Source: Schmidtea nova | Lineage: Eukaryota | Reading direction: 5' to 3' | Assembly: GCA_044892505.1 (NCBI GenBank) | Contig: CM097883.1 | Span: 440,572,001 to 440,636,000 of the forward strand | Length of the DNA stretch: 64,000 nucleotides | In this document: in pieces, positions 1 through 64,000 of the stretch | Numbering within the stretch: position 1 is the first letter of the stretch | Layout: each line of letters starts with the position of its first letter | Notes under the pieces: model-generated | The model's input: only the letters and a program-made list of their open reading frames with translations | Databases searched by the model: none | What the model was told of the DNA's origin: nothing | Translations under genes and position numbers: made by a program

Positions 1-560
1 ATAAGATAAAAGTTGATTGCAGAAAGGCGTTTGAATCAGAAATGATAAGAGAATTCACAAAGATGCTTGATATTTAATTATGTTTTTCGAGTCCATAACA
101 TCACCAAACAAACGGTCAGATAGAAAGACAATTCAGGACAATACGGGAGCTGATAAATGCTACTCTACAGGATAGAAGGAAGACGGACTGGGCAGAGATA
201 TTACCAGAAGTCGAATTCACATTAAATGCAAACAAACAAAAAACGACAGGGAAAAGCCCGGCAGAGATAGTTTTTGGAAAAAAGATTAGCAGGGAAAAAT
301 GGTACGAGTCCAAAGAAATACCGATAAAGGAAGAACTAGAAGAACAAACAAGGAGAAAATTTAATTTAGGAGAAGAAGTGTTAGTAAAATTAGAAACACG
401 CAACAAAAGCCAGGACAGATATGAAGGTCCATACAAAGTGATCGAGAAAGTGCATGACAGACGATACATCTTAAGAAATGAAAATGGTAAAATGGTCGAA
501 AGAAATGTGGAAAAACTTAAAAATTTCTTGAGGAAGTTGGAAGATTTGAGAAATTTTTAA
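1..560 (+). mobile_element. Decayed Ty3/Gypsy LTR retrotransposon, integrase C-terminal half
   Basis: Frame 3 reads KIKVDCRKAFES..REF..*LCFSSP*HHQTNGQIERQFRTI..DWAEILPEVEFTLN..TTGKSPAEIVFG..F.LGEEVLVK..RYEGPYKV. This is an integrase core with a GPY/F motif and two in-frame stops; a purine-rich tract lies at ~530-545. Confidence 0.85.
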
Positions 561-984
561 ATTTTAAAAATTAATTTTACGATTGATTTTTAAAATATAA
601 AAATATTTTTAATTAGAAATATATTTATTGGAAATTTGTTTAAATATCAAATTATTTTGATAATATATATTTTTTTGAAATAAAAGTTATGGATTCAAAT
701 TGTTGTAAAACTGATTCTAATGTTTTAAGGGATGAAAATCCTAATACGTTGAATACAGGGTTCATCAAAATGTTTAATAATTTTATTTTATGGTTGTTAA
801 ATGATATAGTTTTTTGAGAAATATTTTATATATTTGAAATATTCAAACATTGAAAGTTTTACATTTTAATATGTACTTTATAATCAATTGTAAACAAAAT
901 TAATAAAATGGAATAAATTATATCACATTTATTTCAGTGGTTCCCAACCTGTTTGTCGCGACTCCAACGGCGGTCGCGTGACAG

Positions 985-1330
985 TTTGCCAAGAAATATA
1001 TAAATATAAAAGAAATATGATAAGGGGATTGGTTTATCGTTCTTGGACATTGCCGTCAACTTATCGTAAATCTATAAATAGTTTTGATAAATTACTTAAA
1101 TTACTACAGAATAATGGATATTCAAAATGTTTCTTGCAACGAATGGTGAGTGAAACTGTTGATAAGTGTATTTATAAGTTGAATGTGATTGATGAAAATA
1201 TTTCTCCTGGTGTTGATCCGTTTAATACTTTTGGTAGTGCTCCTTTGATTGAAACATGTGATGTTGTTATAGGAATGAATGATGGTGTTGATTGTAATAA
1301 TAATAATGAAATAAATAGAAATCACTAGCA
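985..1330 (+). mobile_element. Fragment of an old Penelope-like element (family B), RT thumb region
   Basis: YKRNMIRGLVYRSW..FDKLLKLLQNNGYS..TVDK is typical of the PLE RT C-terminus and is homologous to the minus-strand relic at 29.8 kb. A hAT-type end (cagtggttcccaacc, 935) precedes it. Confidence 0.75.
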
Positions 1331-1612
1331 AAATCAATATTTTATGCTGAGAAATCTTAGGAGAATGTCCTATATCATACTTTACTCTCGTATCTCATTG
1401 TCAAAGTCAACTATCAGCTTTTATGAACAAAATATATAGGTTTCCGGTTTCTAAAAATCACATACGCAAATAAAACTGATTCAATTATAACAATTTAATT
1501 TTTTCATACAACTATTATGGATAAAGCACATAAAGCTCAGACTTCTATATATTTTCAACTAAACTCTCCAGAAACTTGATAAAGCAATAACTTACCAATA
1601 TTCCATCTATAT

Positions 1613-2056
1613 CAGAGGTCTCAAACTCAAAGTCTAAGGCGGGCCGTGTATAACTAAAAAGCATAACATCAGGAGCCGCACTATTTAAAGTATTTACACA
1701 ATGATTAAAACACATAAATCTAGTAGTAAAGAAAGGAAAACTTAAAATTTTTTTAACACTATTCTTCTATGGGATAAAAAATTTTTAAATATGCAAATTA
1801 TTATTATTAAAACAAATGAACAATTTTAAAGAATAAATAAACTGTTTTCAATAATATTATTAGAATCCGTAGTGAAACTTTTTTTGAGTTGTAAGCAGGT
1901 GTAATCGTTCTAATAAAAATAATTTTAAAGAAAGTTCTAAATTTTAAAGCTACTCATGATTTTAATTGTTATATAAGTTTGGTTAAATTACAAAATCCAT
2001 GTGCGTCGTTTCGGGCCGCAAAAGACAACGTATAAGCCGCGTGTTTGAGACCCCTG
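1613..2056. mobile_element. hAT-type MITE
   Basis: TIRs cagaggtctcaaac / gtttgagacccctg with subterminal ggccg motifs; the 8-bp flanks (atctatat / gtatgtat) are degenerate. Confidence 0.7.
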
Positions 2057-4791
2057 GTATGTATGGTACTGGTCGATCTAGCCTGCCCTCGGGCTCTCCA
2101 GAAAATGTGTGTGCATAATAGTGTTGGTTTAAATTCATTGGCTCCATATCATTTCAAATGGCATAGACATACATATTAAAGACAACAACAATACTAAAAT
2201 GAATTGAAGTCGAAATTCCGAAAGTTATATTTGCAAAATCCATTTTTAAATACAACACGGCAATAATCCAAAATTACAAAGGCACTGAAAACAAAACTCT
2301 GTCAGAAAAACCAAAGGTTTTAAATTCCAATTTAATTCGAAATCAGAAATAATCCACCAAATACCCCAGAGAAAACAAACATTATCCAATATTAATAATC
2401 AAAATATTTAAAATTCAAAAAATCAATAAAAAAACAAAATAGCCCAGTTAAACAACAACTGTTACGGCTAATGTTTTTTCTAAAAATAATTAAATTCCAA
2501 ATCTGAATTATTTTACTCCAAGCGAAATTGAACAACCTCGCGTCTGTGTGCGCACACCAACCAAGACCACACAAAAATGTCACTACATCACCACCGTGCA
2601 CACAGACGCGACGAAATCCTTCCTGATAAAGAGCTGTACTGGAAATGTAATCACTGTTGGTATCTTTACGGGAGTTTTCTAACATTATTCTTAGCGTGAA
2701 TCCAATAGCCACGGAAACAATAAATTTAAATATTTGAACAATTCTTACACGCATTTAGCACCATATAAGATTTATATATATTTCGATAAGACCGTCTAAC
2801 GGTTTCCAGGCCCACCCCACAATCTCTCACATCAATCAAGCCCCGCTCTCAATTATCTAATTCTTGTTTAATTACTTTTAAAATATTTTAATAAGCGGGC
2901 GCGACCAGGTTCTGTTAAGAGTTCAAATGATGGAAGATGTTTTGTTATTATTTTCATTTCTTTTGAGTACATCAACTATGATAAAAGCTTTAAAATGGAG
3001 TTTATCTGGAAATGAATATTATATCTACTTAAATATTGACCATGTAGTCATATGCATATTTTACAGGCAATTAATTAATTAAACAAATTAATTAAACCCT
3101 AACCCGTATTTAACCGTTACCAGTTAACGTAGAAATTATTAGACTAACTTTATCAGAAAAACCATAAAAATGAAGGTTCAAACAAAAGTATATTACCAAA
3201 AAAGGGAGTGACCGAAATCTTTTACAACAGTCGTTGCTTATTTTTAATTACAAAGTTTTTACTAACGATTCAAGATGTTGCAAGACAGCAATGAGATTTC
3301 ATTCGCTACAAGACGATCAAATATAGCATGAGGATCAAAGGGCTACAAACCTGCTTCAACATTGCTGAAAGGTATATAAACACTTAGTTTTCTCCCGAAA
3401 AGATGTGTCCAATACACAGATTTTTATACTACAAGAACAGACTCCAAAGGATGACAGCGAAATACACGCCCACAAAACAAAGTTGAAGAAGAGCCATTAA
3501 TGAATGAACCAACAGATGGTCCATGATGTGCTCACCAGTGTTATTAAGCCCATAACTAAATAAAAAGGAGAACTGATTTCTGCAAAATACTGTATATAAA
3601 TTATAGAGTCGCAAACGTGAAACAGATAATCAAAACAAAACCGGGCAGAGCGGTTCGCTTCTAAAAAATGCGGAAAAACGCACATATTGCTGGACAGCTA
3701 AAACTTAATCGAAATCTCTGTATTGCTAATAGATTTGTCTTGTTATCTTTTCGATACGATACGGGCGATTGATGAGATATTAATATAGGTATTGAAATCG
3801 AAGCTTTTTCGCGGATTAGATTTTAAGTAGTGTGTGGCAGAAATTTAATTGTTGTTGTTGTTTAATAAATCAGGTAATTAACTCAAATAAAAATAAGGAA
3901 CAGAAGCGGATAAAATTATAAGGGACCAGAAAAATAAGTATAGTTATGACTTTTATCAGTGTTATCAAAATCTGGTCAATTGTTTGAATTTTATCAGCCG
4001 CAGAGACGTTGATAATCTTTTGCAGTCATATTCAACCACTTGGTACAGTAGCAACGTTGCTACGCAATGGGTGCTAAACGGAGAAAGATGTTTTTATGTA
4101 CTTTGTAAGTTAATAAATTGATATGCAAGATTTCAGTTTAATTACAAAACACCAACATAAAAATGAATTTGATTAGTGATTTACCGAAGGTTACGCATGA
4201 AATAGCTTGTGACAGATTTGACTAAATGGGATGCATTGGCAAGGCCAAGTGTAAGTCCTTCTATGGCAATTAGATCCCAGGAAGGCAGGGATTATAAGAG
4301 AATTATTTCAGGTAACAGAGCTCACTCGATTGACCTCTGTAAACCATGGCAGCGAGATAGCTAGTGAGTTGCCATGGATATGCAAGTGAGGATGGTTATG
4401 GTAAATTTCTTGAAGGTATATCATACATATCGGTTGGCAAGTATTAAACTTCTCCAGCATGTTACAGGTCAAGAATCGTGTTATAAAATACAGCACATAC
4501 TTGGTAAATGTACACTCGAATATTAATAAACAACAAATAAGATATTTTAAAACAATTAATCAAACTGACTTAAAAAAGTATTTCTTCAAAATTTCTGTCA
4601 TGAAAAATCTTAAAATTTCAATGATAATTTATAATTTATATTTTAGGTTTTTCTTTTGTTAATTTTTCTTATGCTTTCATTATGTTAACAGTCAGGAGCT
4701 CAACTTTATGTTTAGAAAGAATTCATTTTATTTCTTTCTAATTAAACATTGTTTTAATATTCATTAATTATTTTATTAAAATTAAAGTTAA

Positions 4792-7599
4792 ATGATTGAA
4801 TTAGACAAAAAAATTGAAACATCAGTTAATAACTGTAAAATACTACACAAAAGATCCACATTTATTTTACTTGGTTCACGAGCAACAGAAAATGTTCCTG
4901 TGATATTTTTTATTCGAAATTTCAACATAAATGACGATACAAAAATTTTATGGTGTTTTAAAAGAGAAAATAGTTTCATCAAGTAGTTATTAATTTAATT
5001 ATTAAATAATAATTTATTTTAATTATTCAAGACGTAGTGGCAAAAATACCCGAAAATTTGAGTAAGCTTCTTTTTTGCCTAATATTCAAAATAAATTTAC
5101 CATAGAAAGTCATGCAAAAAAATGAACTTAAACAACGAAAAATTTGATAATTTCACTTTCATGTATGATATAAGTTGGTGTCATTATAATGACACTGATA
5201 ACGTACTAGGAACAACTTTTGACGCTGTCATTTTACAAGATTTTGATTGCCTGACGCCAAATAAAATCGCAAAAGTCATTGAGACAGTCAAAGGCGGTGG
5301 ATTGATTATTTTTTTATTGCCCAACATCAATGACATTTCCGAATTAGGCTCGCTATCAATGGTTAATACAATTACCAATACGTTTTTGTGTCGATATATA
5401 TTTTACTTTTGTTTAAGGATTGCCATAAAAAATATCAAACATTCGCTTATAACGATGTCGATTATCGATTTAACTACAGATTCTTTTATTCGCTGATAGA
5501 TTTCCAAGACTGTTTTCTGTTGGATAATAATCTTCAAATTTTACCGATAAATTGGCACCTTACAAAATCTATCAGTGCTATCGACGAGTCTGAAATCGGG
5601 AAAAAAGATAAAAGTCTATTAAAATTAAAAGTACAAACCACAGATTTCCCCCTCTTTTCTATTTGATTCGTTTTTTCAGAAAAAGCTGAAAGTCGAGTAT
5701 AAAAACTGGGAAAATATTATCGATATTTGCGCAACTCGAGATCAAACTCATGCATTGATAAGTTTGATTGGACTGTTTAAATCGAAACCTGAAATAAATA
5801 TGACGATTAGAAAACCGAAATCTAATAGAAATCCATTTCTCGCTATGGTAACGTCTGGTAGAGGTCGCGGTAAATCCGCTCTTTTAGGAATGGCAATTGC
5901 TGTTGGTATTCACAACGGAATGTCGAGGATTTTTGTGACGTCGCCAATCATGGAAAATGTTGTCACGTTGATGCAATTTGTCATTAATGGGCTTGTGAAA
6001 TTCGGCTACGAGGAGAATCGGGATTTCGTTAGGCGTTGCAAACCTATCGAAGGCGTCAAATGTCAGGGAATTGTTGAAATTGAACTGGTGAAACATCGTC
6101 AACGGCAAGTTGTGAGATATTTGTCGCCGAATGATCACAGGAGTTTGGATAAGATCGATTTGTTGTGCATTGATGAAACCGCGGCTATTCCGTTGCCGAT
6201 CGTGAAGAAATTAATGGCGGTCGATTCGGATTTCGTTTTCATGTCGTCAACGATGCACGGATATGAAGGAACTGGCAGGAGTCTTTCTTTGAAATTGATG
6301 AAACAAATTAGGGAGGGGTTTACATCGGATGACAGGAATGGTAGGGTAAATTGTTTGTGTGATCCTGAATAGTTAGAATTTAAACAAATCAAATATAAAT
6401 AATACTATAATTAATTAAAGTCAATTATTTTATTTATTTATAAATAATCTATAATGAGTACTTTCCGGTTATCTCGGCTTCATCAAAAAATGAACAATTT
6501 CAATTTTAAAAATCTTTTTAATCCAATTTATGCAATAAACAACAGAATTATTATTTATTATTATTTTAATAATTATTATTATTTATTATATCATCAAAAA
6601 AATTTCAAAATTTCTATTCCTGCAATATTTTATTTTAAAAAATTGATATTATAAGTTATTAATACTAATAATAATAAATAATAATAATTAAATAATAATA
6701 AAAGATAAATAATTNNNNNNNNNNNNNNNNNNNNNNNNNNNNNNNNNNNNNNNNNNNNNNNNNNNNNNNNNNNNNNNNNNNNNNNNNNNNNNNNNNNNNN
6801 NNNNNNNNNNNNNNNNNNNNNNNNNNNNNNNNNNNNNNNNNNNNNNTAATAATTATAATTAATAATTATAATAATAATTATTATAATAATAAAAATAATA
6901 ATGCTTATTCTGTGGTTTAAAAAGATTTTTAAAATTGAAATTGTTTATTTTTTGATGAGGTCGAGAATACGCTTCTAAATTCCACTACAATAATCATTTT
7001 TTTTAAAGTCACCCAATGGCTGAAATTAAATATTAAAACAAACTATAAATTTATTTATTTTTATTATTTTTTATTTATTATTATAACTATTTTAATTTAT
7101 TTTTATATTTATTTTTGTTATTTTTATTTAGTAGTATTATTAATTTTTTATTATTTTAATTTAATATTATTTTAATTTATTCATTATTATTATTAATATC
7201 AAAAATTGCCATTTATTATTATNNNNNNNNNNNNNNNNNNNNNNNNNNNNNNNNNNNNNNNNNNNNNNNNNNNNNNNNNNNNNNNNNNNNNNNNNNNNNN
7301 NNNNNNNNNNNNNNNNNNNNNNNNNNNNNNNNNNNNNNNNNNNNNNNNNNNNNNNNNNNNNNNNNNNNNNNNNNNNNNNNNNNNNNNNNNNNNNNNNNNN
7401 NNNNNNNNNNNNNNNNNNNNNNNNNNNNNNNNNNNNGGTAAGATTATAGATCAAAATTTCTTTAAATAAGTACACAATATTTCGGCCAAAAATATTGTGT
7501 ACTTGTTTAAAAAAATTTTTGATCTAGTCTTACCATTACGGTAATTATTGATATTAATATTTAAAAAAGATCAAATGTGAAACAAAAAGATAATTATGA

Positions 7600-7687
<88 letters not shown>

Positions 7688-10600
7688 TATTCTTATTTTT
7701 ATTAATTTATAATTAATTATTTTATAATTATTATTTATTATCGTTATTATTTTTATAAATTATCATTTTTATTTTTATTTTATTTTTTTTATTTTTTTAT
7801 TATCATTATCATTATTTTTATTTATAACGTAGATTTATAACCTTTATATGTGTCTTATTTCAAAAAAATAAAAGAAATTTGATCCAACTTTATTATTTCT
7901 ATGCTAGCCTTACTTCGTATTAGTTGGTAATTTTTGTCTTAATATTTAAAAATTCGCAGGTCATTTTATTATGATATAAAAACATGTCAAAAAAATTTAT
8001 TGTGTTTAATCGAATAAAAGGAAATTTAAATAACTTACGTCCTGCTTTGAATAAGTCCCTGATGTAAGGTGGAAATAAAAACAGTAGAATTTTTATTTTA
8101 TAAGCACGTAAAGACCAACATAGGTCGACATTACTTTTTCTTTTGTGATCCCTATTTTTCCAAACATTTTCCCCAGCGCTTTAGTAGTTCTAGAAATTCA
8201 ATTTTGAAGAAAGCCGGTTAGCATTTTCTGCAAAACTACACTTGCTGTTAATCCTCGGCTCGTGGGAATAATTAGTTTCTTTCAATTCTAGTCTTGAAAA
8301 TGCCTATTATATAAACAGACTAATTTTCATGCAAAAACTACAGTGACGTTAGTGTATGACTGTTACTGCAACGCTGTTGCGGTACTTGGTATTAAATATT
8401 AACTGATTAGTCAGTAAATTTCAGAAGATGTAAAGCATGAACAACCGATGGTGGGAATTCCCTGATATTATCACAATTGCAGCTTCTCTCCATGTTATTT
8501 TTAGTCGACAGAATCCTTTTGGCACTAAGCGTAGTCTGATCATCTGTGAGAATATTCCACATGAATTTCCCCCTATTCTGCTACCAGATATCGATGTTTT
8601 TTTCACACGTGATACGACGATTTCCAATCATTTCACCAGAGAGGAAATGAGCTACAAATCGTGAACACAATAGTCATGTATGGACACTTCCCAATCTGAA
8701 GTTTATTTTTAGATCTTTCACCATTTTCCCAACATAAATTAGAATTATCTATTGATTTTCTAAAATTCCACATTTAATCACCTTTTACACTTAATTATGC
8801 GCTTTTTACAATATTGTTCCGATTTATATTACCTATCGCCTACACTATATCATTCTTGATTTACTTTCAATCTTGTTTAATTTTCATTTTATTTATAAAA
8901 TAATTTTATGAACTCTAATACCTCCCGAGACTCCGCATTCTTGATAAAGCACATTGTGAAAATCTTTCATATTTCGACCAAATTATATTATTGTGTATAT
9001 ATTTCGACCAATTGTCTCATGATTAATACACGCAAAATGACCAACTTTCTCTTCAAAACATTTCCCGAAAATTTTTCTGAGGTAAATATAAAATCAAAGT
9101 ATTTACCAATTTTGCATTGAAATTGGCGTGGGTCTCAGAAGGATTAAAAGCTCCACGTAATTACATCCTTAAGCGAAAAAAATACTTCTACCAGATAAGC
9201 GATACGTTCCTACGTAAAGAAAATGAAATTTTTTTTTCTCGAACAAATAAAAGTGTTATTAAATAAACAGTCAACTTCCATACAAAGTGAAATCACATTT
9301 TAAAATGAATCTAAATTTGATTGTTTTTTCTAAAATCTACTGAAGATCCATTATCCTTTGCATTCATTACATTTATAACATTCTCTTAACCTACATTTTC
9401 GAAACCAATTGAATGAATCAGCTGGAAAACTTCATTTCTAATGTTTTAGATGTTTTCTTTTTCTAGTACAACCTCTAGCCATATTGTTCTCAAAACTCCA
9501 TTTAAGCATTCCCTAGAGACCTCTTTACAAGAACTATCAATGTTTTCAATATATATTTTAATAGTGGAATTTTTTTAAAGAAGTTTTAACTGTCATTTCT
9601 ACAATCTCACTACTCTGAAACACCCAATGAAGTGTTAACAACGACCAAATGAATCGAGGATTCACCAATTGGATAATTGTCGGGTGTTGGTATTGAAATA
9701 TTTTTATGCAAAATGGGGCTTGAAATTGCGGACTGATATCAAAGCTCTGTTATTAAAAGTACCGTTAACCGACTTATTACCAACATTAAAGACAAAATAA
9801 CAAAAGGTGAATTGTAGCTTGTATAGATTATATATGTATATATGCATAAATTTTCCAAAACCAAAATGTCCAGAAATAGTCTTTGTAATAGCAGTCAAAT
9901 CTTTCTTTTCTTAATTTCATTAAAGCGTCCTGGAAAACACTTGTTTCATGTACTCTCTTCTGAATACACCATTAATTTCCATAAAAGCTCATGTTTTCCA
10001 TTTAGTATTTTCACATCTTATATTTCTAGAAAAATTTCTAGAAATAAGCTTGAAAGAACCGATAAGATACAGTAAAGATGATAATGTAGAGAGGTGGATG
10101 AATAATCTCCTGTGCCTTGATTGTGAGAATGAGTTGAATGATTCCAGTTATTCATTAAACAACAATCAACCGAGTTTAAACGACTGTCAACTGTTTTACA
10201 TAAACCGAGATGTTCTGTTTAGTTGCGGAGCAACTTCTGAGCGATTCTTACAACGAATTATGGGCATTTACGTGTCGAGTCATTATAAAGTTTTAATTAT
10301 AGTGATTGGTATTTTATTTTTTCATTTCCCACAGAATACTCCTAATGACTTACAAATGCTTTCCGACTGTTCATCACATGCATTGTTTTGCTTAGCAAAA
10401 CCTGTTTTAATGGACGATGGACTGCCCATCGTTTGCGCTGTCTTACAAATAGCATTTGAAGGCTCCATTGATCCGGTTATAGCAAAAAATAGTCTTGAAA
10501 AGGGTGTTCGTCCATCGGGTGATATGATTCCTTGGACGATTGTGCAACAAGTAATAAATTTGAGTCACACTAACAAGACATTAATTTTTGATTAGTTTAA

Positions 10601-13600
10601 TCAGTATGATTTTGTAAAATTGGCGGGCGCAAGAATTGTCCGCATTGCTGTTCATCCTAGCTTTCAAAGGCAGGGGTATGGTGGTCACGCATTGAAGTTA
10701 TTATATGACTATTTTAATCAGGAAAAGTCTTTAACTGTAAGAATTTTAATAATTTTAATCAGAAATGAACTTTTTTAAATTTTTGAACAAATCGCTTTTT
10801 AGGGTTTAGCTTGCCATCACATAAACATTTATCTTCCTATTGATTATAATCAATTTTTTTCACCATAAACACTTCACCGTAGATCGATTTTTTCTTTTTC
10901 ACTTTTTTCTATTTAATACTAAATCAATAAATTTTAAAAATTAATCTTTATCGGCCTTTTCAATTGGATTTTTTTTTAAATTCTAATTTAACAAAAACTT
11001 ATTGATTTATAAAAAGTCTTAAAAATATATATTTTTTATTTTGTTGAAATAATTCTAATCATTTATAATAAAAAAATAATCAATTTTCTAGTGAAATAGA
11101 AAACATCTTTAATACAACTTCTGACAACAACACGACTTTGTAATAAAAAAATCACAATCACCTTTGAACTGTTTTTTTTCGATTGAGCGTAGGAGATCTC
11201 CCTTTCTGGTACGCCGCGAAGAATACATTTAACTTTAACTTTCCCTTCACTCGTTTAACTTTTCCTTTTAATGATTCTTTGCTCACCTTTTTTTTATTCG
11301 ACCACTCTGGCAAATTATGGGATTTTCTTCTCGTTTATATGCTGCTCTCTCAAGCTGCCTGGCAGTGTCTCGCAATGTGATATTTCCTAATTAACTTTTT
11401 TAGAAATAAGACTCTCCGTTAATATTGCTTCTCGTGTTTCCTTAAGAAATTAATCTTCTCGGAAATAATAATCTAACTCTCTGCTTACTCTTCCCTCGCT
11501 ACTCGGGTTTCACATTAGCCGATTAATTAATTTTTTCTGGAAACCCCCTATTAATTTTATTTTACCATTTTTTATTAAACCCCAACACTAGTTATAAGAT
11601 CTTGCAATGGAAGCGACGTTCAATGTAATTTTTTGAATAGCCGCGGGGGAAATAAGCGGCGTGGGCAGTATATTTACAAAACAGTATTCAATGAGCGGTC
11701 TTTTCAGGGATAAAATTTTAATTGTAGCAAAATTTTCATAAAACTAAAACAAACAATTAAGACAAATAATCAAAAAAACATGGCAAAAATTTAATAATAG
11801 ATAAACGCCAAATAAGTACTTTGTTAATTTCTGAAAGTGACAAAAATCGATCTAATCGTCCTGAGCCGAAATATGTGTTAGTACTGCCTCATTCAGAGGG
11901 TTTCATTAGATTATCAGACATGTAGACAAGGATCAATTGAGGATTGTTTCCACGTCTTGCTAAGCTAGTAGTATGTTCAATAATAAATGTCCAACACCAT
12001 TTGGTTTGAGTTCTGAGCTCGTGTATCGATTATCATGTAATGGGTGTAATGCCACATACATTGGAGAGACTGCCCGTCATCTCTGCACCCGAGTCCTTGA
12101 GCATTTCCTACTGAATGGGCTGGCTAATATTAGTGATCATTTCAGGAAATGTATCAGTAATAATATAGTTATTTCCTATTTTTAAAATAATAGCAAAGGT
12201 TTGAGTAATTATTGGGAACGAGTAACTTATGAGGCATTGTTGATTAGATATTTAAATCCAAAAATAAATGATCAAGTTGCCCGTTCCATGGATATTTTGA
12301 ATGTGTTTAAGTCAGCGATGTCCAAACTATGGCCCGCGAGCCAAATCTGGCCCTCCAGCTTGAAAAGCTTGGCCCGTGACACTCCAAAAACGATTGAAAA
12401 AAAATTGCAAGAAAAAAATTTCTTTTTTTTTCATATTTTGAAATATTTTGTGATACAATAAAAATTTTGATAAAAAATATGGAAGAAAGATTTTCGGATT
12501 TCGATAATATTTCATCTGAAATATTACTCTTTGAAAATCCTTTTACATATGACGTGGATGAAGTTGTTCCAGATTTGCAGCTTGAACTTTGTCAGTTGCA
12601 AAGTACCAACAACTTAAAAGTGTGGTTCATAGAAAAAACCTTACTGGAATTTTATAAAGGACTATCAAAGGAAGATTTTCCAAATCTAAGGATATTTGCA
12701 TCCAGAATGTTCTCAATTTTTGGTAGCACATATATAGTGGAACAAACATATTTAAAAATGAAGTATACAAAAAATAATAATAGAAATAAATTATTAGATA
12801 GACATTTGCAGGACATTTTAAGAATCTCCACTTCCAAAATTGAACCAAAAATTACAGAATTGGCTTCATCACTTCAACATCATCCATCACATTGATAACT
12901 TAATACTTTTTATAATATTTTANNNNNNNNNNNNNNNNNNNNNNNNNNNNNNNNNNNNNNNNNNNNNNNNNNNNNNNNNNNNNNNNNNNNNNNNNNNNNN
13001 NNNNNNNNNNNNNNNNNNNNNNNNNNNNNNNNNNNNNNNNNNNNNNNNNNNNNNNNNNNNNNNNNNNNNNNNNNNNNNNNNNNNNNNNNNNNNNNNNNNN
13101 NNNNNNNNNNNNNNNNNNNNNNNNNNNNNNNNNNNNNAATAAAAGTTTATAATTTTCATTGTTTATGTATTTCCTTTTTTATATTTTTAAAAAAATTTGG
13201 CCCGCCAAGTTCTGTAAAATAATTTTTTTGGCCCACGGTAAAATAAGTTTGGGCATCGCTGGTTTAAGTAACTGGATGTTGTAAATTGTGTTTGGGGTAT
13301 AATTATGTTTGTTTATGAGAATATTTTTCATTTTTAAAATGTTGTTTTTTAATTTTATAAAAATTCATTTTATTTTTATTTTTTTAAAAAGATTTTTTTT
13401 TTATATTTTTGAAATTAAAAATTTTATGTGTAAAAATTTGTATAAAAAATTGATACAAAAAATTGATATAATTTGAGGATGATTATTATTGATTAACTTG
13501 TTTGAATATTTAGTATTTAATATTGATTATTAAATTAATCACATTTATGAACAAAATAATAAGTTTACCTTTATCATTTAAGACAAAATTCATTTTATGC

Positions 13601-16171
13601 AATTTGTTATTTTATAAAAATTCATATTTTATTAATAAAAAATTTAATTATTCAAATTTTTTAAAGTAAAATTTTTTTAAAATCTTTAAATATTTCGATG
13701 GATTGATCCTTACAGCATTTTTAAACGCCTTTTTTCAAGCATTTATCCATTTTCATGGGTGCTATTGTTTAGCTTCGCAGCCTCGCAGCTTTGAGGGAAC
13801 ATAGAATTGTAGTATTAACCCACCCTTTGTAATAACCGGTTTTTGCTCTTTCAGATTACACTCATTCCGATTAACTACACACAGAAGCTTTCTGCGCAGC
13901 ACTTTAAAACGTATTAAAAAGTGAAAAATGTGGTTTGTGAATTGTTAACCTAAAAAAGTACTTGGTAATGGAAATAACTTTGGATAAAGTACTTTTGATG
14001 TTGCTCCTGCAATAAACGTGTTTTCTTTGATAAAAATATTGCGTTATTAGTGTTGGCGGAATATGATATTCTCTGTCTGAAGAGTTATCGTATACTTCGG
14101 GAAGCTTATCGTGAACGTGCTATATTTCAAGGTATACATGTACGTTGGTTTAAACGCTTTTAAAGTGGTGATTTTGATGTGAATGAAAAAGTTTCTAAAA
14201 CCAGGGGAAAACGGTAATACTGATCGCTACCACGCGTTGATACTAAAACTACTTCTAAAAGGTTAAATACTAGTTATAAGATCTTGCGGACAAACTTTAT
14301 TTTAGCGTTACCTANNNNNNNNNNNNNNNNNNNNNNNNNNNNNNNNNNNNNNNNNNNNNNNNNNNNNNNNNNNNNNNNNNNNNNNNNNNNNNNNNNNNNN
14401 NNNNNNNNNNNNNNNNNNNNNNNNNNNNNNNNNNNNNNNNNNNNNNNNNNNNNNNNNNNNNNNNNNNNNNNNNNNNNNNNNNNNNNNNNNNNNNNNNNNN
14501 NNNNNNNNNNNNNNNNNNNNNNNNNNNNNNNNNNNNNNNNNNNNNNNNNNNNNNNNNNNNNNNNNNNNNNNNNNNNNNNNNNNNNNNNNNGTGCCGAAAT
14601 ATTGTGTTATTGTTTATAAAAAAACATTTGATCTATAGTCATNNNNNNNNNNNNNNNNNNNNNNNNNNNNNNNNNNNNNNNNNNNNNNNNNNNNNNNNNN
14701 NNNNNNNNNNNNNNNNNNNNNNNNNNNNNNNNNNNNNNNNNNNNNNNNNNNNNNNNNNNNNNNNNNNNNNNNNNNNNNNNNNNNNNNNNNNNCAATAATT
14801 AATAATAGTAATAATAATATTATTAATAATAATAATAAAAAATGATAAATTGTTGTAGATTTTCGAAATAAAGATATTGAATGGTTTTCGTTTTTTGTTT
14901 GGTAACGCTAAACTAAAGTAGAACGAAAAAACACCAAACATGTTGGTAACGCTAAAATAAAGTTTGTCCGATCTTGCAATAGAAGTACTAACCCACTCGT
15001 CGTATTAACCAGATCTTGCTCCACCAGGTTACACTCGCTACTTAGAAGTGAAAAATTTGGCCTGTGAATTGTTTACCCCAAAACAAGAATTACTCGATTA
15101 GGACAATATAGGGGAATTGTGTAGCTAGTAATGGAATGAACCGCATTAATACTGGCGGACTATAATATTTTTCATTTGTTATTATAATAAATCTTCTACT
15201 TTTATTTCTCCTATTTATAAATAAATTCGAAGGCAACAAAAGTCCAGAAAACAACACTTCACGATCTTGTTAAATCCAACAGCACTTATAACAATTTCTC
15301 GACAGTCAATACTATACCACCTGTTGACAAATTAGGGCATTTACTTGTGAAATTGGCAGACATTCCTCCGGAATCTCTCGATTATATCAGTGTATCTTTT
15401 GGTCTAACGTCAGAATTGCTTCGATTTTGGAAGAAAAATAACTTTATTCCAATTTATCTTCGTCAAACAATAGTAACGTTAACGGGAAGTTTTAATGTCC
15501 AGTAATTATTTTGTTAGAATGATACCACTGGGGAACACTCGTGTGTTATGATGCGCCAGCTGCCGAAGTCGGAATTAGTTGAAGGGCAGTCACAGTGGTT
15601 ACAAGTTTATAATAATGGTAATCACCTTTATCTCGAATTCTGTTTGATTTATCTCCCTATGAAGATTTCATCCGAAGGTTTTGTAACTTGTTGCCAGGTC
15701 CATTCAAGAATATTGATTCGGTCCTCGTTTTGGAATTGATACATCAGAAGTCAAAAGTCGATATCGGTTGTAAAATGGAAGTAACACCGAACGATTTAAT
15801 CACAAATTTCACTGCAAATGACTTCAGTAGACTCGATAATTATGTGAAAGGTGTAACTGATTATCACGGAATAATGGATTTGGTTCACAGACTATCGATT
15901 TTGTGTCATACTAAGAAATTTCCCAATTTGAAACTTCCAAAATTTCAAGATGTAAATTTTATTTTATTCTAATAAATTTTTACAGGAAAGAATATTTTAG
16001 CTGGTCTTAGTTAGTTTGGGTCTCCAATACAAAACTGTCGATGAGCTCGTTGAAGACTTAGCTGCTTTTAAAGGAGAAGGTTTGAAAATGACTACTGGTT
16101 CGGAAATATTAGGCCATTTGAAAGAATCTTTAAAGTCTTTGACAAAGTCTATTAAAATCATAATGAAATGA
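4792..16171 (+). CDS. NAT10: RNA cytidine acetyltransferase NAT10/Kre33, 12 coding exons, ~921 aa
   Basis: GT-AG exons in consistent phase: 4792-4982, 5032-5061, 5106-5361, 5418-5630, 5680-6340, 10030-10289, 10335-10550, 10596-10736, 15233-15472, 15518-15617, 15665-15951, 16001-16171. Motifs: LQDFDCLTPNKIAKVIETVKGGG, Walker A GRGRGKSALLG, IDETAAIPLP, SSTMHGYEGTGRSLSLK, EPIRY, SSHYKNTPNDLQ, RIVRIAVHP..QRQGYG (GNAT), SFGLT..LLRFW, TGEHSC, GLQYK. AATAAA lies just after the stop. Confidence 0.95.
6451..6967. repeat. Imperfect inverted repeat (~70-90 bp arms) around an AT-microsatellite/N core
   Basis: ctcggcttcatcaaaaaatgaacaatttcaattttaaaaatcttttt (6473-) is the reverse complement of aaaaagatttttaaaattgaaattgtttatttttttgatgaggtcgag (-6966). 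Confidence 0.7.
7437..7600. mobile_element. Head-to-head pair of PLE family A pseudo-LTR fragments (diverged subfamily) running into (ATT)n
   Basis: Minus arm 7437-7486 and plus arm 7490-7600. The plus arm ends in aaaaagataattatgat, as at 61716, followed by a long (ATT)n tract to ~7687. Confidence 0.85.
11860..12312 (+). mobile_element. PLE family B 3' fragment (GIY-YIG endonuclease), interrupted by a hAT element
   Basis: KYVLVLPHSEGF..LVYRLSCNGCNATYIGETARHLCTRVLEH..H..*..YEALLIRYLNPKIN. The sequence resumes after the hAT TSD at 13270. Confidence 0.85.
12313..13261 (+). mobile_element. Internally deleted hAT (Charlie/SPIN-like) transposon retaining the C-terminal dimerisation domain
   Basis: TIRs cagcgatgtccaaact / agtttgggcatcgctg (15/16 match) and a perfect 8-bp TSD gtttaagt. 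ORF 12467-12895 reads RFSDF..LFENPF..LQLEL..FPNLRIFA..FGSTYIVEQ..MK..RN.L. Confidence 0.93.
13790..15140 (+). mobile_element. Decayed mariner remnant, split by a MITE
   Basis: Peptide pieces ESYRILREAY, RWFKRFKSGDFDV, LKPG..NTDRY and EVLTHSSY*PDLAP. Boundaries are approximate. Confidence 0.7.
14288..14969. mobile_element. Non-autonomous DNA transposon with GG termini and 8-bp TSD (Merlin-like), containing a PLE pseudo-LTR piece (14591-14642)
   Basis: Perfect 25-bp TIR ggacaaactttattttagcgttacc / ggtaacgctaaaataaagtttgtcc; TSD gatcttgc at 14280-14287 and 14970-14977. The superfamily is inferred only from the termini and TSD length. Confidence 0.75.
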
Positions 16172-17397
16172 TTTTTTTAATAAAGTATTCAATTTGTCAT
16201 TCGTCTTTTGAAATTTAATAATATATAAAGTTGAGTAAGATGGCGAAAGGTAAAGAAATTTAACTTAATTAAGTGTATAACTCGAATTATTACATTAAGT
16301 TTTTATAAAAATTCACAATTTGATGTTATTGGTCAAATTTATATTACGAACTCAGTATTAACTCTAAAATAAAAGTGTAAAAAAACTAACAAAATCTCTC
16401 GAACGGTGGACTTCTATGACATTTCAAGCACATTATAAGTGTTTTCATCTAACATTGTCATTTAAGTTCTACAAGTCAGCATTTTCTTGTTCCAATAGAC
16501 AAAAAGTCTAACCTGTAGTCGTGGAACTTGTCATTATTTATTGACAATTTGTTCTGCACAGATCACAAACTCAAAATCATGCTAATTGTGATGACTTCAC
16601 TTGTTTCAGCTTTACTTTCTCGCTAGCATCAATCATTTTTGAATGACACTACTTCGAAAGTAATACTGAATTTCATTGGTTACATGTTTAAGGATTACTG
16701 ATTTATTTCAAAATTACAAATCAATTTCGCAAAATTTATGTCTACATAAAAATGACATCATACTCAATGAAATAGACTTTAATTCACGGAATTCAATAAT
16801 TAAGAAATTGGTTAGAAATAAGACGTGTAAATTACACGTGCTAAAAGCAATAAAAAGACTTAATTATTACAACTCGATAAATAGTTTTAAATAAGTCATA
16901 TAATTAAAATTATACAAAAAATGACAATAAGTCTCATTTTAAAAAAAAATTCTAATTTCAATTATTTTAAACTTTGTTTAATAAAAGCCGACATTTTTAT
17001 TAGCATTACTTTATATAAGAAAACTAGTTAGTCTTCAATTATTCAATGGTTTTTGTCTATAAGATTTAAATTCTATCTAATAAATTACCAAATTATGGAA
17101 ATACTTTCCAACTTTCGAAAAAAAATTCCTTGTCCTTTTGATTAAGTTGTTTTATTTTGTCTGTTTAAATCAATACATAAGTTGATGATTTTTAAATGAA
17201 GCTCATTTTTTTTATTTTAAAATTTTTAAGTAAGTAATATTTACTCTGAATAATTATGACAATTTTCAAAATGTAAAACAATTTCTAAATAGACATTTTA
17301 TTAACGGAAGAAATATGTATAAATCATGCATTTATTTTATTAGAATTTTTTCCCTTCATTTTCTTATTGTTATTTTTGATTTTTAGAAGATTCAGTC

Positions 17398-20300
17398 ATG
17401 TCAAATATTATAGTTAAATCTTTCACTTTATTAATCATATTCCAGTTTGCTGACTTTTCAAATCAAACAGGTAATTGAATTTGCATTTTTTTAAATGTAT
17501 TTGTTAATTTGGTTTATTGAGATTAATTATTTTAAATTTTAATAATATATTAGTAATTTTTAATATAAATTATTACAACTAAACTTATGTTTTTAATTTA
17601 CACAACTTTTTATTTTACTTTTATTTATAATTTTAATTTTTTTATTTTGTGATTATTTGAAAGTCTGTTGGTAATAAATTATTGATTTTAATGTTGAATG
17701 TAGAATTATTTTGTCGAAATATGTGATTAAATTGAGTTCGAAATGGAAAATATTTCAATAATACAGTTTATTTGAATTTTAAATTGATATTGTAAAATTA
17801 TTATGAAATTTTATTAACATTTTAGTTATATAAATCAGAAAATCCTTTTGTCCTGTTAATTTTTATAAAGCATTTAAACGTTTTTCGAACGGTTAGCTCT
17901 GATAAGAATGGCATATTTTCCATTTGTTTTATTAAATTTGCGTCAATTCCATTTATGTATATGGTTTTCTATTAACGAATGCGTTAAAATAGTTTTGCGA
18001 AGTTTGAGTCAGTAACTTTGATTAGAAACACATCGACAGATAAACCTGAGAATTATTTTTCACGAATTTTTTGATCTTATGAAGTTGGGAATACCATCTC
18101 ACTTGATGATAACAAAATCGAAACAATTTGAAATACAATGGCAAAGTACACCAGTTTCTTAACCATCATAACTGTAACTAAAGAAATTATTTCACAATTT
18201 CATTCCGGTTAAAAAGTGAAAGTTTGGATGGATGTTTACATGCTACGTATTTATGACCTATTTTTTATTTTCATGGGAATTTGAATAGTAAAATATGGTT
18301 TAATCTTGCCTAATTTCAAAAATTTCGCAGAATTATCCAACTAACAATTTTTAACAGCTCCTGTTCATTTTCATGTCACGTAAAGGAATTTTGGAGTCTC
18401 AAATTACCAGGAACATAGATTAGAAAAACAGGATCATTTTTTAGGTTGCTAGATCACCTGAAATAATGTCCCAGCAGAAGTTTAATGAAGGCTGAATTTA
18501 AAAGTTTACATATAATATGGGATATATGTGTGCCAAATCGTCTTCTGAAATCGTATCTAACGGTATTCAGCTTTGTGGGCGTCTCTTTAAAGTTATTCAT
18601 GTTTAGTCTTGCATTTGAAATTGTGAAGTGCAGTTGTAATTTGAGATAAATTCTTGTTTCACCAAAATAAATTAATATTTTTTAAGATAGAGGTGTTTTA
18701 TAATACAATTAGTGAAAAACGTAATTATTCGGAGTATTTTATATACGGTAATATAAGTAATTTATTTATATTTTATAAATTTTTAAAAAGTTTCTTGCTG
18801 TGGGACATATTTGTCCCTCATGTCGTTTTTGCTGTGGGACATATTTGTCTTGTAAAGTTTTTAATTTTGTTTTTGTATATAATAATAAAAAATGAATGTA
18901 AAAGAAATTGAAGAACATTTGTTGAGCTTATCACATAGCTCAGTCAGTAATGATCCTTAACATAATACTTTTTTTTAAAATCATTTAAAACCTAAAACGA
19001 AAGCTGCTTCGAAAGGGTCAATATTAATGAACATTCCGTTGAAAAATATTAAATTTTAATTAGTAAGTGTTACGGTATAAAAATATTGCTGTCTTATTTT
19101 GGATGTTTGATTAATATTAAATTTCAAAAATGGTAGTTTTCATTAAAAATTGTGAATTTTATATAGTTTACTATGAAAGTTTTGCAACGTTGTTTTTTAA
19201 AAAGTAGTTCAAAATACTTTCTGCTTCCACTAATCCACTTTTCAATTTTTAGAATTCAGCCAATAAAAACTTTATATTTTAATTGAAAAAATGTTTATTC
19301 CTAATCTCACACTACCGATAGTTTTACATTGCCTTAAAATTGATGTCCGTTTAATTAATCCTTAATAACGTAAAATCATCATAAGTCATAGGAGACAATA
19401 TTAAGATTGTAGAGTATATGATGTAGAAGTTTAAACTGGGTTTTCTCGATCTATTCCCTAGTAATTTGGACTAAATATTTCTGAATATTTGCTTTTATAA
19501 AAATCATCGCCAGTCTAAGATGAAAAATGAATTATAAAAACACGCCAGTATTATACAGTGTGGTGTAAGCGCCACTTCTGCGCTGCCAGATTTACAATTA
19601 AAATATGAAGTTACTAGATGGTGTTTCTATATCGTTATACTGACAATTTAATAATATCAATCTTACAAAACAGGTGTGCATCATAGATACCACTTATTTT
19701 TACATTTGTCTTTAGATCATCTCTCAAAGTTTTAAATTCTGTCTATATATTGTTAGATTGGAAATTGATTAAGTCTAAAAAATATTCTTGGAAAATTGAA
19801 AGAAATATTTAAACTAAATGACGGAATTCAAAATGGCAAGTACACAACCTTTCATTTTTCCCCAAAGGTTTAAACAAAAATAAAGGGTTACAAACAACAT
19901 GATAAATAGGCAATATATAAAACCACGATCTTTGACCATGGGCAATGAAATTTTGTAGGTAAATTTGTTAATATACTTTCGTTTTAAGGATAAACGTATT
20001 ATTTGTTACCTTACAGATTGATATTTTTGAACGTGCACTGGTGTATTCTCATTTTGGAATATATACACTTTGTTTTTTGCTTTTGAAGGTGGATCGTAAT
20101 AACAGTCATGTCTCATCGTTTGTTATAATAGTATTCACACCACGAAAAGTCACATATTGAAACATCATTAGCCTTTTAATATGCTTATTTACACTGTTCC
20201 TCAGTAAAATCTTTTAAGATCGAGTGTGTAAATTATTCTTTACCATTTTTTGAACATCAGATTCATCAATGTGTGACTCCTCAGTCTTGAAGTAGTTTAT

Positions 20301-23300
20301 TAAAAGTTGAAATCTATATTCTAAAAGTTTACATAGCGGCCATATCCTCCCATGGAAGAATTACGTTCCACTTTAACGCAAAATCACATTACTAATAGGA
20401 TAAAGAAAAGGAGCCATAAAAACTGTTCCTACACAAACGAAAATACAGGGAACCTTAGAAAACTTTAAAATACGCTTCCTTCAAAGAACTTACCTTGAAG
20501 AATTTATAACAAAATACTATCTTAACAAACACTACCACAATATACGCAACAAAAAGAAACGACAGAAACACATTAAAAATAATAACCAAAAGATTTATGA
20601 TTTCCTTTGAAAATTAGAAGCATTTTCAACAAAATACATTTGCATATAGGCATCCGTCCTACTTTTATGACATATGCACCTTTCAAATTACAACTTCGAA
20701 ATCCCCCATTATCAAACATCTTTTTTAATGTTTTTTGCGGTTCTACGACCAGCTGCTTTTGCTTTTCCAAGAACATAGTATATAAACTTACGAGTCTTAA
20801 ATATGAGGAAAAACACAAAACTTTTCGCAACCGTCTTTATGAAGACACTAAAAATAAAATCAGCAAATATTAAGAACACTAAGAAAGTACATAAAATGAT
20901 CCCATCTAAAGATGAAATAAGAAGCCAACTTTTACACAACGGATTTAAAAATTCATAACACAGATTAGCTTCCGAAACTTCTTTTATCAAAAATCACTAA
21001 TCGTCCATTAACACTCAATTCATACAAGATAATTATGTTTAAAGTTTAAAATCAAATTAAATTAAAATTTATCCAATAAAATAATTTTAAAATATAAAAT
21101 AAATAATTAAATTTACTGTATAAGATTAAGTTAATATAACGATTGAAATACACACTGGATAAAAGACAAAAAATTAATAAAAATTATTGAATTGAAAAGT
21201 TGAAATATTTTATTGTGTAACCATTTCAAGAGGCTTCCCAAACTCTGACAATACCAGCAAAGTTGCCATCAAGGCTGAAGTTTTTAATAATTTTGTCTCC
21301 TGTATGAAACCATGACTGATATTCTTTTGCTGATTATCACTGTACTACTAAAATAGAAAAATGACGTTCAATAACATGTTTAGACTTGCTAGCGGTTTTA
21401 CAAAAATGATGTTACTAAATTTGTATGAACTAGGCAGCAAGTTTTCTTATTTATGGTAATTTCAAAAATTTTTATTTTAAACAACGAAACATTAATTCCT
21501 CTAAATTAGTGATACACAACCTGTTTTCAGTAAAGGGTTAATTTAAAAAAATTACTCAACATTTTAATTATTTAGAAATTTTAATTATATTTTCAGTCAT
21601 AATATAAATTATTTATTATTATTATCAATAATTCTCATAATGACTATAGATCAAAATTTTTTTTTATAAACAATAACACAATATTTCGGCACAGCCTTTA
21701 TCAAGTGTGTATAAATACACACTTGATAAAGGCTGTGCCGAAATATTGTGTTATTGTTTATAAAAAAAAAATTTTGATCTATAGTCATCATTATGAGAAT
21801 TATTGATAATAATAATAATAATAATAATAATTGATAATAATTGATAAAGGCTGTACCGAAATATTGTGTACTTAAAAACCAAATAATTTTGATCTATAGT
21901 CATTATGAGAATTATTGATAATAATAATAATATTATTATCAATAATTCTCATAATGACTATAGATCAAAATTTTTTTTTTATAAACAATAACACAATATT
22001 TCGGCACAACCTTTATCAAGTGTGATAAAGGCTGTGCCGAAATATTGTGTTATTGTTTATAAAAAAAAATTTTGATCTATATTCATTATGAGAATTATTG
22101 ATAATAATAATAAAAAAAGATCAAAGGTGAAAAAAGATAATTATGTTATTAATAATAATATATATTTTAATAATAATATATATTTCACTAGTCATAATCG
22201 TTTGGTAACTTTCCCGCCAAACATAAATTAACCATGTTAGCTTCCATAACAAATATAGCAATAACTGAAATGTCGACACAAATATCTCATGCAAGCATTC
22301 GTATCCTTGAATCGAAGTAGACTTAAATATTTTATATTTCTGCACTAAACACGTTGAATATGTTATCAATTATTTGAACAGTTGAAAATAAAAGTAGACT
22401 TAATAAGTTGACTTAAATATTTTATATTTCTGCACTAAACACGTTGAATATGTTATCAATTATTTGAACAGTTGAAAATAAAAGTTCCATTTTAATTAAA
22501 GTTGCTTTTTGGTTTCCAATAAGTCATAAATTTAAATCTATATTAATTGTTATGTTCTAAATTATTAAAACAAATCCAACTATTTAATAATTTATACATA
22601 TATTTCACATATATTTTAAATTATTAAATGACTATTGATTACTTTTCTATAAAAGTTCAATTTATAAAATCGTAGCTTTTAAAAGGTATTCAAATCATAA
22701 AAAAATAAAGTCAAATAAATAAACACGAAAGAAACATTTCTCTCATTTGTATTGTCAATATAAATATATTTTCAATTCTATTAGCGTGTTTCTAAAATTT
22801 TCGTTGACGTACCAAAAAATTCTAATGGATCTCAGAGATTAAAAACATTTTTCTTTATTATTTTTTTTCAAATTTGTCAACAAATCAACTGGACTAATTG
22901 ATATATTTTAACTGCTAACAATTAATTTTAGTATAAAATATTAATTCTTTTTCATTAGTTACAATATATTCTACTATTGCTATTATTGTTAATAGTTAAA
23001 AAACAAACGAAATCCAAATATATATTCTGCGAAATATATTTCTAGAACTTCCATCTCATCATCAGGTGCTATTCAATCAACCAATCCAATATAAATCAAA
23101 TAAATCGATTTTCAAACGAAATAATCATTTTTTTAAAAATTTAAATTATATATTTTATAAAATAACCAAAACATTTAAAATTAATAAATTAATTTTTAAT
23201 TTAAATAAATTAGTCCTAAAAATCATATTCTTTTTTTAATATATTTTTTAAGAATATTTTATAAATATTTTCCATATTTATAAACAACACTATGATTGAA

Positions 23301-26300
23301 GAGTGCGTGTGTTTACTTCATTTTTTGCGGTTTAAGTAAATTAACTGATGTGATTGTTGACGATTCTTATATTTTTCTTTTGATATTTATTCTATGCTCG
23401 TTTAATTTTTCAAATGTCATGGGCGAAATGCCACATACTTTGGAGCAGACTATTACCGTATTTTCTGTACTTGAGTGTTAGAGAATTTTCAATTGATGAT
23501 TATGGACTTTGTCTTCAATCATACTGTTGTTTATAAATATTGGAATATTTATGAAATATTCTTAAAAAATATTTTAAAAAAAGAATATGATTTTTAAGAC
23601 TAATTTAAAATTAAAAAATAATTTATAGTTTTAAATGTTATGGTTATTTTATAAAATTTATAATTTACATTTTTAAAATAAATATGATTAATTCGTTTGA
23701 AAATCGATTTATTTAATTTATATTGGAATGGTTGATTGAATAAAACCTGACGATGAGAATGAGTTTCTCGAAATATATTTCGCAGATTAAAAATATTTTG
23801 ATTAGCGATTGTTTTTAATTATTTCAGGGCCATGTTTGTTGTGTTATGTATTATTAATAGTATTAACATTTTTATTATTTCTATGATAATTGATTTTATT
23901 TTCACTGATACTTATTTACATGATAAAATTATGTCTAATTTGTTCTATAGAAGCCTAAAGGTCGTTAAAACATTTTTCAAAGTCGAAATATGAATGATTA
24001 TTTCAGTGAAATCTACTAAAAATTTTGTTTATATATCCGATAAAAATACACAATGTTCAATTCTGAACTTTTATTTTTATTTCTTTAGAAGGTACTAATC
24101 TAGCACAATGAGATAAATAAATAATTACAAAAAAGACGTATCCATGACAAGTAGGTACTTCCACATATATATTGCATGGTTTTCTGGAGTAGATATATTA
24201 ATAAACAATGAAAAACTGAGAACTCAGGCATTCAATATTCATCAAGTAGTAATTATAAGGAGTTACACAATAGAGCATACGTGTCAGGGCAATAAAATAT
24301 ATCGTAATAAGAACACTAGTTCGTTACCCGCTGCCTGAATCCGGATAATTATATGTTCACAATCACACTATCAGAGGAACAGTTGACACATTACTTATCA
24401 TATTTCCAAAACTTGTTGAAAAAGGATGATGTTCAATTTGTTCCATTGTATTATTACAGTGAAATAAACTGGAAATATCATATGTAAAAATAACACAAAA
24501 TTTAAATTATTTACGCAATTTGAAATAAAACATTTGAAATGTTGAAAATAAATTGAGTTAATTTAACGTATTCATTAATTATATCAAGGTCAAATTTAAT
24601 AACTTTTTTGATTAATTTATATTTAAATGGTATAGTATTTACCGATTAATATATGACAGATTTTTAAATATAATTTTACTATAATATTATGTACAATACT
24701 ATTTATTAAAAATTATAATTAAAAATCAAAATATTTATAATATATTTATTTCGTAACCTTGTTTTAATTAACTGTGCTACTTAAAAACAGTTTTGTTTGT
24801 TTTTACAAATTTGTTTGTCAAAATATAATAACATTCTTTATAATTCAATTTTATGAATTCCAAAAATTTTAAATTTTGCAATTTATAACTATAATTCTAA
24901 ATGATTTGGAAAATACAATTATCGGAACTAGCAGTAGTAATTATTTTTTACACATGCTTGTCATACAGATGTATTACAAGCTTTTCCTCTTTCCTTCTTC
25001 CTCAATGGTTATCCCACTTAATAATGTTAAGAATCGACCTGGGAGAATTAGTTTATTATTATTACGCTTAATTTATTCATCAATTGCCGTTTAAAATAAA
25101 GAAAACAATTAATAATATAGAAGAATTATTATATTATTAAAATAAATTCCTTGAAATTTTGATTTAAATTTTACTTTTATATAATTTATGAATGATCAAG
25201 CTCACTACAAAATCCAGTTAAATTTTTTTTAATAAGCTTTTAGAATGGTTTTCGGAACTTTATTTAATAAAGTTTCCCCCTATCCATTTGCAGATGTTAA
25301 TTGATACAATACCAAAATGAATTAAATATGTCATATAATACACAGGCTTTTTTATTCTACTTTAAATGTTGATGTACTTTCTATAACTATAATTATAATT
25401 ATTATTATAATTATTATTATTTAGTATTAATTATATTATTATCATTATTATAAGGAATAATAAAATTAATTAATTAAATTAACCTATTACACAATAATAA
25501 TTCCAAATCGTAGTTTCAAAAATAAAGTTATTTATGATGTTTGATTGTGTGTTTGAATGTATGCGTGTTTGAATGTATGCGTGTTTGCAGGTAAGCCAAT
25601 GAAGAGCTAGACAAGGGTGTCTATACGTTTTGATCGGGAGACCAAAAAGGAACACCAAAAATTGTGCGGCCAATTTTTTTGCTTGGTTTTTAATTATTTG
25701 ATTGAAATTTTGTTTACAGGCTTANNNNNNNNNNNNNNNNNNNNNNNNNNNNNNNNNNNNNNNNNNNNNNNNNNNNNNNNNNNNNNNNNNNNNNNNNNNN
25801 NNNNNNNNNNNNNNNNNNNNNNNNNNNNNNNNNNNNNNNNNNNNNNNNNNNNNNNNNNNNNNNNNNNNNNNNNNNNNNNNNNNNNNNNNNNNNNNNNNNN
25901 NNNNNNNNNNNNNNNNNNNNNNNNNNNNNNNNNNNNNNNNNNNNNNNNNNNNNNNNNNNNNNNNNNNNNNNNNNNNNNNNNNNNNNNNNNNNNNNNNNNN
26001 NNNNNNNNNNNNNNNNNNNNNNNNNNNNNNNNNNNNTCCTTTGAATATATAATGCAGTTTTTAATTATAGAAGTAAACTATTCAAGTTTTAAATCTTATA
26101 TCAAATTTTAGGTTTTTACATTATCTTCTATTATTGCTTTAAGTTTTAAATTTTTGCATTGTAATAAATAAAAATAGTTTTACATTTTTATATTTAACTG
26201 AAGTTTACCATGTATATTTTTTATTGGAAAATTGGAAAAAAAATAATTTCACTTCTATTCTTCTTTCAATGCTCTTCTTGCTTGGCCAGATATTTTTGAT

Positions 26301-29300
26301 TTGCATAAATATAGGGTTCTAAAAAGAAAAAAAATTTAAAAAGAAAATTTGAAACATTTTTGAGTATAAACAAAACCAAGAAATTAAATCAGAATAATAA
26401 TAAATATTCTAATTAATTTTAAGTTTTCGGTCAGAATATTAAAATACAAATTATTAATATTTTTAACAATTTTGATTAATTTAATTTAACTTATTGAAAA
26501 GATAACGACTTATTTAGGCCAAGAAAAAGTCTCGCGGATTATAGTTTGCACATTCTTGTTATAAGTACGTGTCGGATATTTATCCTCCGAATTTATTTTG
26601 GTGNNNNNNNNNNNNNNNNNNNNNNNNNNNNNNNNNNNNNNNNNNNNNNNNNNNNNNNNNNNNNNNNNNNNNNNNNNNNNNNNNNNNNNNNNNNNNNNNN
26701 NNNNNNNNNNNNNNNNNNNNNNNNNNNNNNNNNNNNNNNNNNNNNNNNNNNNNNNNNNNNNNNNNNNNNNNNNNNNNNNNNNNNNNNNNNNNNNNNNNNN
26801 NNNNNNNNNNNNNNNNNNNNNNNNNNNNNNNNNNNNNNNNNNNNNNNNNNNNNNNNNNNNNNNNNNNNNNNNNNNNNNNNNNNNNNNNNNNNNNNNNNNN
26901 NNNNNNNNNTTAAAATAATGAGTTTCCTAAGTACAAATCATCTCTTGTGGGTGTAAAATATTTAATAAATCAAATTTATTTATGTCAATAAACTATTTAG
27001 AGAAATTGTCGCCAGCTGCAGGAAGTAAAATATTAATTATTATGTTTTCTTTTAAGTTAATAAGCTGTCTCAATTTGATAACTTTCTTATTGTATTGATG
27101 GGAACAATTGCAAAAATTGGGATTAAAATGAATTACTCATTCAGATAATTGCCGGAATCATATAATTTTCTCTAGAAATTTTTAATTACATTTTATTCTT
27201 AAACATTTTCTATTGACTTTATCTTATTAATTAGATTCAAATTCGACAATATTATCAACAATTCAAACCTTTCCACAAAACAGAACGTTTGCAAAATTAA
27301 AATCAAAACCAGAAAATTATTTCCAAATGTCTATGGTTGATGTTTATTTGAATTCTTTAAAAAATTCGTCAGACAAAAGCAGTGCATTCCTTAGCCCGGA
27401 AGGTTTCTCGTCGTTGATCATCAGTTTGGGATTGAGGAAAAGGAATAATATCACAAAAATGTTTAACAATATTTCTGTACAGGTTGGCTCAAATATTCAG
27501 TTATAATTCATAAAATTTAAGTTTACCTTAATGTGTGTTTATTACATATCAGAAAATTTCAAAAATCTGATTTATTAATTCAAATTAAATGCCTAATAAC
27601 GACAAAAAGCCTATTTAATACTGACTTTTTAAATTAGGCAGTGCCGAAAATTTGTGTTTAATTTGAAAAAATCGAAAGCCATTTTTATTATTTATCCTGA
27701 TTAATATTGCTTTTTTAACATGTTACAAAATATATATATATATTTCGGACCAAAATGTTTTTTGGCTTATTCTGAATGTTTAATTACTTATTATAATATC
27801 TTTATTTATTATTATTATTATTTATTCTTATTATTCTTATGACTTTTTATTTTTATTTATTATCATTATTATTTTTTATTAATATTTTTTTTTATTTTAT
27901 TATTGTTATTTATTTTATAACTTTTATTTTTTATGAAATTTTATTTATTATTATTATTCTTATTTATTCTTATTCTTATTACTTTTTATTTTTAGTTATC
28001 ATCATTATTATTTTTTATTACTATCATAATTTATTATTATTTTATTATTGTTATTTATTTATTTTACAATTTTTATTTTTTATGAAATTTTATTTATTAT
28101 TATTATTATTTATTCTTATTCTTATTCTTACTCTTTATTTTTATTTATTATCATTATTATTTTTTATTACTATTTTTATTTTTTATTATTTTATTATTGT
28201 TATTTATTTATTTTACAATTTTTATTTTTTATGAAATTTTATTTATTATTATTATTATTTATTCTTATTCTTATTNNNNNNNNNNNNNNNNNNNNNNNNN
28301 NNNNNNNNNNNNNNNNNNNNNNNNNNNNNNNNNNNNNNNNNNNNNNNNNNNNNNNNNNNNNNNNNNNNNNNNNNNNNNNNNNNNNNNNNNNNNNNNNNNN
28401 NNNNNNNNNNNNATTTCTTCATCTTTTATATTTTTGCGATTTCGTGTACATAGTGTCTCATTTGATAGTATGACGTTTAGATAGTGTTTATATTTTATTT
28501 ATTAATGTTTTTTGTAATCGTGATAATTTATTTATAATTATATTTTAGATGAATTTTAATACAAAAAAAAGTATAAGAGACTAAAAGACGATAAAAAATG
28601 TTATATACATTTATTGAACTATATAGTAATTTTAATAAGTAAATTTAATAAAAAACACAATTTATTTAACCTCCGTTCATATATTTTGACAAAATCCCTG
28701 TCATCTTCAGACAATAGACACCCAAGAAAGAAAATTATGTTTTATTCATTCTATTCAAACAATTTATAAAAAATATTATTAAATAAATTTTAAATATTAT
28801 TTTAATAAAAGTATATTATTCATATATATTCAAAATCAAGCTCAAAATAGTTTTTTAAAAGAATTTACAAAATTTGAATTATTAACCATTTTTTAAATTT
28901 CTAAAATTAAATTTTTCAATTTTAACAAAACCAATCAATATAATTAATACAACATCACGCCCATGCTAACAATCAAACTATTAAAAATCACTCAAAATAC
29001 ATTTTCACCACGATCTGTACATTAATCTTTGGATTCAGAGCTCTTATCAACAATGCTTCACATATAATGCATTCATAATGATTATTAAGATTTTAAAATC
29101 AGACATGTAAATCTTTCTCTTGCATTCTTTATTGTCATCACTTATATTAGACACTCCCTTCGGTCGACAATGTTAAATAACTCGAATTCAGAGTTGACGA
29201 GCAATCTTTTCAATGTATGTGACATTACATATAAATGGATAAACGATATTTGAACACAATTTAACCGGAGTTACATACTATTCACTATACATGAATCGAA

Positions 29301-32300
29301 TATATTCCTAAAGTTTAAACCACTCAATTGCTTACCTACCTTACATTTTTAATCTTTAAACCCCTCCGAATATGGCAATACCATCGTTAATTTAGACTCT
29401 TCCTTTTTGATAGATCCAATTCTGTAATTGACTTCATCATCGGAATTATCAGCTCTATAACACCCACGCTTAAGAGGATCTTTAAAATTATTGATGAACT
29501 TATCAATCGTCTTGGTTTAGCTAAATGAAATTGAGCAATAACAGGTCTGTGATGCCCTTAGATGTCCGGGGCCGCACGTGCGCTACAATGGCAGTAACAG
29601 CGAGTTTAATGGCCGGGTAACCTGCTAAATCACTGTCGTGTCAGGAATAGTGGATTGAAATTATTCCTCTTGAACGAGGAATTCCTAGTAAGCGCAAGTC
29701 ACTAGCTTGCGCTGATTACGTCCCTGCCCTTTGTACACACAGCCCGTCGCTACTACCGATTTCTTCATCAACAGTTCCACCAATTTATCATCACTTTTTA
29801 CAGAATATTTGAATGTAGAAGATAAAAACCACGATCGATTAATCAATCCTCTCATCATATTTCTCTTATATATAAATTCACAAAAACTTTCTAAGTATTA
29901 AGTCTAGTATCACTATGTTTTCAATAAATCTCTCTCATACAGTCTCATCCTTGCGTTTGCTTTACAGACCTGAAACACTCAAAATTATCACAATTATGGG
30001 CTTGAAAAACCAAAAGTTGACAGAAAAAGAATTAAATTGGTTTTTGATAAACGCTTATATTAATATAAACCCTTACAAAATCATGCAAAACCAATGTTGA
30101 GTGTAGCCTGTTCTCAGCTTTCATATATCAATACCCTTTAGTTATTTAGTTTATTTATTATTTTGTCTCTGTAATTAACTTTTGCATCATATCATTTTCT
30201 AATTTATTTTAAAAATGTTTTTCATTTAATACGATTAGTACTTGATTCCCGTCTATTTGTCTATTTCTTTGTATTCAGTGCCATTCTCCAATTCAAATGC
30301 AAAGCTGGTTTAATAAAACAAAAATAGGACTCTCCAAAGAAGATTTTATTAGCATTTGTCCATCACTGCTTGTTCAAATGCTTTCCAAAGTTTGCCGACC
30401 AAATGTGACTCGGACAATGAACCAAATGAATACAACGATCTCACCAGTCACAAAAAATAATATCACAAGTAAGCAGTTAAAAAACTGAATAATGATAAAA
30501 TTACTTTCTTTGATCATTTTAATATTTTATTTTCATTTTTCAAATAATAATTTTGATCAATTATTTGCAAAAATTGAAAATAAATGAAATAAAAAAAAGA
30601 TCAAGAGTGTAGAAGATTAAAGATTTAATAATATATTATTATTTATTAAATAAAGTTATTTAATAATTTTTAAAGAGAAATCATTATTCTATATCAGACT
30701 TTAGCTTGAAGCGGAATTTCTTGCTACTTGGAAAAAATTGAAATCAATTCTGATGAACTAAACATAATAACTATAACTCAAATTAGTCATTGAAATTATA
30801 TATTTTTTATATTAACCCTTATCTGTAGTAAGTCACCTCTCACGTAACAACAACACTTTATCGCAACGGTCGTACGTCACGTCGGAGGTGACAAGACGCA
30901 ACTTGCTCTATGTGAAATGCGGGCTCAATGCCATGTTAGTTAAGCATCAGCAACGAATCAGTTAACATCTCCAATGATATATCTCTGCTTTTTGTATTTA
31001 ATTTTTAATATATTGAACCCAAAATTTTACAAATTTCAACAGTTATGATAGTGTCAGTGATTGTTTTGCAATTATAAAACAATCTACTTGAATCAATCCC
31101 TAATTTCAAAGGTTATCATCTTTATGTCGACAGATACTATACAAGTGTTGCATTGGCTGAAGAACTGCCTAAAATGAAATGTTTTTTAACGGGTACCATA
31201 AGAACTGATAGAAAACTTTTGCCAAAACAAATAAGAAAACCAACTTCTAAAGTTAAGACTGTTATCAGAGTCCGTTCAAGAAAAAATAAGATTTTAACTT
31301 TATCATGGCGAGACAGAAAGTTATTACCATGCTTAGTTCATATGATACTGGGTCAATGAAAACTGTATCAAGAATAGCACGTGGTGGCAATCATGTAGAA
31401 CTCAAGAAACCCGAAGTGATAATGAATTAAAATAAATTTATTGGCGGAATGGACCGTGCAAACCAAATAGAATCTATGTATTGTTTTTTACGTAAATCAT
31501 TAAAATGGTGGCGAAACGTTTATTTCTGGGAAATAGAAGTTTGCTCATTGAATTTATATATTCTGTAAAAAGCAGAATATAAACACAACAACAGTAAAAA
31601 TTTCAAACGAAAATTAGTCATATCACTAATTGGAAATTATTGCGAAAGAGAAACTCAACGATATGAGACATCATCAACAAGTGACATTGATGATAGGTTA
31701 GACGGAAAATTACATATTTTACAAATTGATCCAACGAGAAAACATAATGACTGTTTGGTATGTTCCAATCGTAAGTTGTCTGGAGGAAGAAAAACAAAAG
31801 TATGAAACCTGCAACAGAAAACCATTCCTTCCTGTTGGAGATTGTTTTAAAAAAATATCATGCATTAAAAACTTATAATATTTTGAAACTTATTTTTGTA
31901 ATACTCCTTCAAAAAATAAATAATTTTAACAAAAATCTTATTCTTTTAATACCGAAAACGTTTCGTACATTTACCGGAATTAGTTATAGCCTGGCAAGAA
32001 TCACGCCTATAAAGCTAGCGACCGATAACGGTTAATATTTGATTTTGTAAATTTATGAAAAACAAATAGTTTTTTACAGATCTCTCTATATTAATAATTT
32101 TGAAATTAGCCCCTTATAGCCAATTATTATTTAAAATATGCATATTATTTAAATATATGAAATATAACAAATAATATACTATTTCATTTTAAAAGTTTTG
32201 TTTAATTACTTATTATTTTAAATAATTTTACATCCTATACATGGAAAAGAACATTAGTATAAGGAACTTGACTGAACAGAACAGCCATATAATAGTTTCT

Positions 32301-35300
32301 CGATTTTTCAACAATGCCAAACTATCGTTTACACAGTTAGAGGAAGCCTTTGAACTGAGGAAATAAAATATTTCTCCTTCATCACATGTTCTTGCAGATC
32401 ACTTGGACTACCCCAGCCCACGTTGCAAGCTTCCATACATGATACTCTATTATCAAGGATTAAAATAAATCAGCGACTAAAGCAGCTTTGGTAGTATACA
32501 TCACTGAATGTCATTTCGATATTTAATTATGGACCAAGATAACCAAGTCGCAGACTGCTTATTTAGAGAAACAGATGAAGAGAACACGATTCACACAATA
32601 TCAATTTAGCAGAACTAATAAAATATCATAAAGACAAATCTTCCTCGGACTTGATCAAATAAACCTCTCTTATACCTAAGAAACCGAAGATGTAATATTG
32701 ATTGATACAACATCAAATGTAACTCAAATCATCCTGCCAGAAATTTTCCAAATTCAAAAATTTAAAAGGTTACATAACATGTGTCATCCAAGAACCCTTG
32801 CAACCATCAGGCTAATAAAATCACAATATTTGTGGCCAAGGATTTACTTTTGTGACCAGAACACAAATTCGAAAATAGTGTAGACCAGCGGTTCTCAAAC
32901 TTTTAAAATTTTTTCGATAGCTAGCGGAACCCTTAGTCAGTTATATATTATAAATAAATATGCTTTCGTTTTTCGCGGTCCTACCGAAACTGGCTTCGTG
33001 GCCCCTACTTTGAGAACCTCTGGCGTAGACAGTCTAAGCAATGCCAGAAAAATAAAATAACCAGCATACCAAATCAAAATTTGTAGTTCATAGAGATATT
33101 ATAATAACGCTTCCGCTTGTCAACAACAAACGACCAATTATTTGAAGAAAAAAAACATTTCACACCACAAGGCAGTGTTTGGAACTCACATAATTTTGTC
33201 TGGAGATATCATCATCAAAAAGAGAGAAAATAGAATTAAACAGAAAAACTTTCCAAGGATCTGATTACGCGTAAGCTACGTATGCATGATAGTAGATAAA
33301 AGAACAGCACTTCAACTAATGTATTCAAAGTTTTCAGTGGAAGCGAGGATCTATAGACCAGTGTTTCCCAATGTTGGCCCACGCGCCACAAGGGGGTAAT
33401 AATTGAAAATATATAAAACAAGCAAAAAAAATTTAAGGACTGGCGAAATGAATAAAATGCCTGATGGGTAAAAATGAAACATCAACAAATTTCAACTTAA
33501 ATTTAAAAATTACACACAACAAATACCTTAATTTGTTCTATTCATTCTTATGAATAGAAACAAAATCTAACTAACAGTTTACAAAAACTATCAATCGTTT
33601 TTTGTGATGAAGAAAAATAAAACTTTTTATGTAATGTGTATGTATAAAATTTATACATAATATATTAAACGTAATATAAAATCCCTTTGCAGCAAGCATC
33701 AAGCTCAAGGCTCTCACTGAATTTAAATAAAAATTGGTTTTTAATAATTATGATAAATAATATGTATGTAGTTTTAATGATAAAATTAGTTGTTTTTCCT
33801 TTAATTCCCGGTAAAAATTTGACAGAATGCATAAATGAATCTCACATTGGACATAGGAATTTTAGAAAGATTTTTTTTGGTAACGACACGAAAATTGTCG
33901 GGAAACACTGCTCTAGACAGAGTTAAGTAGCCGATCATTATTTAGGATATATATTTTAAATATAAATTATTTACTTATATGTAATAGAATAAATGTAATT
34001 TTGTTTATAATTGTTAAATGTAATAAAATATACTTTTTCAAATTGTAAGTTTTACATGAAAAACAGCACATCACATATATTCTGTATAATAATTATATAC
34101 TTTTGGTAATACTTATAATATTTTATTATACGTGTCATCTAATTTCATATTACACTTTGTAACAAATATATCGATAACATTGTAGAATTAGATGGCAGAC
34201 TTTTTTCAACTGTATGAGAATGCATATATCAATAAAGATATAACAATTCACTTAATTCGGATGATGCGACGGATAAATAATAGCATATAATAGAAAATTA
34301 GGCAAAGAAATTTATTATTGGTTACTATTCAGAAATATTTTTAAAGATTTGAACAATACAATAAGTTTAAATAGTGCCCCTGGGCTGTGCTGCAAATTTG
34401 TTAAATAATAGGTTGGGAATTTGTAAGTCTGGGAAAAAATTTGGTTTGTAGAAAACTGTAGGTAAACGTTCCAATAGTCTGCAGATTGTAAAAGATAAAC
34501 GTCATATTTCTCGTTATCAGGCGAAAAAGAAAAGCAAAGAGGAATAGTTATTAATATTTAAAATTATTATAGAAAATATGTGCCATAATTTAATAATTAT
34601 ACCTTATATTGAAGTAACAACATTAGACGCAATAGAAACTCATGAACTAAATCAATTTCGACTTTCCGGGTTTCCGGAACTGTCCCGATTTCAACAGACA
34701 TATTCCTTGTCCCGAATTGACTCTGAAAATTCCGACGTAACAAAATTTGTATATGTACAAAAATTTACATATATTGTTAAAAAGTCTCGCTTAATTTTTG
34801 CAGATAGCCTGGCGTACGGCATTTTATAAATNNNNNNNNNNNNNNNNNNNNNNNNNNNNNNNNNNNNNNNNNNNNNNNNNNNNNNNNNNNNNNNNNNNNN
34901 NNNNNNNNNNNNNNNNNNNNNNNNNNNNNNNNNNNNNNNNNNNNNNNNNNNNNNNNNNNNNNNNNNNNNNNNNNNNNNNNNNNNNNNNNNNNNNNNNNNN
35001 NNNNNNNNNNNNNNNNNNNNNNNNNNNNNNNNNNNNNNNNNNNNNNNNNNNNNNNNNNNNNNNNNNNNNNNNNNNNNNNNNNNNNNNNNNNNNNNNNNNN
35101 NNNNNNNNNNNNNNNNNNNNNNNNNNNNNNNNNNNNNNNNNNNNNNNNNNNNNNNNNNNNNNNNNNNNNNNNNNNNNNNNNNNNNNNNNNNNNNCACCTT
35201 TGATTTTTTTTATTATTATTATCAATAATTCACATAATGATGACTATAGATCAAAATTTTTTTTATAACACAATATTTCGACACAATCTTTATTTTGAGA

Positions 35301-38300
35301 TTTATTTTTTCCATTCCCACCACCCGTTATCATATATCATTTCAACCGTTATAAATTCTGTACAAATCGAACTCATGCTTTCATTTTTCAAACTAATATG
35401 AATTAAAACTGAATTATATTTTGTCATTTATCAAATCGCTCCTTTTATTTCCATCGAAAATAATCCGATCTGGTTTCCAATACTTTATTTCATTCGTATT
35501 TCTATATATTTCCACATAAGCTAGAAATTTTCTGATTTCTTTATAANNNNNNNNNNNNNNNNNNNNNNNNNNNNNNNNNNNNNNNNNNNNNNNNNNNNNN
35601 NNNNNNNNNNNNNNNNNNNNNNNNNNNNNNNNNNNNNNNNNNNNNNNNNNNNNNNNNNNNNNNNNNNNNNNNNNNNNNNNNNNNNNNNNNNNNNNNNNNN
35701 NNNNNNNNNNNNNNNNNNNNNNNNNNNNNNNNNNNNNNNNNNNNNNNNNNNNNNNNNNNNNNNNNNNNNNNNNNNNNNNNNNNNNNNNNNNNNNNNNNNN
35801 NAACGAAATAAGCCTTTTCTGCAAAAATAATTTATAAATTATTTTTGCAGCAAAGGCTTATTTTGTTACTTATTTATTAATTAATTTAATACTTAATGCC
35901 GCAAGGAATCNNNNNNNNNNNNNNNNNNNNNNNNNNNNNNNNNNNNNNNNNNNNNNNNNNNNNNNNNNNNNNNNNNNNNNNNNNNNNNNNNNNNNNNNNN
36001 NNNNNNNNNNNNNNNNNNNNNNNNNNNNNNNNNNNNNNNNNNNNNNNNNNNNNNNNNNNNNNNNNNNNNNNNNNNNNNNNNNNNNNNNNNNNNNNNNNNN
36101 NNNNNNNNNNNNNNNNNNNNNNNNAATTAAGTATGAAATTTTTGTCCGAATTCCTTAGTGTATAATTATTTTATATTTGATATGTAAAAATTAAATTTAT
36201 AAGCACACAAAGTGTTACTAATATTAAATGTAATATAATTATAAGTAAATATGTAAAGTAAACATATTTTGTAATTATTATTATTATTAAAATTTTATTA
36301 ATTAATTAAATTAGCATTAATAAATTAGCATTTTTATTATTAATTTCCATGACAAAATAAGATGGAAATTTTTATTAATCTGGTAGTATTAAAAGAAAAT
36401 ATGCATAGCAGGTTAAATAATTATTTTTTGTGAGCCATTCTTTTAATTATATTTTTACATCAAAATAATCATTTCGAGAAATATATGAGCTTAAAGCTTT
36501 TTATGTAAAATACTGATATTCTTTTCATATTATACAAAATAAAATTAATATTAACTTTTAAATAGTATATGGTAATATTGAAATCCTTATTTTTTACTAT
36601 TTTTAAAAAGATATTTATATATTTTTTTTAAATTGAAAAAGCTAGTTTACAAGCTTCTATTATAATTATAAAAAACCGATCATAATTTCAAAGGATTTAT
36701 CTATATATATATATAGTAAGTATCTGTAATTTTTTGATGTTGGACATTCTCTAAAAGTATTAAAATGCCATTTAGCTGTAAACTTTCTAACATTCAATCT
36801 TTTCATTAATATATTTGATTTTATTCACTAAAGTTGTGCACTTAATCAAAATTTATAAAACATCTATAATCCATTTATAAAAATTTTTTTCTCAAAATTT
36901 TGTTACAGAGCGATTTAGAATTTAGTTACATTATTTTAAAAATTTTTAAATTATAAATTTCTTGTAAAAGATTTTAGTAATATTTAAAGTGAGTCCAGTT
37001 GTTACTAATAAATATTTTAATATTAGCCTTCTTAATTGTCAATGTTAATTCATGTCTTCAAGTTATTCATAAATTATCTTAAATTTCAATTTGAAGTTAC
37101 TAGTATGAAATTTATTAATGAACTGTATAATTTTAATTTGATTTCGATTACTTCCAGTTTGGCTCTGTAGTATCGGAGCAGTTATTGTCATCAGTCTAGT
37201 GGGATTATTGGTAGTGTGGCTGATTCCAATAATGCCGAAATCATATTACAATAGTATTTCTCAATTGTTGATTGCACTAGCCGTTGGATCTTTGGCAGGA
37301 GATGCTCTTCTACATTTGATACCGCATGTAAATTTTATTTTTATTCTCATCAATTTTTAAGGTAAAGGTCCACAGAAATATAAGAATATGTAGAGTAATC
37401 ACCAGCAAGGATTATATAATAATTATTATTATAGGATTCTACACTTCCCAAATAACGCTCCCATTCCTTCGTCAATTACACATTTAACGTATTTTTATTA
37501 TAATCTTATCCTAAATTATGACATCATCTAGGAAACGTGGGAGTTGATATTCCCCACTTGAGCTTACTTTTTCCTACACATTTATCTACTTAAACTGATA
37601 TTTGTATCGTCGATCAATATAGTGTTAATAAACGGTATAAATATTTTGGACGATCATGCTGTGTCTAGTATGACAAAAGAGACAAAAGATTGAGATTATT
37701 ATATATTTATACTGGGAAGCATTATATATATATTTCCTCGTATCTCATAGCAATTTTCCCGATTGAAATTAATTGAAATGCCATTAATCCGTACCAGCCC
37801 CCAAAATGTCACTCGAGTTGTTTATGCTAAGTTTTCTTGAATATGAAAAATTCATTTATTGAGTGTTAAATGACAAATATTGTATAAAAATAATAAAAGA
37901 GAATGTAAAGAAATAGAATGTTTTTATTAACTGTATTTACCTTTAAAAAAGCTGACTTGAGCTTACATAAGATACTTTCGCTTAATTTTCGTCACTGTTT
38001 TTCTCTTCACTAATCTTAGCCTTTTTCGCCACGCTTTCCTCACTTTCACCTGCTGGCCGTTTCAATAAAATCCTGTCCAAGGAGGTTTGTTTTTTCCCTC
38101 TCTTTCAGAATGTTGTGGAAATGAGTTAGTCAAGTATCATTAAATAGCTCCGATACACGATCTGTTGCAACTTTTTCGGGAGTGTTTCTTTTCCACGAAC
38201 TGTGAAACACTCCCGCACATTCCCAAGAGCTCCTTTACCTCTCTTAGAGATAAACTCTTTCACCTAGTACGTGGCTGTGTAATAGGTTTCGTAGGTGGCG

Positions 38301-41300
38301 CTTTGTCCATTGCAACTCGAGATGAAAAAGCTTGGGCTCCCTCGTATCTCAAAAAACTCACACGTAAGGGCACTCGTATGTCGAGGTACCACAATACAGT
38401 GGTTCCAGTCCTTTCTAAAGTCACGCCACACTTAATAATCGTAATTTTCCCATTACTTTAATATTTATATTTTTTTTAAATATCCAATTTTTATCAGTTA
38501 ACTAGTACAACAATATGCGATGACTGAATAATACAAATAAACTACAATATCAACAGAATGTAATTCCAGCATTTAGCATGGCTTCACAACTCAATTAACT
38601 GTATATAATAAATTCCCTTTGCATACCCAATGGTCAACTTATCATTTATGACAGAGGTTCCCAAACTGTGGGTCGCGACCCAAAAGTGGGTCGCCAATCT
38701 CTGGCAAGTGGGTCGCGAAAGTTTTTAGGAAAACATAACTTTTTTCGTCTTTTATTTCAGTAACACGCAAATTTCATACTTTATTCCGGTATAACTAGCG
38801 GAACAACAACATTTGACTATGATTGGGCCATAACTAGCTTCTACTTGTTAGTGTATATGAACAGTAAATAGTGCACGAACTTTGCAAGGCAGGATTATAA
38901 AAAACATCTGCTATTAAATATGAACCAAATATTAAATAGTTGAACCAGCATCATTGTCCGTCTCTGACTCTGAGCTATGACCACTCACACATGAGAAAGA
39001 TTTGCGTTTTCGTTTCAAAAATTTATCCATATTTATTTTTCTTTAAACTTGACAGTATAAATATTAGTTAAACTGTTATAACACTGTTAAAACTGTTGCT
39101 TTTGCATTGAAATAAATTTTTTACTGTTTTCCTAAGTTTCAATTTTATGTTTTAAATGTACTAATTTCTAAAGTTTCTAAACGCTGTCTGTAAATCGGAA
39201 TATTTTAACCCAATTTATGAGATATTACTGAGTACTCGATGCATAATTTTATTCAGTGGGTCCCGAGATGTCAAAAATATTTCCAAGTGGGTCCAGAGCC
39301 AAAGAAGTTTGGGAACCTCTGATTTATGTAACCACAATTAATCACAAATTAGAAGGTGAAGCATCCAATTATCAGCTTTTAATACTTCATTTATTGAGCT
39401 TGGTTTTATTTCATTTTTATCTCATTGCATCCTTGCAAATCACTCAATTTTCTTTCATTAGCAAAATATTCAGCGTTTTTCTCTAACAAATTTAGAGTTC
39501 TTTTAGAAATCTAAAATTCCATGTATTTTCCCAGTTTACCTTGCTACTCTGGAAACTTCTTTCCTTGATCATAATACAGCAATAAATATCAATTATTTTG
39601 ATCAAGGATTATTTAAACCAGGAATGAGCAAACTGCCCGTCAATGATTTGGACGCAAGTCCATTTTTGTTTATTATGATTGTTATGTTCTGATGTCCGAA
39701 ACAACACAATAATTATGAGAGTTAAGGCTGAACTATCACATTACAAATACATGACAGCTTTGTTTTAAAAAGTGTTTTTAAAAAGTATGTAACTCTACTC
39801 TACAAGAAAATCGGGTGTTTTTAATAAAGTTTTCCCTACGGTTTCTTATTAGTGATGGTTCGATATGACAGTATAGATAATTTATAACCAATATCACCTG
39901 GTCAGATAGTAGAGGATTAATCTAAGGAAAGATAATAAATGAGTTTTAAATGTTTATAAAAGTGATTAAATCAACCTCTCTATTTAGGAAGGGCTTTGAA
40001 ATATATAAAGAGGGGGAAGAGTAACGAACACCAATAAAATAAATAAAAGATTTAACATTTCAAAATCAAACCTGGGAGAAGCGCCTCTAATATCAAGCAC
40101 GGAACGGGGTACAGCATATATAATTAATGCTATCAATGTAAAATACGTGTCAATACGGTGAGTTGTGCTGATGCGGCCCACTTTGCATAGATCAGATACC
40201 AATGCAGCCCACCCCTGATCTACACTATACAAACATACGCTATAATTATTTTACAATTAAAGGTGAAATATCAATTTGTGATTTGCTATAAACCTCATGT
40301 ACAATTGTATTTGAAAATAGTTTCTTCCACTTTCCTTTAAATAATTAATTTTCATATGAATTGTAATAAATTTGGACTTCGAAACCAGATTTTCTTCATT
40401 ATTGTAGCTATAATTATCTGTTTAATTAAAAGATATGATATTCATTATATTCTACTTTTTAAGGCGTTAATGGATGATGGAGAAAAGGGTCACAGCCATA
40501 ATGGACATAATAAAATGGTTTGGAAATCGTTAGTCGCGTTAATTGGAATTCATCTATTCTTCCTTACTGAAAGAATCACAATTCTTTATCAAAATCTGAG
40601 ATCTAAAAGAAAGTCCAAAAAGCAACACGTAAAATTTTCTCATTTTAATATACATTTTTGTGTGCAAAATATTTTACCAAAGCACTCAATTTAGTTTATT
40701 TTCATTTTTTTCAAACAATAGATCAAAATAATTTTTAAACAGTTAATATTACCGTTACTTTTTCAAATGCTTATTTTAAACACTTGAAAAAGGCAGTGTC
40801 GAAATATTGTGTTAAATAGGAGAATAAATCCTTTATCATAATCCGTGTCACTTGTTATATACGGAAACAATAGAAATGTAATAGTTATGGTTTAATGGGT
40901 TAATTAAATAATCTCAATATATTCTTTGCTGATTGTAGGGGATTGTGATTTAAACGCTAAAAACTCGCACAAAATTCTTTATCAATTATTATTAAAGTTC
41001 TTATAATTTTTTTAAAATCTGTTGTCCATTTACACATTTTCCTATGCTAACCAATATTACTCACACCTTTCAATCAGCTTTGTTATTAAACCCGGAGGTA
41101 AGAACAAGTCTCTCCAATGTTTATAAATTGCACCAATTACATGAAAAATTATACACTAAATCAGAATTATAACCTATTTGAGATTGAGATTTATTCCTAA
41201 ACATTACTAATACTTGTAAAGATTTCGAAACTATTTGAAATATATTAGAATTACCGAAACATTTCATCACAGAAAACTTAAAATTTTAAAACCTTTCGAA

Positions 41301-43048
41301 TAAAGAATAACTCTTATTTAACTCAAATTTTGGGCTCTGACTTTTTCAAATATTTTAATAAACACTTTAAAAAGATTTTGCTGAAAATTGGTTTTGAACG
41401 GGAAAAAATATTCTTTGATCTTTTGATAAGAAAATGAAAAAATAAATGTAAGTGTAAAAAGGTCAAGGATACCAAAAATTAATTTTTTAAGAGATTAATA
41501 AAATCGCCACTCATATAACACCAGTTCTATATATTTCGAAACACTCGCTGCCATATCTGCTATCTAGAAAAAAGTGTTAAATTCAATTGATTGAAACATT
41601 ATAAAATTTAAAAAGTTTTATTTTTTAAAATATTAATTCAAAAATTAATTTTTAAGTTATTAACAAAATTACAATTACAGTCGTGCCGGTTTAAAGTCAG
41701 ATTTGATAGGAATTCCACAATTAATACGATTTATGTCAAATACGACTTATATCAAATAGATTGTTTTTACCGTATTATTTGTTTATCGTTGATTTAATAT
41801 AGAAGAAGAATGAATGACTTTTCATTTAATTTTCAGCGTCGACATCATCCAAGGACACAGTTCAACATCTCTTGATGGAACTCTTTTGTGAATCGGCTGG
41901 TTTTTCCACTGTTTTAACTATCTTCTCTTTGTTTTTTAACACGTCGTTTAACGTTTGAGGTTTCATATTATGAAGAGCAGTAACATCTTTCTTCGTAATA
42001 TTCGGGTGTTCTTAAACAAACTTTATGATCTTATATTTTTCATCGTACATCTTAGTCTGCAACTTGCGTTTTTCATCCATTATGAATGGATTATATAATC
42101 AAAAAAAGTGTTCTACTGTAAGACTTCTAAAGCAATCACATATTTGAAAAATTAAGAAAACACAATTTATATAATTTCTAAGTGTATTTATTAAAAGAAA
42201 CTAATTATCAAATTTATAATTACAATTGTATTAAAGGTTTTTTCTGGATGCCTGAAGTTGGCAGGGAGTCTGTTGATATATGCAGTACGGTTATATAAAT
42301 GGTCTTTTTCATTAATTACATCTTTGGAATGCTTCTTTAAGTATTTTTAAGAAATGTTATTAAAATTTGATTGTAAAATTAATTGTTTATTAATAATGAG
42401 TGAAATACTAATGAAAATTTAATTTTTAGTTTTTGAAACATTTAACCAAAAAAGTATGTTAAATTGATTTGTTTTATTAGTATTGCTTACATGTTTCTGT
42501 TATTAAATGCTCATGAAATGCCAAAATTTTTATTTATTTTCTTTCTTTATTAATTTTGATCATCTCGATTTTTGATTGGGAATTCGTACGCATTTTAGAT
42601 TTGGTATTTAATTCTAGATAATAGATTCATACTCCATCACTTTTTCGTTTTCTGAACATTTTCTGAACATCAATCATCTCTTTTTTAAATCTTTTAAAGA
42701 ATTATCTTCTCTTTTTTTATTAACCAGAATTAATTAAGGCCTAAAACCAATTGTTAAATTACAGTTCGATTTAGGTTAAATTTATTTTGAATTTACTGAA
42801 AGATAATTGTTAAATTTATAGCTATCATTGGAAAACTTTTATTCCGAAGTATCAGTCGGTGACAAATTTGAAGATTCCGAGAAAGCACCAGTAAAAAATT
42901 CCGAAAATAAAGCTTTATCTACTGGCAAATTACATTGGGCATCAAAATCACGAAAATATAGTGGTAGTTCAAAAGAATTAGTTCATGCTAGTAGTCATAT
43001 CGGAATAGATGGGGAGGTATGAATTATTATTATTATTATTATTATTTT

Positions 43049-43079
<31 letters not shown>

Positions 43080-46000
43080 TTATTATTATTAATATCAATA
43101 ATTCCCATAATGGGTGACTATAGATTAAAATTTCTGTAAATAAGTACACAATATTTCGGCACAGCATTTATCAAGTGTAATACACACTTGATAAAGGCGG
43201 TGCCGAAATATTGTGTACTTATTTAAAGAAATCTTGATCTATAGTCATCCATTATGGGAATTATTGATATCAATAATAAAAAAAGGTCAAAACTGAAATA
43301 AAAAGANNNNNNNNNNNNNNNNNNNNNNNNNNNNNNNNNNNNNNNNNNNNNNNNNNNNNNNNNNNNNNNNNNNNNNNNNNNNNNNNNNNNNNNNNNNNNN
43401 NNNNNNNNNNNNNNNNNNNNNNNNNNNNNNNNNNNNNNNNNNNNNNNNNNNNNNNNNNNNNNNNNNNNNNNNNNNNNNNNNNNNNNNNNNNNNNNNNNNN
43501 NNNNNNNNNNNNNNNNNNTTGTAGACTGCTTTATTTACAAATCAATAATAACTCTTGTAACTATTGGATTAATTCATTCCAACTCTTATAAATGTCGTAT
43601 TAATTTGTACTTCTACGATTTAAACAGATGTTGATTATAAATTAAATCTGAAATTTGTCAAATAATTTTAGGCAAATATTGGTGCTCATTTGTGTAATCG
43701 CCCGAAAAGCAAGCCCCACGTCAATAGCGACTGTCCAGACTCAATGAATTGTAAGTTTAATATTTTAATCCATTTATTGCATTGATCTGCATGTCGCAAC
43801 TATTTTTTATCAGTCTGATTTTTCGTTTTACTATTTATCAATCATGTTCTTAATTATTTATTGACTTTCCTATCGTTTTTTTACTTGTAACATAAAATAT
43901 ATTTATCAAGTAAAATAAATTTGGTAAAATAGGTAAATATTCTAGATTGTGCAAATAAAATGTTGCTAATCATTTTCAAGGATGTGCCATGGTTTCGAAG
44001 GTTTTATAATAAAGCGATTGTCACATAACAAAATCTAACAACATTATTCAACCGTATTCCGAATCCTAATATTTGCAAATACTTTATCTATACTATTAAA
44101 CATTAGACATTGTTAGAGATATTTAATTAACTAATTTATAAATAACATATTGTATTATAAGTAATCAATTTTATTATATAGTCAAATTATAATAAGTATA
44201 AATGCTGGCACGCATAATTGTCGTTATTATTTAATTCATTAATTCGCCATTTTAAATTTGTTCGAATAAGACAAATTATTACGGAAGCAGTTTTTATTTG
44301 AATATAATTTAACAACAACAAATCTTTAATTATTAACAGACATATTAAAAACGCAAGATTTCCAAAGCTCTATACAATAAAATGTACATTAACGTTTTGA
44401 CCAAAATTAAAATTTTTAAGCAAATAACAAAATTGTTTTATATTTTTTACATTAAATAATTACACTTTTTATTTACCTACGAGAACACAATCAATGAATT
44501 CTGAATGTAAAATGCCGACTGCTTGCATTGCCAACTCGAATGTTATACAAATCACATAAATTTAAACTAATTTTGTTGGATGTATATGTCAGTGGTTCTC
44601 AGCCATTTTAAGATTACGACATCCTTATATTAATTATGATAAATTCATATTTTTATCATTTCAGATTTAAAAAAAAACAATCAATGACGCAGAATTGTTC
44701 TTTTAAAATTACTCCGTATAGCCAGCTCAATGTTAACTATAAATAATGAAGAAAACAAAGGAATAAATAAATTTGTTGAGTTTTTTGTTGAGTTCGTAGT
44801 ACCCCGGTTGAGAACCACTGGTATATATTATTAAAATAATTGATTTATTATTTACTATTTTTATAATCAACAATTTTTGTCGATCCATTTTCAGGCTTNN
44901 NNNNNNNNNNNNNNNNNNNNNNNNNNNNNNNNNNNNNNNNNNNNNNNNNNNNNNNNNNNNNNNNNNNNNNNNNNNNNNNNNNNNNNNNNNNNNNNNNNNN
45001 NNNNNNNNNNNNNNNNNNNNNNNNNNNNNNNNNNNNNNNNNNNNNNNNNNNNNNNNNNNNNNNNNNNNNNNNNNNNNNNNNNNNNNNNNTAGCAGCATTA
45101 AGTATTAAATTAATTAATAAATAAGTAACAAAATAAGCCTTTGCTGCAAAAATAATTTTATTAAATGAGAAAATTATTTTTCCAGCNNNNNNNNNNNNNN
45201 NNNNNNNNNNNNNNNNNNNNNNNNNNNNNNNNNNNNNNNNNNNNNNNNNNNNNNNNNNNNNNNNNNNNNNNNNNNNNNNNNNNNNNNNNNNNNNNNNNNN
45301 NNNNNNNNNNNNNNNNNNNNNNNNNNNNNNNNNNNNNNNNNNNNNNNNNNNNNNNNNNNNNNNNNNNNNNNNNNNNNNNNNNNNNNNNNNNNNNNNNNNN
45401 NNNNNNNNNNNNNNNNNNNNNNNNNNNNNNNNNNNNNNNNNNNNNNNNNNNNNNNNNNNNNTTTGATCTTTTTTTATTATTATTATCAATAATTCTCATA
45501 ATGACTATAGATCAAAATTTTTTTTTATAAACAATAACACAATATTTCGGCACAGCCTTTATCAAGTGTGTATTTCTATCGTTATATTTACTTAATCCTA
45601 AATAGTAGCCTTAATTATTTTTTTAATATTTTATAATGATTTTATTGGATGAAAAAATTTATTTTAATTTTTTTGTGCGAATTGAATGTTGATGGACGGT
45701 TTGTATTTTTTTATGAAAAAAGTCTCGGAAGCTAATCTTTGTAATGAATTTTTGAATCCCTCTTGTAGGATCTGGCATTTTGTTTCTTCTATAGATGGAG
45801 TTGTTTTATGTACTTTTTCCCAGTGTTCGTAATAATTACTGGTTTTGATTTTAGTATGTTCATTAAGTCGGGTGCGAAAAGTTCTATGTGTTTCTCCTAT
45901 GTAAGTAGCGTCACATTTTTGAAAAGAAAGTTTATATACTATATTTTTGGAAAAGCAAAAGCATCGGGTTGTGGAACGGCAAAGACATTTATGTTTGGAG

Positions 46001-49000
46001 ATGTTGGAAATTGGTGGCTTTCGGAGTTGTGATTTTAACGGTGCGGAGGTTATGAATGTTGGACGGATGTGGATAGGCAAATCTGTTTGATTAAAAATGT
46101 TGGTGATTTTGTTGGCTGTAGTGTCATTTAGGAAAGGTAATCTTAGATATGTTGTGTGTTTGTTATTGTTATTGTGTTTCTGGCGTTTTCTATTGTTGCG
46201 TTTATTGTGGTATGGTTCGTTAAGGAAGTGTTTCTTTACAAATTTTGATCTATAGTCATTATGAGAATTATTGATAATAATAATAATTATTATTATTAAT
46301 ACTACTATTATTACTACTATTATTATACTACTCAAAAGTATAACCGTCAAAAATGGCAGACATTTGTTTAAATGTCAATTAAAATCCTGAATTCCGTGAT
46401 GCATTTAACTCCCAAAGACAATATTTATATATAACACACAGTCCATACGAAAAATGTTTTTTACTTTGAGATCGGAGCACAATCTATAAATTGAATTTTT
46501 TTAAATCAGATTATTTTTAATTCAATATTATTTAATATAATACATTATTATTATGATGATGANNNNNNNNNNNNNNNNNNNNNNNNNNNNNNNNNNNNNN
46601 NNNNNNNNNNNNNNNNNNNNNNNNNNNNNNNNNNNNNNNNNNNNNNNNNNNNNNNNNNNNNNNNNNNNNNNNNNNNNNNNNNNNNNNNNNNNNNNNNNNN
46701 NNNNNNNNNNNNNNNNNNNNNNNNNNNNNNNNNNNNNNNNNNNNNNNNNNNNNNNNNNNNNNNNNNNNNNNNNNNNNNNNNNNNNNNNNNNNNNNNNNNN
46801 NNNNNNNNNNNNNNNNNNNNNNNNNNNNNNNNNNNNNNNNNNNNNNNNNNNNNNNNNNNNNNNNNNNNNNNNNNNNNNNNNNNNNNNNNNNNNNNNNNNN
46901 NNNNNNNNNNNNNNNNNNNNNNNNNNNNNNNNNNNNNNNNNNNNNNNNNNNNNNNNNNNNNNNNNNNNNNNNNNNNNNNNNNNNNNNNNNNNNNNNNNNN
47001 NNNNNNNNNNNNNNNNNNNNNNNNNNNNNNNNNNNNNNNNNNNNNNNNNNNNNNNNNNNNNNNNNNNNNNNNNNNNNNNNNNNNNNNNNNNNNNNNNNNN
47101 NNNNNNNNNNNNNNNNNNNNNNNNNNNNNNNNNNNNNNNNNNNNNNNNNNNNNNNNNNNNNNNNNNNNNNNNNNNNNNNNNNNNNNNNNNNNNNNNNNNN
47201 NNNNNNNNNNNNNNNNNNNNNNNNNNNNNNNNNNNNNNNNNNNNNNNNNNNNNNNNNNNNNNNNNNNNNNNNNNNNNNNNNNNNNNNNNNNNNNNNNNNN
47301 NNNNNNNNNNNNNNNNNNNNNNNNNNNNNNNNNNNNNNNNNNNNNNNNNNNNNNNNNNNNNNNNNNNNNNNNNNNNNNNNNNNNNNNNNNNNNNNNNNNN
47401 NNNNNNNNNNNNNNNNNNNNNNNTATTTATTATTTTTAATTAAAATTTTTTATTGATACATAATTGACAAACGAATTCTAGATGAGTTGTGTAACACAAT
47501 TAATCCTTATTCAATGAATCCAGAAACAAATGGATGTAATGCAATCAATTCTGACATACGAGTGCAAACCAACGGGGAAATCAAAACAGTTCAGCCAATC
47601 GAGGAAAGCAAACCGAGCTACTTATTAACTGATCGGCAGTTAGCAAATATTAACAATATCAACAGTTCGTGCGCCCAGAATGAAACTAGCAATTGGTCAA
47701 ATAAAGAAGACCACAAACTACTTTCACCACAAATTCCCGCAGAATCCAATATTAATAATGTTGAGGTTATTTACTAATTATTTTCTACAATATAATAATA
47801 ATCTTTAGTATTAACTAGATTATTTTTTACCATAATTCGTATTTATTTGTATGTAAAAACCTCTATGCTCATATATTCCCAAGCTCTTTTTGATATATTT
47901 CATCCAATTGAACTTGACTCTTTTAATATATTTTTTTCTTTTCTATGTTTACCACAAATCAATATTCCGAAAAGCTTTTTTCGCTGCCTACCTAAAGGTA
48001 AACCTTGCTAGTTTGGCCCAAGTTAGCTTTTGAGTTTGACACCCTTGGTGTAGGAGATAGATCAACAAAACTGTTTAAAATTCTGATCTTGCTATTTTGT
48101 ACAAAAACAAGAAAAATAAAGATTTTTAATACTTTATCAAATAAAAATTAACTATTGTTTTTACGATTTTTTATCTATGATTTTACGCTATGGATCAATA
48201 TTTTTAATTGTTTTACACAGATTTTCTTTTTTTTGTGATCTTTATTTAGACATAAACCATCTGGATATTTGGTAAAGCCAGGAGAACCGGAGTAGCGTAG
48301 AATTTTTACATTCGCGATTTGGTAAAAATGTAAATTGGCTAACCTATTCTTTATTCAATAACATTCTCATAGTTTCCCGATATTCGTCAGGCGAAAAGTT
48401 GCAATTGTTGTTATTATTTATAACATGATCCTCGTAAAAGCAACAAAAGACTACGCAGTTGTATCCATCTTTTTGTTGTAGGAAACTGTCTTTCGTAATT
48501 GTAAAATCACTTCCAACTCGTATGAGCTCAGTTAATTTTTTTACTTCTGCTAATTGATTTTGACCTTGTGGATCATATTGCAATATTTCAGAGGTTGCTA
48601 TGTTGACCTGAAATGCAATCTGGAAGTTTTGAACATTTTTAAATGGGGTGTAAAAATTCTACCCCGTAAAAGAGATGCTTATATGGGCGGAAATTTCAAC
48701 TGTACATGTGTTAGGACCGTTAAACCATACATCTAAAAGCATTCGGTCCGTCATGCTCTATATCACGTCATATCAAAAAAAGAAAAATTTTCACCAACCC
48801 AAAGTTGAGGTTAACAATCTCTAAAACACCATGGCAAACCAGATATTTTGTCTAAAAACTTGCTACCTTGCTATATACATTTTGTACTTTTTTAATCAAA
48901 CACAAATGTTCAAAATATGACAACGATGTTTGTTATAATCTAAATTGTATACAAGTATTTTCTCACAAAAAACAGCTACCAAATCGCCAATGTAAAAATT

Positions 49001-52000
49001 CTACAGCGTAGTAAAAATTCTACGCTACACCGGTTTTATTATTTTGGATAGGAAAAATATGTTGGTTTTATTTCCATCTATTATTGTCAGTATCATTGCT
49101 CATTCAGCTGAAGATTGATTTGCAAAGTTTAAAGGCCAAACATGAAATTTTGGTACACCTCATAAAATCTTTCCAAGGACCCCCCAAATTTAAAGACCTT
49201 CCTTATATCCCCTAAAATATATTTGACTTCTCCCAACCTTTTTTAAATTTCTTGATTTTTCGCTGATTTCCTTAATGGATTTACAAGATTTGTAGATTGT
49301 TCGATTCGGAATTACTTATCCTACAAGTTGACATAAAAAAAGTTGACATCTTTAAAACATTTTTATTTTTATTTTTATTTTCACCTTCAACTTTTTCTAT
49401 TCGAAATAATCAAGTCGACAATTTAAGCATGTTAGATGTTTTAGAAAGTATTTTATTAAAATTCAATAAGTAGTAAATTTATTAATAAAAACCTGAATTG
49501 TGTGAATTAATTAGATTAATGCCTGTCAACAGCGGAAAAGATGAGGTAATGGTGAAAACTGTACCAAATAATAAATTGTTTTGATTGTTTATCATGACAG
49601 ATGGAAGAATTATAGATACGGAATGTTAGAAAGTCAGATGGAAGTTACAAATAGACGANNNNNNNNNNNNNNNNNNNNNNNNNNNNNNNNNNNNNNNNNN
49701 NNNNNNNNNNNNNNNNNNNNNNNNNNNNNNNNNNNNNNNNNNNNNNNNNNNNNNNNNNNNNNNNNNNNNNNNNNNNNNNNNNNNNNNNNNNNNNNNNNNN
49801 NNNNNNNNNAAAACTAACTAAATCAACTAGGTTCACTAAGTCAAAAAACATAGTTTTTAGTAAATCGATATTTAAGAAGTTTGTGTATCTGAAGGTAGTA
49901 TTCGGTTTTTTGACAATGTAACTATTATTAAATTCAGTTGTATTTTTGCCTTTGGAAAATTATATAATAAGTGTACATGCTAAATTTATCGAATAATAGT
50001 TTAAATATAGCGATTATTACGAAAAGCTTTTCCTTTTTACTCTTTTTCCTTTTTTTCTTTTCATTATTCCTTTTACTATTTTACTTTTTCCTTCTTTTGT
50101 ATTTTGTATTTGATTATTTGAATATACAAGTTAAATTTATTGACTAATAGTTATATTAAATTTTTATTTAATTTTTTTTGAATATTTTTGTAACATTTTG
50201 ATGCTAACTTTTAGAGTACATGTTTCAGAATCAAACTAAATCCAGCAAGCGAAACAGTGGAAAATTAAAAAAAATTACAGGGGTCAATTTATTTAGGGAG
50301 GTTTACCAAAAATTTCACTCACTCACTCACTCACACACACACACATATATATATATAAAAAGGATGTATTAGAAACTTCTAATAAATTTTTTTTTGAGAA
50401 GGATTGAGATTTCTTTGCAATAATTTAAAAATTTATGATGGTACTTTGTATAAAATGGATCAGCCAAGATCTTTGATGCAAGGCCTCTAGGTTCCAGCTA
50501 CTTAACTTTACTCTTTGCAATTGATTTTTGCGTCCGTGTAGACTTAAATGTTTTCATGGAGCAAATAAAGTTCTAATTTTCAGCTTTTGTCTTAATTTAC
50601 TGATCATATTGTTATAGGAATTTAAGTTTATTATGCACTCAATGAAATCTGTCTTCAAAATATTTTTGAAATTCTAGACCGTCCTCAACATTACACATTC
50701 ATGATTTGAAATCCCTCAATGGAATTCTTTCAAGACATCTTTAAAATTTATACAAATATATAACATAAATTCTAANNNNNNNNNNNNNNNNNNNNNNNNN
50801 NNNNNNNNNNNNNNNNNNNNNNNNNNNNNNNNNNNNNNNNNNNNNNNNNNNNNNNNNNNNNNNNNNNNNNNNNNNNNNNNNNNNNNNNNNNNNNNNNNNN
50901 NNNNNNNCCTTTGATCTTTTTTTATTATTATTATCAATAATTCTCATAATGACTATAGATCAAATTTTTTTTATAAACAATAACACAATATTTCGGCACA
51001 GCCTTTATCAAGTGTGTATTTCAATATATATATATATATATATATACGTTTATATGTATTATTTGTCTCATTATTTTTGTAATACAAAGAATAAAATAGT
51101 TTTTCTTTTCGTTTAATTATACAAATTTAGTGGAAACGTTTTGGGGTTCCGCAACAAAATAAGTTTGAGATCGCTGCATTAAATTAATTATTCCTTAATT
51201 ATTTTCTTTCTCTAGGTAAAATATCAAATTTCTTAAGTTTTGTTAATCGTCTATTTGTAACTTCCATCTGACTTTCTAACATTCCGTATCTATAATTCTT
51301 CCATCTGTCATGATAAACAATCAAAACAACAATTTATTATTTGGTACAGTTTTCACCATTACCTCATCTTTTCCGCTGTTGACAGGCATTAATCTAATTA
51401 ATTCACACAATTCAGGTTTTTATTAATAAATTTACTACTTATTGAATTTTAATAAGTCAATTTTTGAGTTTTTGTTGAGGGCTTCATTTATCCAGCACAA
51501 TAGCTATTGAGTATGACTTTTTACCGAGAATTTACCGTGCAGATGAAGTATGGCTGTTCTTATGATACGGTAGATTGTATTGGTAACTGTAAATCACGAT
51601 TTTCTTTTCATTATTATTTATTGTACCAATTTGGAATATTTCCCATTGAAATTTATTCTCCATAAACTAGGTGAAAACTGTTAGTACAAAACATTCTGAC
51701 CACATAGAACGATTAGAAATTGGAGCCGGTGGAGCGACAGTTAAATCGAGTTTAGCCCATCCGTTTAAAAACAAACCTCACGGTCATCATCATGGGCATA
51801 GTCATGATTTGAGTAGTGTTAAAGCGATCGCATACACAGTCATTGCCGGAGACGGACTTCATAATTTCTGTGACGGAATAGCAATCGGAGCGGCATTTGC
51901 AAATGACATTGGAGGTGGCTTATCAACTGCTATAGCGGTCCTCTGTCATGAATTACCCCACGAACTTGGTAATAATTTAGTCCTCCTATCGGTCAAATGT

Positions 52001-52207
52001 TTAAATTGACATTTTTCAGGAGATTTTGTGGTGTTACTTCATGCTGGAATGTCACTTAAGACTGCGATTTTCTATAACCTAATGTCGAGTATGTTTTGTG
52101 CAATCGGTATGGTAATCGGTGTTCAGTTGGGTAAATTGCCATCTATTTCCAGCTGGATATTTATGCTCACCGCTGGGATGTTTCTCTACATTGCTTTAGT
52201 CGATATG
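17398..52207 (+). CDS. LIV-1 family zinc transporter (SLC39A6/SLC39A10-like), 10 coding exons found, 3' incomplete
   Basis: Phase-consistent GT-AG exons: 17398-17470 (signal-peptide-like), 27235-27482 (LSPEGFSSLIISLGL), 30279-30468 (ICPSLLVQ, PAL motif), 37158-37327 (ALAVGSLAGDALLHLIPH), 40464-40628, 42822-43016, 43672-43750, 47482-47765, 51671-51968 (HGHHHGHSH, GDGLHNFCDG, CHELPHELG), 52020-52207 (DFVVLLHAGM..AGMFLYIALVDM). The first exon and the loop exons are less certain; the terminal TM8 exon was not located. Confidence 0.9.
20317..21170 (+). mobile_element. Old, decayed 5'-truncated relative of PLE family A
   Basis: Colinear with 60729-61600 (tattctaaaagtttacatagcggccatatcctcccatggaa.., IRPTFMTYAPFKLQLRNPP, CFCFSKNIVYKL), with many stops, deletions and a broken ribozyme motif (acacactggataaa). 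Confidence 0.9.
21613..22145. mobile_element. Cluster of five PLE family A pseudo-LTR fragments forming two palindromes
   Basis: Arms (-)21613-21712, (+)21713-21820, (+)21841-21930, (-)21931-22024 and (+)22023-22145, each close to 61582-61716 and separated by (AAT)n. Confidence 0.92.
21714..21755 (+). ncRNA. Hammerhead-ribozyme-like motif (U3-A8 variant); mirror copy on the minus strand at 21672-21712
   Basis: Identical to 61583-61624. Confidence 0.65.
22320..22485 (+). repeat. Perfect 76-bp direct duplication (period 90 bp)
   Basis: gacttaaatattttatatttctgcactaaac...gttgaaaataaaagt occurs at 22320-22395 and 22410-22485. Confidence 0.9.
22995..23820. mobile_element. Old ~300-bp-arm palindrome, probably a head-to-head pair of PLE 3' ends (family C)
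   Basis: Arms ~22995-23301 and ~23512-23820 are reverse complements. Each carries a CUGANGA..GAAAUAUAU motif pointing outward. The spacer reads KRKI*ES..NLLKP on the minus strand, like a GIY-YIG C-terminus. Confidence 0.65.
23742..23785 (+). ncRNA. Decayed minimal hammerhead-like motif (canonical C3-G8); mirror copy at 23027-23070 (-)
   Basis: CTGACGA-t-gagaa/tgagt/ttctc-GAAA-TATAT-T; the mirror copy has CTGATGA. Stem II and the palindromic stem III are good, stem I is poor. Confidence 0.5.
27800..28275. repeat. AT-rich minisatellite, ~149-bp period, about 3 copies before an N block
   Basis: tttatgaaatttt recurs at ~27930, 28079 and 28228 with similar flanks. Confidence 0.8.
28650..29960 (-). 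mobile_element. Decayed PLE family B copy (RT thumb, GIY-YIG, 3' UTR) interrupted by an 18S rRNA fragment
   Basis: The minus strand reads YKRNMMRGLINRSWFLSST..DKLVELLMK [18S] TIDKFINNF..LTMVLPYSEGF..CNVTYIEKIARQL*IRV..CEALLIRALNPKIN. A degenerate CTGAAGA-t-gaca..tgtc-aAAATATAT motif lies at ~28674-28714. Confidence 0.85.
29514..29761 (+). pseudogene. 18S (SSU) rRNA fragment, 3' region
   Basis: Universal motifs GCAATAACAGGTCTGTGATGCCCTTAGATGT, AACGAGGAATTCCTAGTAAGCGC and GATTACGTCCCTGCCCTTTGTACACAC(a)GCCCGTCGCTACTACCGAT. Only ~250 bp, with a substitution in a universally conserved block and an apparently shortened V8. Confidence 0.95.
30816..32031 (+). mobile_element. Deleted, decayed piggyBac transposon
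   Basis: TTAA on both sides and degenerate TIRs cccttatctgtag / cgaccgataacgg. Peptides GYHLYVDRYYTSVALA..TGTIRTDRK..LSWRD, KPEVI..GGMDRA..RKSLKWWR and a Cys-rich C-terminus. Confidence 0.88.
32230..33350 (+). mobile_element. Highly decayed Gypsy pol remnant
   Basis: LHNMCHPRTLATIRLIKSQYLWPRI resembles the integrase zinc-binding region, and NQVADCL resembles the RNase H end. Boundaries are approximate. Confidence 0.55.
32886..33022. mobile_element. hAT MITE
   Basis: TIRs cagcggttctcaaa / tttgagaacctctg; TSD gtgtagac / gcgtagac. Confidence 0.85.
33359..33910. mobile_element. hAT MITE
   Basis: TIRs cagtgtttccc / gggaaacactg; TSD ctatagac / ctctagac. Confidence 0.85.
35195..35294 (-). mobile_element. 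PLE family A pseudo-LTR fragment
   Basis: Reverse complement of ~61595-61698 with small indels; the 3' end abuts an N block. Confidence 0.85.
37900..38395 (-). mobile_element. Tigger/pogo-like remnant
   Basis: The minus strand reads ATDRVSELFNDT*LTHFHNILK..KQTSLDR and has a TIR-like tgtggtacctcgacatacgag end. Confidence 0.6.
38652..39321. mobile_element. hAT MITE
   Basis: Perfect TIR cagaggttcccaaact / agtttgggaacctctg, gtgggtc subterminal repeats, TSD atttatga / atttatgt. Confidence 0.9.
40775..40816 (+). ncRNA. Diverged hammerhead-like motif (U3-A8) with structure-preserving changes
   Basis: tttaaacac-TTGAAAA-a-ggc/agt/gtc-GAAA-TATT-gtgttaaa. An inverted pseudo-LTR scrap lies at ~40717-40741. 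Confidence 0.6.
41678..42295 (-). mobile_element. pogo/CENP-B-like remnant (N-terminal HTH)
   Basis: The minus strand reads RKLQTKMYDEKYKIIKFV*EHPNITKKDV..KPQTLND; the left end is ta-cagtcgtgccgg. Confidence 0.5.
43085..43306. mobile_element. Head-to-head pseudo-LTR palindrome (family A subfamily) within (ATT)n just after a ZIP donor site
   Basis: Minus arm 43085-43178 and plus arm 43179-43306. The plus arm has an intact motif acacac-TTGATAA-a-ggc/ggt/gcc-GAAA-TATT-gtgt. Confidence 0.9.
44590..44820. mobile_element. hAT MITE
   Basis: TIR cagtggttctca / tgagaaccactg; TSD gtatatgt / gtatatat. Confidence 0.85.
45462..46287 (-). mobile_element. 5'-truncated PLE family A copy (endonuclease half + pseudo-LTR) with an inverted tail fragment at its 5' end
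   Basis: 45462-46240 is near-identical to the reverse complement of ~60917-61695 (one Cys changed to Phe in SCQKC). 46241-46287 is a plus-strand pseudo-LTR tail running into (AAT)n. Ribozyme motif at 45533-45574. Confidence 0.95.
48291..49029 (-). mobile_element. Internally deleted Ginger1-type DNA transposon with a Ulp1/C48 protease fragment
   Basis: TIRs (a/t)gtagcgtagaatttttac..gcgatttggta at both ends, flanked by a CCGG TSD (48287-48290, 49030-49033). ORF 48344-48583 contains YDPQG..QQKDGYNCVVFCCFY. Confidence 0.8.
49453..51455. repeat. Near-perfect ~205-bp inverted repeat pair
   Basis: 49453-49658 is the reverse complement of 51248-51455 except for a 3-bp indel. Confidence 0.9.
50908..51022 (-). 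mobile_element. Solo PLE family A pseudo-LTR fragment (ribozyme motif 50979-51020 plus tail)
   Basis: Near-identical to the reverse complement of 61581-61696. The 5' end stops 2 nt beyond stem I and is followed by (TA)n. Confidence 0.9.
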
Positions 52208-53824
52208 GTGAGTGAGTTATTTCAATTTGCGTTTAGTGTCAAAATTTGATAAATCAAAATTAAAAGTTTACAAACAAAAATAAAGAATCCTGAATCCATA
52301 TAATTGTCCTATTGTATCTTATTAATTGTAAATTAAAATTATTTTTTGCTAGTAGCGATATTTTGTTTCAATAATATTTTTATATTCTTTAACTCTTTTT
52401 GTCCACAAAACCCTAAAATTCCAAATTTTCGTAACCAAAACCCCAACAATTAGAAAAGTGAAAAATCAAATTTAGATTTATTGAACAAATTTCGGTGACT
52501 TTATGGAATTGGGAAATTGCACTTTGATTTAAATGAATTTAGAACGATCTTTTAAAAAATTCAGCACCGGAAGTACGTACGTTACAATTTATTTGGCGAA
52601 ACTTTTCCTAATTCAAAATTGACATTTTAAAACCAATCTGGAAGAGATATCCGTTCGCAACACTTAAAAACTGTCAATATCTAGTGTCAGAGGTCATAAT
52701 CCCATGTAACCCTTGATATTTCTCATGGAATCCTATTTGGGAATCACTGATTTAATCCACTAATGCCCACTGTTGTCATAAAATTGAGCAATATCAAGGA
52801 CCCATAAAGTCTGGCTGATTAGTTATTCCAAAAAAATAAATTGCAAAAAATGAATCTTAATTATTTAATTTTTGAGATTTAAAGTATTTTGAATTATTTA
52901 TCATAATAAATAAAATTTTACCATATTTATAGAGTCTTCTGTAAAATAAAAATATATTTGTTATATGTGCATTATAACAAGAATTGCATATTATTATTCA
53001 TATTATTTCATATTCCTTTTGTCGTCTTATGACGGCATGGTCTTCTTAGGCTCCTATGGACTAGAAAGCTTGGCAAAATATCAATTATTTTATTTTCAAC
53101 TCTTTCTATTAACTTCCAATTTCTGTTTGTTTTCTTGTCAAACTTTGGATCGATTTTTAACCCACTTCCCGATATCCAATCGATCTGAAAATTTGCGAGC
53201 AGACTCGTGGTGGCCCACGAATTAATCCATTGAAAAATTAAAAAATTTTGAAAAATTTTGAAACAATGTGATTTTTTAATTTACGGTTGCCAAGAAACTA
53301 CCAAACAATGAAACAACAATAAAATTTACCGAGAACATGAGAAAAAGAAAGAGTTACATTAAAAATTTGTTTTTATGGTTTCCTTTTTTTTACTTCTATT
53401 TATTTGGTCAGTATTATTTATAAAAAACGGTCAGTATCTTATTAAATAAATTATCAGTATATAACAATATTTTGGTTAGTGTAAATAATTACCACACGGT
53501 TCTTAAATTTTACAATGCAATTTTATAATTTTTTATTATTTTTTTATTATAATTTTTTTATCGGAATCAACTAACTTGTCGCGTTATTTTTTATTAGAGG
53601 AAAATTCTAAAAAAAATTTCATTTAAAAAAGTTTCATTTAAGAACTAAAGGTAAAAAACAAAACGGGGATGAAAATATAAAAATTATAAGCGTATTTCGT
53701 GTTTCTTTTCGTGATTCTTTAAAATTTATATTTTTATTTATTACATAGAAATACTGATATATTTTTATTACTCACTATTTATTTAAAATATAAATACAAA
53801 TTGTTTTGTTGTTTGCAGAGTTTA

Positions 53825-54775
53825 TTAAAAATAAAAATAAATTAACAACGGTAAGTCTTCTCCACAATGTTTATTAAATGAAATATTTCGATCTTAAAAA
53901 GATCCTGATCACTCCAATACTTCTTGCTGGATATTTTCTTTCTCCTGAATTCTGATTCAATGTTGATTAATAAAATAAATTAAGATTTATTCTTGAGATA
54001 TATTAAATAAAATTAAAATTTCTCAAAAATCATTTGATAATTATAATAATTCTTTCTCTTAATTAATTCTCAAGAATAAATCTCACTTTGAAACTTTAAT
54101 TTTTTTATTAAAATTTTATCCGTAGCTATTTTGAAGACGGCGTTAATCTGGCTCAGATTGAAAGTATAAATACAAATTGTTTTTTCATTAGCAAAGTTTA
54201 TTAAAATATAATAATAAGGTAACAGTGTTATGAAAGAATTATTCTAATTTTGTATGGGAACTGGTTTTTTAATTTTTCAAATTGAGCATTTTATTAAAAA
54301 GAAAACGCTCTAATTATTAAAAAAATTATAAATAAACACTTTTAAAACTCTAATTTTGTATAGGGAAGAGGTTTTTTAATTTTTTTAAATGTTTCAAATT
54401 TTTAAAAAAGAACATTTTATTAATCGGAAGACTTTGACTCTGATTTTTGAAAAGTTTTTTAAAATAAAGAATGCTATAATTACTGAAAATTAATAAATAA
54501 AAAAACTTTTAAAACCTTTAAAGAAACTTTTAAATTATCAAATGATTTTTGAGAAATTTTAATTTTATTTAATTTATCTCAAGAATAAATCCTAATTTGT
54601 TTTAATAATCAACATTAAATAAGAATTCAGAAGAAAATATCCAGAAAGAAGTGGGAAGTCAATTGGAAAGAAATACTTATTGGAGTGATCAGGATCTTTT
54701 TAAGATCGAAATATTTTTTTAATAAACATTGTGGAGAAAGGCTTAACAATGTTACCTTATTATTATATTTATTTA
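53825..54775. repeat. Imperfect palindrome with ~220-bp arms, each carrying a hammerhead-like motif pointing outward (putative PLE family D pseudo-LTR pair)
   Basis: Arms 53825-54043 and 54533-54775 are reverse complements. No coding remnant was seen, so PLE origin is inferred. Confidence 0.75.
54678..54724 (+). ncRNA. Hammerhead-like motif with swapped G3-C8 core pair; mirror copy at 53872-53919 (-)
   Basis: tattgga-GTGATCA-g-gatctt/ttt/aagatc-GAAA-tatttt-tttaata. It has a 6-bp stem II and a 7-bp stem I with two G-U pairs; core and stem II are identical in both arms. Confidence 0.5.
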
Positions 54776-55289
54776 AAATACTGTACAATTGTTTTGTCAA
54801 CCTACTTTTTAATCGTTTTTATAAGTCGGTCTCATTCTGATCGTTTATATTACCTATTAAGATTTTACTTTAAACATTGACCAAAAATGTATAAAAGTAC
54901 TGGCCCATTAAATATCAGCTTTAATATTTTGTGTAATTAAAATGTGAATAAAACTTAAAATTTACCCTTTGCATTTCTTTTCCAAATTTAAACTTAATTT
55001 CAAATGTTCCATAATTCATTAGTAGCTTTTCCTCCATGAATTTGATTTAAGTTTAAGTTTTTGAGTATTACAAAGAACAGATTGAGACAATTAATGTAAA
55101 AATATTCTTTTTATAGGGAACGTCCTTAATGGAATCTCTCATATGATGTATACGAAACTAAAGTTTTCAAGAGAATTCATCACAAACGTTATAATGTAAC
55201 ATCAATTTACAGTAGAACCTGTAATATTTTAATTTATTAAAAATCAATCCAAAATTTAATTTTAAAATTACAAATATTAACAAATTTTT

Positions 55290-55660
55290 AAATTTGTTTA
55301 AAATGTTTAAACGAAAAATTTTTATTTAGTTAATTTTAACAAAACCAAATTTATCATCCAATTTAATTAATACAACAACACACCCATGCTAAGATCTAAA
55401 CTATTTACAAACATTCAAAATACGCATGTTCATTGATTTTTGGATTTAAAAATCTTTTCAACAACACTTCGCATATAATGCGTTCATAATGAATAATAAT
55501 ATTTTTTGATAAGATTTTAAAATCAGACATGCCAATCTTTTTGTTAGTCTTTATTGTGATCACTTATATTGGACACTTCCTTCGGTCGATCATGTTCAAG
55601 AACTCTAGCATAGAGATGACGGGCAGTCTTTCCAATGTATATGGTAATTATATATTAATT
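55290..55660 (-). mobile_element. PLE family B 3' fragment (GIY-YIG end and 3' UTR)
   Basis: The minus strand reads TIYIGKTARHLYARVLEH..YERIICEVLLKRFLNPKIN; colinear with 28860-29230. Confidence 0.85.
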
Positions 55661-56245
55661 CAAATAAATGGCTATTGGCTTTATGCAAGATTACGGACAA
55701 ATTCTGTTTTTTATTTATTTTTATTTCCTTGCATTATCCATGATAACCTTTTACTAGTATTCTAGTCATTTCTAAAATTATATTTTTATCAATGTATTAT
55801 TTTTATCTGATCAAGTAAACTATTATTTTTCTTATAATAAGCAAAATATGAAACCAGGAAATTTCTCATGATTAGGCTCTTGTTTTGAATTCAATTAGTA
55901 ATGTGAGATCATTTGCATATCCTCAATCAGGTCATTTTCATGATAACTAAGGAAATTTNNNNNNNNNNNNNNNNNNNNNNNNNNNNNNNNNNNNNNNNNN
56001 NNNNNNNNNNNNNNNNNNNNNNNNNNNNNNNNNNNNNNNNNNNNNNNNNNNNNNNNNNNNNNNNNNNNNNNNNNNNNNNNNNNNNNNNNNNNNNNNNNNN
56101 NNNNNNNNNNNNNNNNNNNNNNNNNNNNNNNNNNNNNNNNNNNNNNNNNNNNNNNNNNNNNNNNNNNNNNNNNNNNNNNNNNNNNNNNNNNNNNNNNNNN
56201 NNNNNNNNNTCATAATGACTATAGATCAAAATTTTTTTTATAAAC

Positions 56246-56287
56246 AATAACACAATATTTCGGCACAGCCTTTATCAAGTGTGTATT
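56246..56287 (-). ncRNA. Hammerhead-like motif in the 3' pseudo-LTR (U3-A8)
   Basis: Exact reverse complement of 61583-61624. Confidence 0.7.
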
Positions 56288-56376
56288 TCTATCGTTATAT
56301 TTACTTAATCCTAAATAGTAGCCTTAATTATTTTTTTAATATTTTATAATGATTTTATTGGATGAAAAAATTTATT

Positions 56377-58974
56377 TTAATTTTTTTGTGCGAATTGAAT
56401 GTTGATGGACGGTTTGTATTTTTTTATGAAAAAATTCTCGGAAGCTAATCTTTGTAATGAATTTTTGAATCCCTCTTGTAGGATCTGGCATTTTGTTTCT
56501 TCTATAGATGGAGTTGTTTTATGTACTTTTTCCCAGTGTTCGTAATAATTACTGGTTTTGATTTTAGTATGTTCATTAAGTCGGGTGCGAAAAGTTCTAT
56601 GTGTTTCTCCTATGTAAGTAGCGTCACATTTTTGACAAGAAAGTTTATATACTATATTTTTGGAAAAGCAAAAGCATCGGGTTGTGGAACGACAAAGACA
56701 TTTATGTTTGGAGATGTTGGAAATTGGTGGCTTTCGGAGTTGTGATTTTAACGGTGCGGAGGTTATGAACGTTGGACGGATGTGGATAGGCAAATCTGTT
56801 TGATTAAAAATGTTGGTGATTTTGTTGGCTGTAGTGTCATTTAGGAAAGGTAATCTTAGATATGTTGTGTGTTTGTTATTGTTATTGTGTTTCTGGCGTT
56901 TTCTATTGTTGCGTTTATTGTGGTATGGTTCGTTGAGAAAGTGTTTCTTTACAAAGTCTTCAGGGTATCCATTTTGGAGGAATCGTATTTTGAAGTTTTC
57001 TAATGTTTCTTGTATTTTGTTTGCGTCTGAACAGTTTCTTATGGCTCTTTTTCTTTCTCCTATTAGTAATGCGATTTTGCGTTGAAGTGGAACGTGGCTT
57101 TTCCATGGGAGGATATGACCGCTATGTAAACCTTTAGAATATAGCTCGGTGTTTGCATTTAGTGTATCTTGGCCTTTTGTGAAACTTACCATGGTATCTA
57201 AAAACGGTATTTTACCTTCTGTGTTCGGTGTTTCAAAAGTGAATTGTATGTTGGTGTTAGTAGAATTTGCGTGTGATAGGATTTGATTGAGAGGGATTGT
57301 GGAGACTATGAAGATGTCGTCGATGTATCGTTTCCAGAAAAGTATTTTTTCCCCAAAAAAAGATATGATCTTAGATTCTATAAAGTTCATGTAGAAGATG
57401 GCTAAGATGGGAGAAAGGTTATTACCCATGGCTAATCCATGAATTTGTTTGAATGGTTTTTCTTTTATTATGACAGTATCTGAATTTATTGCTAATTTTA
57501 GAAGTTCTATAAAGTCTTGTTTAGTTAAGTCTGCGAGGTCTGTATTGGTTTTATGAGTTTCAAAGAAAGAAGCTGCGATATCGAAAATGTTATTCTCTCC
57601 GTGAAGAGGAATAGATCCGTAAAGATTGGAAACGTCAAGAGATCCCCAGAAGTACTGTTGTCCTGAGTTTAACGGAAGAGACGTATTTGTAATTTCGGAG
57701 ACGAATTCAGTTGTGTTTTTAAGATGAGAAGGAACCAAAGGCAAAAGTGTTTTTAGAATTTCTGAAAGAACTTTAGAAAGTGTTGTGGAAGGAGTGTCAA
57801 CTGCAGATACAAGAGGTCTGCCTTTTAAAGGACTTTTGTGATCTTTAGGTAACATAGTCATATTACTAGGTAAAGGCTCACTGCAGTTGCATTTTAAAAG
57901 TAAATCTTTGATTTGAAGGTTAATTTGTTTATTTGCAAGTGTTGAAAGTTTCTTATTGTATAAAATCTGAGTCGATGCAGGTAAGATTATTTTGTTTATC
58001 GGTTCATAGTTCGAGAGATGTTCTTCAAATAGAGTATTGTATTGTTCTGTGTCAAGAGCAATTAGTCGATTTGTTTTATCTGATGGAAGAATTGTGAAGT
58101 CTTTGGAATTCTTAATTTTCTTTATGTTTGAAGTGAAAGAATTTTGTGTTGAGCAATGTTTTTCAAGAAAGATAATTTGTTCTCTGACTAAAGTTTTGAC
58201 TTTAGTTTCTAAACAGCTGATTTTTTCTTCAAGTTCAGTCGAAAAGACAGGCATATTTGGATATGTTCTACGATTTGGATCCAGAAGATGATTGTGCTTT
58301 TCAGCTAAACTTGAAGATTTGGTGGATGAAATTGGTTTTAGATGGTATCCTATTTGTCTTCTTAGGCTTATAAGAGAGGCGTTAGTGATGATTTCGGCTT
58401 TTTCTAAATCTTTCTGGTTAGGTGGAGGAACAAAAGATGGTCCTAGAGCGAGGATGTTTTCTTGTGTTTTTGAAAAAATGTGATTAGATTTGTTTGTAAA
58501 TGGAAGAATTGAATTTGAGTGTGAGTTAGTGTCTTTAGTGTTGTTTGAATTTGTTGAAAGTAGCTTTTCTAATTTTTTATGCTTGCGAATGTCGAGATTT
58601 TTGGAGAAATTCTGGCAACAAGTATTATCTTCACAAGTAAGAGGAGCACAAGGAAAACTAGTAAATTCGTTTAGCTTTTTGTAACAAGCTGAAATGCTAA
58701 GCTTAAGCCATTCTTTTTCCTGTTTTTCCTTAAGCTTCAATGCTTGTAAAGATGGATAGGTTGATTCCAGTTTGTTGGTAACAGTCAGGCCCACGGGAAT
58801 GATGTTTCTTCTTTTGCATTCTTTTAAAAAATGTAAGTGTGATTTGATTTTGATGATTTTGAGACTATAAAATAACGATAGATCTACTCGGTGATGGGCG
58901 TCCGCCAATATACTATCATAATTATCTTTTTTCACCTTTGATCTTTTTTTATTATTATTATCAATAATTCTCAT
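56377..58974 (-). CDS. PLE reverse transcriptase + GIY-YIG endonuclease, intact 865 aa
   Basis: LALGPSF, ILPSDKTN, LPKDHK..GRPLVS, SLDVSNLYGSIP, GLAMGNNLSPILA, WKRYIDDIF, IPFLD, NGYP, CLC..CFC linker, NIVYKLSCQKCDATYIGETHR..RLNEH..H..E..I..KPSIN. Confidence 0.95.
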   Translation of the reverse strand: MRIIDNNNKKRSKVKKDNYDSILADAHHRVDLSLFYSLKIIKIKSHLHFLKECKRRNIIPVGLTVTNKLESTYPSLQALKLKEKQEKEWLKLSISACYKKLNEFTSFPCAPLTCEDNTCCQNFSKNLDIRKHKKLEKLLSTNSNNTKDTNSHSNSILPFTNKSNHIFSKTQENILALGPSFVPPPNQKDLEKAEIITNASLISLRRQIGYHLKPISSTKSSSLAEKHNHLLDPNRRTYPNMPVFSTELEEKISCLETKVKTLVREQIIFLEKHCSTQNSFTSNIKKIKNSKDFTILPSDKTNRLIALDTEQYNTLFEEHLSNYEPINKIILPASTQILYNKKLSTLANKQINLQIKDLLLKCNCSEPLPSNMTMLPKDHKSPLKGRPLVSAVDTPSTTLSKVLSEILKTLLPLVPSHLKNTTEFVSEITNTSLPLNSGQQYFWGSLDVSNLYGSIPLHGENNIFDIAASFFETHKTNTDLADLTKQDFIELLKLAINSDTVIIKEKPFKQIHGLAMGNNLSPILAIFYMNFIESKIISFFGEKILFWKRYIDDIFIVSTIPLNQILSHANSTNTNIQFTFETPNTEGKIPFLDTMVSFTKGQDTLNANTELYSKGLHSGHILPWKSHVPLQRKIALLIGERKRAIRNCSDANKIQETLENFKIRFLQNGYPEDFVKKHFLNEPYHNKRNNRKRQKHNNNNKHTTYLRLPFLNDTTANKITNIFNQTDLPIHIRPTFITSAPLKSQLRKPPISNISKHKCLCRSTTRCFCFSKNIVYKLSCQKCDATYIGETHRTFRTRLNEHTKIKTSNYYEHWEKVHKTTPSIEETKCQILQEGFKNSLQRLASENFFIKKYKPSINIQFAQKN

Positions 58975-59006
58975 AATGACTATAGATCAAAATTTTTTTT
59001 ATAAAC

Positions 59007-59048
59007 AATAACACAATATTTCGGCACAGCCTTTATCAAGTGTGTATT
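59007..59048 (-). ncRNA. Hammerhead-like motif in the 5' pseudo-LTR (U3-A8)
   Basis: Exact reverse complement of 61583-61624; the partner copy is at 56246-56287. Confidence 0.7.
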
Positions 59049-59129
59049 TCTATCGTTATATTTACTTAATCCTAAATAGTAGCCTTAATTATTTTTTTAA
59101 TATTTTATTTTTTTAATATTTTACAAGCA

Positions 59130-61493
59130 TTGAAGCTTAAGGAAAAACAGGAAAAAGAATGGCTTAAGCTTAGCATTTCAGCTTGTTACAAAAAGCTAAA
59201 CGAATTTACTAGTTTTCCTTGTGCTCCTCTTACTTGTGAAGATAATACTTGTTGCCAGAATTTCTCCAAAAATCTCGACATTCGCAAGCATAAAAAATTA
59301 GAAAAGCTACTTTCAACAAATTCAAACAACACTAAAGACACTAACTCACACTCAAATTCAATTCTTCCATTTACAAACAAATCTAATCACATTTTTTCAA
59401 AAACACAAGAAAACATCCTCGCTCTAGGACCATCTTTTGTTCCTCCACCTAACCAGAAAGATTTAGAAAAAGCCGAAATCATCACTAACGCCTCTCTTAT
59501 AAGCCTAAGAAGACAAATAGGATACCATCTAAAACCAATTTCATCCACCAAATCTTCAAGTTTAGCTGAAAAGCACAATCATCTTCTGGATCCAAATCGT
59601 AGAACATATCCAAATATGCCTGTCTTTTCGACTGAACTTGAAGAAAAAATCAGCTGTTTAGAAACTAAAGTCAAAACTTTAGTCAGAGAACAAATTATCT
59701 TTCTTGAAAAACATTGCTCAACACAAAATTCTTTCACTTCAAACATAAAGAAAATTAAGAATTCCAAAGACTTCACAATTCTTCCATCAGATAAAACAAA
59801 TCGACTAATTGCTCTTGACACAGAACAATACAATACTCTATTTGAAGAACATCTCTCGAACTATGAACCGATAAACAAAATAATCTTACCTGCATCGACT
59901 CAGATTTTATACAATAAGAAACTTTCAACACTTGCAAATAAACAAATTAACCTTCAAATCAAAGATTTACTTTTAAAATGCAACTGCAGTGAGCCTTTAC
60001 CTAGTAATATGACTATGTTACCTAAAGATCACAAAAGTCCTTTAAAAGGCAGACCTCTTGTATCTGCAGTTGACACTCCTTCCACAACACTTTCTAAAGT
60101 TCTTTCAGAAATTCTAAAAACACTTTTGCCTTTGGTTCCTTCTCATCTTAAAAACACAACTGAATTCGTCTCCGAAATTACAAATACGTCTCTTCCGTTA
60201 AACTCAGGACAACAGTACTTCTGGGGATCTCTTGACGTTTCCAATCTTTACGGATCTATTCCTCTTCACGGAGAGAATAACATTTTCGATATCGCAGCTT
60301 CTTTCTTTGAAACTCATAAAACCAATACAGACCTCGCAGACTTAACTAAACAAGACTTTATAGAACTTCTAAAATTAGCAATAAATTCAGATACTGTCAT
60401 AATAAAAGAAAAACCATTCAAACAAATTCATGGATTAGCCATGGGTAATAACCTTTCTCCCATCTTAGCCATCTTCTACATGAACTTTATAGAATCTAAG
60501 ATCATATCTTTTTTTGGGGAAAAAATACTTTTCTGGAAACGATACATCGACGACATCTTCATAGTCTCCACAATCCCTCTCAATCAAATCCTATCACACG
60601 CAAATTCTACTAACACCAACATACAATTCACTTTTGAAACACCGAACACAGAAGGTAAAATACCGTTTTTAGATACCATGGTAAGTTTCACAAAAGGCCA
60701 AGATACACTAAATGCAAACACCGAGCTATATTCTAAAGGTTTACATAGCGGTCATATCCTCCCATGGAAAAGCCACGTTCCACTTCAACGCAAAATCGCA
60801 TTACTAATAGGAGAAAGAAAAAGAGCCATAAGAAACTGTTCAGACGCAAACAAAATACAAGAAACATTAGAAAACTTCAAAATACGATTCCTCCAAAATG
60901 GATACCCTGAAGACTTTGTAAAGAAACACTTTCTCAACGAACCATACCACAATAAACGCAACAATAGAAAACGCCAGAAACACAATAACAATAACAAACA
61001 CACAACATATCTAAGATTACCTTTCCTAAATGACACTACAGCCAACAAAATCACCAACATTTTTAATCAAACAGATTTGCCTATCCACATCCGTCCAACG
61101 TTCATAACCTCCGCACCGTTAAAATCACAACTCCGAAAGCCACCAATTTCCAACATCTCCAAACATAAATGTCTTTGTCGTTCCACAACCCGATGCTTTT
61201 GCTTTTCCAAAAATATAGTATATAAACTTTCTTGTCAAAAATGTGACGCTACTTACATAGGAGAAACACATAGAACTTTTCGCACCCGACTTAATGAACA
61301 TACTAAAATCAAAACCAGTAATTATTACGAACACTGGGAAAAAGTACATAAAACAACTCCATCTATAGAAGAAACAAAATGCCAGATCCTACAAGAGGGA
61401 TTCAAAAATTCATTACAAAGATTAGCTTCCGAGAATTTTTTCATAAAAAAATACAAACCGTCCATCAACATTCAATTCGCACAAAAAAATTAA
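59130..61493 (+). CDS. 5'-truncated second copy of the PLE ORF (787 codons, no ATG at the junction)
   Basis: The translation is identical to residues ~79-865 of the minus-strand ORF. The listed start is a TTG just inside the inversion junction. Confidence 0.85.
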   Translation: MKLKEKQEKEWLKLSISACYKKLNEFTSFPCAPLTCEDNTCCQNFSKNLDIRKHKKLEKLLSTNSNNTKDTNSHSNSILPFTNKSNHIFSKTQENILALGPSFVPPPNQKDLEKAEIITNASLISLRRQIGYHLKPISSTKSSSLAEKHNHLLDPNRRTYPNMPVFSTELEEKISCLETKVKTLVREQIIFLEKHCSTQNSFTSNIKKIKNSKDFTILPSDKTNRLIALDTEQYNTLFEEHLSNYEPINKIILPASTQILYNKKLSTLANKQINLQIKDLLLKCNCSEPLPSNMTMLPKDHKSPLKGRPLVSAVDTPSTTLSKVLSEILKTLLPLVPSHLKNTTEFVSEITNTSLPLNSGQQYFWGSLDVSNLYGSIPLHGENNIFDIAASFFETHKTNTDLADLTKQDFIELLKLAINSDTVIIKEKPFKQIHGLAMGNNLSPILAIFYMNFIESKIISFFGEKILFWKRYIDDIFIVSTIPLNQILSHANSTNTNIQFTFETPNTEGKIPFLDTMVSFTKGQDTLNANTELYSKGLHSGHILPWKSHVPLQRKIALLIGERKRAIRNCSDANKIQETLENFKIRFLQNGYPEDFVKKHFLNEPYHNKRNNRKRQKHNNNNKHTTYLRLPFLNDTTANKITNIFNQTDLPIHIRPTFITSAPLKSQLRKPPISNISKHKCLCRSTTRCFCFSKNIVYKLSCQKCDATYIGETHRTFRTRLNEHTKIKTSNYYEHWEKVHKTTPSIEETKCQILQEGFKNSLQRLASENFFIKKYKPSINIQFAQKN

Positions 61494-61582
61494 AATAAAT
61501 TTTTTCATCCAATAAAATCATTATAAAATATTAAAAAAATAATTAAGGCTACTATTTAGGATTAAGTAAATATAACGATAGA

Positions 61583-61624
61583 AATACACACTTGATAAAG
61601 GCTGTGCCGAAATATTGTGTTATT
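61583..61624 (+). ncRNA. Minimal type I hammerhead-ribozyme-like motif, U3-A8 variant
   Basis: AAUA(C)ACAC-UUGAUAA-A-GGC/UGU/GCC-GAAA-UA-U-U-GUGUUAUU. It has an 8-bp stem I with a bulge, a 3-bp stem II and a palindromic AUAU stem III, and sits in a PLE pseudo-LTR where such ribozymes are known to occur. Confidence 0.7.
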
Positions 61625-61716
61625 GTTTATAAAAAAAATTTTGATCTATAGTCATTATGAGAATTATTGATAATAATAATAAAAAAAGATCAAAGGTGAA
61701 AAAAGATAATTATGAT

Positions 61717-61721
61717 ATTAT

Positions 61722-61804
<83 letters not shown>
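61717..61804. repeat. (ATT)n microsatellite at the PLE 3' junction
   Basis: About 25 ATT units directly after ...gataattatgat. Confidence 0.95.
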
Positions 61805-61806
<2 letters not shown>

Positions 61807-62047
61807 AATGAAGATGTGATTTTTCCACAAATAATTGTCTAAATAAGTGCTATAAGTGTCATTTTTACAACAATTTGAACAAAGTTGGGTAATTAAAGTG
61901 TTATACTAACTGAAAATAATTTTATGTGTCATAAGAGAAAACAGATAAATTACATCAAAATTTAACCTTATTATAATAAATTCTGCAGTAATCTTCTGTT
62001 AACCAAGATCATCGAGTAAAAGTCATTTATTTTGAAATTAATAAATA

Positions 62048-63182
62048 CGTGGTGCGGTCAAAAAGTTTCCGGCCTACCCCAGAAAAAAGTAAAAGCAAGA
62101 AACCACAACTATATTTTTATCAACACCAATACCATTACTTCTCGAACCAATTACCTCCGGCATCGACACACTTCTGCCAATGACCAGGGAGGGCTTCGAA
62201 TGCCCCATGGTAAAATGAGGGTGGAAGCTGGACAAAAATTCGATTTACAGCCTCCTCTAAATCGCCTGCATCCATGAAATACTGTCCCCGCTGTTGCTTC
62301 TTCAATTCCGTAAATAGGCAGTAATCTGAGGGAGCCAAATCATGGCTGTATGGAGGGTGGCTAATGATCTCGAAGCCACAGTCATTGAGTTTTGCTTGGG
62401 CAATGTGGCTGGTGTGAACTGGCACATTGTCATGTTGAAACCAGTGAGGGAGACCATATGGTTTTCGGTACTTTCTACGAGCTTGCGGCTTTCTCCATTC
62501 CATAGACTCCCGCTTTGATTCAGCCTGATGTAGGGGCAACGGTGTCTCGTCAACAGTGAGGATGTTTTGGGTAAATCTTTCTCCATACTTGCGGTAAATG
62601 GCGATGTTCATGAGACACGCATTCTTTCGGTTATTGCACATCTTAGTTGTCAAAAAGCGAGGCACAAAGCGAGACACTACCTTGTTGAAGTTAAGGTCAT
62701 TCAATAATTGCACTACGGTGCCGTGTGATATTTGTAAGGATTCTTCCAGCTGCCTGGTAGTTATACGGCGATCTTCCAGTACCATTTTCTCCAATTTTTC
62801 CTTCATTTCTCGAAGTCGTTGGTCGACCCTCTCGTTCCTCATCTGACACACTTTGCCGACCCCGTTTGAATTCAGCAATCCCAAACTTGATGGTAGACTG
62901 AGAGGGACACTTTTCGCCATAGGCTCAATTCAGATTTGCCATGATTTCCTGGTTGGTTTGGCCGAGAAGAACACAAAAGCGAATAGCACTGCGATACTCA
63001 ATTTTTTTCCAGCGAATGCACTTGCAACGACATTTCCATCTGCAACAGATAAAGTAAATGGATTAGGTCAATAAGATTTTCAACATGAAATTGTCAATAA
63101 ATTTCCAATAAAATAAACCTATTTCCATTAAAAAATCAATTTGTTAAGTAGGGTAGGCCGGAAACTTTTTGACCGCACCACG
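62048..63182 (-). mobile_element. mariner (DD34D) transposon, defective
   Basis: Perfect 32-bp TIRs cgtggtgcggtcaaaaagtttccggcctaccc and a TA TSD. The transposase has RFVPRFLT, TVDET and HDN-34 aa-D (HPPYSHDLAPSDYCLF). The N-terminus is frameshifted and the segment between the first two Asp residues is deleted. Confidence 0.95.
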
Positions 63183-63444
63183 TATTTATCATTCGTTCGG
63201 CAGCATTTATGATGATTTAATTAAATACCACTAAGATCTCTTATTTTCGCCTTTGATCTTTTCTTTTCTATTTCAGAAATTATTATTTTTTTAGATTAAA
63301 TAAAAAAGACTTATGTATGTGAATATTTGTCAGCCTTTTTATCTTGAAAATACACATTTTTGAAAAGATGCATAGGAAACTTTTGCACATTTTTAATAAA
63401 TATGAAATTTAAAATGTTATTTTCATTTTACAAATAAAAACCAA

Positions 63445-63745
63445 GAGAATAATTATTTTATTGTGTTGTGAAATAAATAAACTGTAAAACAAATTAAAAA
63501 AACTTTAATTAATTAATTTTATTTAGAATCTTAATTTAATTTTATTTTTTTTATTAATTTTTTAATAATATTATTTATTAATTATTATTAATTTTATTTC
63601 TAATTTTATTTTATTAATTTTTTTAAATTTTATAAACTTAAATTTTTTTAAATTTTATTAGAATCTTAATTTTATATAATTAATTTAAGTTTGGTTTATT
63701 TATTTTACAGTTTATTTATTTTACACCATAGAATAATTATTTTAT
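63445..63745. repeat. AT-rich imperfect inverted repeat
   Basis: aataattatt..gtgaaataaataaactgtaaaa pairs with ttttacagtttatttattttacac..aataattatt. Confidence 0.55.
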
Positions 63746-64000
63746 GAATTCCCGTATTTTTAATTAATACGCTATATCACTGTTTTCAGCCGCCGGTCTG
63801 TACAAGCTTAATTAATATAAAACTTTAACGCAGAAAACGCATCGATTTAGTAAAAGCATGATAACAGAAGTATTGTCAGACGTTGCGAGTTATAATATGT
63901 TTTTGACGCGCGTTTGGTCATTTCTTACGTTTTGCGGAATTCGGGTTAGAAGTAAAAACAGATTTCAGAGGTACGCGTAAAAAACAAAATATTATTCAGT

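Follow-up and report, generated by a model that had tools for sequence, protein, structure and literature searches.

Short copies of a Penelope-like element in Schmidtea nova start at the outer edge of a predicted hammerhead ribozyme

Within the window, the 64,000-nucleotide stretch of Schmidtea nova DNA analysed here, five pieces of about 90-125 bp lie next to each other at 21613-22145 in the orientation - + + - +. A preliminary description read them as pseudo-LTR fragments with a hammerhead ribozyme, and noted that short copies across the window tend to start at or inside this motif. Why do they start there? The folded ribozyme could stop the reverse transcriptase (RT), a short ribozyme RNA could be mobile by itself, or the template RNA could end at this place. 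Positions in the element are numbered from the first base 3' of the predicted cut, which is 0 and corresponds to 61617 in the plus-strand copy. The coordinates of the features are collected in Table 1.

Table 1. Copies, junctions and motifs of the element in the window; signed numbers are element positions relative to the predicted cut
Feature	Position	Strand	Remarks
Mini palindrome, head-to-head, ends -11/-7	7437..7605		4-base palindromic centre (7486/7490); tail followed by (TTA)n
Piece 1, pLTR stub, -33 to ~+70	21613..21712	-	minimal hammerhead complete; young subfamily
Junction of pieces 1 and 2	21712/21713		head-to-head, blunt
Piece 2, pLTR stub, -35 to ~+69	21713..21812	+	hammerhead complete; 3 extra bases near +35
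AAT run and 10-base repeat of the +56..+65 motif	21813..21840	+	target tract or abortive restart
Piece 3, solo stub, -25 to ~+66	21841..21930	+	diverged subfamily; lacks stem I 5' arm
Candidate 12-bp target-site duplication	left 21922..21933, right 22150..22161		low complexity
Piece 4, pLTR stub, -30 to ~+65	~21934..22024	-	hammerhead with G-U pair in stem II
Junction of pieces 4 and 5			head-to-head, 2-base overlap
Piece 5, pLTR stub with tail, -24 to ~+102	22023..22145	+	lacks stem I 5' arm and U3
Solo stub from -22	35195..35293	-	
Degenerate hammerhead-only fragment, start near -30	40779..40814	+	absent from the preliminary description
Mini palindrome, head-to-head, ends -29/-34	43080..43306		diverged subfamily; in (ATT)n tract; ends at 43178/43179
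Truncated copy (ends -702, minus strand) and inverted stub starting +19	45462..46286		overlap of 3 bases
Solo stub from -36	50908..51022	-	5' flank (TA)n
Intact 865-aa ORF, RT and C-terminal GIY-YIG endonuclease	56377..58974	-	upstream pLTR begins 59108 (-94)
5'-truncated inverted copy	59120..61721	+	head-to-head with intact element; ends +105 in (TTA)n tract
5'-junction peak in read contigs, -36 to -34	61581..61583	+	inferred RNA 5' end
Reference minimal type I hammerhead	61583..61624	+	predicted cut 61616/61617

The parent element

The five pieces were confirmed; they are stubs derived from the pseudo-LTR (pLTR) of a Penelope-like element (PLE) in the same window. Pfam matched RVT_1 in the 865-aa ORF of its intact copy (E-value of 9e-08) and made no GIY-YIG call on this query itself. 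PF01541 was called on two of 27 homologues, and the VYxxxCxxCxxxYIG motif is kept in the alignment of the ORF homologues. The pLTR of the intact element repeats the first 20 codons of the ORF. A 5'-truncated copy lies head-to-head with it (56210-59108 on the minus strand joined to 59120-61721 on the plus strand), and the long arms are 100% identical over 2541 bp. At the junction of these two copies (59089-59123) we observed a 16-bp tandem duplication that resembles RT slippage. A single ORF with RT and GIY-YIG domains, a pLTR overlapping the ORF start, an optional tail and an inverted truncated 5' copy identify an EN+ PLE, and the pair at 56210-61721 matches the usual build of endonuclease-positive PLEs as described in PMC8557442.

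Three traits of the Hydra clade are present: DKT (D299-K300-T301), a CxCx5C linker (C759-x-C761-x5-C767) and a unit of 2761 bp, below 3 kb. CCHH, which should be absent from that clade, is present as well (C780, C783, H802, H813), and the expected RWK was not seen in the ORF. Because CCHH is retained alongside the Hydra-like DKT and linker, we do not assign the element to Hydra.

The hammerhead motif

A descriptor search found the core, the stems and helix III of a hammerhead, in agreement with the earlier identification of the motif. The reference copy consists of a stem I 5' arm (61583-61591), a U3-A8 core (61592-61598), an extra A, a 3-bp stem II, GAAA and a palindromic 4-base helix III. 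It thus has the features of a minimal type I PLE hammerhead (3-8 pair, extra base, G10.1-C11.1, GAAA, palindromic helix III, UH and helix I), and its predicted cut triplet ends in U. The descriptor matched ten family members and three stray cores in the window; shuffled sequences gave 0-2 matches each. Rfam did not match a hammerhead at its gathering score, and a search of metagenome contigs with an exact family pattern gave 0 matches. The same design, with altered pairs, was found at four of 21 related loci (C3-G8 in L001 and L002, U3-A8 in L007 and L017). These 21 loci provided ribozyme variants, but no stub series was found in them.

Metazoan PLE minimal hammerheads (Cervera and De la Pena 2014, PMC4209133) share with this motif the U3-A8 pair, the extra base before stem II, G10.1-C11.1 and the palindromic helix III, whereas a stem II of just 3 bp sets the present one apart. 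As here, that paper describes numerous single motifs as well as pairs on opposite strands, 100-700 bp apart, so that the U3-A8 variant, the extra base and the paired arrangement are already in print.

Short copies and their 5' ends in the window

The locus at 21613-22145 records at least three events: piece 3, which differs by 16% from the intact element, is older, and the palindromes of pieces 1/2 and 4/5 were added next to it later. The low-complexity 12-bp duplication suggests that the 4/5 palindrome may have inserted into the (AAT)n end of piece 3. Stubs elsewhere in the window also have ATT, AAT or TA tracts as targets. The earlier claim that copies pile up in AAT/ATT tracts is borne out.

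We then compared all 5' ends in the window, except those of a copy at 14591 that is bounded by N gaps. Ten of the 17 ends, from seven of 11 insertions, fall within one 15-nt span from -36 to -22. Two others lie at -11 and -7, one at +19 and four at -94 or beyond (-94, -702, -891 and -2497). Under a smooth geometric decay with a mean length of 50 nt beyond the detection limit, P for the cluster in the window is 0.011 and 0.025, and with a mean of 100 nt it is at most 0.0013. P rises to 0.16-0.18 if the mean is 30 nt. As such a steep smooth decay still fits the window ends alone, read contigs were needed for the test.

Three subfamilies are involved in the mini palindromes, whose arms differ in sequence and at both ends. 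The two arms of 43080-43306 are each other's nearest neighbours, and a private motif is common to both arms of 7437-7605. Young stubs differ from the intact element by one or two changes per ~64 columns. They have no private change in common and track the intact element. The diverged stub subfamilies have no long form within the window.

A three-base peak in read contigs

Contigs of four of nine public runs were aligned to 59120-61725, a reference that lies outside 21613-22145. Runs X1-X3 are from one study, whose kind is unrecorded and which may include the source of the assembly; X5 is from a second study. The junction figures rest on 20 of the 2621 loose-end rows, not picked strictly by count, and on 15 of the 251 joints, and are hence lower bounds. 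Loose 5' ends at 61581-61583 made up at least 329 of 2880 partly aligned records in X1, at least 204 of 1370 in X2 and at least 211 of 1860 in X3. A uniform distribution predicts 0.7-1.1 at these three bases, which makes the excess at least ~260-300-fold in X1-X3. The flanks of the peak junctions are unrelated, with an agreement of 0.40-0.43 compared to 0.38-0.41 for random window flanks.

Summed depth, which is not equivalent to copy number, is flat over 61435-61580 in the AT-rich 3' UTR and then reaches 2.8-3.9 times that level at 61639. By the same measure, the pLTR is in strong excess over the ORF. In X5, which had 28 records, the depth step is similar (11-fold) and at least two loose ends lie at 61585. 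The peak could be exaggerated by diverged subfamilies whose similarity begins only at the ribozyme, although there was no such case among the 12 short copies of the window that were examined.

A smooth decay of breakpoints without a peak at the motif was therefore not seen, the three-base peak being present in all three of X1-X3. Both in the window and in these contigs, 5' ends cluster at the outer edge of stem I, as the preliminary description had proposed for the stem I boundary. Its wider statement that this spot acts like a stop or hand-over point also stands, in that 5' ends concentrate there.

Two of the joints listed involve the same region. In X1, at least two contigs link 61721 to 61582, connecting the tail end to exactly -35 in a head-to-tail 140-nt unit. 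An opposite-strand joint between the two stem I arms (61588/61623) has a depth of 1134 in X1 and occurs in X2 and X3 as well; stem I may have guided a multi-copy fold-back here. That the palindromes themselves are fold-backs from assembly or amplification is highly improbable. The window does contain 18 N gaps, many at element copies, and the identical long arms at 56-61 kb may be collapsed. However, the arms of the mini palindromes differ in sequence and ends and belong to three subfamilies, and the 5' peak recurs in three runs.

A probable fixed 5' end of the template RNA

We infer that template RNAs share a fixed start near -35, most probably because transcription begins at this place inside the pLTR. 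Synthesis passes through the entire motif and halts shortly beyond it, where nothing stable is predicted to fold (-1.4 kcal/mol upstream of -36), so a template end near -35 is the simplest cause. We consider it somewhat better than an even chance that reverse transcription is initiated internally, at about +65 or +105, and runs off this fixed RNA end, probably the transcription start, and that paired cDNAs join head-to-head. The element's own RT would start inside the element, at the pLTR-ORF junction, 100-140 nt from the RNA 5' end. It would halt on reaching the end near -35, like retroviral strong-stop DNA, and a long copy would require a jump to a second copy of the same repeat. Most events would fail and integrate as stubs, often minus 0-14 bases. 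If both target strands of (ATT)n were nicked and primed, two cDNAs would be joined head-to-head, producing the palindromes. The ribozyme would mark the boundary only by being the first thing in the RNA.

Parallels for these steps have been described in other PLEs. In the anole element, two internal RT start sites define the tail, both strands are nicked and extended at ATT, the template RNA is uncut, and templates shortened at the 5' end yield shorter products (PMC11167929). Transcription starts inside the pLTR in Penelope (PMC2377424) and in Chlamys-3 (PMC8557442). Penelope of D. virilis speaks against the present reading, in that its start lies ~120 nt upstream of helix I and it is the 3' end of an intron that coincides with helix I (PMC4209133, PMC2377424).

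The X1 joint from 61721 to 61582 fits a restart at +105 following run-off at -35. The head-to-head pairs fit priming on two strands, as diverged arms share a subfamily, their ends differ and two of four mini junctions are blunt. Other observations speak against run-off. No recognisable initiator was found at -36, and since the upstream pLTR of the intact element extends to -94, synthesis sometimes continues beyond -35. Of the clustered ends in the window, half (-30 to -22) fall short of the peak by 5-14 nt. Finally, in the one palindrome of a second hammerhead-like family, both arms start more than 230 nt upstream of the core.

The 3' ends of the copies fall at two places, in line with the two internal RT start sites of the anole element (PMC11167929). 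Six copies end at +62 to +70 and three complete ones have a tail to +102 to +105; four further tailed copies are cut by N gaps. Tail ends are followed by (TTA)n in all three window cases and in at least 45 X1 contigs. Short ends are followed by AAT, which is partly trivial since the element itself has three AAT at that place. There is a tentative hint that the choice of RT start depends on the strand, the 4/5 palindrome being ambiguous.

Other origins of the boundary

The preliminary description took the folded ribozyme for a strong stop to the RT. This part of its explanation agrees poorly with the position of the ends. An RT coming from +65 or +105 approaches the ribozyme from its 3' side and meets the 3' arm of stem I first, and if the structure blocked it, 5' ends would be expected near +7 (stops at +7 to +13). 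The observed ends instead lie beyond the 5' arm of stem I, upstream of a ribozyme that has already been copied, and none in the window is at the cut; both a road-block and self-cleavage therefore fit poorly. In addition, the predicted hammerhead fold is weak (-7.7 kcal/mol, z -0.66). Two monomers (-6.3 each) are together predicted to be more stable than a modelled catalytic dimer (-7.2), and a stronger rod competes with the hammerhead, being predicted from -17 to +122 at -28.7 kcal/mol (z -3.3, for a span picked after seeing the fold). A stop at the folded hammerhead, perhaps dimeric or protein-bound, would agree with a peak at the outer base of stem I and with the two ends in stem II or the core (-11 and -7), and the palindromic helix III would allow dimers, but we regard it as very improbable. 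The predicted rod (58893-59031 on the minus strand) places both RT start regions in or beside loops and buries the 3' half of the ribozyme, and is a candidate for a switch and RT-binding structure.

Self-cleavage was rejected as the source of the 5' ends, as none of the 17 in the window is at the predicted cut. Capture of a spliced leader or an exon was likewise rejected, because the junctions carry no common sequence.

The RNA end near -35 might also arise by processing, at a splice or trans-splice acceptor or through a 5'-to-3' exonuclease halted at the base of stem I or by a bound protein, in which case the fold would set the boundary indirectly. An AG at -37/-36 lies just 5' of the modal end at -35, and stem I is predicted to be extendable to -39. 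The intron of D. virilis ends at helix I too, and locus L017 (545-610) resembles it in having a branch-like motif, a T run and an AG directly 5' of helix I. Then again, L001, L002 and L007 have no AG directly before helix I, and an AG-less variant makes up 11-41% of the depth at 61580. No usable donor was evident by eye upstream in the 3' UTR. The loose ends share no leader or exon, and neither do the window junctions at -34, -35 and -36. Processing seems unlikely to us.

A boundary made on DNA is less probable again. Here, the GIY-YIG endonuclease would cut cDNA or donor at the ATT opposite -34 to -32, or a cDNA end would anneal to an AAT overhang of the target. The anole enzyme favours ATT and cuts its own pLTR junction (PMC11167929), and the ends at -35, -7, +19 and -94 all start with AAAT or nearly so. 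Yet 26 AAT, ATA or TAA sites lie between -129 and -44, where depth stays level without further loss, which speaks for run-off. No AAT is found at the ends from -30 to -22, and the blunt mini junctions also argue against such an origin.

Compatible with run-off is the other idea in the preliminary description, that a short ribozyme RNA is itself mobile. Stubs from -36 or -35 would keep an internal promoter and both RT starts, so that a 140-nt unit could be recopied in a SINE-like or retrozyme-like manner. The head-to-tail joint in X1, the depth excess of the pLTR and the diverged stub subfamilies that have no long form in the window point in this direction. The Penelope promoter is internal (PMC2377424), and retrozymes have been proposed to derive from pLTRs (bioRxiv 10.64898/2026.07.22.740005). 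Young stubs, however, follow the intact element, ends vary, and the 5' arm of stem I is missing from two of the five pieces (3 and 5). The window contains no tandem array of complete ribozymes either. We therefore give a mobile 140-nt unit only a modest chance.

A possible strong-stop cycle

Run-off could be part of a complete replication cycle, which we put forward tentatively and at less than even confidence. The RNA would carry a terminal repeat spanning -35 to +105; the RT would start at its 5' copy, and after run-off it would have to jump to the 3' copy. A dimeric enzyme would prime both (ATT)n strands, with the primer sequence selecting +65 or +105. If true, this scheme would account for how pseudo-LTRs are renewed, why the tail is one-sided, how head-to-head repeats form and why solo minimal hammerheads are so abundant in animal genomes; retrozymes could then have originated from the 140-nt product.

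Minus-strand strong-stop DNA of LTR elements has an internal start, runs off the RNA 5' end and is transferred via the terminal repeat. In L1 twin priming, one target site supplies two primers. The primer proposed here differs from that of LTR elements in being nicked target DNA instead of a tRNA. Unlike in twin priming, both arms repeat the same sequence rather than adjoining segments.

Comparison with published elements

Insertions of EN+ PLEs (Arkhipova 2013, PMC3846280; Craig 2021, PMC8557442) resemble the present ones in their head-to-head inverted 5' stubs, solo pLTRs, frequent 5' truncation, mostly one-sided tails of 30-40 bp and AT-rich microsatellite targets. As described in these sources, truncation is variable; here, 5' ends peak within three bases, and both arms are only 90-140 bp long. 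Palindromic junctions have been explained by self-priming on an antisense RNA template (Arkhipova 2013, PMC3846280). This predicts a symmetric centre, whereas only the 7486/7490 junction has one and the others are asymmetric or blunt.

Poseidon of Anolis carolinensis, studied in vitro (Frangieh 2024, PMC11167929), likewise has two tail-defining RT starts with a hammerhead just upstream of them. Its ATT cut on both strands and its uncut RNA template parallel the run-off reading. According to the main text of that paper, genomic 5' ends were not mapped and start use is equal between strands, in contrast to the tentative strand-dependence here. For PLE hammerheads in general, cleavage and circular templates have been proposed (PMC4209133). 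The position of the ends, at -35 and not at the cut, speaks for mostly linear, uncut templates here.

Non-LTR retrozymes (Cervera 2020, PMC7229834; bioRxiv 10.64898/2026.07.22.740005) are also short, non-coding and pLTR-related, with a type I hammerhead. In these, units of 150-450 bp, each with a complete ribozyme, are repeated head-to-tail (PMC7229834); the copies in the window are 90-140 bp, solo or head-to-head, and often have a clipped ribozyme. Two or more head-to-tail units with complete hammerheads, as in a retrozyme, were not found: in the sole direct pair, pieces 2 and 3, the second motif is clipped. The exception, among the joints listed, is the 140-nt head-to-tail joint in X1.

Inverted pLTR stubs, tails, solo pLTRs, ATT targeting and pLTR-derived retrozymes are already published. 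In the open-access literature, we found no report of a sharp 5'-end peak just upstream of an uncut ribozyme; Fig. S2 of PMC11167929 plots genomic ends and may bear on novelty. The PLE literature lists pseudo-LTR renewal, the origin of head-to-head repeats and the role of the hammerhead as open questions. The position of the 5'-end peak separates the models, as a circular template predicts no peak, a cut template a peak at 0, a road-block one near +7 and run-off one at the RNA start. These models can be tested at low cost, given the compact, intact ORF and the hundreds of junctions available.

Other features of the window and related loci

The second hammerhead-like family consists of inverted arms at 22991-23302 and 23512-23823 (87% identity over 318 bp). 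It has canonical C3-G8 cores at 23065 (minus strand) and 23747 (plus strand) with a poor stem I, and the spacer within 22991-23823 partly resembles a PLE endonuclease remnant near 12000-12284. An old copy of a related element, 74% identical, lies at 20314-21190, and its hammerhead seems to have an A-rich insert of ~31 nt in loop II. At locus L016, a 137-bp palindrome (1231-1367) is located at the end, downstream of the ORF.

The window is AT-rich and contains short-intron genes and several transposon remnants. A divergent NAT10 gene with many short introns occupies ~4850-10740, and one long intron holds the 7437-7605 mini palindrome and (ATT)n tracts. We identified a hAT remnant at 12398-12895 (plus strand) and a DDE transposase fragment at 62135-62929 (minus strand), which we take to be mariner-like. 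The ORF at 99-560 (plus strand), which has no Pfam hit, is presumably integrase-like. Finally, a near-perfect 90-bp tandem duplication that is not related to the element lies at 22315-22485, 170 bp to the right of the five-piece cluster.

Follow-up and report, generated by a model that had tools for sequence, protein, structure and literature searches.

Does a hammerhead ribozyme with a flipped core pair exist in nature, and what has spread it? The question is raised by an inverted repeat in a 64,000-nucleotide stretch of the Schmidtea nova genome (hereafter the window), in which each arm carries a hammerhead-like motif with G at position 3 and C at position 8. Standard hammerhead numbering and the NUH rule are used throughout. 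The sequence GTGATCAGGATCTT has two matches in the window, at 53899-53912 (-) and 54685-54698 (+), against a chance expectation of 0.29 +/- 0.50 in shuffles when two mismatches are tolerated. On both arms the motif reads G3 U4 G5 A6 U7 C8 A9, followed by an extra G, the stem II sequence GAUCUU/uuu/AAGAUC, GAAA, and UAUU, and the two motifs face outward. The initial annotation had described such a core, identical on both outward arms, and this is confirmed at 53912 (-) and 54685 (+). Over 31 nt of the core the arms are 100% alike, compared with about 90% in the flanking blocks (117 nt at 90%, 48 nt at 92%); taken alone, this identity is marginal evidence (0.9^31, about 0.04), and it is the genome-wide data that decide.

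Rather than a perfect palindrome or a terminal inverted repeat, the element consists of two copies of a 572-bp tandem unit, each truncated differently and joined head to head. The inverted arms of the palindromic repeat described earlier are real, but the palindrome is not perfect, and the left boundary moves from 53825 to about 53781. The left arm (53781..54230, -) is a 5′-truncated copy covering more than one turn of the unit. Numbered from the predicted cut site, it starts at unit position +29, passes through an internal deletion and the hammerhead, and ends near +100, the second of two preferred 3′ ends. The 26 nt directly upstream of the motif are missing from this arm. Its minimal hammerhead (53882..53912, -) runs from G3 at 53912 to U17 at 53882 and comprises GUGAUCA, the extra G, a 6-bp stem II, GAAA, an AUAU palindrome, and an AUU triplet, with a 2-bp stem I (GA/UC) and a predicted cut at 53882/53881. 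The segment 54055..54230 (-) holds the tail and start of the preceding unit, including a faint trace of a former reading frame without an intact ORF, which indicates a template that was longer than one unit, or circular. A type III reading through an upstream AAAUAUC was rejected because it requires a 25-nt deletion that is present in the left arm only.

The two 5′-truncated arms meet at a head-to-head junction at 54228..54231 (no strand). The right arm (54228..54775, +) is about 83% identical to the family majority, contains a short internal duplication, and terminates at about +55-60, which is the first of the preferred 3′ ends. Its minimal hammerhead (54685..54715, +) extends from G3 at 54685 to U17 at 54715, with a predicted cut at 54715/54716 and a weak stem I (A-U, G-U, G-U). 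Both copies in the window are old, and as templates they are probably inactive.

The unit to which both arms belong is a non-coding tandem repeat, the majority version of which has stops in all six frames. What lies 3′ of one motif continues into the sequence 5′ of the following one, the repeat length being about 570 bp. Pattern counts over the whole genome gave 3,818 exact G3-C8 cores and 0 for a reversed-pattern control, together with 132 cores with another base at position 3 and 67 with G3 and another base at position 8; G3-C8 thus makes up 3,818 of 4,017 pattern matches. A DNA search with the repeat returned 2,076 first-look candidates, and five of 40 evenly spaced 10-kb stretches contained it. 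Thousands of dispersed copies lie over all three large contigs, many of them 95-98% identical to the young unit, and the sequence upstream of them is unit sequence, never an ORF. An internally deleted, 357-bp version of the unit occurs as three tandem copies at L002 (C2:152.00 Mb).

The core has changed less than its surroundings. Among 96 copies chosen by their upstream flank only, which are not independent of one another, the core differs from the majority at 62 of 1,209 cells (5.1%; 13 positions). The flanks differ at 272 of 3,409 cells upstream (8.0%) and 652 of 5,571 downstream (11.7%), figures that take in subfamily differences and truncated ends (Fisher test of core against flanks, p 8e-4 upstream and 4e-13 downstream); the difference also holds within the G/C and A/T classes. 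U4 G5 A6, A9, G12 A13 A14 A15.1, U16.1, and H17 are in order in 92-99% of the 96 copies each, and H17 is U in 87 of 90 flank-picked copies. Within the motif, subfamilies differ in loop II or in ways that preserve pairing, not in the core, and position 1.2 is C or U facing G in 80 of 88 copies. G3-C8 itself is kept in older and younger subfamilies, over lineages whose flanks are only 60-70% alike. We consider it very probable that the motif arose as a hammerhead under selection. The possibility that G3 was fixed by an ORF ending at the core UGA was rejected, as the upstream open frames span 5-44 codons (42 motif rows).

Covariation inside the G3-C8 family itself is slight. Single copies decay uncompensated: by hand count, 5 of 12 double changes found among the first 100 of the 132 listed matches with another base at position 3 restore a Watson–Crick pair, which is about the share expected by chance. 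C at 10.3 has a G partner in 4 of 27 copies (hand count); the test at this position used 26 copies, which are related to one another, and gave p of about 0.002. In a set chosen by patterns that fix several positions, covariation is weak, with 19 both-side cells versus 12.3 in shuffles (5/500), and the number of covarying pairs is no higher than in shuffles. One C3-G8 copy with main-family flanks, at L164, is interpreted as two changes that coincided by chance. A C3-G8 ancestor with an old-lineage flank was not found among 16 matches, in which 11 family members keep C8.

Other hammerhead families occur alongside this one. The window carries an 869-aa family A PLE ORF with RT and GIY-YIG (56377..58986, -), whose terminal repeats hold intact U3-A8 hammerheads at 59039 (-), 56278 (-), 61592 (+), and other places. 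This young PLE occupies 56210-61660, where it forms a 2,541-nt perfect inverted duplication with arms that are 100% complementary. An inverted pair of decayed C3-G8 hammerheads lies at 23020..23795 (no strand): in the copy with C3 at 23065 (-), stem I is missing and stem II starts with a G.A mismatch at its base, and the one with C3 at 23747 (+) also has no stem I. A GIY-YIG-like fragment precedes, by about 400 bp and in the same orientation, a further decayed C3-G8 hammerhead at 28710 (28670..28715, -), in which A replaces G12. Three types of 3-8 pair are thus present in the window, as had been noted, but its C3-G8 copies at 23.0, 23.7, and 28.7 kb are all decayed; intact relatives were identified at L006, L092, and L074, the last with a 2-bp stem I.

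When a descriptor was allowed any base at positions 3 and 8, it matched 30 motifs in evenly spaced sequence totalling 400 kb and 0 in five 400-kb shuffles. The pairs were 22 U-A, 6 C-G, and 2 G-C, with none unpaired, and no A3-U8 family was identified in the 400 kb or in 1.86 Mb of rescanned sequence. The proposal of natural 3-8 covariation across co-resident retroelement families is supported by these 30 Watson–Crick pairs out of 30, and a sister family described below adds true covariation. The palindrome of helix III is AUAU in the G3-C8 family, AAUU in family D, and either AUAU or AUAUAU in the remaining families. L107 (-), L150, L175, L178, L207, and L339 belong to yet another family, whose hammerhead is more canonical: it has a C3-G8 pair and lacks the extra nucleotide, with 4 bp in stem II, an ACUAGU palindrome, and 6-7 bp in stem I.

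The window also contains host exons of a NAT10-like RNA cytidine acetyltransferase at 5095-6372 and 9924-10595 (+; Pfam NAT10_TcmA_helicase, GNAT_acetyltr_2), a hAT transposase fragment at 12398-12895 (+), and a DDE (mariner-like) transposase fragment at 62135-62929 (-). An integrase-like frame at 99-560 (+) was recognised by eye, with no Pfam hit. Arms in inverted orientation at 49453-49658 and 51247-51455, alike at 100% over 128 nt and at 96% over 92 nt and separated by about 1.6-1.7 kb, are possibly the end pair of a DNA transposon.

The rescan of 1.86 Mb revealed a sister family, here called family D, with a U3-G8 pair (copies at L013 (-), L069:8783 (+), L118, L200, L210, L219 (-), L280, and L308; tail fragments in the window near 35835-35910 and 45090-45175). 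Its 95-nt tail aligns to the G3-C8 tail with z 7.1 (0/300 shuffles), compared with z of 1.8 or less for the tails of five other families; the upstream flanks of the two families show no significant similarity (z 1.5). L069 and L280 share 885 nt of continuous homology, and in both a same-strand GIY-YIG fragment precedes the family D motif by about 500-570 bp. The family D copies seen are broken and without RT within the loci. Hammerhead and tail of the G3-C8 lineage are thus shared with a GIY-YIG-bearing PLE family of the U3-G8/U3-A8 type, and on this sequence homology we consider the G3-C8 lineage to be PLE-linked.

Among 17 family D copies with an intact UGA, the 3-8 pairs are U-G in 9, U-A in 6, C-G in 1, and C.A in 1; the most diverged copies carry U-A and younger ones the U3-G8 wobble. 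In a joint alignment of 17 hand-chosen copies (6 G3-C8 and 11 family D), position 3-8 is GC in 6, UG in 5, UA in 4, CG in 1, and unpaired in 1, and 92.8% of cells pair. Both-side changes occur at 3-8, 10.4-11.4, 10.5-11.5, and the helix III palindrome (AUAU versus AAUU), giving 28 covarying cells versus 9.1 in shuffles (0/500). The two families form separate clades in the tree (100/98; midpoint root, no direction), so this covariation is essentially one deep split rather than many independent events. Concerted change in four features is nonetheless the pattern expected of a conserved hammerhead fold.

Stem II has 6 bp, is closed by G10.1-C11.1, and shows both-side changes relative to family D and in older copies. 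The AUAU palindrome of helix III and the AUU triplet lie in the register of family A (GAAA, UAU, H17, stem I). Stem I has 2 bp (GA/UC) in the expanded UGGA subfamily and 3 bp (UGA/UCA) in the expanded UUGA subfamily. In older G3-C8 copies, whose flanks are 60-70% like the young unit, stem I has 4-5 bp, often the 4 bp UUGA/UCAA, and follows the family A register. A second register (GAAA-U-A, with three weak pairs) is possible in the UGGA subfamily. The family has a cleavable NUH, in the form of AUU, and a stem I that is short. The literal C3 and G8 of the CUGANGA box, which is fixed in published descriptors (PMC8557442), are absent, and the family has GUGANCA instead. Given the covariation with family D, we take the motif to be an authentic minimal hammerhead of type I whose G3-C8 pair is natural.

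A different account of the locus would be a fortuitous resemblance to a hammerhead, or a DNA transposon (MITE) with terminal inverted repeats. The window element does resemble inverted arms around a spacer, and an Rfam search (gathering threshold and E 10) found no hammerhead in it. Rfam was equally blind to the family A control motif inside a PLE terminal repeat, however, so its silence on the G3-C8 motif is uninformative. An unrelated three-copy repeat at L131-L133, which holds short repeated hairpins, fits the loose G3-C8 pattern without stem I and with a broken stem II, and was set aside as a chance match. Against this account, both arms derive from the same tandem unit, circularly permuted and ending at variable points, tandem arrays and two PLE-type 3′ ends are present, the motif covaries with that of family D, and the shuffles yielded no descriptor match. 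It is already largely refuted and we consider it very improbable. The connection to PLEs rather than to the terminal repeats of a DNA transposon, a point raised at the outset, is sustained by the 3′ ends, the family D homology, and the arrays.

The capacity of the motif to cut can be judged from folding predictions and published mutants. The sense strand forms a better fold than its shuffles do (z -2.4 linear, -2.9 circular); the corresponding antisense values are -1.1 and -0.6. In the youngest subfamily, UCAUUUAA is predicted to pair with UUGAGUGA, forming an 8-bp helix over G3-A6, a structure 3.7 kcal/mol lower in energy than the active fold; the helix is lost in a natural unit with C3. The predicted chance that U4-A6 are unpaired is 0.07 in the youngest subfamily versus 0.81 and 0.87 in families A and C, and it is 0.05 in one C3-G8 family. 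The C3G/G8C double mutant is reported to restore cleavage partly in a PLE hammerhead that required protein (PMC11167929), and such rescue is also described for hammerheads generally (PMC8495972). C17 reportedly suits G3-C8 poorly (PMC3884650), and the U17 of this family avoids it. Published motifs include 2-bp stem I examples, and minimal PLE hammerheads are described as cleaving weakly even as dimers (PMC4209133); eight of nine frog retrozyme dimers showed no cleavage in vitro (bioRxiv 10.64898/2026.07.22.740005). Present-day cleavage by the G3-C8 hammerhead seems somewhat more probable than not, and it is predicted to be slow and to occur only in the dimer; tuning of its rate by the 3-8 pair, as the initial annotation proposed, is conjecture.

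Insertion ends point to the machinery that moves the repeat. The 3′ ends of 126 copies were placed, 50 of them at +55-70 and 36 at +88-104 (86/126 together). An ATT/TAA or TA run lies within 24 bases of 47 of these 86 preferred-end copies, compared with 3 of 20 copies that end elsewhere below +88. Family A PLE copies behave similarly, with 74 of 83 ending at +60-69 or +100-109. The family shows 5′ truncation, an inverted 5′ copy, an optional 30-40 bp tail, and microsatellite targets, the same four features that are listed as marks of PLE insertions (PMC8557442). For a lizard PLE, reverse transcription has been shown to begin at two adjacent sites, with both strands cut at ATT and both extended (PMC11167929). 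We hold PLE-driven RNA mobility of the repeat to be highly likely. The 5′ ends fall at +1 to +30 in 20 of 83 copies and at -29 to 0 in 14 of 63, with no edge at the predicted cut site; a pile-up just past that site, hinted at by 7 of 12 copies, disappeared as an edge in the larger set.

Arrays record how the copies were made. At C1:18.44-18.46 Mb, 19 (-) and 15 (+) motifs form a two-armed array in which 31 of 32 full units are identical and both sides end in microsatellite, at the two preferred sites. Unit differences amount to 0-6 letters within five multi-unit loci and to 8-32 among nine loci. Each insertion thus has its own unit version, common to both arms, as a circular template predicts. 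Identical units could also be explained by transcripts of homogeneous arrays or by later DNA amplification, and assembly polishing could mask differences between units. A circular RNA template is nevertheless the explanation to which we give moderate preference. An intact PLE of 850 aa with a C3-G8 hammerhead and a 3-bp stem I also forms two-armed tandem arrays, with 2.9-kb units of which 7 of 8 are identical (C2:112.61-112.64 Mb, L375-L377; C2:252.41 Mb; C3:107.39 Mb), which suggests rolling-circle copying of a whole autonomous element.

Amplification at the DNA level builds arrays too, as shown by the array at C2:231.7 Mb (231.69-231.71; L205, L206), where C3 faces C8 in 11 of 23 units among 24 motifs. 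Its higher-order variant pattern is what one would expect if the arrays were ordinary satellite DNA, derived from PLE terminal remnants by unequal crossing-over without RNA being involved now, and if the dispersed copies were old PLE ends; the same route has been proposed for vertebrate retrozymes (bioRxiv 10.64898/2026.07.22.740005). Such an origin does not account for thousands of dispersed copies that are often 95-98% like the young unit and show PLE-type 3′ ends, 5′ truncation, and inverted arms, nor for the unit sequence, in place of an ORF, upstream of them. We consider it improbable.

A closer competitor accepts a PLE-dependent repeat and regards the hammerhead of the expanded subfamilies as a relic, locked or dead, which worked in the older copies with a 4-bp stem I. 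Spread would then proceed through uncut multimeric transcripts or template jumping, and the motif would be kept by descent or as a protein-binding structure. The shortened stem I, the predicted competing helix, the missing edge of 5′ ends at the cut site, and the amplification of C3.C8 units in one array fit this. Insertion in vitro is not reduced by hammerhead mutants, so that activity appears dispensable there (PMC11167929), and PLEs without canonical hammerheads are described as proliferating well (PMC8557442). It accords less well with subfamily differences that spare the core and sit in loop II or keep pairs (as at position 1.2), with the survival of G3-C8 across lineages with such diverged flanks, and with the unit version particular to each insertion and common to both arms. 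A relic is a possibility we take seriously, at a clearly lower probability than a working ribozyme.

The reading we favour, with moderate confidence, is that the window pair consists of truncated copies of a non-autonomous retrozyme that is served by the reverse transcriptase and nuclease of a PLE and has a hammerhead predicted to be slow and dimer-dependent. Tandem copies would be transcribed, and two motifs would join through the AUAU palindrome to form helix III. The dimer may then cut after AUU, with the unit RNAs closing into circles. A PLE protein would bind the tail and nick ATT-rich DNA on both strands, and reverse transcription would begin about +60 or +95 from the cut site, as suggested by the two 3′ end sites and by the lizard PLE (PMC11167929). 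Both DNA ends would prime, so that the motifs point outward, and the two cDNAs would grow inward and meet head to head. Short runs might produce pairs like that of the window, and long runs round the circle two-armed arrays of identical units. We advance only tentatively the fuller scheme of a living retrozyme, in which the G3-C8 dimer cuts, the 8-bp helix (via G3) locks the core of the circle, and the PLE performs rolling-circle copying from both break ends. If this were true, searches with a fixed CUGANGA box would have hidden such families, perhaps including the ribozymes of "hammerhead-less" PLEs.

The partner PLE was sought directly. The initial annotation had suggested looking for copies attached to an RT/GIY-YIG ORF; no such copy, and no intact G3-C8 parent, was found in the best 150 of 6,658 candidates or beside the motifs in the loci examined. 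The search used a 66-aa frame from the unit start, which by eye only resembles PLE N-termini, and the longest open frame among these 150 was 244 codons and had a stop. Families A and C were rejected as parents, showing no specific DNA or protein similarity to the repeat, and in its AT-rich middle the unit is equally similar to each of the three PLE 3′ regions compared.

The hammerhead 3-8 pair was deduced from the crystal structure and then tested by laboratory swaps; in nature, C-G and U-A were known at these positions. Two transitions are enough to turn C3-G8 into U3-A8, with a U-G wobble, as seen in family D, in between, whereas G3-C8 requires two transversions with no paired intermediate. 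A G-C family of about 4,000 copies that still inserts in near-identical form would mean that selection keeps the geometry of the pair and not its identity, despite the two transversions. One genome with C3-G8, U3-A8, U3-G8, and G3-C8 families, two of them homologous, offers a natural series on whether minimal PLE hammerheads cut in vivo, and the two-armed arrays of identical units, found for both a PLE and a retrozyme, allow a direct test of the proposed circular-RNA route. Descriptors fixed on CUGANGA and Rfam share a blind spot for such motifs. In the searchable literature we found no natural G3-C8 hammerhead, only engineered versions, and some key hammerhead and PLE papers lie beyond that search. 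Very many small PLE-linked variants were reportedly described by Lunse et al. in 2017, the likeliest place for an earlier natural G3-C8 example.

The closest relatives of the motif are the minimal type I hammerheads of PLEs (PMC4209133), with which it shares an extra nucleotide between A9 and 10.1, G10.1-C11.1, a long stem II, a short stem I, a palindromic helix III, AU-rich flanks, and many solo copies. Opposite-strand pairs 100-700 bp apart and U3-A8 variant families are also described there; PMC4209133 and PMC3088659 together already report the extra nucleotide, the AU-rich palindromic helix III, the opposite-strand pairs, and U3-A8. Among the 56 representatives in Fig. S3 of PMC4209133, 53 are C3-G8, 2 U3-A8, and 1 U3-G8, with no G3-C8. 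The extra nucleotide is G here versus consensus H in those motifs, and no intact PLE was found here with the motif in its terminal repeat. Natural covariation at 3-8, as here, is also seen in the hammerheads of Perreault et al. (2011, PMC3088659), with U3-A8 as the only variant described.

Animal non-LTR retrozymes (PMC7229834; bioRxiv 10.64898/2026.07.22.740005) are likewise built of AT-rich tandem units that are non-coding and hold a single type I hammerhead each; they occur as monomers to multimers beside co-resident PLEs, and their unit is homologous to a PLE terminal repeat. Their units are reported at 150-450 bp versus 572 bp here, and their hammerheads are of the canonical type with loop–loop contacts, in contrast to the minimal PLE-type ribozyme with a flipped pair. 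Circular RNA is a feature of those retrozymes, whereas the likeness rests here on genomic DNA, and two-armed arrays of identical units are not described in the relevant passages of these papers. Engineered C3G/G8C hammerheads (PMC11167929; PMC8495972; PMC3884650) have the same G3-C8 pair and are partly active, but they are laboratory rescue mutants, unlike the natural family of about 4,000 copies identified in this genome.

What the first reader, a model, noticed from the sequence alone, without database searches (positions are those of the whole stretch)
61583..61624. Cryptic minimal hammerhead ribozyme with a U3-A8 core in the pseudo-LTR of a young Penelope-like element
Seen: the pseudo-LTR folds by eye as stem I (AAUA-c-ACAC / GUGUUAUU), core UUGAUAA, one extra A, stem II GGC-UGU-GCC, GAAA, palindromic AUAU, then U17. 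Known: the hammerhead core CUGANGA contains a C3-G8 Watson-Crick pair, and PLE pseudo-LTRs often carry minimal type I hammerheads thought to act as dimers through a palindromic stem III. Inference: both partners are changed here (U3-A8), so a CUGANGA pattern search would miss it, and stem III is unusually short (4-nt palindrome). Cleavage is predicted 3' of 61616. At least 7 complete copies occur in 64 kb (21714, 43179, 45533, 50979, 56246, 59007, 61583).
Basis: partly seen in the sequence, partly recalled or inferred. Interest (0 to 1): 0.88.

Follow-up and report, generated by a model that had tools for sequence, protein, structure and literature searches.

The report
Known-type hammerhead variant in a retrotransposon
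The 42-base motif is a real minimal hammerhead ribozyme motif with a swapped core base pair (U3-A8), sitting in the terminal repeat of a young Penelope-like retrotransposon; this variant was already described in such elements in 2014, so it is a new example rather than a new kind.

Summary
The motif at 61583-61624 reads as described, and its 24-nt core pattern occurs 13 times in the window against 0 expected by chance.

It lies in the 199-nt pseudo-LTR of a 2761-nt Penelope-like element (PLE). That element has an intact 865-aa ORF (reverse transcriptase plus C-terminal GIY-YIG) and a 100%-identical inverted, 5'-truncated partner.

PLE relatives from metagenomes (25-53% aa identity) carry the same motif on the ORF strand, just outside the ORF. 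All share the extra A after A9 and an invariant G10.1; all but one have a 4-nt palindrome. Seven relative lineages have C3-G8, four have U3-A8, and none has a mismatch. On an RT tree the 3-8 state needs three changes in 200 of 200 bootstraps. N7, the loops and the stems vary, and the stems vary with compensation.

So this is a selected hammerhead. It is not a new kind:
- Natural U3-A8 hammerheads were reported in 2011.
- About 1,300 U3-A8 minimal hammerheads in Schistosoma PLEs were reported in 2014, with the unpaired nucleotide described for that motif class.
- The very short palindromic helix III is the class norm, not unusual.

Catalysis is untested. No truncated copy starts at the predicted cut (61616/61617). 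Rfam misses this motif and the canonical-core relatives alike.

The parts
61583..61624 (+). The motif of the finding: a minimal type-I hammerhead with a U3-A8 core. U17 is at 61616, so the predicted cut lies between 61616 and 61617.
61523..61721 (+). 199-nt pseudo-LTR at the 3' end of the plus-strand copy. It holds the motif, a long-range hairpin and the first 20 codons of the ORF, and is followed by an (ATT)n run.
59120..61721 (+). Inverted, 5'-truncated copy of the element. It is 100% identical to the minus-strand copy over 2541 nt. Its open frame 59130-61493 lacks the first 75 codons.
56210..59108 (-). Upstream pseudo-LTR plus a full-length unit of the Penelope-like element (unit length 2761 nt). 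Its 3' end runs into the N run 55959-56209, which was not filled.
56377..58974 (-). Intact ORF of 865 aa: reverse transcriptase (aa 383-569, RVT_1) and C-terminal GIY-YIG endonuclease. The ATG lies inside the upstream pseudo-LTR, 40 nt 3' of the predicted cut.
59007..59048 (-). Identical motif copy in the upstream pseudo-LTR of the full-length element. The predicted cut is between 59015 and 59014.
56246..56287 (-). Identical motif copy in the downstream pseudo-LTR. Cutting at this copy and at the 59007-59048 copy would release a 2761-nt unit RNA.
45462..46242 (-). 5'-truncated copy, 99.1% identical, bounded by an N run. It carries a complete motif at 45533-45574.
50908..51022 (-). Short solo copy next to a (TA)n run, bounded by an N run. 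It carries a complete motif at 50979-51020.
21609..22145 (.). Cluster of five short copies in alternating orientation. Complete motifs lie at 21672-21713(-) and 21714-21755(+). Cut or damaged ones lie at 21841(+), 21987-22028(-) and 22023(+).
43080..43302 (.). Head-to-head pair of an older subfamily (83-84% identity). It has a complete motif at 43179-43220(+) with a loop II change. The copy at 43142-43178(-) is 5'-cut and carries a stem II mismatch.
40775..40816 (+). Diverged solo motif in which only about 38 nt are alignable. It keeps U3-A8, changes N7, keeps stem II through a G-U pair, and changes distal stem I on both sides. No PLE coding remnant lies nearby.
20311..21163 (+). Old, 5'-truncated remnant of a related element (75% nt identity). 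Its coding part is broken: 8 stop codons in the frame tried. It ends inside the motif core.
61640..61695 (+). Long-range hairpin of the pseudo-LTR (8-bp stem, 61640-61647 with 61688-61695) enclosing the ORF start. The closest relative, L008, keeps it through a change on both sides.

Best explanation
The motif is a genuine member of the minimal type-I hammerhead class that Penelope-like elements (PLEs) carry in their pseudo-LTRs. It is the covariant form in which the core pair C3-G8 is replaced by U3-A8.

It is transcribed as part of the element's sense RNA. In the full-length minus-strand copy it lies 40 nt upstream of the ORF start.

Inferred mechanism:
1. On a read-through transcript of the partial tandem (pseudo-LTR, ORF, pseudo-LTR), stems I and II form within each motif.
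2. The 4-nt palindrome pairs with that of a second motif to build helix III of a dimer, or the element's own protein stabilises the fold.
3. The RNA is cut 3' of U17. This leaves a 2',3'-cyclic phosphate on U17 and a 5'-OH on the next G (61617, 59014).
4. Cuts in both pseudo-LTRs would release a 2761-nt unit RNA that keeps the whole ORF.

Shown here: homology to canonical-core motifs in related PLEs, strand and position, the conservation pattern, and covariation of 3-8 and of the stems.

Inferred, not shown: that it cleaves, that it does so as a dimer or with protein help, and what cleavage does for the element.

The confidence given is for membership of the class and selection on the hammerhead fold. 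That it actually cleaves in vivo I put at about 0.5.
For: Motif and copies:
- The motif and its 13 copies are present against 0 expected.

PLE identity and tandem/inverted structure:
- RVT_1 and GIY-YIG match, and relatives were found.
- The pseudo-LTR and the inverted partner are present.

The same motif in relatives:
- A descriptor that left positions 3 and 8 free found 14 motifs in 80 kb of related loci.
- All 14 lie on the ORF strand and just outside the ORF. The one other hit, inside a coding region of L018, was set aside as chance. Shuffles give 1.97 hits for both strands together.
- Among these 14, 10 are C-G, 4 are U-A and 0 are mismatched.

Conservation in the 13-row alignment:
- U4, G5, A6, A9, the extra A, G10.1, G12, A13, A14, A15.1 and U16.1 are invariant. 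N7 and the loops vary.
- The 3-8 pair is U-A in 7 rows and C-G in 6.
- Over the stems, 93.7% of cells are paired against 67.9% in shuffles and 28-57% when partners are slid. The covariation score is 0.769 against 0.256.

Phylogeny:
- On the RT tree the U-A lineages fall in three groups. Three state changes are needed in 200 of 200 bootstraps.

Within the window:
- The diverged solo copy at 40775 keeps only the motif.

Literature:
- U3-A8 occurs in natural hammerheads, and ribozymes with covarying nucleotides at these positions were already shown active in vitro (PMC3088659).
- U3-A8 minimal hammerheads occur in Schistosoma PLEs. PLE motifs cut weakly and only as dimers or with an extended helix III (PMC4209133).
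- A PLE hammerhead cut only when the element's protein was present (PMC11167929).
Against: - No cleavage data exist for this sequence.
- The fold is no more stable than shuffled sequence (z = -1.0). The palindrome duplex is worth only about -2.4 kcal/mol.
- No Rfam hammerhead model matches, even at E up to 10.
- None of about ten 5' ends of truncated copies lies at the predicted cut. They fall at positions equal to 61579-61593 or 61604-61607, so inserted copies derive from uncut RNA.
- For another PLE, cleavage was not needed for insertion in vitro, and no RNA-seq ends were seen at the cut site (PMC11167929).
- The pairing of stems I and II in my set is partly built in by the descriptor. The 3-8 pair, the extra A, G10.1 and the palindrome were not built in.
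- Within the young family, identity between copies says nothing about selection.
Confidence: 0.77

Rival explanations
1. Dead relic. An ancestral canonical hammerhead lost activity through changes at C3 and G8. It is merely carried along in a family that amplified recently, as Naiad PLEs thrive without any hammerhead.
For: - Copies of the young family are 98-100% identical, so their conservation is uninformative.
- Truncated copies do not begin at the cut site.
- The fold energy is unremarkable.
Against: - Both partners changed together, and no instance in the 12 lineages (14 in relatives, 3 in the window) shows a half-changed pair.
- U-A appears in three separate RT clades, each keeping every other core position. 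Three changes are needed in 200 of 200 bootstraps.
- The solo copy at 40775 and the relative L008 (53% aa identity) keep the U-A core while N7, the loops and the stems changed with compensation.
- Ribozymes with covarying nucleotides at these positions were reported active in vitro (PMC3088659).
Confidence: 0.1
2. The motif is conserved for a role other than self-cleavage. It could be a binding or folding site for the element's protein, a stop or start signal for reverse transcription, or part of the pseudo-LTR promoter or transcription start region.
For: - The 5' ends of most short copies cluster at the 5' edge of stem I, at positions equal to 61579-61593.
- The hammerhead of another PLE acted only with the element's protein present, and cleavage was dispensable for insertion in vitro (PMC11167929).
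Against: - The conserved and variable positions coincide one for one with the hammerhead catalytic core as given in PMC7151607. U4, G5, A6, A9, G12-A14, A15.1-U16.1 and a paired 3-8 are conserved; N7 is free.
- A mere protein or promoter site would not be expected to reproduce that pattern.
- The two roles are not exclusive.
Confidence: 0.12
3. Chance resemblance in AT-rich repeat DNA.
For: - A relaxed descriptor gives about 2.5 hits per shuffled window.
- Unrelated hits do occur, for example at 53912(-) and 54685(+).
Against: - The same architecture occurs at the same place and on the same strand in 11 independent related lineages, with an invariant core.
- The exact pattern occurs 13 times against 0 expected.
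Confidence: 0.01

Closest known systems
Minimal hammerheads (min-HHR) of metazoan Penelope-like elements, including the U3-A8 variant of Schistosoma mansoni Cercyon elements (Cervera and de la Pena 2014, PMC4209133)
   Same: - It lies in the pseudo-LTR on the ORF strand.
- It is type I, with a short stem I.
[quoted passage not shown]
- Helix III is reduced to a small palindrome.
- It occurs as tandem pairs about one unit apart, as close opposite-strand pairs, and mostly as solo motifs.
- It has U3-A8 in place of C3-G8.
   Different: - Stem II here is only 3 bp (2-6 bp in the relatives), against 7-8 bp in the Schistosoma families.
- The host genome is much more AT-rich.
- The PLE family is a different one; the closest protein found is 45-53% identical.
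- The copies here are nearly identical, whereas the Schistosoma motifs are highly heterogeneous.
- I could not compare sequences with Cercyon directly.
Natural U3-A8 hammerheads found by comparative analysis (Perreault et al. 2011, PMC3088659)
   Same: Positions 3 and 8 covary to U-A with the rest of the core unchanged. [quoted passage not shown]
   Different: That paper presents these examples as hammerheads found by comparative analysis across all domains of life, not as retrotransposon pseudo-LTR motifs. The motif here has no stable helix III and no recognisable loop-loop contacts.
Hammerhead of the Poseidon element PAc of Anolis carolinensis (PMC11167929)
   Same: - It is a PLE pseudo-LTR hammerhead near the ORF start.
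- The importance of the 3-8 pair was shown by single and double exchanges.
- Activity depended on the element's protein.
- Insertions derive from uncut RNA.
   Different: - PAc has the canonical C3-G8.
- Its ORF starts inside the motif and its cut site is 26 nt downstream of the start codon.
- Here the cut would lie 40 nt upstream of the start codon, so a cut RNA would keep the whole ORF.
Hammerheads with an extra nucleotide between A9 and G10.1 (De la Pena and Flores 2001, as cited in PMC4209133)
   Same: There is one unpaired nucleotide between A9 and the first pair of stem II. In all 14 instances here it is an A.
   Different: PMC4209133 cites these as canonical hammerheads rather than minimal PLE motifs. 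I recall them as viroid ribozymes with full helices, but that paper was not read here.

Membership tests
Hammerhead ribozyme (core as given in PMC7151607) | Core nucleotides U4 G5 A6 N7 A9 on the 5' side | tested here: met
   These positions are 61593-61596 and 61598. They are invariant in 13 aligned instances, while N7 takes all four bases.
Hammerhead ribozyme (core as given in PMC7151607) | Positions 3 and 8 form a Watson-Crick pair (normally C-G) | tested here: met
   The pair is U-A at 61592 and 61597. In the alignment, 7 rows are U-A, 6 are C-G and 0 are unpaired. The descriptor left both positions free. The U-A form is a published natural variant (PMC3088659, PMC4209133).
Hammerhead ribozyme (core as given in PMC7151607) | G12 A13 A14, the A15.1-U16.1 pair, and a cleavage-site nucleotide 17 that is not G | tested here: met
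   G12-A14 are at 61609-61611, A15.1 at 61612, U16.1 at 61615 and U17 at 61616. All are invariant in the relatives, and position 17 is U or C. GAAA, the final U of helix III and a non-G at position 17 were required by the descriptor.
Hammerhead ribozyme (core as given in PMC7151607) | Three helices around the core | tested here: inconclusive
   The proximal 4 bp of stem I and stem II are supported by changes on both sides; the descriptor required part of this pairing. The distal half of stem I is not kept in relatives. Helix III exists only as a 4-nt palindrome that would need a second copy. That duplex is worth about -2.4 kcal/mol.
Hammerhead ribozyme (core as given in PMC7151607) | Site-specific self-cleavage 3' of position 17 | not testable with these tools
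   No RNA data are available. As indirect evidence, no truncated genomic copy starts at 61617.
Hammerhead ribozyme (Rfam covariance models) | A match to an Rfam hammerhead model | tested here: not met
   There is no hammerhead hit at gathering score or at E up to 10. The canonical-core motifs of the relatives are missed as well. The models do not cover this minimal class, so the failure says little.
PLE minimal hammerhead (min-HHR, PMC4209133) | Located in the pseudo-LTR of a Penelope-like element, on the ORF strand | tested here: met
   The motif lies within the 199-nt repeat 61523-61721 = 58910-59108, on the same strand as the ORF. The same holds for all 14 motifs in relatives.
PLE minimal hammerhead (min-HHR, PMC4209133) | [quoted passage not shown] | tested here: met
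   The extra A is at 61599 and the palindrome at 61612-61615. Of the 14 instances (13 aligned rows plus L020), all have the extra A and 13 have a 4-nt palindrome.
Penelope-like element, C-terminal endonuclease type | One ORF with a reverse transcriptase followed by a GIY-YIG endonuclease | tested here: met
   RVT_1 scores 32.4 bits against a cut-off of 29.6. GIY-YIG scores 28.9 bits against 22.6 when the C-terminus is scanned alone. The ORF is 40% identical to P0013, which carries both domains. No solved structure is related by sequence.
Penelope-like element, C-terminal endonuclease type | Partial tandem forming pseudo-LTRs, an adjacent inverted 5'-truncated copy, heavy 5' truncation, and microsatellite flanks | tested here: met
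   The direct repeat has a spacing of 2761 nt. The inverted arms of 2541 nt are 100% complementary. Truncated and solo copies are present, as are (ATT)n and (TA)n flanks. This is as described in PMC8557442. The clade (Penelope/Poseidon, Neptune, Nematis or Hydra) was not assigned.

The most novel reading that the evidence does not exclude
The C3-G8 to U3-A8 exchange is a recurrent, concerted switch that has happened at least three times within one group of Penelope-like elements, rather than a one-off oddity. A U3-A8 core is also compatible with very recent amplification: this element has an intact ORF and copies 98-100% identical. If so, surveys that searched PLE clades with the canonical core string only (as in PMC8557442 for Naiads) may have under-counted hammerheads. 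AT-rich hosts may also favour the U-A form.
Probability: 0.45. Interest if true: 0.4.

Novelty: new member of a known kind. Interest (0 to 1): 0.3.

Why it matters
It adds a well-documented example of the U3-A8 hammerhead core in a retrotransposon that looks recently active. It also adds comparative evidence from 12 lineages that the 3-8 pair switches between C-G and U-A as a unit.

That is a useful natural confirmation of the tertiary pair seen in hammerhead structures. It is also a practical warning for annotation: Rfam models and fixed-core patterns miss this whole class of minimal hammerheads.

It does not change what is known about hammerheads or Penelope-like elements. It does not answer the open question of what the ribozyme does for the element. 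If anything, the truncated copies here retain the whole motif, which agrees with published evidence that uncut RNA is what gets copied.

Tried and rejected
- Rfam was run on the window at gathering score and on 61300-61900 at E up to 10. There was no hammerhead hit. The same was done on 16 related loci, again with no hammerhead hit, even for canonical cores.
- My first strict scan required stem II of at least 3 bp. It found nothing in L001-L007. Relaxing stem II to 2 bp revealed the motifs.
- L001, L004, L006 and L007 show no motif in the DNA held.
- P0001, the closest full-length protein (45% identity), and P0026 gave no DNA.
- The single-sequence fold energy is not significant. The cofold of two copies gives a trivial domain-swapped dimer and cannot represent the crossed helix III.
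- tblastn for a PLE coding remnant near the solo motif at 40775 found none.
- A sequence search of solved structures with the ORF gave no hit.
- Lunse, Weinberg and Breaker 2017, on PLE hammerhead dimers, is not held in the library. I know it only through a review (PMC6765202).
- One Pfam call failed because a broken remnant had stops.
- The organism was not identified. The tools give no taxon for the relatives.
- PLEs are reported absent from mammals (PMC4209133), and the window is about 26% G+C.
N runs were not filled.

Full report
**1. What is in the sequence**

- a 9-nt 5' strand of stem I;
- a seven-nucleotide core that differs from the hammerhead core only at positions 3 (U for C) and 8 (A for G). 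The core reference is the one written in PMC7151607 and PMC8557442;
- one extra A;
- a 3-bp stem II with a 3-nt loop;
- G12 A13 A14;
- a 4-nt palindrome running from A15.1 to U16.1;
- U17 at 61616;
- an 8-nt 3' strand of stem I.

A 24-nt pattern covering the core through the palindrome occurs 13 times on both strands with up to 3 mismatches. Dinucleotide shuffles give 0.00.

Two complete copies were missed: 21672-21713(-) and a diverged one at 40775-40816(+). Four 5'-cut or damaged copies and three shorter remnants were also missed.

The minimum-energy fold of the 42-mer has the hammerhead topology. Its energy is ordinary for the composition (z = -1.0).

**2. The element around it**

A self-comparison shows a 2541-nt inverted repeat with 100% complementarity (56210-58750 and 59120-61660). 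It also shows a 199-nt repeat (58910-59108 and 61523-61721) and a direct repeat with a spacing of 2761 nt.

On the minus strand the order is pseudo-LTR (59108 to 58910), then a full unit running into the N run 55959-56209. On the plus strand lies an inverted copy that lacks its first 358 nt.

The minus-strand ORF (58974 to 56377, 865 aa) is intact. It matches RVT_1. When its C-terminus is scanned alone it matches GIY-YIG above the curated cut-off. It is 40% identical over 576 residues to P0013, which carries both domains.

Partial tandem, adjacent inverted 5'-truncated copy, many short truncated copies and microsatellite flanks make up the published anatomy of Penelope-like elements (PMC8557442).

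The ORF's ATG lies inside the pseudo-LTR, 40 nt downstream of the predicted cut. Cuts in the upstream and downstream motifs would release exactly one 2761-nt unit that contains the whole ORF.

Dispersed copies are 98-100% identical, so the family is young. The perfect identity of the two long arms next to an assembly gap could owe something to assembly.

An older subfamily (83-89% identity; 43080-43302, 21841, 7486-7609) is also present. So are a 75%-identical broken remnant (20311-21163; 8 stops in the frame tried) and an endonuclease remnant of another family (11928-12284).

**3. Relatives**

A protein search found 27 relatives at 29-45% identity, all unnamed and from metagenome or read-archive assemblies. 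Seven loci were read through their encoding contigs. A further 26 came from a metagenome scan with a protein alignment.

I used a descriptor with the following settings:
- Fixed: U4 G5 A6, A9 and the four bases G12-A15.1.
- Left free: positions 3, 7 and 8.
- Allowed: 0 or 1 extra nucleotide of any kind; a stem II of 2-8 bp; a helix III segment of 2-8 nt ending in U.
- Required: a non-G at position 17 and at least 3 of 4 pairs in stem I.

It found 15 hits in 80 kb of related loci, all on the ORF strand. Shuffles gave a mean of 1.97 for both strands together. One hit, inside a coding region with an unpaired 3-8 and no palindrome, is taken as chance.

The other 14 lie just outside the ORF, in the repeat where the contig shows one. 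They represent 11 lineages:

| 3-8 state | Loci |
|---|---|
| C3-G8 | L002/L003, L005, L009, L010, L012, L020, L028 |
| U3-A8 | L008 (53% aa identity to the window ORF), L013, L015, L018 |

All 14 have an extra A after A9 and a G at 10.1. Thirteen have a 4-nt palindrome; three different palindromes occur. None of these three features was demanded by the descriptor.

**4. Covariation**

In the 13-row alignment (three window lineages and ten relatives; L020 was left out because its 5-nt helix III shifts the register), the invariant columns are exactly the hammerhead core positions plus the extra A and G10.1.

For the named structure:

| Measure | Observed | 500 shuffles | Partners slid |
|---|---|---|---|
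| Cells paired | 93.7% | 67.9% | 28-57% |
| Cells changed on both sides | 39 | 12.6 | 1-9 |
| Covariation score | 0.769 | 0.256 | 0.07-0.17 |

The 3-8 pair is U-A in 7 rows and C-G in 6, with none unpaired.

The pairing of stems I and II is partly guaranteed by how the instances were found. The 3-8 result is not.

On a neighbour-joining tree of the RT ORFs as they stand (419 columns), support out of 200 bootstraps was:
- window with L008: 200;
- L013 with L018: 200;
- L015 with the C-G lineage L020: 196.

The U-A lineages never form one group. Parsimony needs three changes of state in all 200 trees. Exchange of pseudo-LTRs between families would weaken that count and was not tested.

Inside the window, the solo copy at 40775 shares only about 38 nt with the family. 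It keeps the U-A core and changes N7. It keeps stem II through a G-U pair and changes two distal stem I pairs on both sides.

**5. How it most likely works**

The conserved positions are those of the hammerhead active site and the variable ones are those that a hammerhead tolerates. Selection has therefore acted on a hammerhead fold with a paired 3-8.

The likely action is the one proposed for this class: weak self-cleavage 3' of U17 on read-through transcripts. Helix III would be supplied by a second copy through the palindrome, or the fold would be assisted by the element's protein (PMC4209133, PMC6765202, PMC11167929). This step is inferred.

Points against a role of cleavage in defining what gets inserted:
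- The 5' ends of about ten truncated copies lie at positions equal to 61579-61593 or 61604-61607, never at 61617.
- The palindrome duplex is worth only about -2.4 kcal/mol.
- For the Anolis element, cleavage was dispensable for insertion in vitro and no RNA-seq ends mapped to the cut site (PMC11167929).

**6. Comparison with what is known**

- Perreault et al. 2011 state that C3 and G8 covary to U3 and A8 in several natural hammerheads. [quoted passage not shown]
- Cervera and de la Pena 2014 found the U3-A8 covariation in Cercyon elements of Schistosoma mansoni, with about 1,300 hits. [quoted passage not shown] They describe helix III reduced to the conserved core nucleotides or to a small palindrome, and the occurrence as tandem pairs, close opposite-strand pairs and solo motifs (PMC4209133).

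Three things are specific here: a shorter stem II (3 bp), a different and apparently recently active PLE family in a very AT-rich genome, and the evidence for repeated switching of the 3-8 pair.

Rfam finds neither this motif nor the canonical-core motifs of its relatives. The blindness of standard annotation concerns the whole minimal class.

**7. Verdict**

One sub-claim (helix III 'unusually short') is wrong, and the implied novelty is overstated. This is a new member of a known kind. Interest is 0.3.

**8. Limits and rules**

- The organism is not identified, and no RNA data were available.
- N runs were left as they are.
ORFs were used only as single open frames as they stand.

Noticed in passing
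window 61579-61607 equivalents: copies at 21710/21712, 22023/22024, 43178/43179, 51022, 21841, 7486/7490, 35275: The 5' ends of the short solo and head-to-head copies cluster at the 5' edge of the motif, or inside stem II. None lies at the predicted cut site. Either a transcription start in the pseudo-LTR or a reverse-transcription stop at the folded motif would fit.
   Followed up: partly
window 61640-61695 (also 58936-58991 on the minus strand); L008 about 1520-1580: An 8-bp long-range hairpin of the pseudo-LTR encloses the ORF start codon. The closest relative, L008, keeps it through an A-U to G-C change on both sides. It may be a second functional RNA element, for example for recognition by the reverse transcriptase.
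   Followed up: partly
window 53858-54738: A foldback or MITE-like element with inverted arms of about 200 nt (about 90% complementary). Each arm holds a relaxed-descriptor hammerhead-like hit with G3-C8 and a 6-bp stem II (53912-, 54685+). This is within the chance expectation of 2.5 hits per shuffled window.
   Followed up: partly
window 5755-6372 and 9948-10595 (+): Two exons of a NAT10-like RNA cytidine acetyltransferase gene (helicase and GNAT domains). They show that the window is a eukaryotic chromosome with long, repeat-filled introns.
   Followed up: no
window 62135-62920 (-): A 261-aa ORF with weak DDE_3 and Tc3-type HTH matches, both below the Pfam cut-offs. It is probably a Tc1/mariner-like transposase remnant right next to the PLE pair.
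   Followed up: no
window 20311-21163 (+) and 11928-12284 (+): Two older PLE remnants. One is related to the young family (75% nt identity, 8 stops in the frame tried, ending inside the motif core). The other is an endonuclease-only piece of another family (35% aa identity) with no motif downstream.
   Followed up: partly
window N runs at 14315-14590, 34832-35194, 45187-45461, 50776-50907, 55959-56209: Five N runs abut PLE copies directly, so copy ends and part of the downstream pseudo-LTR are hidden. The 100% identity of the 2541-nt inverted arms next to such a run could partly reflect assembly. The runs were not filled.
   Followed up: no
window 61722-61805, 7590-7790, 43018-43102, about 51023-51050: (ATT)n and (TA)n microsatellites directly flank the copies. 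This fits the microsatellite insertion bias reported for PLEs.
   Followed up: no
L001-L007, L008-L028: Rfam release 15 hammerhead models give no hit, even at E up to 10, for any of the ten canonical-core minimal hammerheads in related PLE loci. This class is invisible to standard RNA annotation.
   Followed up: yes
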